DNA of 55,956 nucleotides, counting the filler, from Platydemus manokwari (taxonomy: Eukaryota), in the NCBI GenBank assembly GCA_037951405.1. It is 5 parts of 5 records of this genome, joined end to end, with 100 filler letters (N's around TTAATTAATTAA, not from the genome) between each part and the next. Parts side by side here need not be neighbours in the genome. Positions count along the whole stretch, not along the records: positions 1 to 10,768 come from JBBMOY011106998.1; 4 more parts are not named here. One strand, given 5' to 3'. The notes below the pieces were generated by a model, which was not told the origin of the DNA, ran no database searches, and saw nothing but the letters and a program-made list of their open reading frames with translations. Both the position numbers and the translations under genes were made by a program. The stretch's first letter is position 1; every line of letters starts with the position of its first letter. Shown here piece after piece: positions 1 through 55,956 of this stretch.

Positions 1-37
1 AGTTTTCGATATTATTTTGAATAAATATTTCAACAAT

Positions 38-589
38 TTAGAATATATTTATTGATTTTATATTTTCTTCCAGGATTGGTAAATCAAACCAACTTTGAGA
101 TAGGTAAATACTATTACAACTATTATTTCTTGCTCTTGTATGATAAGCAGGCATCATTGTCTGGTTTTTTTCTGTAACACAATCATCAAAAATTATTAAA
201 TTCTTTTTAATTTTATATAAATCCGATGGGTTTCTACTTTCATTGAATTTAGAAGTCATGATTATTGATATATTACTTTTTCTATAGAGGTGACAACATT
301 GTTGCTATATTTTACAAACATCTCTAATAGTTAAATATTTATTAAATATATCCTGGTCTTAAATTATATTTATTATACTTTCTTTTTATATTCCATTTTT
401 AAGTCCATGATATAAAATTTAATGTTCTTCTTGATAAATAGTTTTTGAAAATATTATTAAATTATCATTAGGAACATTTTAAAAAGTAATTGAGTAACCA
501 GAATCTCCAACAATTAACATTCTAAAATATGAAGGAATATTTATATGATTATTAAATATTATTTTATTTTTCAAACAATTAAAAGCCAT
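38..589 (-). pseudogene. A32/FtsK-like DNA packaging ATPase of Polinton/Maverick type, frameshifted
   Basis: Manual translation from ATG at 589 gives IPSYFRMLIVGDSGYS (decayed Walker A, ~487-540). ORF 38..259 gives NLIIFDDC (Walker B) and TRARNNSCNSIYLSQSWFDLP, matching the A32 motif (T)xGRHxxxSxIxLSQxxF. Stops and frameshifts lie between the blocks. Confidence 0.8.
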
Positions 590-629
590 TTTTAGATTTA
601 AAAGTAAGACAAATAATATTTGATTTATT

Positions 630-1040
630 TGAACGTTGTGAAAACTATTTGCAATCAAATTTATCTTGGAAGTTTCGGATGAAATCTTCCGATAAGTTTT
701 GAAGATATGAAATATCTTTAAAATCCTCTTTATCTTGAAATTCTCTAAAAAAGATGATCATAGTTTTTGACAACATGATATAGCTTCCCAATCCACTTTA
801 TCTTGAAATTTTCTAATAAAATCTTCGGAGAATGATTAATTTTCTGAATTAGCTTTGCAACTTTATCTTTAAATTATCTAATAAAAGATTCTGGTAAATT
901 TTAGATCTAAGTGAAATAAATTCCCAATCAACTTTGTCTTAAATATTTCAGATAAAAGATTCAGAACGATCTTTATGAAATACAATGATTTTCCAATCCA
1001 AATTTTGTCTGGATAATCCACAGCAAGTTTCCTAAATTCG
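630..1040 (-). pseudogene. Tryptophan-repeat protein (23-aa repeats, entomopoxvirus/phage type), decayed
   Basis: TTTATCTT/TTTGTCT recurs about every 69 nt (~660, 729, 797, 862, 933, 1004). The minus strand reads SEDFIRKFQDKVDWEAISCCQKL / REFQDKEDFKDISYLQNL / SEDFIRNFQDKFDCK. Confidence 0.75.
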
Positions 1041-1400
1041 TTAAGATAATAACTAAATGATAAAAGACTAAAAGTTATTAGGCATGAATAGTTTAATCAT
1101 CTCTAAAACTAATATTGAAAGATATTAGAATTTGCCTCGAACAAATCTCCAAGAACATATCGAAAATTTTGATGAAATTATTATTAATTATAATGAAACC
1201 GGAAAATTAGATATATGAAGTACAACCAATGAAATGTCAGTTAGTTTCCATAAGCTCAGCAGAATTCTTCCAAACAAAAGGAGAAATAATTAAGAACTCA
1301 ATACGGGTTTTAAAATCCACTCTGAAAGAAGGAACAATAACAAGAGCATTAGAACTGAAAACCCCCAATAACACTGGTTAGCTTAAACAAAAAAGAAGAA

Positions 1401-2152
1401 ATGAGATTTATCAGAAAAAAGGACGGTAGGATATGGCGAAAGCATCTACCACAAAAATTATCTAGGAATATTAGTACCAAATTACAAAAAGATCAGGCTA
1501 AGAAGGTAAAAGCACCGGGTATTCGAAACAATACCCATATCAGTAATAAAATGGATTATCTTTATCACATAATACAGATTCAGATCACAAATGTCCATTA
1601 TGACATGATTCTCAACGATTGTAGGCTCAACAGAAAAACATTGAGATATCAATTTTCAATATCAGTTAATAATCTGATGTTGGTGGCACCGATGTTGTTA
1701 CTAGAAAAAGGAATTTTTACCAAAATAATGGGGGAAGTCTTATACAGTTATAAATCCATTGAAATAACGGTCCCATTGAGAACACAGCTAGAATGTACCA
1801 ATGAACTACCTGTAGTCTATAATGGAGAAAATAGATATTTATAACCAATATCTCGGATACTAGTAAATAAAAATGTAAAAGTGAAAACGATGCAGTGCGA
1901 CATTTTGTTATCATTATTTTATAAATTTAATAGACCATGATAAAAGATGGCAAGCATGGAACCAACAAACAAGGCAGTCAATCTAAAATAGACAAAGCTG
2001 GAACAAGGTTTGATTTCAAGCCGTTAAGCGATATTACGAAAATAGGAATTTACATCCTAGAAGATGTAGAAGAGGGAAAAAGAAACTTCATGTTTTCATT
2101 AAGGCAAGAAAGAGTGGTTAGACAAATGATAGATTTAAACATGAATTGTTAA
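1401..2152 (+). pseudogene. Chuvirus-G / gB-like class III fusion glycoprotein fragment
   Basis: NKMDYLYHIIQIQITNVHYDMILNDCRLNRKTL...GIFTKIMGEVLYSYKSIEITVPLRTQLECTNELPVVYNGENRYL*PISRILV, then FDFKPLSDITKIGIYILEDVEEGKRNFMFSLRQERVV (ORF 1937..2152). Motif order and spacing match chuviral glycoproteins (GE..Y..KC..V.V..R....C..ELPV....+.FL.P.+RIL; GIY.....R..IMF). Confidence 0.7.
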
Positions 2153-2989
2153 TTTTTATATTTTTCTTGAAATGTTTTTCCCTAGAACTGTCATGAGTAG
2201 TAACCATCAGTGTTTGAGTACATACCTTACAAAATAAATTGTTTCAACCCCATCATGCCCTAGTAGAAACACTAAACCATTAAAAACAGTTTTTCACTTA
2301 AAGCAGCAATGAATGGTCTATGTATGAAATCAATAAAAGAATTAAAAATTGAGAAAAATAATCGCTTATAAAAATTTAGGTTGATTTGTAATATTATAAA
2401 ATCTGTATTATTGTTTTCGTTCTTAAATCACTTTTTACAATTTTTCATACTATTATGAAAAACGGTTGAGAATAGATTTCCACAAGCTCCACGTCGTTTC
2501 AATAATTTAAAGATATGTTTGGTTATTATTTTGTTAGATTCCGATAAAATATGGAGTTAAAATCTGAAACGGAATGTGGTCACATAAATAAATAACAAGA
2601 ATAATATTTTGAGTAATTTTATTATTTGATTTATATATACAAATTACGCAAAGGGAAACATGTCCATCTATCCGTTTACGGAGAAATTAAAATTAAATTC
2701 AAATAAAACACTCATTAACAATTAAAACTCATTATTTTTAATAATATTATACTTTTGATGCTTTAAATTGAAACATATTTTCAAATATTATTCCCAATTT
2801 AATTCTGAGAAAAGATTCGTGATTTCCTACCTTTTATCTATCAGAAGGGTTTATTTTCCATCAATTTCTATTTTATAGAAAATAAAGTTGTTGGAATTTG
2901 AAGCCCAATTATTTTTTCAACTGATAATTATTACGACTGAGCTACAGACCATGAGATTTATAACAATTTTTTTAAATTAAATCAAAAAC

Positions 2990-3790
2990 TTATTAATTAT
3001 AATAGGATTTTTACTAGCTTCTGCAGAAATAACGCCAATACTTTAATGAAACTTATTATTATTTTTATTTAAAACACATTGTAATAAATAATCATTCCGT
3101 CTTTAATTTCCAAAAACTGTAAAATATTTCGTTATCTTATTTCAGAGTGCTAATTAACCTTTCAGCAAAAAAGCTTTACTTTCATTTTCAGTATGATCCA
3201 AACTTACTTGTTATTTTAGTTTCTTTGTCAAATTAAATATATTTTTGAAATTCTCTGGTTTTTATCAAAAATAGTTTTAAATGTTTCCACTAAAGTTTCT
3301 TGTCTTTTATTCTTCGACTAATACAAAGGGTCGCCAAGCTTACTATGAAACACTCGAACATTATCACAAAATTAAGTGATACACATATTTATGATAATCG
3401 CGGTATTTTTAATGATGTTTCATCGCGTTTTTAGATAAAAAATATTTTGGTTAATTTGAGTTTTTTGTAAACCTATCGTAGTTTTGGCCCTCCAAATTTT
3501 AAAAAATCAGCAATGTGGCCCTTTGCTGAAAAAGTTTGGAGACCCCTGAACTAATACACCAACCATATCTTGTTTAGTAAATAAATAATAACCAAAGAAA
3601 GTTTGAAATCATCAGTAGACTCTTTTCGAATAACAAGTGAATCGTACGCAATACTTTATCTGATATCGTAGGTCTCTTAAAATATGGAAACATATCTTTT
3701 CAATTTCATATAAGACTTAATGTTGATTGTGTTGGATTACAATATCCATATAACTTTATTTATCAAATAAGTTCGAAAATTTTACAGTCA
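2990..3790 (-). pseudogene. Polinton/Maverick-type retroviral-like integrase, heavily decayed, interrupted by a hAT MITE
   Basis: Ordered minus-strand blocks: LYGYCNP; TDDFKLSLVIIYLLN/RYGWCIS; [MITE]; KNKRQETLVETFKTIFDKNQR; HTENESKA; AERLISTLK; ITKYFT; FH*SIGVISAEASK. These follow the Polinton integrase pattern (KYAW..PLK.K; KA..ERFNRTLK..KYFT; H.SI...P.E). Confidence 0.7.
3324..3548. mobile_element. hAT (Charlie-like) MITE, copy 1, left end partly deleted
   Basis: Right TIR TTTGGAGACCCCTG. Body nearly identical to 4268-4544. Near-perfect 8-bp TSD GACTAATA (3316-3323) / AACTAATA (3549-3556). Confidence 0.8.
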
Positions 3791-4267
3791 ATAACTTCAC
3801 TTGTAACAAATAAATACAGGTTAGAATTTAATTTAAAATGCGACATAACTCTATACAAAGAACCTTATATATAGGATTTTTATTTAAAAAAATTAATTTA
3901 TTGAAAAATATATATAAAAGAAAACTATTAGCTGAGAAACTATGAATAATGTTTGTTTCCTCTTTACATACATAACGTCCTTCAGTTATAATTTTATAAA
4001 TAATTTCATAAATCCTCATTCGATTCGATAGCAATTTAATATTTTCATAGTAATATTAACTTGTTTATGAAAATTAATTTTGTTTAATTAAATAAATAAA
4101 AAAAATTGAGATTGTTGTATTTAATTTATTTTGCTATTTAATGTGAAACAATTACTTTGGGGTATTTTGGATTTTCCAAGACTTTTATTTAACAATTAAC
4201 ATTTCTATTTTTGAAAAAATTAATATTTTTATGATTGAATTTTGAATTATATTTTGATAATTTAGAT

Positions 4268-4544
4268 CAGGGGTCTCCAAAGTGCTACCCGCCAAGCTTA
4301 CTATGAAACACACGAACATTATGACAAAATTAAGTGATACACATATTTATGATAATCGCGGTGTTAAATTTTAAAACATTTATTATTCGATGTAAGATAT
4401 TAAAACTTTTTGAAAATAACAGGATAATTAAAAAAAAATATTTTGGCTAATTTGAGTTTTTTGTAAACCTATTATAGTTTCGGCTCTCCAAATTTTAAAA
4501 AATCAGCAATGTGGCCCTTTGCTGAAAAAGTTTGGAGACCCCTG
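4268..4544. mobile_element. hAT (Charlie-like) MITE, copy 2
   Basis: Perfect 14-bp TIRs CAGGGGTCTCCAAA / TTTGGAGACCCCTG. The flanks ATTTAGAT / GTATAAAG are not a clean TSD. Confidence 0.85.
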
Positions 4545-4639
4545 GTATAAAGTACTGTGCAGGGTGAAATTTGTGTCTAGGCATATGGAATTTTAATGTC
4601 TATTATAAATGTATGTTTTTCATATTGTATCGGATAATT

Positions 4640-5990
4640 AAGTAGAATCGAATCTTAGTATGTCATCTCAACCGGAGCCGAATCAACGTCAGTGTCAGTG
4701 CTGAGAAATTGGAGATATGCGCCTGTGATGTTTAGGATGAATACATGTCTTTTGCTGCTTTTCCTGAAATGGTTAGGCAGTGAACGAATACATGGGCTCA
4801 GTGCTACATCCGAGGCAAGGAGGGATTCGTTGAGCTTAATAAAATATGAGAAGTATTTGACTGCAAGTAAATTGTTACGAGCCTAGTTAATGAAAATCCA
4901 GATTTCAGGAGCTACGTGACAACTATTAAAAAGTTTTTGTAAACTGGTGGAAAAGAAAAAGTTGACCGTGTTTTTTTAAGTAATTTCCGTTGATTAAAGA
5001 AAGACATTTAGACTAAGTCATGTAGAATATCGGAGAGTTTATTCCTATTCTCGATTGAAAAGAAGTATGTTAGATCATTATTTAGAATCATTTTAATGCA
5101 GGTTTCAGAATTGTGTTGGAAGAATTGTATATCCATTTTATGTTTGCAGAATTTTCTTATTGAGAATCAGGTTTTAATCTACCAAGTAGAGGATAGGTGT
5201 TGAAAGAGTGAGATGTTATCACTAATTCAGGAGAGTGCGGTTTGTACGTCAAATGTGTAGGCGGAGTAAAGGTGTTTCCCAACAATGTATAACATGTATG
5301 ACATTATGAATTCATGGAACGTAAGTTTAAGAGTGCTCAAGAATTGAAATGAGGAAATATCGCATTGAATACAGTATTCAGATAAAGCTGGGGTGAGTCC
5401 AAGATCACCGACTTTGCAGAAAAAAAAGAACGGGATATTCGAGGATTCTTTTCTCAAACCCCTGAGTTTAGGAGTCTCTATCGTGATAAATCAAAGTTGA
5501 GTGGTTTCTATTTGTTGGATCTGGAAGTGGAATGTAATTCAAGAATGAAAAAGAGTATTATATGCTGGAATTTCGAGGGTGGATGGACACGAAATTTGGC
5601 AATTATCTCAAGGTCAACCAAGATATTTTGAAGAATGTGGGTCATAGAGGTACGTTTAGGAAGGCCAAAAGGTATTCTGAGATTTGTATAAAGGTTTTCA
5701 CTATCGACTATGGGAATAAACTCTTTTTCGAGGTTGAGATCGATTCTATTAAGGGGATTGTTGTTGAAATATCCACATTTTTGGGTATTGAATTTAAGAA
5801 AGATTTTGGAAGCTATGTGACAAATATGATTTAATCTAAGTTCGAAGTTTTTACCGTAGTTTTCAACTCTAACTATGTCATCAGCGTATGCGAATTTAGA
5901 TTGGAGTAGAGAGGGTTTTCGAGGATGGTAGATTATTTCAGTAAAAAATCTAAAGAAAGGCAAAAGAGGATCATGGAGAGAGGGTTCATA
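4640..5990 (-). mobile_element. R2/NeSL-type (RLE) non-LTR retrotransposon fragment, RT C-terminal half
   Basis: AYADDIV, KFNTQKC, IPIVDSENLY..L.IPFG and downstream WIFIN*ARNNLL. Same family as 33130-33520. Confidence 0.8.
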
Positions 5991-7152
5991 CTTACTGCAG
6001 CATAAACAATTTATTTATTTATTTCAGTTTCCGGAAAAAGCTGGCTACTGTTATTCTGAAATTTAAAATACTATAGTTTGCACTAAATAATTCACCATAA
6101 AAATTATCTAATCGAAACCATTCAAAAGTCAACATTGAGATTTTTCAGCGGGAATATAAATATGTAAATGAATCAGCATATTTTTTGAAAGTAACCAGTG
6201 AGCCATATTGATTCTATTGAAAGTGCTGATTAACAAAGTCTGATAAATCAAACTAATTCAATCTAGAAACACTTTAACAATTCTATCGGTTCTTCATCAA
6301 CAATAAAACCTGTAGTTATTGATCGAAACTCATTAACAATTCTGATTATCGCAGAAATTTGCTTTGTCACCAAAGAATTACCGAATCCAAAATCCTCATC
6401 GATTTATTTTTACTTAATCAATTAAAACAATGTGTTTTTCATAAAATTTATTCACTACAAACATTTTATTTTGTGTAATAAAAGATGAAGAAAATAATAG
6501 AGATTTCAATATAATGAACATTAATAATAATAATAAACAGAAATAATAATAATTAAATAGACAATAAAAAGAAAAGTAACAATCGATAATATGTCAAATT
6601 CGACTGAGAATTAGCTGTTTAATCTGGTTAACACCCACGCTACATCAGCAAAATACTGATAAATATTAAAACGAAAATTTAGAAGAAAAACCCATAAAAA
6701 CTGAAAAATACATGGTTATAGATTCAGTACAAGAATTGATTGAATAAATGGAATATGGATATCATTGAGAGAAATCTATTGGGAACAAATTCACTTTCTC
6801 AATTCATACATTAGACTGAGAGGGAAGAAAAACTTTTATCAGAATCAGAATTTTCACACAGTGATAATTGATTTTATTGATTAAAAACTTAGAATAATTC
6901 ATTCAAATTAATAGCAGGTTAATTCCATTGAATAATCCAGCTACAGATTTGTCCTCCGACTCTACAGAGATTCAGCAGATTGACGAACTTGAACAATTTT
7001 GAGCCATTATTTTGTTGTCTCTGTGTTACCATTATTTCACTTTTTGCAAATAAATTTATTCATTTTATCCACCTGAAGTTTTGATCTGGTTTATCTACGT
7101 TAAATTGAAATTTCTCTCATGTTTAGATAATTATGAATATCGTTGTTGGAGT

Positions 7153-7764
7153 TGTGAGCCACCACTATTTAAAAGAACGCATCGAAAACGAACTGTAAAA
7201 GACTCGACATTCAATTCTATTCAAAGACAATTATTTACACAAAATAAATAAAATTTAATATCAAATAAAATTTAATATCAGATTAAATTCAAAATAATTT
7301 CATATTCAATTAGATATTCTCACAACCCCATTTTTAAAATCTTTGATTTTCATTGTATTCTCGATTGACTTTGTATCTAATACTCGTAATATTCATCTAC
7401 GTAAAGCTCTCTTATTATTCTATCTTTTATGGCTTCTCGATATCTTCTCTATATCTAATCTACATCTTTTTATATTATTTACATATTCTCTTTATAGTAT
7501 CACACCTTTCTACTTCTTTTCCTGAATTTACTATCATCAATCTTCTCAGAATCGAATCTAGATGGGTGGTCGCCATGTAAGCCGCCACTATTTAAAAGAA
7601 CGCATTGAAAACGAACTGTAAAAGACTCGACATTCAATTCTATTCAAAGACAATTATTTACACTAAATAAATAAAATTTAATATCAAATAAAATTTAATA
7701 TCAGATTAAATTCAATATAAATTCAAATTCGATATAAATTCAAATTCAATTTGATATTCTCACA
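7153..7764 (-). mobile_element. TRIM (terminal-repeat retrotransposon in miniature), copy 1
   Basis: Direct repeats 7153-7324 and 7576-7764 with TG..CA ends. On the minus strand, PBS TGGCGACCAC follows the 5' LTR and PPT AAAAATGGGGT precedes the 3' LTR. ~250-bp non-coding interior. No clear TSD. Confidence 0.85.
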
Positions 7765-7789
7765 ATGATGAAATCAATATGATGATACA

Positions 7790-9415
7790 ATTAATTGTTT
7801 TTCTCGTGAAAAACCTAGCAATTCTGTATGGGATTATAATAATGGGTATTGCAAAACTGACATTGATAAATTAGAGTTAGGGCCTATTCATCTGAATGAA
7901 GTTCTCTCTATTTTAAAATCAGTAGGTAATACCTCACTTGGAAGTGACAAAATTAAATATCGTGGTTTTTCACTTTTAGACTCTGAAAGTATTTTAATTC
8001 ATCTTTTTAATAAAGTCATTTCAAATTGTAAATTTCCAAACGATTGGTATAGATGGCGATTATAAAAATATCTATAACTGGAGACCAATAGCTTTCTTAT
8101 CAACTTTATATAATATTTTTGCGTCAATTATGACTAGAAGGTTAGCGTATTGGATCAGAGATAATAACTTGCTCAACAGGGGTCAAAAGGCGGCTTTAAA
8201 TATGAAGGTTGTATTAAACACAAGGATATTCTAAATGCTTTTGAACATTCGAAATATGCTCGACATTTTTCCATTTTTTGCATGGCTTGATATTGAAAAC
8301 GCTTTTCACAGTGTCCCACATAAACATCTATCGGACCTGCTTTGTTTTATAGGCGTAAATAGGTCTTTTGTGAATATCTTTGAATTGTTCTATACTGATA
8401 TAAGCTCAGTTTATATCTGTGAACCTATTACTACACCGGACTTGCCTATTCAAAGAGGAGTCAAGCAGGGCTGTCAATTTATCAATTTATCAATCTTTCC
8501 AAAACTATGCCTCTAAAAATACATGGTGGTTACGCGTTATCAAAGCAATGAAATATTTACAAAATACTCATAAAATCTTCTTGATTTTTGAACTTCTTAA
8601 ATATGGAACATGCTTGAGGATGACATCTAAATTTTGTAGCACTTACAACTTTGGTTCTCGTAATCGTAAACGTCTATCTCTTGTTTTGCACCAAGTGATT
8701 CAGGAATCTTAATCGTTAAGATGGTTTGATAGTAAACGCAGTTACTTTATTGCAGATACAATTAGACTATCTCTACATATTAATAAGATGATTTTTCGTA
8801 GTGACCCGAAATCCTTTGCATTTAAATTTATTCACTAAGCTAGAACGAATACACTACCCATTAATGACTCACTGTGGAACACAAATTAAAAAAGTCAAAA
8901 ATGCAGACGTTGACACAATTTAAAAAAAACCTTGTCACATGCTATACAATGTTGTAACCTGAAAAAATTACAGGCTGCCAGCCTTGATCCATGTCTAAAC
9001 AAAATTGTTGAGTGTCTCTACTTAGAGGAAATCATTGTAGTAGTCAACCAAATGTGTTCCCTGTTTAACCAGATGACAAAGAGCGTAACGATTCGATGAT
9101 ATCCCATGTCGAGAGGAAAAATATTTTGTGGTAGATATGAAATGCCCAATTGATACGTTGAAAAACTACAAGGAAGAGAACAAAAATAATATAACTCACT
9201 ATATCGATTTTAGAAATGAGCTAGTCAAATAGAAATCAGACTTTAAAATTGACCAATTAACCTGCATTATAGGCTCTCTTGATACAGTTTTGGCCACAAT
9301 TGAAGCAATTCTAGCAAAAACTAAAGTGGCAAAAACAAAAATCGAAAACCTGGTCAAAGAATGCTCAATAAGAAATATTGAACACTCAGCAAAATCTGGC
9401 ATTTCCAATTGACCG
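7790..9415 (+). mobile_element. R2/NeSL-type (RLE) non-LTR retrotransposon, decayed RT + CCHC knuckle + restriction-like endonuclease
   Basis: GPIHLNEVLSILKSVGNTSLGSDKI; NWRPIA; WLDIENAFHSVPH; RGVKQG; KCRR..TLSHAIQCC (~8900-8960); VVDMKCP; IIGSL...CSIRNIEHSAKIW (~9260-9400). Confidence 0.8.
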
Positions 9416-10088
9416 ATGTTCTGATAGATTTCATCAAGTTGTTGAGTGAAACGAAATTCTGCATAAACTAAAACGAAAATTACACCTTAGGACCCTTGTT
9501 TTCACACTTTGAACATTTGCATACCTACACAGCCATACAAGTATAGCAATTAGCCAATCACATTAAAGCTAAATGGTGAATTACAATTGGAAAAGACGCA
9601 TAGCTACACAAAGCACATATATAGGATTGACCAATCCCGCTCATGTAAAAACTTTAAAACCCAATAAGAACACAGAAAACAAATATCATATCAAATTGTT
9701 AGAAAACTTGACACAAAAATACGCACAGATCGCGAATCTTAAAATCGATGTAAAAATGAACAACTACCAGTTGAAAGCCAAGTTTAGGTTAAGACTTTGT
9801 GGTTCGTGTATTGATAAATACATCTTTGAATTGGAGTCAGTTGTTTATTATTAATAAATATCCAACATAATCTATAAAATATTCAAGCTGTTCCAATCCG
9901 AAAAGAACCGAGATGTCTGAAAGAAGAAAGCAACATTGTAACAAGTAGTTTCTAGACCCAAGCAGATCAAAATTTCTCCTAAAAATATGTACCAAACTTG
10001 TATTTTAATAAATTTTATGACAACAATTTAACTATTAAATTATATTAATTCATTTAACATTAATATGGTTCCTCAATTATATCAACCG

Positions 10089-10768
10089 TTACTGAAATTG
10101 AGAGTCCAATTGTAATAGTGATATCTCCAATGAGTTTTGTTGGTTTATACTTAAATTTTCTGGTTCACACTTTGTCCATAAACAATAAACGATCTCTGTT
10201 ACCATTGATTTACCACATATTCTTTCTATCATGTTCAACAAGAATATTCCATCATTGTTCATAAATTGTTTCTCGAAATTTGCAAACTTCATTTTGTTCT
10301 TGTCTTCAGTGAGATTTATTAATTGTAGATGTTTGTTTATTTTCGTTTGTTGTTTGTATGAGATATTGTTCCATATGCATCCCAATAAACTGATCACGTT
10401 CACACAAATTAGACCAACAAAAAATATCCACAGAATCCCGAAAATGTACTTGTAAATCATATTCCATGACAACAGACAAATGGCATTGTATGAGTGATTT
10501 TGTCCAAGAACATTCGTCCAGTGACACACTGTACGAGATGGAAAAATATCCGATGTTTCATTGAACACATCCATGATTGTTGTGAAATTCAATCGAAAAC
10601 TCACTGACATGATGAATAATTGTAGTCCTATCGCTGCGATATAAATGATTTTTACAAGAAAATAATTTCCCAGAATTCTCGATCCCATTCGTTTAGACAA
10701 GAAAAAGATTCTAAATGTTTTATGAAGAATTGCTCGATATCGTGAATAAATACCGAAATTGATATCTC
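10089..10768 (-). CDS. Innexin, C-terminal half (TM3, second extracellular loop, TM4, tail); 5' part lost in the gap
   Basis: The frame stays open up to the gap (DINFGIYSRYRAILHKTFRIFFLSKRMG...). Innexin motifs: YFLVKIIY..LQL, FPSRTVC, ICLLSWNMIYKYIFGILWIFF, F...FMNNDGIFLL..I...CG......VYCLW. Confidence 0.85.
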
Positions 10769-10868
10769 NNNNNNNNNNNNNNNNNNNNNNNNNNNNNNNN
10801 NNNNNNNNNNNNTTAATTAATTAANNNNNNNNNNNNNNNNNNNNNNNNNNNNNNNNNNNNNNNNNNNN
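10769..10868. other. Assembly linker N44-TTAATTAATTAA-N44
   Basis: Identical 100-bp spacer with stops in all six frames, seen four times. Confidence 0.97.
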
Positions 10869-13142
10869 CAATAATAAGTTTTGTTTTTAAATTGTAAAAA
10901 TATTTTTTAAATTTATAAATTAATTTTAAAATCTTATCAAATATCAGATTTATGTTTTAATAAATCACCAAAGATAAAGTTAAAACTCATTTTATCTAAA
11001 TTTGAATATATCTAATTATTTCTTATTCGAATGAATTTTTTGCTAATTCTGATTTTCGTCCACTGGCCGACAACTCACTTCAACATTCTGGCAATTCTAA
11101 CAAAATTAAGCCCCGAGTTTAATTGATATTTTGCCGAAGTCTTAATTCGTAACGAAAGATTCAACATTTGCTGAAGGTCTTGATCGTCAAGGAAATTTTT
11201 ATATTTGCAAGCGTGAGTAATATTTGACTATGTTCTAACGAAAGCACTGCTGTTAAAATCGTAATATAATTAATTTAACCATAATTAATCATTAATAGTT
11301 GCCTCCAGATATGCCTCGTGCGGATATTTCGCAGCAAATTACTTGAGTATTGCGTTGCATAGTTTAGCCAAATTTTTGTGTTGTTCTTTTGCTGTTTACA
11401 TTGTTTCGTTCTTTTCAAATAAATAATAATAACCATTGTGTCGTTACTCTATTAATTAATAGTTATCATTATTAATCTGGTAATTTTTAACTCATTATAG
11501 TGTATGTTCAGTACAACTGGCAGTTGCTAAAACGGGACAGTCCGAATCCTTGTAACAGTCAATTGAATAATCTCAACTTTTACATATCTTCAATGTATTT
11601 CCCAGTAGCTTCTTTTTCATACGAGCTACTGAAGCCCTCTAGGACCAGTGTGAGCAGTAAAATCAAAAAACCACCCCACTTAATTAACATTATCTTAGAG
11701 AATTACTGATTGAAGAAGCTCTCATGGATTTCGTATTATTATCGTCGAGAGATATTGTGGGAGTTAGCCTTTCAATTTTTAATTAATTCGTTGTAGTTAG
11801 AGTATTCTGCAAGAATGAATGCAACATTTATGTGATGATCGTCACCTTTAGGAAATTGATTTTTATTTACTTTTCGGATTTTCACTGATCACTTTACATT
11901 TGGTCCGAATCTCTTTTCTACTCAAGCTCAAATATGGTTAGAGAAAATTCCAATTGTTTCAACAAGTTTTTTGATTTTTTTTTCCGAATTATGTGACCAA
12001 TGTCTCAGCTGATCAATTTTTCAGATGAGTGTGTCCACTGAATTATATTTCTAATCGGATTTCGTTATTTCTACTTGAAACTTGCTCTTTTTTGTGTTTT
12101 ACATTTTCTTTTTTCTGATATTCTATTTCCCAAATTCAAATTGGGTCTATCGATTTTCTATGATCGAGATTAGCCAATCCCTGAGTGTGCTGTTATGTAG
12201 TCATGACATTTTACCACATTAGTGTCTTGGCGTCATTTCTGATTAGCAAGTATCTACTATGCGTGTATGCTCATGTAAATCGTCAAAACAAGAATGACAC
12301 TGGTCTTTACTCCACACATCCATCTTTACAATCATGTTTTTATTCTAATGTATTATTTCTTTATTTTTTAATAATTGCTATTCTATTTTTACTAATGTTG
12401 CTGTTACACTAAGTCTAATGTTCTAAAATGCTTTAGTAAAAAAAATCGTTAATAATGTTATTAAATTTTCTTAAATCAATTTATGTAAATATCGACACAT
12501 CAACACATCCACTCTGTATGATATATCTAATACACAATTATTCACGACTCTCTGCGACTGGTGAGAGGAACATCAAACTCTTTTATCAACAATTAATAAT
12601 AGTCCCATAATTCCAGATTTCAAAACACTCAGTTGAATATATGATGTTTAAAAGTAATCAAACGCCTATAGTGGATATTGATTAATCGATTAAACAATAT
12701 ATAGGCACCATGTTGTATAATTTAACTATTGTTTATTATATTGCTACTTTCACATTATTTTCCTGGCATCAATTAATCGAGCCCTTGATTATGAAAGTGG
12801 TATAAGTCATTTCAACCTTTCAAAACCAAATTCCCATTTAAAATGGTAATAAATTTCACAATCATATTAAATGCTGATTTACCGGCGCTAATTAATTGTC
12901 AAAATGTTTCATTCCATAATACACAAATATTTTTTAATTCTTTAACATGCAAATCCCTTAATATCTCCAAAAAACAAGAAATATATGACTTATACCACTT
13001 TCATAATTAAGAGCACAATCAATACAAATTCGATAACACAAACTCATGCTCAAATAAATATCGATATTTAGCAGATAAAATGAAAGCCAATTAAAAAAAT
13101 TAACATATATTCTCATCAACACATTCTATCATGCATAAATAT

Positions 13143-16100
13143 CTACATTTCGACTTGCAAAGCTTTAATTTGATCGATAAATGTGTTCAAATCCTCTTCT
13201 AATTTAAATTTGATTGAAAAAGTCTCCTTGGTGAGCTCAGTTCCTTCACTGAAATCGTTTCCAATCCAACAGGCACTTGTTTTAGTCTGTGGTTGAAAGG
13301 CGGGAACCATTTTCATGATAGCCTGATTGCAACAGACTTTGTGGACCTGCTCTCTCTTCATCACCAATCGTGATGATTTCTCGCCACGTTCATTGATTGT
13401 CACCAATATTTTCATATCACCAATTCCTCTTTCTCGCCATTGACCTTCATGGAATTTAAACAATTTACAGCGCTTCCTGTACAAACATTCGGAATTTTCC
13501 TCGCCTGTAATCACCTAGAAAATCGTCAATTAATAATATCGAATGACATCAAAACACATTTCAAATCAACCTCAATCTTATCGGGTAGATCGATAATCGG
13601 TTTGTAGTGGGGATCGTAATCATCTGTTTCTTCCTCTTCATCTTCCTTGTCGGAATCCTTCTTGGTAAACAATTTCGAACTTGAAGTATTCCAAGTGCTT
13701 TGAGTATTTCCGGCGAATCCCGAGTCAGATGTAAAATTACCGAAGCTCAATGAATTGTTGGTATTCGATGTCAAACCAAATGTGAAATTCTTCTTATCAG
13801 ATGTTTGGGCGCTATCGGAACTATTGGCAACGTTACCAAATAATGTTGATTTCGATCCGAAAATGTTTTTCGTATCCTTAACATCTTGGTTGTCATGGAA
13901 ATTGTTCGTTTTGTTGCTCATATTGCTGTTTTGATCATTACATGAATCATTATCATCATCACCATCATCTTTATCGGATAAATTCTCATAATAATAGAAA
14001 TGATCTGGCAACAGTAATGCTCTTGCACGAATCTTCTGCTCTTCTGTCACATAGGGTTCACTAACCAGAATCACATCACTATCACTGTCATTGTTGTGTT
14101 CTTTTGCCGATTTCGATGGAAAACCATTTTTCACTTCACCACAAGCAATACATTCAGTGACATTAGCTTTATTGGCTGTCGTACAATTACAGATCCATTT
14201 ATCAGTACCATTATTTTCCAATTTACCAACATTATTGACACCATGTGTGACAGAACTGGCGGTATTTGTAGAATTTGGTAATCCGAAAACGAAAGATGAT
14301 GCTGTTTTATTAGCATCAGTCGATGGTTTCGATCCAAAATTAATAGGAGCATTTGATCCTTTGGTCGGTTCGGGATTTGTTGAGCTCAATTTAGGTACGC
14401 CAAATGAAAATGTTTCACCTGTTGTACTTCCGGTAGAAGATTTTCCAAAAACTACTGGCGTATAAATATTTTTAACAGTAAGATCTCCTAAAACATTCGA
14501 AGATTTGTCTTTACTTGATTCCGTCGACGAAGTATTTTTATTTCCGAATACAAATGACGAATCTTTATTAACTGTAAATGGTAATTGGAGTTTACTTTCA
14601 GTTTTCTTGGATGATTTGTCATAGCAACATGCTGGACATACGGATACATTATCATCATTCATACAACAACATCCGGGACATTCCCATTTGTTTTTATTGA
14701 ATTTTGATAAATCGAATGAGGGTTGACTTTTCTGATCACCTTTTACAATGTGAGGTTTGGGATTAGCTGATGGTTTGGCGTGAGAACATGCTGGACAAGA
14801 GGATAATTTATCATCATTCATACAACAACATCCGGGACATTCCCATTTGTTTTTATTGAATTTTGATAAATCGAATGAGTGTTGACTTTTCTGATCACCT
14901 TTCACAATGTGAGGTTTGGGATCAGTTGATGGTTTGGCGTGAGAACATGCTGGACATGTGGGCAAATTATTATCATTCATACAATAACATCCTGAGCATA
15001 ACCATTTGTTTTGATTGTATTCCATCAAATCAATCGTTTGATTATCAGTTGAATTCGATAAAACGGTGGTCTGATATTCGTTTGGAACGATTTTTCGTTC
15101 ATTTTTCAACAGAGGCAACAAGACCTTCACCAGGTCAAATTGCTGCAACTGTTTCGATGCATTGATAAATGAGCTTTGCACACTATTGTTGATGAGTGCT
15201 TTCAGATTATTTGTTTCCGGATGAATGAGTTCTTCAACAAATTTCGATGCCATCTGCATTTCATTCATCTCATTTTTCAACACACCATTTTCAATGGTTA
15301 ATTTATTGATTTTATCCGTTAAATTATCCACTACTTTCTCCAACAATTGCTTATCATCTCGATCAATTTTGACTTGAAATTCGAGTTTTTCCGTTTTCAT
15401 TGATAGTTGATCTATTTTATCAATGAGATTTGTGTAAATATCATTTTGTCGCTGCTTTTCGTAATCAGTTTCTTTTCGAATAATATCGAATTGATTCTTG
15501 ACATCTTTTGACAAATTATCCATATGTGACATACAATGATCGACATCACACCCGATTTTATCCTGGAAAAATATTTATATCTCATTTTGTGGAGTGGAAA
15601 ATATTCAAATAAAAATATCGCTCTGTCAAGGGGAAGACAGTTCAAAATGTCATTGATCAATACAGTTATAGCATTACAACAATATATCAAATATTTCGCT
15701 AATAAAATTGGGGAAATATTTTAAAAATTCAACGATAAAACATGTAAATATTGAAAATTATTAATAATAATTATTTTACAAAATAAATTATTGAAAATCA
15801 AGTGCGCTTAAACAAAAATAATATCAAATAATCAGATGAGAATAATCGATAATCATAATATAAATCGGCACAAAATTCAAGAAATGTAGCTCTACCTGAT
15901 ACTTGCCAATATTAACCATGTCCGACTGTAATTGTTCGAGTTTGAGATGATCAAGAAAATGTGACTGATCATTGGATACCGATGAATGATTGTATAAATC
16001 ATTGGATAAAACTGATTGGTTGAAAAATTTATTACTGTTACTCGTTTCTCCACCACAAGTGAAATCAAATATCGAATCTAGATAATGCAATATATTGATT

Positions 16101-18758
16101 AATCAACACACACAAACTCGATTTTATTATCTACAACTTACAATCATATGATTGGCTGGCCGAACTCAATTCGTTGAGATGGTGCTGCAGGATATCGTGC
16201 ATTTTGGAGCGTTCGGGATCGGTTAGAGCTGTCAAACAATCCAAACCATCATGAGCACTGTCCGTTGCCAATTTAATTAATCTATTGAATTCATCGAGTG
16301 GGATATTTTGTCCTTTTTTAGATTGTGCTCGCTGGAAATAAATTTGTGATTTCAATAAATGAACTCTTGGTAATGAAGAATTCAATTTTTCGGCATTTCC
16401 AATCAATCGTTCCAGTTCATCGAAATCGACTGAACCAATCATTTCAGGTTTCATGTATTGATTTATAATCAAGAAATATCCTTCTAATTTCCATTGGTCC
16501 AATATCTCGTCTGGAACATGTTCTGTATCAAATAGTTCCTTGATTTTAAATCCACTAAACGATCCCCCGGTTAGGTTGGTGTAACTTTTCTGGCGAGAAA
16601 TTGAATTTTGGTTTGAATACGACGTTATGGCAAGATTTTTAAACATATTTTGTGATTTAGCGGGTTGTAAAACATGCGAGTAAAAATCAATGGATCTCGT
16701 TCTGAGTGCATCTCTTTCAGAATCCATGAAAATTGAGCAATTAAATGATAATTTTGCCAGTTGCAGTTTGAGATCATCACCCATTTGATTATCAACAAGT
16801 TGCAATGAATCGAGTCCACTCTTTAACAAGTCTCTCAACGCACCAATCGATGTCATTCGCTTGTTTTGTAAGGTGAAATCACAAACACCTTGCCAGAACT
16901 TGAGTAAAACTTCAGGAATTCGAATTTCTTCCCACAAATCGAAAGGATAAATTATTGATTTGCCACTGAATTTGATTTTATTCATCGATTTCTGATATGT
17001 GAGAAAGGTTCCAATCAAGAATACAATGATATCGATTTTGGATATATTTTCCGGGCATCGTTTATTGGTGGCGATAATCGGCAATTTTGGAAACAATCTC
17101 CTCACCAAATCACCAACAAAAAGACAAAGCTCTTCCTCGAATTCATATTCAAATGTTTGTTGGAAATTATTAAAGCAAGCCATTTGCCAGATGATCAATT
17201 TCAGATTATTGAATTCCTGTGATAAATATGTGATATTTCTCATTATGATATCAGACAGTTTGATTGGAGGCACTCGAACAACGAATTTGTCTTTGAAATC
17301 ATTCAACGAATCTGGCAGATTATCGTTAGAAGTCCACACCAATCGAGCGAGTTCGTGGAGAATCTTTTCGTTATCGAAACGATTATTTCCCATACCAACA
17401 TGTTCAAAGATGAAATGTCCAACGATAGAACGAATGAAATTGTTTTGATTATTTATCCACTTCATCAATGGAGCACCGAATTCTTTCAAGCCGTTGACTT
17501 CAATGGAATTGCTCACCAAATATCCACCGTATATCGCTTCGATTGATTGTTCTGACAGCTTTTTCCCTTCCACCGCACGACAATGAGCAAGCCCACTGAA
17601 ATAAAACATAAACAATCCAAAGATCTCCTTGAAAATCCCATCGAATTTCTCGTTTTTCAATAAATTTAATAAATCCAACAAATATGTTCCGCGATCGTAA
17701 TCACAGATCTTTGAATGATTGCGCAACATTGAAATGAGAACGAATGCGTAATAGGGTTTGGTTGAGGTTTCGTTTTTATAATGTTTCTGTAACAGATATT
17801 CACAATATTTTTAATGACAATTGTTAATTGTTACCTTAAAAATCGACAGACAGATTTTGACGGCATCGATATTTTCAAGAATGGGATACGTATTCATCAA
17901 CTTAATGGATTCTTCTACTGAATCGACAACACCGTTCTGGTTATCGAGAATTCTCAAGAAACGAATCTTTAAATCATCTTTCACATTGGTTTTCTGAACA
18001 TTATTTTGATTATAATTTAACGAAATAAATCCAGAATGGATTTAGCTTACAATTTGATCTTTCAATTTTATGATTTCTTCAATGGAATAATTAAAAGTAA
18101 CATTAGGAGACAATAAATTCTTAAATGCCAAATCAAATAAGGTTGTAAGAAAAAAACACGGAAACATACTTTTAGTTTTAAATAACTATTATTATTAGGA
18201 AAAGAAACTTCTAAAATATTTAACAATTTCTAAAAAATGTTAATAAAACATATGAAAACAAAACAATGTACTTTGACTTTGTTTTCACTGATGTTCTCAC
18301 ATTTACATAGACATTCACAAGCTAAAAGATTAATAATAAATGATTACGACAAACAAAACTATACCTTTATTCAAATCATTTTCATCTAAAAATAAATCAT
18401 ATAATCTCTCATAATCATTAGCTGCTAAATCAAATTCATTTAGATTTTCGTGGATTTTTGCTTTCAACTTTAACGCGTGTTGATTATTTTCCTTTATCTT
18501 GATAAATCTTTTTATGTAACTACAAATGAAATTAAACAAATTATCTGAACAATCAACCATATACAGTTTAGAAGTTTCATATTCTTTCACATCGAAATAA
18601 AATTTCGCAATCATTTGACATTGAAGATCATTCTACAAATTGATACTTGACAGAAATATTAATTATCAAAAACAATTTACATCATGCTGATTTCTTGATA
18701 TACTTAATAACTTTTTCACATGCTGATCTACTTCATCTTTGGTAGAAAACATATTCAT
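13143..18758 (-). CDS. RANBP2: RanBP2/Nup358 nucleoporin, about 11 exons, roughly 1,600 aa
   Basis: N-terminus (MN)MFSTKDEVDQHVKKLL; TPR region IAKFYFDVKEYE..LYI; FPNNNSYLKLK. Exons by GT-AG reading: 18758/18752-18681, 18632-18565, 18519-18365, 18321-18272, ~18229-18170, ~18120-18052, ~17993-17835, ~17786-16142, 16077-~15896, ~15562-13571, 13514-13143. Four RanBP2 zinc fingers, FG/FxFG repeats, SIM+IR motif DSDVILVSEP..EEQK..A..LLLPDHFYYY, and a C-terminal Ran-binding domain (DPHYKPII.LP..EV.TGEE...WRERGIGDMK..MKREQVHKVCCN). Confidence 0.93.
14600..15012 (-). repeat. Coding tandem repeat of RanBP2 zinc-finger units, 159 nt / 53 aa period
   Basis: GACATTCCCATTTGTTTTTATTGAATTTTGATAAATCGAATGAG at ~14677 and ~14836. 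The protein repeats KPHIVKGDQKSQ.SFDLSKFNKNKWECPGCCCMNDD. Confidence 0.9.
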
Positions 18759-21700
18759 TTTGAATGATAAACTAATTAAAATATATATAAACAAAATTAA
18801 AATTCAATCAAATTGTTTTTCTATTTTCTTTCAAAGACTTTACATAATCAATAAAAATATATTCTGCTTTTTGAATTTATAGTTATAGTTAATGTGTTAT
18901 CATTGACCTATATTTATAACAGGAAATCATGACTGTTTAATATATTAACTTAATATTATTATGTTAATGTTTTTAAGTTTAATAATATTATGTTAAAAAT
19001 GAAATTAATACTCAATTATGTTCAACAATTTTAGTATTCAATAGCCAGTAACAAACGTTGCAATGATTAAATTAAACAATTTATAATGATAATTCTGTAA
19101 TAATTAAAAGTTTTTTGAAAGTTTATTGAGACTTTGTCAACCCAGAAAAAAGCAAACCAAAAAGCATGGATTCAATAGTCTTAATAACTCGTGTAAAAGA
19201 AAAATACAAAAATACAATACAAATAAACACAAAATTAATAGCCTACCATAAAAAATAAAATAGATCTCGAAAATAGTATAATCGATTAACTTTGAAGAAA
19301 ATTTAACAGGTAAAGAGGCGTGTTGGCACATGACTTAACTTTCAAGTCAGGCATAAAAACTGACTACTCAATTCTTTTGTAATAAAACCTTATAAAAAAT
19401 ATTAGTTATTTAACAGTTACCCTTGAGTTTTAATTTATCTTCAGAGTTTTAATTTATAATATAATTTGGTACGATCTAAACAAGTGTCAAATCACAAGTG
19501 GCTTGCCACGCTTTATTTTAACATTTTTCTCCACCATTCAATATTATTGGCTCACCTAATAGCTCTGTTTTTTCTGTCGGTATATCTCAGTTTCAAGTTG
19601 AAGTCCCATTAGAGAGCGTTAATTCAAAATTTTCTGGTTAACTATTCGAGTAGTGTTTATTGCTTGTCAATGTATAAGTATTTTTTAAAATCTAACTGAA
19701 AGATTCTGGTCCTAATTTTAATTAGTCTTAGAAACACTCAACAATTATATTTTCTGCAGAAAAATTTTTATTGACGAAATTTCATTAAAATTCTAAAATT
19801 GTTTTTAACTTAAAGGATTTATTAAAAAAATTATTTTACAAGAAACAATTAAAAGGCATTTTGCAACAATAATCTTTGAACAAAATGATTCAAAGGAAAT
19901 TATATTAGAAGGATATCCCTCTGCCAAGAAAATCATTTTTATCCACATATTTTTCGGTTATAAAGCATTAATAACGACGAGATATTTTTTTAATTAATGA
20001 AAACCATTGATTGTTTCCACTATTTTGTGGTTATACTAGACCTTCTTCACCTTAGAATCTTTTTGTTGAAATTTCTGTATAAAACAACAGACTTCCATGG
20101 CGTGTTTAGTAGTGTAAAATCAATAGTTTTACTATTATTTTTATTTGTCAATTTTTGTTTATCATTTTTATTTATTATTTGATATTTATATCTAAATTTC
20201 AAACATTATAATATCATTTATAAAAGCACGATATTTGTAAATCAGATAAGTTGTAATTATTATTATGAAATCAATTATTGAACCTCCACATTGGAAATAT
20301 ACACCAGGATGGTAAAAAAAGATTATAAGTGAAATTATAGTTGGATAGATAGTTAGTTAATATCGCGGAATGGAAAAATAGACTTTAAAGATACTCATTG
20401 AAAAGTTGAGTAAACTTTTTAAAGGTTAACACTGTTGGGTGCCGGGCATCATCCTTCACATAAATAAAAATAAACGCAAAGTATTTTAAAGTAAAACCTA
20501 AAAATAGAACCAAAAATAAATATAGTAATAATAAAATACTAAATTGAAAAGGCTAAGTAAAAGCAGCTGGAAATATCCGAAAATGATAAATCATAAAAAA
20601 TAAATAAATAATATACAAAACTAGAAACACAATAGAATAAAAAGATAACAAGTATTAATACATCCACAAGTGGCAGTTATGCACCACACAATTAAAACAT
20701 TACGTCATCACGAAAACCTTCACAACTTTATTTAGAAAAAAGTCATTACTGTCTAAGGAAAATTAACGTATATACATGAAGATAATTTTATTCACAAATA
20801 CCAAATACATAGTCACCTACTTTGATCGACATTGATATAAGCAATTATATTTTGTTAAAATGACTTTTCTAATTAACATTATCCAAACGATTTTATGTCT
20901 TTACCTTAAATTTAAATAGATTGTTCCTGTCAAATCATTTTATTAATTACATTTAAACTAGTAAAGTAAGTTTATCTCAATAAGAGGGATTTCTCCCACA
21001 TATGGGTTCAATCCTCAACACGTTGTACAACAACAAGGAGTCTTGCTGCGAAAATACAAGACTCAAATTTGCTTCAATAGAAATAATAGCACCATATATT
21101 AATTATTTAATTAAGAAATATGGTTATTGTTTAATTCATTAAAATGATTGTTAACTATTTAAATCGTGATGTTTATTTATGATCATTATATTTTTAAATA
21201 CATATTATTAAAAGGTGTTCATTACTCTTTATTGGAGTCAGATATCACTTTTTATTTATATATTTGTTGGCATTCCATTATTCATAATATTTTATTAAAA
21301 CCCATATAAAGCAAACAATACGCATGTACAATAATCACATACGCCTACAAATTATTAATAACTGATTGAATTTTGAATGTCCATTGCAAGTAACAAATAC
21401 CAAAATATACCCATGATTTGAGTAATGAGCGGTTCTAAGAAATGAAAAGCAGAACCGCAAAACAACAATTCAGCGTTCACCAAGTCTAAAAAGGTGTCAA
21501 CTTTTGAAGACAACTATCAACCTTTTATTCTGTAAATTTAATCATTATTTTTAGCTTTTGGGGCTGAATCCATTGTGATTTTGACATTTGTATACTCCGA
21601 CTTTGATTTCTTAGAGTAATTTTCATTTTGGGATTTTTGAGTGTTTTGTATTGACAATTTTATTGAAATTATGTGAATTTTCATTTTGTTAATTATAACC

Positions 21701-22274
21701 CCTTGTCACCCAGTTTTATGATAATTTAAGATAACAATAGCAAAAGGTCTAGAAATTAATAAACAATAATGGCAAAATAATTGATACAACAAATTAATAA
21801 AAATAATTATACAAAAATAAAAAATATTAAAAAAAAGTAATAATAATAAATGATAATATAAAACGAGGCTAGTAGAACTATAAACAGATCCTTAACATTT
21901 GTATTGAATCACATAACTGTGTTTCATACTAAACATATTAGTAACCATTCAAATAGAAACTTTATTCATCCATATTTATATTCGATATTTAGGTAAAAGT
22001 AATGATAACGTAATATTACTAATTATAATAGTTGTCAAATCATATTTGTAATAATAATAAGAATGTGTATGAATTTAAAAATGTTTATATGATTTTAGTT
22101 TAATTTTTGAATTTAATCATTGAATATATACGTTATATAATATTAAGTTATTTTTACTTTTTCTAATCAACAATAAAAATTCTTTTTATCTTAATTATGA
22201 ATAATGAATTAGAAAATTTATTTATAATTAAAAAAAAATTAATTTTTTTAGTAAAAGTTTGAAAAAGGATTTAA

Positions 22275-22374
22275 NNNNNNNNNNNNNNNNNNNNNNNNNN
22301 NNNNNNNNNNNNNNNNNNTTAATTAATTAANNNNNNNNNNNNNNNNNNNNNNNNNNNNNNNNNNNNNNNNNNNN
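22275..22374. other. Assembly linker
   Basis: N44-TTAATTAATTAA-N44. Confidence 0.97.
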
Positions 22375-22489
22375 TAAATTACGCCTGTGGCCTTAATCAA
22401 GAACTCTTAGAGACTGATTAAGACAGTAGTGATATTCAATAGGATTAAGCTTATTAAAACAAATAAATCAATAAGGCCCGAACGTAACA
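22375..22489 (+). mobile_element. 3' end of an LTR (same family as 28802-29266) abutting DEG/ENaC coding sequence
   Basis: Highly similar to 29151-29266, ending ...AATAAGGCCCGAACGTAACA. Confidence 0.8.
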
Positions 22490-23469
22490 ATGATATGAGT
22501 CTATTATTCACGAGTTCGTGGCATCAAATACCATATAATATTCCTTGTTATACATTTAACATTAATAAATATAAAGTATTTAATATATCTAATGTACAAA
22601 GATTTGAGTTTTATATTAGAATAAATAATGATAGCAATAAAATATTTAATGCGATCAATGGTATTAGACCGGTCCATTTGTATCTCAATTATGAAAATGA
22701 AATTTCTGACAGACTCATCACTCTTACGCCTGGATACAGAACAGAATTAAGAATTACTGAAAGTCGATATCGTTATAGTGGTATTCAAAGAAAATGCAGA
22801 AATGACGAGTTTATTGTTCAACTCTATGATGCTCTTTTTCAATCGACAGATTCATTTGAAGGAAATCACAACTTATGTTCATCAATAGAAAGTCAAAGAT
22901 TGTACGTTCGTAAGTGTGGTTGTTACAATCCATTTTTACCAATCTATAAGAATGAAAGTGGATTTCCAATCATTTGTTTGAATGCATCAATATTCACAAA
23001 ATTTGAGCTGTTTTCTAACTTGGAATGCATGGTACAAATTTCTGATGAACTTTCGGCATTTATTCACGATATCTGTAACAAATACAAGATTGAGAAATGC
23101 AATAATGTGAAATACAAAACTGATATACGAAAAGATATGTTTTCAGAAATTTGGTCGAATCCAATCATGAATGATCAAAATAAATATTTTCAAGAAATCT
23201 GCAATACATATTTTGAAAGAATGAAAGGCAGTCGATCTTTTCTTCAAGAATTAAGAAATCATTGGATTATGCTTGTTATCGATAGAGATTCTGAAAATGG
23301 TGATCTTTATCAAGAGGAAGAAGATTATGGATTATCTGAATTATTATCTGGTATTGGAGGATTGATGGGTTTGTGGATGGGCGTAAGTGTTGTTGGATTG
23401 TTTGAAGTTGTTCAATATTGTTATTATATTATTAAATCGTGTGTGCCCAACAAAATTTCTCAAAAATGA
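22490..23469 (+). CDS. DEG/ENaC (ASIC/FaNaC-like) channel, extracellular domain + TM2, interrupted at its 5' side by an LTR
   Basis: PCYTFN, PG.RT.L.I, Cys-rich thumb (C...ESQ......CGCYNPFLP), YGLSELLSGIGGLMGLWMGVSVVGLFEVV (TM2 with GxS belt). No introns in this part. Confidence 0.88.
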
Positions 23470-25706
23470 CGAACTGAAAGTTTCGTTTTGCCGTTATTTT
23501 ATTATTATGTCGTTAAAATTTATTCTCCATTAATATGTCTCTTCATTAGTCTTTCTCTAGAAAATAAAACGTTATTTATTATCATGGTGAAATTCTTGTT
23601 TTTTATCTGTCTAGATTTAGAATTGAAACTGTAACTAAGTGATTTCTAATGAATATATCTGTATATCTTTAAATTTATTGACTTAATTATCATTTTTATG
23701 TTTCGGATAAAGATATTTTTAGAAGTGTTTTCGATTTATGATTATTATTTCAATGCCTCCATAGGAACTTTGATAATTAGAATGATAACTGAAAAATTAG
23801 ATTAATTGTAAAGCATATAACTTCATATATACATGCTCATTTTATCTTACCGTGAATTGTAAATTGACTGTGCTCTTTTGAGTGTGATTTTGAGTGCAAA
23901 TTTGATTTTAAAGTGTAATTTTGTGATTCATAATTTGTGTTTTAATAAAAATTGCGACACAATTAGAAGAAAAGAAAAAAAAACTTTATATTGTGACTTT
24001 ATGTATGATCGGATTTCATTTATGGATTGATATCTTAGATGTATCTGATTGATTACTGGCATGTGTGCTCATCGTGTCTGTGTGTATTAACACTTCTGTA
24101 ATCTTCACTTTACCAAGATTTTAAATAATTTAAATATATTTATCTATATTTATAAATCTATGCCCGATTAAGAGTAGCAATGACAAACGCTCTGCAAATT
24201 TGTTCAAGAAACATTTGATTTGTTTGTGAAAAAACATTTATTTAACCACCATCTTTCTATTTAAAAATTTCAGCGAGAGAAGCCTTCTACGTAGAAATTA
24301 AGCAGTGGAGACGTCGACCACATCAATAGACGGTGAAACATTCAGATATCTTGTGTGTCACTTCTCAACTCTAGTAGAAAATGCATTCGGACGAAAAGTT
24401 GAATGACCGGCTCAAACATGAAAAGTTGTCAAGGATCAATTTTAAAAGGAGCTCATGACCATATCATTACAGTATTCAGTCTCACCGATTACACTGAGCT
24501 CATAAAAATGTAAATCATCGGATTGTAATTTGGAATTTCTAAAATAAGGAAATTTGATTGAAGTCTATGGAGAACACGTGAATAAAGTCATGAACAGTAT
24601 ATCTTACGAACACATACGTAAGAACAAGATAAAAGTCATTCAAGTTAGTACAAAGCTAACGTCAACTGTTCTGATGTCAACCTATAAATTTATATCTTCA
24701 ATAAAGTTTCAAAGTCAAAATAAGTTGAAATTCAAAAGATGTAGATTGTAAAGCTGAACTCAGAAATTTAATAACTATTAAATAAAATTACTTAGGAGTG
24801 GTTGACAATCAATTTTGTATTCCTTTAGTTGCTTTCAATGGTCAGACATTATGTTCCAGCAGCGCTTTCTGTAAAATATTAACGCATTTTCAAAATTAAA
24901 AATCAGAAATAAGATGTCAGTAATTCAGCCGTAATTTTTCCGATTTTGATTTTATATTAGAAATATCTCTGAATTTTAATTGTATCCAAAAATTACTTGT
25001 GGCCATGGTGCTCTTATTTGATCAAAATAGAAGTTGTAAAACTATTATAATAATTACTGATAAAGTGTTTTTAATAATTAAACAAGTTCAGTTGATAAAG
25101 AAAAATTTAATCATGAACTAAAATTGTTAATTTCAAACTTTAACGAAGTCAGAAAATGCATAAGTGAAATATTATAAGAAAGTTTTCCGAAAATAATTCT
25201 AATTTAAATAACTAAATATATTGGTGAGGACAAATAAAGAAACTCTTAACTCTATTGTGCATCACAAACTGACATCTAGATGCCTCTGGTTTTATATTTC
25301 AATAATTCTATGACGAATCATCACAAAATTGAAGTAAATACATAAAATATGCACTGGTATGTTGACAAGTGTTCAATTTGAGGTCTCTTTGTAGCTGCAA
25401 TTATAATATCATAAAATAAACAAGTAAATTCGTGATCATAACTTTATTGAAAATAGAAAAATTACAAGCGCATTAAAAAAGCAAACTATTTACCAAATGC
25501 AACGGTCGGCGACTTTTGCAACACTAATATAATTTTATAAATGATATGATATCAATGGTTGATAAGAATTAACGACCGTTAATTAATTTTCTCGCTTAAA
25601 ATTTGTCAATACTTTTAAGATCTATTACAGATCTTGTTATAGTTTTAACTTTTAGAAATGCTATCAAATAAATTGTATTGAAAAATAATAAAAATAAAAA
25701 TTCGAT

Positions 25707-26100
25707 TGGCAACCCCAGGTGATTCCAGTCATAAATACAATGTAACAATAATCAGTGCAACTTATTCCTTATCTACAACAAAACATCACAAATTTACAAA
25801 AAATATGTTATTAGTGGTGAAATTTATCATTTATCGTTTAACATCAACAATAATAATGAAGTATTGGATAATCGTATTCATACAGATGAAGAATAGATTT
25901 CTGATATAGAAATTATCTAAAAATCTGCTGATAGCGAAACCAGTGATTGCACATTTATCGACACAGAACTATACAGCTTCAATAAGATGGACAATGACTA
26001 CAACAATTAATTACAAAAATTGCTAAATTAGCTAACAACTCTATATGAAGGTTGGTGGAAGACGTAATAACGAGAATAATCAAGGAATTATTATAAAGGT
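25707..26100 (+). mobile_element. Possible Gypsy internal remnant (PBS-like site + aspartic-protease-like trace)
   Basis: TGGCAACC at 25707 and SADSETSDCTFIDTELY at ~25925-25975. Very decayed. Confidence 0.25.
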
Positions 26101-27195
26101 AAAATAAAGAAGAGAACTACTTCAGAAAGAAAAATATCAATAACAAGGTAAATGAAAAGATTTTTTCCAAAAACTGTTCAAAAGAGATACATTTAGAGAT
26201 TAAAATAGTAAAAGGTTTGGAAATAACAAAGGTAAACTAACTTTTTCAGTCAAACTTCTTTCTGTAAATCCTCTTCAATTATCCAGATCTTTTATAATAG
26301 TTTCTTTAATTTTACGATTATCAATGAAAGTATTATTATCTTCCATCCTGGTATATTTTTACGATCTTGGATAGCTGTGATAAAATTTGATATACTCTTG
26401 GTCCTTCAACAGTCATGTTTCTCCAGTTTTAAATCTAAGTTTTAATTCCTAAACAACTTTGTTTTATTTTCAATTACTATTTTTATTTCTTCACATTTGT
26501 TCCCACTATGACAGAAAACAATTAACTCGCTTTTACTTTCTGTCACGTAACTACTAATACCAACTATCCATGTAGTCTAATGTATTTATCGTAATATTAT
26601 TAGGAACTCTACTTGATATCCTGTCATTTTTCATGTTATTTGAATTTTTTCTTGCATCGATATTTTATAATACTTTTCTTTCTTGTACTTTACCAAAGGT
26701 TGTCCATATTTCAAATACAATCGTATATCGGTGTATATATAAATATAACTATGATTCTATATACATTTGACTCTTTATTATAGGATATTGTTAACAAATA
26801 TTTATAATTGGATTAGAAATTACCTGTATTAGTTGAAATGATATTATTGTTTTTGGTTACTATTATTGGGGTTCTGGCCCAACATTTAATTCACAACAAT
26901 TAATATACATTCTAAAAATATGTGTATACATTTGCATGACAATACGTGTAAAATGTGCATTAATTTGTATTGAATTAATTTTTATTTAATCGCCATGTAT
27001 TTTTTATTTTTTGACAACTCTTGAAATTTTTGAGAAAAAACTACTTTGAAATATTGGTATTTAAAATAATTATTTTTTATATTTATATTTATATTTTATA
27101 ATAATAATACCAGTAAAAGCCACCAAGAGCAAATAAATCGAAATGCCCTGAAATAATAAATTAATTTACAAAATGTTAACATGAAATAATATATC

Positions 27196-27516
27196 GCGAA
27201 CTAACTCTGGAAAACAGATTGTCATCGTTGAAAATTTTATCACAGAATAAAATAATCACTCGATTAAATTTAATCAAGAGATGTTTTCTCTGTCTTATAA
27301 ATATTTTCAGAGAGAATTTCACTACCAGTGAATAGATTCCATCGATCAAATAATAAATTCAGTGGCATTAGATTTAATCGCAGAGAATATTTGCGAGTGA
27401 TTTACTGCTGCTTATATAAGGCAGTAATCGCAATCAACACGCCATTATTTTCACTGCCATGTTTCTCGATGACAAATTTTCACTGCTACGGTTATACGAA
27501 GACACGTTAGTTTGCA
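27196..27516. mobile_element. Possible decayed MITE
   Basis: Nested inverted motifs GCGAACTAAC/GTTAGTTTGC and TTGTCATCG/CGATGACAA. Confidence 0.3.
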
Positions 27517-28801
27517 AAACAAACCAGTGCACAGTGGAAGATGTGTTTTACTAGATGTCCCCTGAGTAAGATCACTTCTTGTAAAATACTTATCTATATT
27601 ATATATCGTATCGTTTTACGTTGTTAAAGATTACTGGGATTTATTTTAGTAATGATAAGCTCAGACTACAAATGTGCAATTTGTTAAAAGATATAAATTA
27701 ATATTGTAGTTTTATCAAAAGGATTTTTAAATTACGTTAAATAGGTTCCCAAATGTATTTACCCTATTTCTTCAACTTATCTGGACTCCAAATAGATAAC
27801 AGGTTGTCGTCGCTTAATCGTTCTTTTATAATAAAAATAATATTTAAATATATAGAATGATAAAATAAAATATAGTGTACAAATGCAAAAATAAAACAAA
27901 ATAAAATATATTAATCGACAATTTAAAATCTGAATACAAACAATTTAAAGTACTAAAGGCAGTGTTCGCTATTGTGGGAGCAAAGAGTGTTAGTCAAGTG
28001 ATTAGCATGGGGCGTACCTCTTAGGTGCTCGGGTAAGCATCTCCTGACAAAAAGGAAGGTGGGGAACTTTGAAATAGAACTTATAGAAGTTTAGTAGACC
28101 TCAAGGCTAAAACTAGCCAAGGGTCGAAAATTTATTGAGTAGCTAAAAAATGTACTTGTGGGATGCATCATTAAAATCTTCAAATCAAAATTGGCATACA
28201 AAATTAGCTTCAGAATGGTAAAATCTGCTCATCAAAATCGAATAAAATAATTTATTTTTAATTTGTAAATAAGTCATTTCGAAGTGTTTCGTAATTGTGC
28301 TTGTGAAAATTCATACAATTTATAACTGCAATTAGTCGAAGTTTGAAGTGCAATGGTTTTCTGCCAGTATTTATACTATTTTATGTCTTATTGTGAGTCA
28401 TGTATCTTGTTTCTATTTTTGGTAACATTCTATGCTTAGTAGCATATGTTGCTAATTTTAGTATATGTACAGCATATGCTACTATTTTAGTCCTACTGTC
28501 TATTTATAGCAACTAGTGTTGTTATTTCCGTGTTGAGTTCATCACAGGATGAATCTATTTTTAGATATCGATGCAGATTTTCCTATTGACCTTAATATCG
28601 ATTGATTTAGATGCAGTATTAGATGCATTATTATTATATTAATTTGAGACTTAATTTGAAAAAAAAATTATATCAATTTATATTTATTTTTTGCTTTGGT
28701 TGGATCAAAATGGATCGGTTAGTCCCTCACAATATCATATTACAGAGTTTGTCGCTCAAAAGTCTTGAAAGGTATTAGGTTCCACTCCAAGAGAAGGAGT
28801 T

Positions 28802-29266
28802 TGTTAACCGTTCTTTTTTCCAGAAGTTGTTAAGGCCCGTTATAAGTGTAACTTGATGTATATTGTAGTATTCAACTCATTTGTAATTTTATGTTATTAT
28901 TGTTAATCAGCTTTTGTATTGGTGTCATTATCAATAAATATTTGTAATAACAAGTTTTATTTCTTATTCATATAGGAATCATAAATCATTATTCTTAATC
29001 AATGTTATAAACCAAGTTAATAATTTTAAATAGGATTATAGTTTATACAATATGAGACTGATAGTTAAGTTCATTAAAATATATCACTACTGCCACACGT
29101 ATTGTATTCACACAATAAGGCTGTGCGATGTGAAGTAACATGAACATAAAGTAGATTACACTTGTGGCATTAATCAAGAGCTCATAGAGACTGATTAAGA
29201 CAGTAGTGGTATCAAATAGGATTAAGCTTAGTAAAACAATAAAATCAATAAGGCCCGAACGTAACA
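28802..29266 (+). mobile_element. 3' LTR (~465 bp) preceded by a polypurine tract
   Basis: AAGAGAAGGAG PPT, then TGTTAACCGTTC...GAACGTAACA (inverted termini). AATAAA near the end. Second partial copy at 22375-22489. Confidence 0.65.
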
Positions 29267-30714
29267 CTATTTCTTCGTATACTACAAATGTTGTATATTT
29301 CGAACCATTCACTATTATTGATTGACTTAAGGAATAATCTTTTTTAAGGAATTAGATTTCTATTTGGATATTTTCGTTTTTATATTATTGATTAAGATTG
29401 GCAGTAATTGAAATGTCTTGAAAATCCTTGAATAACAAATCATTCAATAAACTTCTCAATGACGAATTTTCTCTATTCTATTCTGTTGTCCATTGGTAAT
29501 TTGTCAATCTGAGGTGATTTTACTTGCACTGATGTTTCATGAACATATTTAATATGTGGCTCTTTATGCGTTAAGGGTGTTTTCTCAAGCTCTACCCCAT
29601 CAGTTGACGTTTTGGTGTTCATATTATTTTAGGCTGTTGGCTCGATAATGGTTGGTTGTAGGATTTGCATTTCCTGTGCTTGACAGTTTGTATTAGTTCC
29701 CTGTTTATCGTATTTTCGTACCTCATCGTCATTATTTTGACACTGATGACCAGTTTGGTTTTTCTCTCTTTGCTCTATTTAGCTTTGGTTCTTTTATTCC
29801 AAGTCTTTACTCTTGGATCGATTAGGCTAATTATGGCATGTTTAAGGTCCCTTATGTTGGGATTTGGTTATCCACATTTAGTACACTCTATTTTGAACGT
29901 GATTACATTATCATTACTGACATCAGTGGTCATTAATTTGTTCGGAATACTGGTTTGATTTTTAGTAACATTAGTACCTTTGTTTCTCATTTTCAGCTTG
30001 TCGAGTAGTTCCTGCCAGTCGATCTGTTAATTATCCCATATCATGTATATATATATATTACAAACTCTACTAAAATATTAAGAAATCAAGGTAAGTTCTC
30101 ACGTTCACGGTGAGATAACTGCACCAATTGTAACTATTTTAATTTTGTGTCTATTATAATTAAATAAAGTTTTTTATTTATACGTGTTGTTTATTGATTC
30201 TTACATAGAAAACTGATATAGGGAACTCACGCTGTTGAGTTGAACACAAACGGCAAAAACATCATACACAACTCAACAATAATATTGATATTTTTCATGA
30301 ATATCGCTACTTAGGGTGCATTTTGACTTACCATTTGGACATATACGTAAGAAAAGTAACAACAAATTTTGAATAAACGTGTTGATGGCGGTAAACATAG
30401 CTACATTCATGAAAGTACTTACAAATATAATCTGAGTTAATTGTAATTGATAAAATAAAATTACTGTTGAATGAAATAAATATTTCAATAACCTATTAAG
30501 TGCACCGATATCGTTAAGGTGTTGGCAATGAATATCCTTTTAATGGTAAATGTACTCCTAAACATTCAAAATATAATTTGCCAAATATTGAATATAACCC
30601 TAACCCTTAATATATTTTATTTTGTTCTGGTTTTGAATTTGTTCACTATATTTTATTTTATTATCATATATATATATTTAAATATTATTTTTATTATATT
30701 AAAAGAGCGATCAT

Positions 30715-33700
30715 GCGACAACAACATCTTATCTATTTGGAGTCCAGATAAGTTGAAGATTTGAAAGCAAACTTGAAAGCAACTTTCAGACAAACTCTGA
30801 TGGATTACTAGATCACTATGACCAGAATGGATTGAATCGATTTCGATTCTATACCGGGAGATTCTCTCACAAATCCCGAACTAATGGAGAGTCGGCAAAA
30901 CCAACTATGGTTTTGTCCAATCCCATTTATCAAAAAATTATAAAACACAAGAAATTACTTATGCGTCTCTTCTCGATGAACAGCACCAAAAAGAGCTACT
31001 GAACGCAGAAATTTCGGAAATGAAATGCAGAAATGAAATAACGGAACAAAGCAACGATATCTAAACACGATTATCTCACAACGTCCAGGCAGAACGAACT
31101 TTTATTGAGAACCCTAAAAACGTGTCCAAATTTTACAAAAAATCAAACTATGCTCCACTACAACAAAATTTCAATGGGAATCAAGTACTTGCACGGCAAC
31201 AAAAAGCACAGCTCGAAAAATCGAACAAAGAATAGTTTTCAATGGCCTGCAATACATCAAATGTGGGTGTGAAGATTGTACAAATTCTTTCAAAACGGAT
31301 ATATGCCAAATAATAAGCACGGTTACAATCAGCAAATTACCAACAAATGAACTCCTTTATGAGAACTCCGAAAGGAGCCACAGGATAAATGTGCAATATT
31401 AAATTCCACCCAGTAATATAAGATCTCCCACATCAACTTATGCACATCTCCGCTCTAATGGTATGCTCCTGCAAACACTGCTACCAGACTGCCCTGGGCA
31501 AAATCAAAGAAATATCTAATAAATGGAACAACTTTGAAAAATATTTTCACATTCAACTAAACATTGTTGAATCCTCCACTGTGGCCAATCAGGAATGTGA
31601 ACAAATAAGCCTAGAAAGCGAGAATGACGAAACAGAAATCGTCGAATTGATAACTGTCAGAACTCCCCAACACAAAACAAAATATCTCGGACAAATATTA
31701 ACGGATAACGATATCGACGATATCATTCTATCACAATCTTTAGAGGGATCAATGACATACCCTTATACTCTATTGGACTGTGGCAATCACCAAACACAAG
31801 AAATTGAAAACTCATCAACGATACAAACCCCAACAAACTTCGCTCGAAGCCAAATCGAAATAATTCAATGCTTATCGAAACTATATGGAGGGGCTACACA
31901 TACTGATACCTATATGACTCTAGTAGACGAAAAATCGCTTAATGTAATCTATGCCCCAAATTATACCGATTTCCATTTGCCAACACTATTATTGTGCCAA
32001 AACACTTCAACCAAGCGCACAATATCAATCTTCAATCGGAATTCGCAATACAATGCTATGTTGGACAAGTAACAGGTTTCAAATATCACTTCCAATTTCA
32101 CAAACCACATCCAACCAGCTCAGAGCACTCCACTGACATCGATGCACTCCCTTTGACCACCGAGGACCTGACATCACAATGACTATCGAGTGGCGCAATA
32201 GAAGCCTACCTGACCAACAAACTATCAGATATGGACTCCAACGTTTTCATCAAACCACAACCTGCCAAAGCGATTCAGAACAACGATTATGATTCGTTTT
32301 ACAAGTCATTTTTTTCCACAAACTAGCAACTTGGAGATGTGCTTTTGGTTAATTTACTAGAATAACTCCCATTGGAACTTTTACATCGCGGATCGCAACA
32401 AACAAAATACATTCTTTATCGACTCGGCAACGAAGCACCTAATGAAGCAGCCAATCTCACACAAATGCTTAAAATTGGCCAATTCAACACCTGGAAATGA
32501 CGGAATAACTTACAAAGAATGGAAATCAATAGATACCCAGGACATCATCTTCCAGTCACTTTACAACTGGATACTCCGGACCAAATCTATACCAAATCAA
32601 TGGAAAGGGTGCAACACAAGCCTCCACATTAAACCGGGAAAACAATCTACCTTCCACATCATTGCATCATGGACGCCAATCGGTCGAAAGGACTCTTCTT
32701 ACCGGATTATCACCACCATACTTAACATTCGCTTACTCAAATGGATCGATGCCAGCAACCTACTATCTACTAATAAAAAATCCATGTTCGCATCGGATGG
32801 TTGCGCTGAACACAACGCCTACAAGGACATGTATATATGCTGGATTGATTTCAAAGAAGTCTTCCCAAGCCTGCCTCACAACGTCATATGGTTTACCCTC
32901 AACAAGATGGGATGTAATACTCACTACATCAAGATAATTCAAACCATATATGAGGACTGCAAATCAACTTACACCCGTGGAATACTGAAAACACCCCAAA
33001 TTCCTATTTACCAAGTAGTCAAACAAGGTTGCTCATTGTCAATGACCGTACTCTGTTTATCAATAGATTTTCTATTGCGCTCGTCTGCAAGCTTACCGGA
33101 ACCACTGAACGTCTACGATAGCCAATGCTCAACATTGGCCTACGCCGACGACATCGTCATCATCGCAAACTCTGGAGACAACTTGGAAAATAGGACCAAT
33201 TATCTGGCACACCAATCAAATTGTATCCAACTCACCATCAATACATCAAAATGCGGATACTTTGCAAAAATCATCAGAAATCGTATTGACCTAACAACCT
33301 TCGACTAGCCAATACCAATCGTGGACTCGGACAATCTATACAAATATCTCGGGGTGCCTTTCAGATTTCCAAAACGAACATCAGTGGATCACATACTGAA
33401 ACCAATCGTCATGGACTTCGAAGCGATCGCAGAATCCAGGTTGCATCCTTCGCAGAAGTTCTAGGCCTACAACATCTTCCTACACTCAACATTGCCATTC
33501 CACCTCAGAATCCAACAGGTCGAAACCACAAAATTAGATTCAAGACCATTAATAACAGACCAATACGGATAATCAGTCCAATGCTTTGTCAAGAAGATTC
33601 GCCAAATCTCCAAAAAAACAAGGTTTTCCACAACATCGGCCTAGACAAAACGCAGATTACACACATTGCAGGCTTCCTGATTGCAACACTATTAAAAGAT

Positions 33701-33945
33701 GCATTTACAACATATAAAGCACACACTAATCAACGGAAACTTAAGCCACTATCACGGACGAGGACCTTCAACCAACTGAGCACAACAACTACGGATTGAT
33801 AGATATCTATCGAATGAAACGTGAGAAAACTGAGCAAAGAATCTCGAAGAATGAATCATTGAAAAAATGCAACTGTATATAATTTATATTGATGTGAGGA
33901 CATGTGCCACCGCATCGCTAAAAAAATAATGTTTATGTGAAATAA
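30715..33945 (+). mobile_element. NeSL/R2-type non-LTR retrotransposon with Ulp1-like protease and RT, internally deleted
   Basis: C/A-rich block. LTSQ*LSSGAIEAYL and NSHWNFYIADRNKQNTFFIDS (C48-like). RT motifs STPGNDG, WIDFKEVFPSLPH, VKQGCSLS, LAYADDIV, KYLGVPF, SRLHPSQKF. Confidence 0.85.
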
Positions 33946-36839
33946 ATCTTGGTTTTGTATTATATTATTTAGTGTAACTACAAATTTTATTATAGAAGGC
34001 AAAATGCAATTTTTGAGCGACCCTGAGGACTAAAATAAAAATAATAAAGTAAACTTTTTTAATACAAAAAAATTTGAACACCAAAAAACTAAAATATATT
34101 TAATAATAATGATTTTGCACATTCTGGCATAAAACTACAAATCTTGGCTCTATTTCAGTGATGGCTGGTCTGAGTAAAAATTCCGGATCTTTAAAATTCG
34201 ATCGATATTTTGTCTTAATATAAGTCAGTTTCGAAAATGAAATTTCTCGAGATCCTCAAATATTTTTTCGCTCCCCCTTTTGAATCAAAACTGCCGCTTA
34301 AAAAGAATAGAGATATTTGTGATTCAATAATAAAATCACAAGTCATGTACACGTATTAATAGAAGTACATAATATAATTCTGAAATAGAAATTAATTAAA
34401 AATCTCTGAGCGTAAGCAATAATTCAATAAGTAATGACAGAAACAGGATTTGACAGTTGCTTGGAGATAATTTGGAGAATAATCACATGTTTAGCTGATA
34501 ACATATATTCAAAAGGATCCAACACTCTTAAGACACACAAGTGATCAATGATAGAGTTAAACGAGACTTAAGAGATAATGTTCATGGAGTATGATTTGCA
34601 CATAAATGTTAAAATTACAAAAAAATTTAATGAAATATTCATCATCACAAATAATTAGTGTAAAAAATTACGTAAATTCATTTGATAAAATATAACATTT
34701 TACTAAATATGGAAATTGAAAATAAATTATTTATTAACAAAAGACATTTCGGATAATTTTTCAGATAAACTGCATTTGGTAACAAAACACTTCCCTTATT
34801 AATTTTCGCGAACATTTGGTTTACATCGAATATTGTTTCATCTTCAAAATTTAAATGACAATTCATATTTTCAAACCATAACTCGAAATTTATTTCATTA
34901 ATTGTCTGAAATCAACAGTTTTAATGATTTTTTAAAATAAGTATTTTTTAAAAAAATACAATCAAGCATTGTGGATCTTCAAATAAGCAAAGTTATTTCC
35001 GGAAATAATTCATCGAACAATACATTTTACATAGGTAAAAACGATGAATAGTTTAAACATGATTTATCAAATTGTTAATATCAAATATTACCATTTACTA
35101 GAATCATTTCAAATTATGATTTAACATTAGTTGGATGATTTAAACATTATTTATAATGTCTTACATAATATAATTTTTGTTAGAAAGTAAAAATATATTT
35201 TTGTGCACAAAAAACTACTGTACAAAACTTTAATAAATTTGCATAATATTAATTATTTAGTATTAGTTGAAAATTAAATATAACAACATTCATTAAGTAT
35301 TAAACAAATTTTATCATGCCAATATATGACACTTTAATTTGTGAAACAAATCGACTGATTCTAATATTAATTGAGTTAATGATTTAGAAATATTAGAGCA
35401 GATTAAAATAATAATTTATAAAACAATAAACAATACAATAATAATGGCATTATTAAAGTCTCAAAAACCGTGTTTCTAACTCAGAAATTTAAATATGAAT
35501 ATTCTTTATCTAATTGGAATAATGTTATCAATCTCTATCAATTTATAACAACGCTTATCAATTATAATTTTATGATTAAGAAATATAAAATTCGAGGCAT
35601 TCATATGTCAATTATTGGCTCATAACAGTGTCAAGCTTAAACAGCTTCCTCATACATTTTCAAAAATATATTTTGTTATTTATGATGAATTAATATTTAA
35701 AAGCTGTCTTGTAAAATTTTTTATTTCTGTATTTTATGATATATAGAAAATCCACGATCATTGTCCGTATTGAAGTTATTTTTCATAAATTTAACTTCAT
35801 AATCAAAAACGTTTATTATCCGTGCTATACATTACTATATATTAATAATTATTTCAGAAGTTTATTATATTTTTTATAATGAAAAATTCATGGGGAAATT
35901 GATAGTAATATCCTTATTATTCAAATTTATATTAAAAAAGGGAATTGAATGTTCGGCCCAAAAATTGACTTTCAAACACACATGCGGCATTGTAACATAA
36001 ATAATAAATGCCATCTGAATAAAAATAAAACAATTTTTCAACAGAAAAAAAATAAAGAATTGTAATCGAAACCAAGCTTTCAAATGTTGCCAATGTCGCC
36101 CATTAGGTTGAATATTTTTAAAAAGTAAATTACAGCCCACCACTTTAATTGTAAAGAGTTTATAACTATATATAATTGTATAAACACAATTTTATTGATA
36201 AAAATAATTTCTGCTAAAAGACGTTATACAATAGTTTAGCTTCTTCGATGTAATGTAATAGTAGGCCATTATCACAATGCTCTTCAAATAAACCTTTAAC
36301 TTTCAAAATATTCATATCATATCAAATAAATATCTCGATTTCTCGATTAATTCCGATCTGAAATTTTGACGCAGCACTTTTTAACAATTTTCATGTAATT
36401 TTATATTTTATCATCATTTATTAAAAGACAGATCTTAATTTATTTTCAGAATTAATATCTTTTTAATTTCGTCTTTATTTTGTAAAATTATTGAAGATAT
36501 TATTGACTTTATGAGAAATTTTAAAAGAATTTTCTTTGACTAAAATTAGTTGTCATGACTTAATTTTAATCAAACTAAATAATACTTCAATTGTATAAAT
36601 AAGTTCATCAAATAAACGATATATGAATCAAATCGAATTTCGTCATTAAAGTGAAGAGGAAAATAATGAAACTCCTTAGATCTATATAGGATAAATACAC
36701 AGCATAAAACAGACAAAAAATTAAATTCTAATTTTTATTAGTCTGAAAAATAATGGATAAAATTGAAACATTTTAAATGGATAAAACATTTTATAAAAAT
36801 TAGCAACATTTAATCAAGAATTCACTCAATATTGTTCCA

Positions 36840-37388
36840 ATGATAGATGTCATTCAGAGAAGCACGATTCATGGTGTTAATCACATGTACATGTTCTGTG
36901 TTCCACAATCACCTGTAAAAATCGATGGAGATTCTCCTACTTCTCATTATTGGAATGAAACAATCAATAAATGTAAAGGGACGATTGAATATTTGCATGA
37001 TCAAATAAAAGTCTCGTCGCCAACTATTAAAGATAACATTGAAAAAGCTACGTTGATGTCGAGCATTGAACCAATGAAATTGCAAACAGGCAATTATAGT
37101 AATTTGATCAAGAAAGTGAAAATTTTCAATTCATATTCGACTAAATGATTTTCCGGAGATTCCATGAATTTCGAATATAGAACTTTCAGAGATTTGAATT
37201 CAATATTTACAAGTTGTTGGTATCCAATACCTTACAATGTTCCTTGTCACACATTTAATTTTGATAAAGCTAAACACATTAAGAAAGCTAATATACAAGC
37301 ATTAGAATTTTATTTGGCATTGAATCATGACAGCTATAAGCTGTTTAATGCGGTCAGTAAAATTAGATCGGTTCATTTGTATCTCAAT
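36840..37388 (+). pseudogene. DEG/ENaC paralogue, 5' part, lacking TM1, with stop + frameshift; runs into the gap
   Basis: QRSTIHGV (pre-TM1 HG motif), then directly MFCVPQSP. Stop at 37146-37148. The next frame gives FTSCWYPIPYNVPCHTFN...LEFYL..N.DS.K.FNA...IR.VHLYLN, aligning with 22490-22690. Confidence 0.8.
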
Positions 37389-37488
37389 NNNNNNNNNNNN
37401 NNNNNNNNNNNNNNNNNNNNNNNNNNNNNNNNTTAATTAATTAANNNNNNNNNNNNNNNNNNNNNNNNNNNNNNNNNNNNNNNNNNNN
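37389..37488. other. Assembly linker
   Basis: N44-TTAATTAATTAA-N44. Confidence 0.97.
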
Positions 37489-37740
37489 TATTTTCTTATG
37501 AGTTATGCTTCTTCAAATATGTGCATGAAAATCGGACATTTCATATGGGACAACCTAATATTAAATGAGATATCGTGAGTTAGAGATTGATGTTTTCACC
37601 AATATCTGAAAATTTACAGATTAATAGGTTGCGTGTAGAGAATATATATAAATATTAATAACAATAACAACATAATAGAATACCCTATTATAATAATAAT
37701 TGGCAAATGTGTTGTGCAATCAATTTTAGAAAGAAGAAGC

Positions 37741-39780
37741 TGTCATGCCCTGAAGAGATTTATCAGTAATGAAAAACCGCGACCCATTGTGGTATAGAAG
37801 CTAAGGAAATATGATTTTAGAACTCACAAATTTAGTTACGACTTTGTAAGGTTCAGTATTCACTGACAAAAATTACCTCTCGGAGAATGATATCAGCTGA
37901 TTGGTATAACAATTGAAATTTACCATTTAGAAATATTGATTGAACGCTGAAAAATAATCCGGAATATGTGGAATAAAAATAGCCGAGTACTAGAGTTACC
38001 TGATAGTAGACGAATATTGTAATTGACTTGAACTTGACTGAGAATAGCATAGTTTCGACTTTAATTAATAATCTCTGTGAGCTCGTCGTTTTGTGGCGAA
38101 AATACCGAATTTTACTTCAGTATTTATAGGGATTTGGGATCCGGGCGCATGATTAATTTTATATTTGATTTGTTAATTCCCTTAGTAATATCCACCGTTA
38201 TCATGCCAATTTGGATTTAAATTTGAATTTCTAAAACTCTTTCTGATTGCCATGGCAAAGAGAATAAATAATTATTTTTTCAAAAATTTTATGGGTATTA
38301 CTAATATAATTCCGCCCACACGCCTACATTTTAATTAATGTGGGTTTATTGTTATTATTTATTATTATCATGTAGTATATATTATTATTATTATTATGTA
38401 GTTTATTATATTGAGGCTTGCAGCCTGCGTGGGTATTATCCCAACATATAACCCCCCCCTTTAAGATTTTCGTCCCGAAAATTAGAACAGTAGAAAAATG
38501 AGGTAAGTTCACGACAGCTTTTACATAGAATACAACTGAATAAAATAATGAATACAGTTTACAAACAAATTGTGGTTTTAAATCATGCAAGCACAAAATT
38601 GATGGTCACAATAAGCTAAAGAGTAAAGATAATCGTCGATGAATCACAACAGAGTTAATGATAATTGTCACAAATATAAGTCCTCCTCTCCTGTTAGGTC
38701 CATTGAAACTCGGGATTCGGAAGTTTCCGCTGCTGGTATCGCTTTGAGGTCCGGTACTCCAGGAAAATGGTTTTCTTCATTATCTTGTCGGTATAGTGAA
38801 CACCTGCTATGTGTCATTCGTAGTCGTATTCTTTAATTACTTTTGCTATTTTGTCCGAAACCTTTGTTTTCTTCGGGCACGGTTTGTTGGTTCTTTTTGG
38901 AAGCAACCAGATGCTTCTTTTTCCGGATGTTGATGGTAATTTGGTGAACGTACTTGGTCCGTATTCTTCGGAATCCATATCGACTTCCATAGGGTTAACT
39001 TTTTTGTTTTCTTTTTCTTGATGTTTCTTTTTGTTCATACTACCTAGGAGACTTGGTGCCATAATTGGATCTAATTTCGTTAATACGAATCTAGGTACAG
39101 TGGCCGCATTAATCGTTTGTAGCGCTGGCGCTGATGGGGCACTTTTCTCCTGTTAACTTATGGACTTTTGAGTTTGTTCCTCATCTATTACCAAGTCACT
39201 CATTAATTCATCCTCTTCGATCTCCATAGTGTGTTCTATTACGTTCTGCGCCTGGTCCTGCCATGTCGGTTCTAGGTTAAGATACAGCTGCCTTATTACT
39301 TTCTTATTTCTGCGATAAAGTCCGAAAGCCTGTCTAAAACGTAATTAGGCATAACGGCCTTGCAAATCTTCGACCATTTATAGGCTTTGCTGGTCACAAA
39401 ACCTCTACTGGTTAGACTTTGTATCCTTGCAATGTCACGGATGCCAATTAGATGATCCCGGTTGATCCCGCATGCTTCTAATGCGTCCGCTATCTTGTAC
39501 CCAATGATTATTTTTCCTTGTGTGATTTCTCTTAGTTTATGTTGACAGAGGACTTCGTCCCACTGTCCTATAATATCCTTTTCTGTGATGACGTCTGCTC
39601 CGTCGTTCTTCCAATGTCGAATTTGTCGCCGGAGTGCGACTCTGGAATTTATTATCACATTTCACTGGTAGTTTAGTACGATGATTGCTACTAAGGAATT
39701 TTCAGTTTCCTGCGCGCACTTAGGAACAGGATTTTGGTTCTGAGTTCCGCTTCTGACATGGGTATTCTGATAAATCCATT
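37741..39780 (-). mobile_element. 3' portion of a Gypsy-type LTR retrotransposon: extra ORF region, PPT and ~706-bp 3' LTR (38446-37741)
   Basis: Minus strand CGGGACGAAAATCTTAAAGGGGGGG (PPT), then TGTTGGG at 38446. CTATAAATA TATA box near 38125. Probable end GGGCATGACA at 37741. GC-richer coding-like interior. Confidence 0.75.
39296..39780 (-). pseudogene. REX4/DEDDh exonuclease-fold ORF inside the LTR element
   Basis: KILFLSA../ENSLVAIIVLNYQ*NVIINSRV...LREITQGKIIIGYKIADALEACGI....IGIRDIA parallels REX4 AIDCE../ARVSIVN..G.V..D..V...GKILVGH....DL..L......IRDTA. Confidence 0.5.
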
Positions 39781-40782
39781 GACAAGTTTTAAAAGCACTT
39801 ATAATTATCAATTTAATTCTATAAAGAGCTGCATCAATAATAGCAAAATCGTGAATTTATCGATAAAAATTAATGTAGCTGATCAATTGTGTTTAATTAT
39901 TTAATATATTAACGAAGTAAAAATTGATTTGCTTGAAAGACTCTAAACAACCATAAATTTAATATAATTATTTAATCTCTAAAAAAGCAATAAAAGGCTT
40001 AATTTTTTAAATCAAGCGATGAAATCAGAAAATCACGTGATTACCGGATATCTATATTATAAAATAGCAGTTAGTCTTCTATAATAACAAGGTTTTATTG
40101 TGACGAGTTATGGCACAAAAGACATAATATCGGTATAATAACCGACAACTATGCTAATAAATAAGCATCTGACTCTCAATGATATCGTTTGTATTAATGA
40201 TCAAAGGGTTGAGAATTGTACTCCAAAGAACATACGTTTCAATAAATATAATATTGTCTTTGGTAAATGCGAATGGCAGCTAATTAAACAATGATATCTG
40301 CTAAATAAATGGTTCAAATATAAAACAGATATAACACAAACAAAATCAATGAAAGCAAATGAATACAATTGTTTTTATTGCTGAATAAATAACTTTGATA
40401 AGCTCGATAATACATAAAAATTGTAAATGTGTTTGCCGTGACCCATATTCTTAAAATAAAAACTACCGTTTGTGTCACCTAAGGTCCGAGAGCCAGCTAC
40501 TTTTGATAAAAAGACGACGAGATATATCGTAAATTTAAATAAAATAATCGTAAATCCGTCGAATAACCTTTGAAGAATATATTAAACTGTTTGAAAAATG
40601 ATGAAAAAGTTTCTGAGAATTTATTCCAATATTTGGTTAAAATAGCTACTGAAAAATGAATTATTCCGATTTAATATCAGATATCGTGCGGAATGTGGAA
40701 AAGAATAAAGGAATATTTTCGTAATTGATGAAAAGTTATAATCCACAAAATAATACACAAGTTTCTCAAGTATACTCTACGG

Positions 40783-40887
40783 CAGGGGTGACCAATCGGT
40801 CGACCTTGAAGCCAATTTTAGTCTATCGTGTGAGATATTATTCAAATGAAAAGTCGATCTTACGTACACAAAAGTTGGCCACCTCTG
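40783..40887. mobile_element. 105-bp hAT MITE
   Basis: TIRs CAGGGGTGACCAA / TTGGCCACCTCTG. Perfect 8-bp TSD CTCTACGG (40775-40782, 40888-40895). Confidence 0.88.
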
Positions 40888-40949
40888 CTCTACGGTATAA
40901 TTTTGCACAAATTTCTAAGAGATCAATTAGCTTATAAAGTTTAACTGTC

Positions 40950-41135
40950 TTTGTTTAAATTTACTTTGTTTTGTCTGTCTTTATCTAGATTACGAGAGAA
41001 AAGTTGTATCGATATCTGCGTATTTGTTCTGCCATTCGATCATAGTAAGACCTCTGCTTATTTGAGAGAAGCATCAGTTAAAACTGGAACAATCCCAAAC
41101 AATAACTTGTTAAAATTTGGAAACAATCTTTTTAT
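40950..41135 (-). mobile_element. Gypsy RNase H remnant
   Basis: LFPNFNKLLF, VLTDASLK*AEVLL, IQLFSRNLDKDRQN, compared with L..PDF.KPF, TDAS..G.GAVL.Q, I.F.SR.L...Q.NY. Confidence 0.45.
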
Positions 41136-42572
41136 TCTATTTTGATGTCATATTATTTGAGCATTCGGGTATGCTCCAGAAAGCCATGTTTTCGAATAAT
41201 TAATTAATTTTCAGTGCTAGAAAAGAATTCGATAATGACGAAGACTTATATTCGAATATTATAGATGACAAGTCTCAAACATAATATTATCATAATAGAA
41301 TAATTATATTAATATTATACTAATTTTTTAATTACTATTATCATTATAACTACTAATATTACCAGAAATTATTGTTATAAATTTTATTGTTTAATAACAA
41401 ATATAACAGTTATTTGAGATAAACCAATATTTCGGCTTGTCTTTATGCTTTGTGTGACTGGAATTGAATCTTATGAAATCAATAAGGAATGGGTTATACT
41501 GCACCAGTTCGGTCAACAATAACAGAATCACAACAAATGAAAACTATAAAACCAGAAGACATTAACATATGATACGTGGTTGAAAAAATATTTGATCAGA
41601 TCAAATAATCTAATTGAACTTATATTTAAATAAAATTACCACATTTACTAAACTTGGTATTTTTCAAGAATGCAATAACAATTTATTTTAATAATTAAAA
41701 ACTTTTTATTAGATTATTATATACAGTAAAAAATCAGAAATTCAAAAATAGGATAAATTCAGATAAAGATATTGAAGAAGGCAAAGGCTGGAATAATGGT
41801 CGATTTTAAACGAATTATTTTAGTTTCTTACTTGGAAACTTATAAATCTAAAACGAATAATATGCTGTCACAGATGGCAACATTATTTTAAAAATCATTG
41901 ATAATAATAATAAATGTTATCATTCCATTATTAAGCCAGTTGTTTAGAAAAATAAATTCACATATTGTAATCCTTATGTCGACATTTTCACAAAATTTTT
42001 CATATTATAAAAATAAAATGTTAATTATTTATTGATAATTGTTGTACAGAATCTGTCAATAACTTTTACAATTCTCCAAAAATTATATCACCAGAAAAGG
42101 TGCGTTATCGATCAAATAATTCGAATTTCCAGCACAATTCCCACACAATAAACACTATAAATATCGTAAAATCGTTTAATACATCAATAAAGTGGCGATG
42201 TTGATGAAAATGATGAGTTTTCCATATCCCGATAATTTATTAAGTCAGCTGACTGACAAATCAGATGATGAGATAATCATAGGCGAAGAAAGGGAAAGCG
42301 TAGATAAAATTTGTTTAAGTCACACTTGAAAATGTGCAAATTATTCAAAATTCACAACAACAAAACCCAATCATGTCATAACACATCACAGAATATAAAT
42401 AATAATGATGATTCTCGCACAGAAAGGTTAATGATTTGTTAGAACGATTCAACGAATAGCGCCAGTGGAATGGGTCACAACAAGAGAAATGGAACACTAT
42501 ACACAATCGATACACAATATATAAAATAATAGATGTAATTGGTCGGTAAGAGAATAAAAATCGAGAAGAAAA

Positions 42573-45500
42573 TTATGAACACGATAGAGACGGTCGTTGA
42601 CTACAAACCTCTCTCATGAGTGGACTAAGGCCGTCAAGAGACAGAAGTTTGGCGAACTCATTCATCCTGATTTCGAGAGTGCAAATGTCAATGAAGCTCA
42701 TCAACATTCTAGAGAAATGTAACACAGCCGCACCAGATGATTGGTTTTTCAAACGCAAATAACGCATCAAAAAACATGAATATTTATTTCTCGTTAGCTT
42801 GACTGACATGCGCATCTCATGAGGCAGACTGTCATGGTCGAATAACTTGATTGCAAGAATGAGAACCTGAAAATGAACCAATTTTCATATCATAAAGAAC
42901 ATGTATAAAGATATTCCATTATTGGGTAATATCTTTACTCGGTGACCGAGAGTACCATTTGGATCTTTGGATGTTTTATTCCTTCTCAATAAACAAAAAA
43001 GGGATATGCCAATATGAAATAAAAATCAGAATAAAACAGGTCCCAGGGGAAATAGTGAATCTTAATGAAATGGATTAGGTTTCGAATCCATAAATGAATG
43101 AGTTATTATATAATATATTTGAGGTTCTATCTAATACCAACGAATTATCTATTAGAATACCAATAGTCCTCATAATATTAACAGTTATAATTTCCCTTCT
43201 TTTTCTGGAAGCCGTGAAAAATAATCGAAAACAGAAAACCATGATGTTTATGAGAAATATAAGAATAATAGATATTTCTATCACATATTCCTAGTTATCT
43301 GTATTTAAAACATAACTATTCAGTATATTCGAGTGGTTTGATGATATCTGTACATCTTATGTCTGACTGCTATCTGTGTTGCTGCTATACATTGTTGTTG
43401 TATTTAAATAAATGTTATAATTTTAATTCCAAATTATAAAAATGTTTAGGATCGAGAAATAAAAGACAAATTTTATCACAACGCCTGATAATAGTTGAAT
43501 TTTTAAACTGAAAAATTGTTTAAGGAAAAATATAAACATTTAGTAATATATAATGAAAAAATAATATTAGCATTTTGAACTGAAAAATATTATTATATAA
43601 GCATTTTTATAAACAATATTATATAATTGGAGCTAATGGAGTTGGGGGAGAATGATTATAATAACTATTTATCAGTAATATATTTGTAAATGTCTACAGG
43701 TCAAATCATAATTGGCAAATAATACATAAACCCTATCGATTGATCGATTGTGTAGGCATTTCTACTCATTAATATAGAAATTAATATTTATAAATTCAAC
43801 CCAATGCCTGATTTCGTAATTATTTACATATGGACACCGATGGCATATTAATGCTATGTTTTGAGTATATAGCTCTACATGAAAATCATTTTACCATGGA
43901 AACGCTTTGTTAGGACAAGTTCTTGAATATATTCACAATTAATAATGGATTAACAATACTCTATATTCACTAAATTAAATATTTATATTTTATTTAATCA
44001 TTAAGCTTTCAAGTTTTATTCGAATTTTGAACCTTTTATATGCATTTCTTTATTTTTCGTTTGGCATTTTACATTCATTGATTAAACTTTTAAAACCAAA
44101 ATTTGTTTTAATTAATTTAATTTTGGGTGTAATTTTATTTAAATGTAATCATTATTTTGATAAAGACTCCGATTGAAATATCCATTCGATGGATATAATA
44201 AACTTGTAATATTTGCATAACATCTTGATATAAAATATCAAAACTTCATTTTTAACCATTGTAAGTCGCTACTGTTTTAAAAAACACACATCGAAAAGTG
44301 TCGACACCAGATTATATAATTAAATACATTTATTTAAACAAATTAATCTAATTTTATATAAAATCAAATCATTAAAAATTTTAATTCAATTTAGAATTCT
44401 TACAACCATATTTAAATAAAATAATAGTTTTGAGAGTGATATCTAGATATTGAATTAAAACATGTATTCATGATCCAATTGTAAATTAGAGCGAATGGGG
44501 ATGGCTGTGTGATCAAACCAAATAGTAAGCGAATTATGATAACATTTTATACTGATAAATAATGGATAATTTTAACAGAGAAATTGTATTGTTGAAAATT
44601 AAAAATAATTACAAGATTTGTTCACAGACGATGGCTAATAACACTCAAAATTTTGGATTTTGTTAAAAATAGCCATTCAATAAGACACCCTCAACTATAT
44701 TTTATAGTATTTCAACCAGTATATCTAAATTGGATCTATTATCAGCAACTCAATGGATCATCGATATCATCGCTGTAATCACCATAACAATTATATGGCT
44801 ATTATGAAGACAGAATCGAATGTAAATTAGTCGAGATAAAGAGAGATATACAACAAATTTACAGGAGTAAGTAATATCGAGGATGATTAAAAGGAGTGTT
44901 AATTGATCGAATTATTAAATAATAATAATAAATCACATGGAAAAATAATTGTAAAGCTGCTATATTGATGGACTGTGATAAACAAACCCACATAGACCAT
45001 ATAGTTGCCATTATATCATATATGTAATAATAATGCAAATATAATAAATAAACATAATAAATTCATTTATAATACAACCAAATGATGAAATAATGCAACT
45101 AGTTCATATCAAACATGATTGATCTCGTGTTGGCAACAGCATTTTCCTTGAATATTATGTGATTGTTGGCGATTGTGAGAATAATAAAATTGAATTCAAT
45201 TTTTGAAGATTTAATTTTATATAGAATTTGAATTTATATGAAATTTAGTTTTATATAAAATTAGATTAATTTGTTTAAATAATTGGGTTTAAATAAATAA
45301 TTGTTATCGTGATTTTTCAGTTCGTTTTTAAATAGTATCGGCTTACATGGCAACCCCGCATCTGTATTCGATTCTGAGAAGATCCATGACTGTCAATTAT
45401 GGAAAATATGCAGGAAGATAATTAATAGATATAAAAAAGATAGAAGAATTAGAGATTTTTACATAGATAAATATGTAGAGTATTCGATACAATGCCGATT

Positions 45501-46121
45501 AAGAATACAAAGAAAATCAAAGATATTAAAGAAAGGGGATGTGAAAATATAAAAATTGAAAGAAATTTTAGAAGATTTAATTTTTTATAAAATTAGATTA
45601 ATTTGTTTAAATTATTGTATTTAATTAAATAATTATTGTCGTCACTTTTCAGTTCGTTTTTAAGGTGTGGTTTTTACATAGTGGCGGCTTAGAGCGATAA
45701 TTTTTTTTCCAGAAATAATTAATCAATAATTATTAAAACCATTGATAATAAATATTATTTATTGATTGAAATTAATATCAATTATTGATTAACAATTATC
45801 TATCCAATTAAATACCTTCAAAACATCGTCATCCAATGTCAATTCCTGCAACTCGGTAAAAGCTGCAATCGTATTTTCTTTATACAACTCAAAATCCTCT
45901 TGAACTGCTTGTTTTAATGATCCATTTAAATTTAATTGTTCTTTATTGGCGGAGTTTTCATAATTAGATTGACAATCAGAAAATCCCAGATCATTCGGTG
46001 ATACTGAAACCGTGACCTGATGCATTTTACCATCTTCTGATATTACTGGATAACATAATTTGCTGATCTCTTTCTCGAAAAAGAATGAGCTATATATGAT
46101 AATCAATCCATAGATGTTAGT
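42573..46121 (-). CDS. Nuclear receptor ligand-binding domain (NR1/HR96-like), last two exons 46121-45816 and 42866-42573
   Basis: Both exons are phase 0 with TTTCAG acceptors and a GTATTT donor. Spliced product: TNIYGLIIIYSSFFFEKE...FTELQELTLDDDVLK|VLILAIKLFDHD...V...RNKYSCFLMRYL...HFSRMLMSFIDICTL...LSPLMREV, i.e. helices 5-12 with an AF-2 motif. Upstream exons lie beyond the gap. Confidence 0.8.
45174..45693 (+). mobile_element. TRIM, copy 2, in the nuclear receptor intron
   Basis: LTRs 45174-45347 and 45540-45693. PBS TGGCAACCCC, PPT AAAGAAAGGGGA, perfect 5-bp TSD GCGAT. The interior shares ATTCGATTCTGAGAAGAT with copy 1. Confidence 0.88.
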
Positions 46122-46391
46122 CTGAAATATCCAAATGATCCGTAACTATTGAAGATGTTATCATAATTTATCAATAGATATCATATATAATCTGGTGAAT
46201 TCGAGGCATGATTAATAAATTTTAATAATATTTTCAATAATAAAACAAATTTCAATTAAATTTAATTTTTATTAAATCATTAATATACAATGAAATTATA
46301 ATTTATTTTATAAATCGATAATATTACAATATTATAATTTTTAATTAATAAATAATAATAATAATAATAAATAAAACAATATTATAATTAT

Positions 46392-46491
46392 NNNNNNNNN
46401 NNNNNNNNNNNNNNNNNNNNNNNNNNNNNNNNNNNTTAATTAATTAANNNNNNNNNNNNNNNNNNNNNNNNNNNNNNNNNNNNNNNNNNNN
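46392..46491. other. Assembly linker
   Basis: N44-TTAATTAATTAA-N44. Confidence 0.97.
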
Positions 46492-46661
46492 TTCAAAAGA
46501 TGACCGGTTTTTTTGGGATGGCATCCACAAATTGCCCGAAAGATGGGGAAATGTTGTAACTTCCGATGAACATTACTTTGGATAACAGAATGGTACAAGA
46601 TTTTCTTTAATAAACATTCAATTGTTCTAAAAAAATTCCGGTTTTTAAGTTATAGACCCAA
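46492..46661 (+). mobile_element. mariner transposon 3' end
   Basis: SKDDRFFWDGIHKLPERWGNVVTSDEHYFG* (mariner C-terminus), then a TIR-like end ...TTAAGTTATAGACCCAA. Confidence 0.85.
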
Positions 46662-46849
46662 TTTTTTTCAAAAGATTCGACTAAGTTTATTAAATAATTA
46701 TTTATTTGAGTTTTATCTTAAATGTTCATAAAGAAATGTTTGCAAAAGATTCTCAAATTGTATTAAAATGTATACTTTTCTCTGAGTTTGTTAAATTCAT
46801 TAAATCAGCCAACTGGGATGTCAGATATGTTGATAAATGATAACCCAAA

Positions 46850-47510
46850 ATAGTCTTTCTTTCGAAAGCAATTGTCGAGAAAGGCTTTAAATAAAAATAA
46901 AATGTAACAGTGAATAAATAAAAAATAACAATATGAATAATTTAATGAAATAACAAAGAGATACATTAATGTGGCCTTCTCTTCAAACATCAGAGATCAA
47001 ATATCCGAAAAAGTCCAGGATTGTTATTTAAATTTTTGCATAACATAAACTCAATATTCTCTATCTGATGAATAGTTAGTCTGTATTTTAGCACATTGAC
47101 ATATTTGTAGGAGCAAATGAAGTACGAAATTGACGCAAGTGTCTGTAAAAGTGTATAAACTTTTTATGATTTCATACAAGTATTCTCCAATTTCAGACAT
47201 TGAAAGCATCTAACTCGTTTCTGTTTGTCCATGAAACATTGACCGAGGATCGTTGGAATTTTTATAAATTTGTTCATCAATACTTTGTTTATAGTCTTGT
47301 AATGTTGATAATTAAATGGACATCTATTAGGGGTTCCATCAGAATTGAAGGGTTTCTATTTTTATTTCGCATTTTAAAGGTTGACAATACATTGAAAGGG
47401 CTGCAATTCTTTTAACGCTTGCTTTGTAAACTAACTCTTTTGTAGGCTCATCATGATTTGTATGACTGTGATAAACTAAGAGCACATTAACTGTTTTTCT
47501 ACTTGTAGCA
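46850..47510 (-). mobile_element. Decayed MULE transposase remnant
   Basis: HTNHDE-like block and SDGTPNRCPFNYQHYKTI (compare MULE DGTF..CP..F.QLYTI). Confidence 0.35.
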
Positions 47511-48592
47511 GTTATCATACTTAAAGTTTAGAAGATTAATTTGATGACATAAGCAATAATACATCGTGAGCACCTAAATTATTTTTAAATATGCAGAATT
47601 AACACCCTAATTCATTGGGAATAAAAAATAAGAATTTTTAAATGTTTAATTATGATGATATATTAAAGCAATAGGTTTTTGTGAATGGTCAGTAATGTCT
47701 CAACCTAGTTATGGTGACTTTTACGACAAAAAAACTAAAATTCTCGAAAAGTAAAATATTATAAAATAATACATTTTAATTAATTAATTGTTGTTACAAG
47801 ATTTATTCAATACAAATTTGTTGGATTATTAGATTGATTGTGACCTGCTTGGGTCTTAAATATTATTATTATTACTATTGTTATTATTATTGTCATTATT
47901 ATTATATAATTCCAATTATAAAACTATAAATCTAAATATACCAAAAACCTAAATAATGTGAGATAACAATAAGACATTGATTTGAAATGATCTTGGTAAT
48001 GAAAATTTTTGGAATGAAAAAATATTTTCTTAAACCGAAATGTACTGAAATTATGCTGATCATAGACATGATGAGCAGTATTGGTTGTATTATACTCCAA
48101 TAATTATTATTCCAAACCCGTTATCTATATTTTATATTGTTTCAATACATTAATAATTTATGCTAAAATCCAACAATATTTTCAATAAACAAAACTTAAT
48201 AAAATATTTTCATGTATTGAAAATCTGAAAGAATATCATAGATATTTAAATATAGTTATATATAAATATAATAAAGCAGAGTATATTCTAAATAAAATAT
48301 TTAATTGCTTAAATCATTCTGATCATTGTGTACCAAAGCCTTCAAATCATTTTTCCATAGTTGTATTAACAAGTTGGACAGGTAGATAAACAGTAATGTC
48401 AATTGTTTTATGAAGTAAATATTTATATAATTTTTTAGTTAAAAATCATAAATCAATTTAATAACAAGTATTTTGTCTTTCCAAATGAAGATATCGAATT
48501 CAAACAAAATATACTTATATTAGAAAAATGTATTTATTATTTATATTTATTAAAAAAAATTTATGTTAAATTTTAATTACGAATAGTAATTA

Positions 48593-49414
48593 TACCGAGC
48601 GATTCATAATTCTCCGTCTCTAAAACTGAAATAAAACAACAGTAAGAACAAATAACGGTAAATAATAAGCAATTTCAAAGAAATTGTTCAAAACGTTCAT
48701 CGTCTTGCTCCAAACAAAGATTGCATTGTTTTCTGAAGCCGAATAATATTTAGGAACGACTTTTTGATTGATGTTTATTAATTCGTGTGAAATTCCATTT
48801 TGAAGTTCGTTGAGCGTTGTATAATTGTTATGGATTGCATAAACTCGATCTTTGATATAGCTAAATAGCCGAAAGTACAATATCGTGAGGTCTGGATATT
48901 TTGGTGGCCATTCCTTTGGACTTCTACAACCAATCTAACGGTGCACCATCGTGTTGATACCAATGTTGATTGTCATTTCCCATGAAGAACAATATTACCT
49001 TTTGCAAAATTTACCAGCTTATCCTTCATGATTTCATCAGATGGTCTTCCTAATCGCAATCCCAGTAGATAAGTTTTCAGTTTCTTCAAACTTCTGTTTC
49101 CAGTATTACACTGTTGTCCTAGCTGGTTGTGCACGATTGAAATGTTGTTGAAATTCTTGGCAACCTTTGGCACTACTTGGTACACTGTTGCATGGCTAAC
49201 TATAAACACTCTATCTGCAAGCGAAAATTTAACATCACAAACTGCTTCACCCATATTGTAATAATGGAACTGATTAATAAGAAATAAGAAATAAAGTACA
49301 TTAATCAGTGAAAAATAATTGATATCAATCAGTATAAATCTGTGAGTATAAATTATATTGTGTTTTGTTGTTTTATTTTAGTTTCAGAGACGGAGACTTA
49401 TGAATCGGACGGTA
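48593..49414 (-). mobile_element. Tc1/mariner (rosa/DD41D-like) element, internally deleted
   Basis: ~50-bp TIRs TACCGAGCGATTCATAATTCTCCGTCTCT.. / ..AGAGACGGAGACTTATGAATCGGACGGTA flanked by TA. Motifs FSLADRVFIV, WYQHDGAP, WPPKYPDLT.LYFRLFSYIKDRVY. Confidence 0.88.
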
Positions 49415-49479
49415 TATTGCTTATTTTATTTATTAGATCATATAAATATATAAAATAAATTTAATGAATTCAGAATTAC

Positions 49480-52400
49480 CTGGTACTGGGTGAATTGAAC
49501 ATATCACCAGTTCAAGCAAGAGCTGTGCTACACTTTGCCACGTGATTGCGATTCTCCAATCTTCTATGCAATCATCACATGAAAACAACTGAAAATAATT
49601 TTTAAAAGTTGAATTGAAGTTTACTTATCAAAAATAAACCTTAAATGGAAATAATATGCAAGAAACGGAAATGGAAAATATGACAAGATCTATTGATATT
49701 GTACAGGATTTCGAAAGAAAGATGTCTATTTATGAATTTATTTTGTAGATTTTCATCTATGTTTATTGAGAGCTATAAATTGATCATATAATAATAATAA
49801 TAATAACAATAAGTATTATAATTATTAAGATAAAAATAATAACAATAATAATATTAATAATAATATTAATAGTAATGATAATAATGATAATGATGATGAT
49901 GTTTCAGGATTATGATGGCTTAAAATCAAAGTCCAATAACAATATGAGGTCACGATCGAGTGGTTAGTGATCGGTTAACAATTTCTTTCAGTCGACAAAA
50001 TCTCTAAACTTTACCATGATAATAATAATTATTATCATCATACCTTTAATAAATATAATATTTCGCATCTCTAATGGAACTCATATTTATCATTTTCTTT
50101 TTACATCAACAATAGAAAATAAATATACAATTCATGACTACCTTTCAATTGTCGTTGAAACTCTTACAAGCACTTGTCGTACTTATGTTCCTTTTGTAAA
50201 ATAGATTTATAATTGTCACGCTATTTTATAGCAGTAAAATATAAAACGATAAATGAGAACTGAAACCATATTACAAGCAAATTGTCAATATTTACAATAT
50301 TCGTCATTTTCACCACCAACATTTACGAACAGGAATATTTTCATTTCATATTGTAAATATTCCCAGAAAATCCATAAATTACGAAACAACCATCTACGAA
50401 TCAGGTTAAATAGTTATTCAAAATTTAAATTATAATTTCGAATATATTTAAAATGTTTTGGAAACGGTTTCATGAATTATATACACAACTGGTAATTATC
50501 TCCATATTCGTTCTCCATCAATACAGCTGAAGTAAATTAAAATTTTTCGTTAAAATGATATTTGGAATTTAGTAATTGTTTTGGGTGTTAATGAATGAAT
50601 ACTGATATTAAATGAAATATATTACTTGTAAATGTTGAGTAGTTATGTGATTCATTATTTCTCTTTATTAAATTCAAAATAAAACTCCATAGATTACGTT
50701 AACATACACCGTATTTTTATCAAACACGTCCAGAGAGTCCACTAAATTATTTCAATTTAACGATTTTTTTTAATGTTTGCAATTCTACGAATTTTCTATA
50801 AAGTTTAGAAAATAAAGTTATCACCTAGTAACTGATAAATCTTATAAATAACTACTTAAAAATATATCAATTAAATTTCCTCGGTAATTCAAGTTACTTG
50901 ATTATTGTAAAGTTTTAAAACATTGAAATGAAACTTAATGATACAAAATAATACAAACATATCGTCGAAATTAATTTTTTCATGGAATAAAATCTATTTT
51001 TTCATATTTTAGAGGTCTGAGAATATGGAAGTTGCAATTGTGTTACATACAGAGGACACGGCAGCAAGAGTACCGTGGTAACAGATTTAAATCTACCAGT
51101 ATATAAATTATTATTAATCATTATTCTGGATTCTGGCAGATATTTATACATACATTTTGTTTACTTTTAATGGAACTATACGATAAATTCTAATTTATTA
51201 ACATCGCCTTAATTAGTTTAATATTATGATACTTATACTCTACTAATATCTGGACCTAATATGCTTTTGAGCAGGTTTGGAATTATTAACATAACAGCTT
51301 TAGAATCATTAAAAAATTCAAACGTTTCAGCGGACAATTAAAAGGAAGTATTAAATTGGCTAAATTTTCACATTAAACTACCACAGAGAAGTAAAAAATG
51401 GTGAAGAAAACAAGATAAATAAGTTCTTTAGCTAAAGAGATATGGGATATTTGGATTCCGTCGAAATTTCGAAGCTTAGATAGTATGTTGAGAAATTAAA
51501 ATTTGCTTAAATTTAGAATGAAAAAATTAATAAATTAATTAAGCAGTCTATCTGCTGGAATGCGGAAAGTAAAAAGCGTTAAATGTTGGTGTTATTAAAC
51601 TTCTAAACTTTTTATATGGATTTTGTGAAATGAGAATCATTTTAAGCTATTCATATATTCCAATATAAAGAAGGATAAAAAACACTTGATATAATGAATA
51701 ACCTCAGATATTCTATTTATTTTCAAGATTAAAAGATGCCAAGAAAACCAAGACCGATGAAAACAAATGAACTTTCTAAAATTTAATATAGAAAATTTTT
51801 TTCACAAACATCAAATGGTAATAGTGAGTCACTGACTGACCTAAGGGAGATTAATCCAGGTATCACATTCATATTTTGATTGTATATCAAATTATTTTAC
51901 TAGTAACCCACCCGTTATTACTTCAATAGTTATTCATTCGATAATTGCTGAAATTCATCTCACGTTTATAATTAGCTTGTCAATTTTAGTTTTCATTATC
52001 ATTAAATTCCTGTCAACATTAAGATTGATAATTGATAGCCTCATGCTTTATTATTAATGACCAAGATATGATTTATAATTAAATAATTACAGTTTTTAAG
52101 AGTTATAATAATTTTATAACATCCACAAAAATAATATCGATTTAAAAGTGAAGAATGGTATTAATCTGGATCGTTCAACTGGTTCATCACATCGGATCGT
52201 TACAAGAGATTTTAATGAGTCTGGAGAAAAAGCAAATTGTATGAAATCTAAAAATTTAATATAAATTAAAGCAGTGTGTTCATAAAACATTTTTTCATAA
52301 TTTTGAAAAGTGAAACACAGCTGAATAATAAATCAATCTTAAAAAAACAAAAACAAAAGAAAATAGAGATGATTTCCGATCAGAAGGAGACAGAAAATGA

Positions 52401-54495
52401 AAATTATGATTAAAAAATCATTAATATAGATGAGTCAATGATACAAAGTAGGACAAAATGATTAATCAGTCAAGGAAAATACACACACAAAACAAACAGA
52501 ATATAAAAAATACTCTCTAAAATATTGCTTGCTGGTATACCGGCAAGAACTGGAAATAGTTGTTTACGGCCTTCAAATAGTTCGAAGATTTTCTACTTAA
52601 TTAATGATTTTGTTTTAATTATGAAAGATTTATTTAAAGCAACATTAGGAACGAATTAAGAAATAATTATATCTGATATTAAAGGTTAGAAACAACTATG
52701 AATGTTGGTATTGATAAAAGTTCAATCAGCATAGCTTCAAAACCCTTTACTTAAAAAAACCTAATGAAGCACTGTTTATTGTGATCTTTAAAATTATTAA
52801 ACTCTATTATAATCATTTAAAAGCGAAATTTTAAAATTATTTGGAAAATTTTCATTTTCATTTTTTAATCACAAATCTACTTTCAAAATGATTACAAAAT
52901 CATATTGCAAATTTTTCATAAATCATTCACAAAATTGACACACAACTTCTACTTACAAATCAATTGACAGTATGTTTCGAAATCGTGTAGATTCGTTTGA
53001 CAGTTACTCAGAGCTTATTAAATCAGAGACGATCGATTAAATTAAGAGTTGTTGTAATAATAAATAATCTCGAATATGATAAACACTGTGCTATTTACAA
53101 TGTATGAGTAGCTAGAAAACAAATATCTAACTGTATCCAACGATATAATAAAATGTAAATAATGGCAACCATTATTACATTTTTATTTTCTATCTCATAA
53201 CGATAAAAGTAATTAGATAAATATTATAAATGTTTCTTTAAAAAAATATATCAAAACTAATAATTTTCCAAGTAATTTTCGCTCAAATTAAAAAACAAAG
53301 GTCCTTAAATAAAATTTTAAATGCGTTGAATGTGTTGAAAAAATCTATATAGTTTATTTAATAATATTCTTTAAAAACATTTTGGATATTTTATTTAAGT
53401 ATTTGTGAAGAATTTGAGTTGTTTGAAATCAAACATTAAATACACTGGAGCTTCAAAATCTACTAATATTTGATTATTTGAAAAACGGATCAAAACGTTT
53501 TATTTTAAGTGCACACATTTTAATTAATGGTAACTTAATTCTATTTTGCGTAATTATAATTATCTTTTGGTTGACATTATTCATTATCAAATCTGTATTT
53601 ACTTATTTACTCTTTATTGTATTTATTTTATCTTTCACTTTATTTGCTTTGTCTTTATTTGATACTTATGTTTTGAAAACTGAATTTATATCTGATAATT
53701 TTGAAGCTAATCATTGCTAAATCTAAATGAGTTGTAGTAATTAGTTATCTGCAATAATCTGACCAATCCATTATATAATGATAGCAAATGGTAAATGAAT
53801 ATTTCACAATTAAAAACAAATGTAATCCTTGGAAAATAGTAAGCGAATTAATGTCAAATCTTGTCCGAACAATCTCAAGTGGGCATAATATGTTTATATT
53901 ATGCCCAAATAGATATCATCCATATTAATTTAAAAATCAAAAAACTGAAATGAAAGGGCAACCATTAATCATTTAATGGAATACCACTTAATATCAAATG
54001 CTGAATATACAACAGTCTAAATCAAATTAATTCCGAATCGTGAAAGCTCCAATAACTCAATCCATACGACAATACAAACAAAAGATGTTACCGCAATGAT
54101 ATCATTGAAAAAAACAACGCTGTGTTTTTCCCATTTAATTGTTTAGTCTTGATTGATTTGTTGACAGAGATTGATTTTCGAATGGAGAATGTTTTTTTAT
54201 TTTAGAAAATTCTGATTCACTTTCGTTTGATTTATTCTATTTTATTATATTATCAAATGATAGGTGGAATTTTTAAAAAAATTTTGCAACAAGTATTTCC
54301 TCATACACGATATGTCAAAACAATTTCAAAACACATAAATCATTATTTTAAGTGTTAAGTTTGAAATGATATAAATTTTAAAAAGTACAAACAAATAACC
54401 TGAATTAATAATGCGTGGTACGCCAAGATAAGACCTAACAGTATGACAGTGGAAATGGTGACTAGCGACTTGAGAAGAATTGAATATATTGAATT
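49480..54495 (-). CDS. KCNN: Small-conductance Ca2+-activated K+ channel (SK/KCNN), two internal exons 54495-54400 and 49588-49480
   Basis: The AG/GT-bounded exons splice in frame to NSIYSILLKSLVTISTVILLGLILAYHALLIQ|LFSCDDCIEDWRIAITWQSVAQLLLELVICSIHPVP(G). This matches SK S2-S3 ([41 protein letters not shown]...ILVCAIHPIPG). Confidence 0.9.
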
Positions 54496-54634
54496 CTGAA
54501 TTTAAAATTTAAGTAAAAAATTAGAAGAATAGCATAATAATATTATTAATAATAATTTATACTATATTAGAGATAATCAAAATTTTATTGTAATCAAATT
54601 CATTGTAACCTGGTAATAAAATACTCTTGTTAGC

Positions 54635-54800
54635 CATTAAAACAAGAATATATAAACAAATCATTTATTATTAAATTCAATTAATCTATCTTCATTCTCT
54701 ATATCTTCTGTTCTCGCGGAGCATTAAAACAATATATTTAAACAAATTGTCTATTAGTAAATTCTTTTAATCTATCTTCATTCTCTATATTTTCTATGCT
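54635..54800. repeat. Imperfect tandem duplication, ~87-bp unit
   Basis: CATTAAAACAA...TAATCTATCTTCATTCTCTATAT occurs twice in tandem. Confidence 0.7.
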
Positions 54801-55956
54801 TGCTAATCGCTACTAATTCATCAGCCACACAGAAATTAAAAATTACTAAATAAGTTCAACCTAAAACTTTATCTAATCAAAAATTTTCAAAAAATATATT
54901 TGATTATTTGTTTTATTTAAATTATCATAAATTATTTATCATAAATTATTTATAAAAACTTTATAATTTTCAAAACCATAAAAATTGTATTATCTAATAA
55001 CTAAATTCTACACAGTGTTTTAGTCACCTTGTACTTTTATTTGTGATAAATAATTTATCACAAATTCGTAACTGATCCGAACGATCAAATTCCAACAAAA
55101 ACATTTAACGAATACAATTTCAGTCTATTATTTTCGTTTGGTCCACAGTTAATGACGTCAGTTCTTTCAACTGTTATTTCTGATTATTAAAAGTTCGTCA
55201 CTTGATATGAGGAAAGTTTTCATTTATTTCTCCGCTATATAGTGTTTCAGTATTTAATATGGAAAACGTGAATGAAACATCAAATATTTACTTTTCGCTT
55301 CGTTTTCTGAAATCTTAAGCTTTAATTTCAATTTGAGAGTGAAGTATAACGTGCATTATTAAAGTAACTTCAGAGAATGTATTAATATATCAATTAAGAT
55401 CCATTAGTCCGCGTGTGATATTTACGAATCAATTTCCATTATATCTTTTAAGAAAAAAGGATCAAAATAAATTTTCATTTAAAATTCTAATTTTTTTCAA
55501 CTGGTCTGACCCTGTTTTTACTAATCTTTTCCATTTTTTCTCCTCAAGTTACTCACTACTATCCATTCTGATATGAAGTTGAAATTTTAATTTTATTTAA
55601 ATTTGATGAAATAAATACAAATTTTAATATTTTAATGATATTTTCTCTAAATAAATTTCAAATGTGTGATGATCAGACTATTAAATATTTGATATATATA
55701 TGTTTACAATAATTTTATTTTTGATAAATGCCGAATAACAATCGAATGGTTCAATTGGAAATTGTATCGGAATGTAGGTAATGAATTGCGTGTCGTTTTG
55801 TAACAACTTACATAACAAATAACGTTGATACAAATAACGATTATTTAGATGCCACGTTAGAATTGCGAAGTATTACAATACTATTTATGCAAACATGATA
55901 ATCTTTTTGAAATCGTTGAAATTTCGTTTATCATCATTATTTTTTCTATTATTACT

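Follow-up and report, generated by a model that had tools for sequence, protein, structure and literature searches.

Genes and repeats of the locus

The locus lies at the beginning of a 55,956-nucleotide stretch of Platydemus manokwari DNA (hereafter the window), which is made up of several contigs with N-linkers between them; the contig carrying the locus runs from 1 to 10768 and contains no N-linker. The following features were recognized there:

77-589, minus strand: A32 ATPase remnant (protein homologues, PF04665)
612-1010, minus strand: Trp-repeat gene (69-nt period, phrog_3532)
1205-2146, plus strand: inner piece of a class III envelope (env) gene (PF24664, phmmer, tree)
2147-2752, no strand: unassigned AT-rich spacer (nothing identifiable by searches for env, protease or Polinton genes)
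2753-3631, minus strand: probable Polinton-type (rve) integrase, heavily decayed and split by a MITE (three-sequence profile, chained alignment)
3324-3548, no strand: MITE (short terminal inverted repeat, 7-of-8 target duplication)
3846-4052, minus strand: weak candidate for the C-terminal end of a Polinton minor capsid gene (tblastn, three-sequence profile)

An earlier, sequence-only reading of this DNA had described decayed frames for an ATPase (-), a Trp-repeat protein (-), a glycoprotein (+) and an integrase (-), and their order and strands are confirmed here. A protein search with the ATPase read from 38-604 (minus strand) matched 43 proteins in a set of 234 candidates, the best at an E-value of 1e-53 with 57% identity; of the 43, 37 bear a precomputed PF04665 (Pox_A32) label, and residues 1-180 of the 255-residue homologue P0082 align to 589..77 of the window. 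Judged by homology, 77-589 is confirmed as a decayed A32/FtsK-type packaging ATPase of a Polinton/Maverick. The remnant has 5 stops in 171 codons, the region of its Walker A motif is damaged, and its last ~75 codons were not found before the window edge. IMG/VR scans with the ATPase alignment and with P0082 confirmed 0 loci, and a scan of prokaryote genomes for the ATPase gave a single match of 30 residues, at chance level.

For the integrase, a Pfam search gave no integrase match at 2753-3631, a word-indexed search with one integrase frame matched 0 of 795 candidates, and an IMG/VR scan with the integrase alignment confirmed 0 loci. A profile of three Polinton integrases nevertheless finds its best match of the whole window at 3147-2989 (minus strand, i-E 7e-5), and a chained integrase alignment over 3631-2753 skips exactly the MITE. 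These alignments lend moderate support to a Polinton-type (rve) integrase at 2753-3631; since both favour an integrase, the stretch was rejected as a major capsid gene. The MITE, which we take to be hAT-like from the length of its target duplication, is inserted within the integrase and occupies 3324-3548, a stretch through which the integrase had earlier been read; a second, fuller copy lies at 4268-4544, and one contig of sequencing run X1 connects 3310 to 3552, with just 22 letters on one side. In the spacer (2147-2752), no env C-terminus, protease or Polinton gene could be shown. A signal resembling an integrase N-terminus at 2492-2650 (plus strand) is weak and does not rise above the window background, an unrelated site elsewhere in the window scoring equally well; at the DNA level it does not resemble 3552-3860.

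The Trp-repeat gene is built of a 23-residue unit with a DNA period of 69 nt and presumably belongs to the "tryptophan repeat family". It matches phrog_3532 in two frames (E 2e-10 and 7e-7) as well as gp559 of phage G. Decayed and spread over at least two frames, it stops just short of the ATPase start and may itself begin near 1100.

We infer that the ATPase, the Trp-repeat gene and the integrase are remnants of one dead Maverick/Polinton, since they share a strand and show the integrase-then-ATPase order of three related contigs (L001, L002 and L006), in which the integrase lies upstream of the ATPase on the same strand. The Polinton features found, an A32-type packaging ATPase and, with moderate support, an rve integrase, bear out the fossil Polinton/Maverick that had been proposed from the sequence. 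No remnants of pPolB, major capsid, protease, PLA2 or pX-like genes were detected in the window; for pPolB, tblastn gave no match from the one pPolB-like ORF among 611 queried, and the window edge truncates the element. A minor capsid gene at 3846-4052 (minus strand) is weakly indicated by tblastn (E 0.013-0.057 within 4.6 kb) and by second rank among 215 tiles with a three-sequence minor capsid profile; a five-sequence minor capsid HMM found nothing there. Neither long terminal inverted repeats (TIRs) nor a 6-bp target duplication were found, the left end of the element lying outside the window, and none of the 25 longest inverted repeats listed has an arm in 1-4300. Nothing at the locus is predicted to function, or to make a particle or a fusogen.

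The envelope piece and its relatives

The PF24664 class III glycoprotein profile matches 1205-2146 (plus strand) with an E-value of 8.5e-17, over profile positions 207-523 of 645. What had been described as a glycoprotein is present as only about half a gene, and this piece is frameshifted in several places. Neither the piece nor its flanks showed a signal peptide, an N-terminal half or a transmembrane anchor, and no extension beyond either end gave a signal exceeding that of shuffled flanks; a continuation into 2147-2450 with an anchor-like stretch was rejected on this ground. Stops number 1 in 189 codons, against 5 in 171 in the ATPase. The piece was also said to be less AT-rich than its neighbours, and its GC content is indeed 0.32 against 0.235 (p 2e-6), but this step is not diagnostic of origin because GC varies from 0.21 to 0.31 from gene to gene inside intact relatives; GC contrast by itself was rejected as proof of a foreign env.

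The context of env homologues was read from domains within the same protein; protein searches are blind to a Maverick neighbour of a stand-alone env. Of the 17 phmmer matches at E<=1e-10, eight bear retroviral protease, RT or gag Pfam domains, and in all eight PF24664 precedes the protease; a ninth (P0012) falls in the same 90% cluster as a 4099-aa env-PR-RT-RH-IN polyprotein. The best relatives are env domains of Ty3/gypsy polyproteins, placed before protease-RT-integrase in the same reading frame. Among the homologues, P0006 has a weak Bcl-2 match ahead of env and P0077 (4844 aa) has ankyrin repeats, both being traits of Burro elements according to PMC6431247. In a tree of 53 rows, the window env belongs to a set of 20 rows with 100/100 support that includes all 13 LTR-labelled rows, together with six rows lacking a retroelement Pfam label, whose genomic context is unread (unlabelled clade members include P0009, P0011, P0060 and P0032, the last on a 24.9-kb contig); a true chuvirus G (L045) and stand-alone G proteins are set apart by a 100/100 branch of length 1.25.

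The predicted structure of homologue P0006, which is not the window piece itself, has a pLDDT of 81.6, and all 40 PDB matches listed for it are herpesvirus gB (best E 7e-14), while chuvirus G proteins come out on top of a BFVD fold search of an env homologue. These models support a class III, gB-like fold for the env family, as had been claimed for the glycoprotein. The label "chuvirus-like" holds for the PF24664 match and fails for kinship, the piece being retrotransposon-env-like and chuvirus G farther away in the tree. Other searches for the env were nearly empty: a word-indexed protein search matched 0 of 89 candidates, a PDB sequence search gave no match, an IMG/VR scan with the env ORF of the window confirmed 0 loci, one with the env alignment left a single confirmed locus, a chuvirus, out of 115 candidates, and a prokaryote genome scan found none. 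A search of sequencing runs found one holder and no RNA holder, and is uninformative on expression.

Origin of the envelope piece

We consider it probable that the locus is a dead Maverick into which a 0.94-kb internal env piece of a GAG-ENV-POL Ty3/gypsy element (Burro-like) was nested or patched. The env is likely the leftover of a second element because its closest relatives are retrotransposon envelope domains, and its strand (+) is opposite to that of the Polinton genes (-). No gag or pol match was found at E<=0.01 anywhere in the 56-kb window, and no LTR flanks the piece, which is therefore an env fragment and not a retroelement. Nor did the env ends show an excess of shared 7-mers that would mark a target duplication; with neither this nor a gag or pol match, nesting is deduced rather than demonstrated. 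A Burro-like element would have inserted in the Maverick and later lost its LTRs, gag and pol by deletion, or else break repair may have patched a retroelement env fragment into the Maverick. The MITE is a later insertion in the integrase. In such a donor, the env would be released from the polyprotein by cleavage and, on retrovirus-like particles, would serve as a trimeric class III fusogen. On this best reading, the locus is unremarkable: two element types, both known, decayed one within the other in an animal genome rich in repeats.

The sequence-only reading had suggested that the fusogen could belong to the Maverick, which would then be enveloped or spread from cell to cell; its caveat was that a nested LTR element may have supplied the env. 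The caveat now reads better: no test supports ownership, and the LTR-polyprotein homologues and the loss of both gene ends disfavour it. Glycoprotein copies beside gag-pol, which it named as grounds for refutation, exist among homologues in other genomes, without any LTR, gag or pol remnant at the locus itself. The evidence stops short of outright refutation because no such remnant flanks the piece and the copies in the host genome are unread. The capture that ownership would require, in which a Maverick lineage took up a gypsy-type class III env between the Trp-repeat/ATPase genes and the integrase and both gene ends were deleted later, appears unlikely, at perhaps a minor share of our belief. 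In its favour, the env sits amid the Polinton genes, its 3' end facing that of the integrase, no gag, pol or LTR trace adjoins it, and nematodes offer a precedent (MFUS-1). One X1 contig of single-copy depth (2098-2944) also spans the junction of env and spacer, and summed X1 depths are of the same order of magnitude for env (576-788) and part of the integrase (398), although depth summed over contigs does not give copy number and played no part in the choice between readings. Capture nevertheless requires two deletions that together cost the gene exactly its signal peptide, its N-terminal half, the promoter space and its anchor; the env 5' end lies within ~100-200 nt of the Trp gene, and every close homologue with context is an LTR polyprotein. 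Moreover, env was matched in 0 of 44 ATPase-related loci, including three with the whole integrase-ATPase interval; these loci are 1-14 kb long and distant, none is a whole element, and none holds the Trp-repeat gene, so they are not of this Maverick's family. If capture were true, enveloped Mavericks would have arisen independently a second time, in an animal lineage outside nematodes and with an identifiable donor family; such an env transfer from retrotransposon to Maverick would show how a lineage with non-enveloped capsids gains an envelope, and the particles of the element would have been enveloped or would have spread from cell to cell.

Two further explanations carry far less weight. 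That chimeric assembly, or a chance heap of unrelated repeat fragments, produced the gene order is improbable: the window is concatenated from short contigs, the region is repeat-rich, integrase support is moderate and the X1 contig 514-1214 passes the left env boundary (1205) by just 10 letters, but 1-10768 contains no linker, X1 contigs of single-copy depth agree with the window over 514-1214 (1 difference) and over 2098-2944 (0 differences), and the ATPase, Trp gene and integrase share one strand in the order of L001, L002 and L006. For X1, which may be the source sample, 15 of 295 joints and 6 of 2126 loose ends were listed. Least probable of all, and largely refuted by the tree, is the insertion into the Maverick of a G fragment from an endogenised chuvirus (Jingchuvirales); the PF24664 match, the BFVD result and stand-alone G proteins of 650-690 aa among the phmmer matches from E 6e-8 would suit it, but the 100/100 branch parts the window piece from L045 and the stand-alone G proteins, the best of which scores 49 bits against up to 87 for LTR-type matches.

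Comparison with known systems

Chuvirus G proteins (Jingchuvirales) and their endogenous copies share PF24664 and a predicted class III fold with the env piece, but occupy a separate tree branch, and no N or L gene lies beside the piece. On the best reading, "chuvirus-like" PF24664 matches in repeat-rich animal genomes call for caution, as they often represent retrotransposon env. Animal Mavericks/Polintons are characterized by an A32 ATPase, an rve integrase and a DJR capsid; the related contigs L001, L002, L006, L014 and L018 have an ATPase of the same family, and the integrase matches theirs, whereas the Trp-repeat gene that precedes the ATPase here does so in none of the related loci.

In the papers located, fusogen-bearing Mavericks are described from nematodes only and have been put forward there as vectors of horizontal gene transfer (10.1101/2022.07.12.499685, 10.1101/2023.08.22.554363). 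The MFUS-1 gene of these elements is intact, encodes 866 aa including both a signal peptide and an anchor, and is conserved across many Polinton copies. By description, the two cases share a class III gB-like gene among Maverick genes, but here a single truncated copy has LTR env domains as relatives, and profile positions 207-523 of 645 fall short of a full-length stand-alone fusogen ORF of the MFUS-1 type.

The closest counterparts are retroelements. The GAG-ENV-POL design is published for the giant gypsy elements called Burro in planarians, whose decaying fragments are reported from a Dugesia genome (PMC6431247), and for errantiviruses with an HSV/gB-type env in Platyhelminthes, Nematoda and Bryozoa (Chary and Hayashi, PMC13524379). 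Here only an internal half of env is left, with no gag, pol or LTR, and the Burro link rests on unnamed homologues with a Burro-like domain order. As in the described Burro elements and errantiviruses, the env homologues are flanked in frame by gag on one side, which in some includes a Bcl-2-like region, and by protease on the other; they resemble mononegavirus-type fusion glycoproteins and, in the model of P0006, are predicted to adopt a gB-like fold.

Remnants of a probable Maverick and their setting

The locus lies on the first contig (1-10768), whose left end may fall outside the window, in AT-rich eukaryotic DNA with a per-kb GC of 0.21-0.41. Four decayed remnants, their order and a MITE were directly observed, as were the kinship and truncation of the env piece (the glycoprotein). 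Artificial N44-12-N44 linkers occupy 10769-10868, 22275-22374, 37389-37488 and 46392-46491, and the sequences flanking a linker are not genomic neighbours. Other features of the window are as follows.

5511-6014 (-), decayed non-LTR retrotransposon-like reverse transcriptase frame (weak PF00078)
7772-8234 (+), decayed frame of the same kind, by eye
10092-10766 (-), innexin, host gene in a long uninterrupted frame
13146-17810 (-), RanBP2/Nup358-like, host gene in a long uninterrupted frame
22411-23466 (+), amiloride-sensitive channel, host gene in a long uninterrupted frame
27769-27914 / 30607-30759, inverted-repeat pair enclosing a 3-kb stretch
31422-33799 (+), decayed non-LTR retrotransposon-like reverse transcriptase frame (PF00078, E 1e-16 at 32361-33305)
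48582-48641 / 49366-49425, inverted-repeat pair enclosing a 0.8-kb stretch

The three host genes indicate that the DNA is from an animal. Both enclosed stretches are probably DNA transposons. Part of the amiloride-sensitive channel gene recurs at 37191-37388 as a 74% copy, and an AT-rich repeat is common to 7153-7766 and 45172-45689.

With its stops read as X, the ATPase frame at 38-604 (-) matched 43 of 234 candidates (best E 1e-53, 57% identity), 37 of which carry the PF04665 label; 589..77 corresponds to residues 1-180 of 255 in the homologue P0082, and decay amounts to 5 stops in 171 codons. The Trp-repeat gene has a period of 69 nt (623-820), and two of its three frames matched phrog_3532 (E 2e-10 and 7e-7). 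Four phage records, phage G gp559 among them, match the repeat. The family goes by the name 'tryptophan repeat'. The PF04665-labelled homologues, and the period together with the phrog_3532 matches, bear out the decayed A32-type packaging ATPase (-) and Trp-repeat protein (-) proposed in the sequence-only reading.

The integrase region gave no match to Pfam or in a word-indexed search. An HMM built from the integrases of three related Polinton contigs (rve at E 6e-13 and 5e-11 in the two scanned) had its sole positive-scoring match in the whole window at 3147-2989 (-) (i-E 7e-5), and the C-terminal half of the profile peaks there among 160 tiles (56 vs 42 at the next unrelated site). The chained minus-strand alignment scores 97, against 63±7.5 for 40 shuffles (max 78) and 68±10 for 48 other natural tiles (max 94). 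Between 3550 and 3317 it advances only from position 72 of the profile to 73, and so leaps over the MITE, whose place had not been supplied. This MITE (3324-3548) is 79% identical to 4290-4544, with a target duplication of 7/8. The HMM match and the chained alignment moderately support a genuine Polinton-type integrase remnant (-), as had been suggested. A weak likeness to an integrase N-terminus at 2492-2650 (+) exceeds shuffles and ties with an unrelated site. In three Polinton-like contigs (L001:151-1557, L002:242-1609, L006:55-1470), one ORF combines an N-terminal zinc finger, a parvovirus-type PLA2 (PF08398) and an rve integrase, as seen by domain scan for L001 and L006 and by alignment for L002.

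Identity and extent of the glycoprotein

The glycoprotein matches PF24664 Monjiviricetes_fusion (E 8.5e-17). A phmmer search with 1533-1841 against 1.84 billion representatives returned 76 matches, 17 of them at E<=1e-10; a domain scan of 66 found PF24664 in 63, the other 3 being chance matches. In 10 of the 66 there are also retroviral domains (protease, RT, RNase H, integrase or gag); PF24664 precedes the protease in every one of them, and 8 of these 10 sit in the top 17, all top five included. Of the nine other members of the top 17, P0012 has as cluster-mate a 4099-aa env-PR-RT-RH-IN polyprotein, P0006 has a Bcl-2 match ahead of env (E 0.00096, below curated cut-off strength), only visual inspection suggests a gag-like N-terminus in P0008, and the remaining six are fragments (100-492 aa). 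A Bcl-2-like helical region ahead of env, a Burro trait, was noticed in P0006 (weak Pfam) and in P0001 and P0052 (by eye); aspartyl-protease-like domains are repeated in several of the closest homologues.

In a tree of 52 of 82 candidates (the 30 not spanning the region left out) and one natural window frame, 1365-1931, the window row falls, with support 100/100, in a 20-row set with all 13 LTR-labelled rows (P0008 by eye, the other 12 through Pfam) and 6 that have no label; its placement reaches the level of this set. The set stands apart from stand-alone 650-690-aa G proteins and from the G of L045, a real chuvirus with layout L-G-N, and a chuvirus origin of the env is very improbable. Two clade members without a retro domain in the called protein, P0032 (426 aa, 24.9-kb contig) and P0009 (447 aa, 5.9 kb), are the best leads as candidate Maverick-borne env copies.

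The predicted fold of the homologue P0006 (mean pLDDT 81.6) matched herpesvirus gB in all 40 PDB matches listed (best E 7e-14, TM about 0.3), and chuvirus-type G leads its BFVD search; 'class III, gB-like' therefore holds for P0006, and Atlas features agree. Together with the PF24664 match, this upholds the proposed class III glycoprotein (+).

Against a profile of 645 positions built from 14 env of LTR type, the window gives a match confined to positions 207-523, in three frame pieces over 1205-2143; on the flanks, the N- and C-terminal parts of the profile score at null level. Signal peptide, N-terminal half and membrane anchor are absent. The anchor corresponds to a hydrophobic stretch at P0001 692-720, and the match stops at P0001 659. 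Going by the model and by class III anatomy, both fusion loops would sit in the lost N-terminal half.

Origin of the arrangement

One Maverick would account for the integrase, Trp gene and ATPase, and perhaps also for a remnant of a minor capsid gene at 3846-4052. A gypsy env fragment would have joined it later, either through break repair or through a nested insertion followed by deletion; we consider this history likely. Capture of the env as the Maverick's own gene agrees with there being no trace of gag, pol or an LTR: 18 gag/pol polyprotein parts had no match in the whole window at E<=0.01, and the env ends show no excess of common 7-mers (1 vs 4.4 expected by chance). However, capture needs two end deletions in the window copy and is without positive support, and we regard it as unlikely. 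The fusogen-bearing Maverick of the sequence-only reading stands as to Maverick remnants and class III kinship; the fusogen as a Maverick gene is disfavoured by its LTR-type relatives and by the survival of only half a gene.

Scanning metagenomes with the ATPase alignment brought up 44 loci, of which the close ones resemble Polintons, with a DJR major capsid, a pX-like gene and a PLA2-integrase fusion. In L001, L002 and L006, integrase and ATPase share one strand and the window's order, 1.3-2.7 kb apart (window 2.1 kb), with no env between them. Eight env queries found no env in any of the 44, a weak negative because these loci span only 1-14 kb and, the Trp repeat occurring in none of their 611 ORFs, are not of the window Maverick's family. 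GC is 0.32 in env vs 0.235 in the Polinton parts (p 2e-6), but gene-to-gene GC in intact relatives spans 0.21-0.31.

Sequencing run X1, perhaps the source sample, holds related sequence over all parts of the locus. Its contigs at depth 8-10 span 514-1214 and 2098-2944, so that they bridge the right env junction but barely reach across the left one; that the locus is a chimera appears very improbable. Summed depths, which are not copy numbers, are 576-788 for env, 63-74 for 2143-2856, 398 for 2857-3213 and 13,000-21,000 for the ATPase, and cut both ways between nesting and capture. At 300-450, an AT-rich part of the ATPase, summed contig depth reaches 65,000 (vs 8-12 for single-copy contigs), which would reflect either chance matches of AT-rich sequence or a derivative present in very high abundance.

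Comparison with known elements

A literature search, with most subscription papers outside its coverage, found no PF24664-type env in a non-nematode Maverick. The nematode Maverick fusogen MFUS-1 is intact, 866 aa long and kept across copies (10.1101/2022.07.12.499685, 10.1101/2023.08.22.554363), transposons are treated as polinton cargo (10.1101/2025.02.07.637071), and errantiviruses of GAG-ENV-POL type with a gB-type env occur in Nematoda, Bryozoa and Platyhelminthes, with up to 215 intact copies (PMC13524379). Burro, a gypsy element of planarians, is described as numbering thousands of copies, with fragments in decay in Dugesia japonica; ORF1 (4,873 aa) has ankyrin repeats, and the env, in frame with a BCL2-like motif before it and the protease after it, matches mononegavirus fusion glycoproteins (PMC6431247). 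This design, as described there, is matched by the env homologues P0077 (4844 aa, ankyrin) and P0006.
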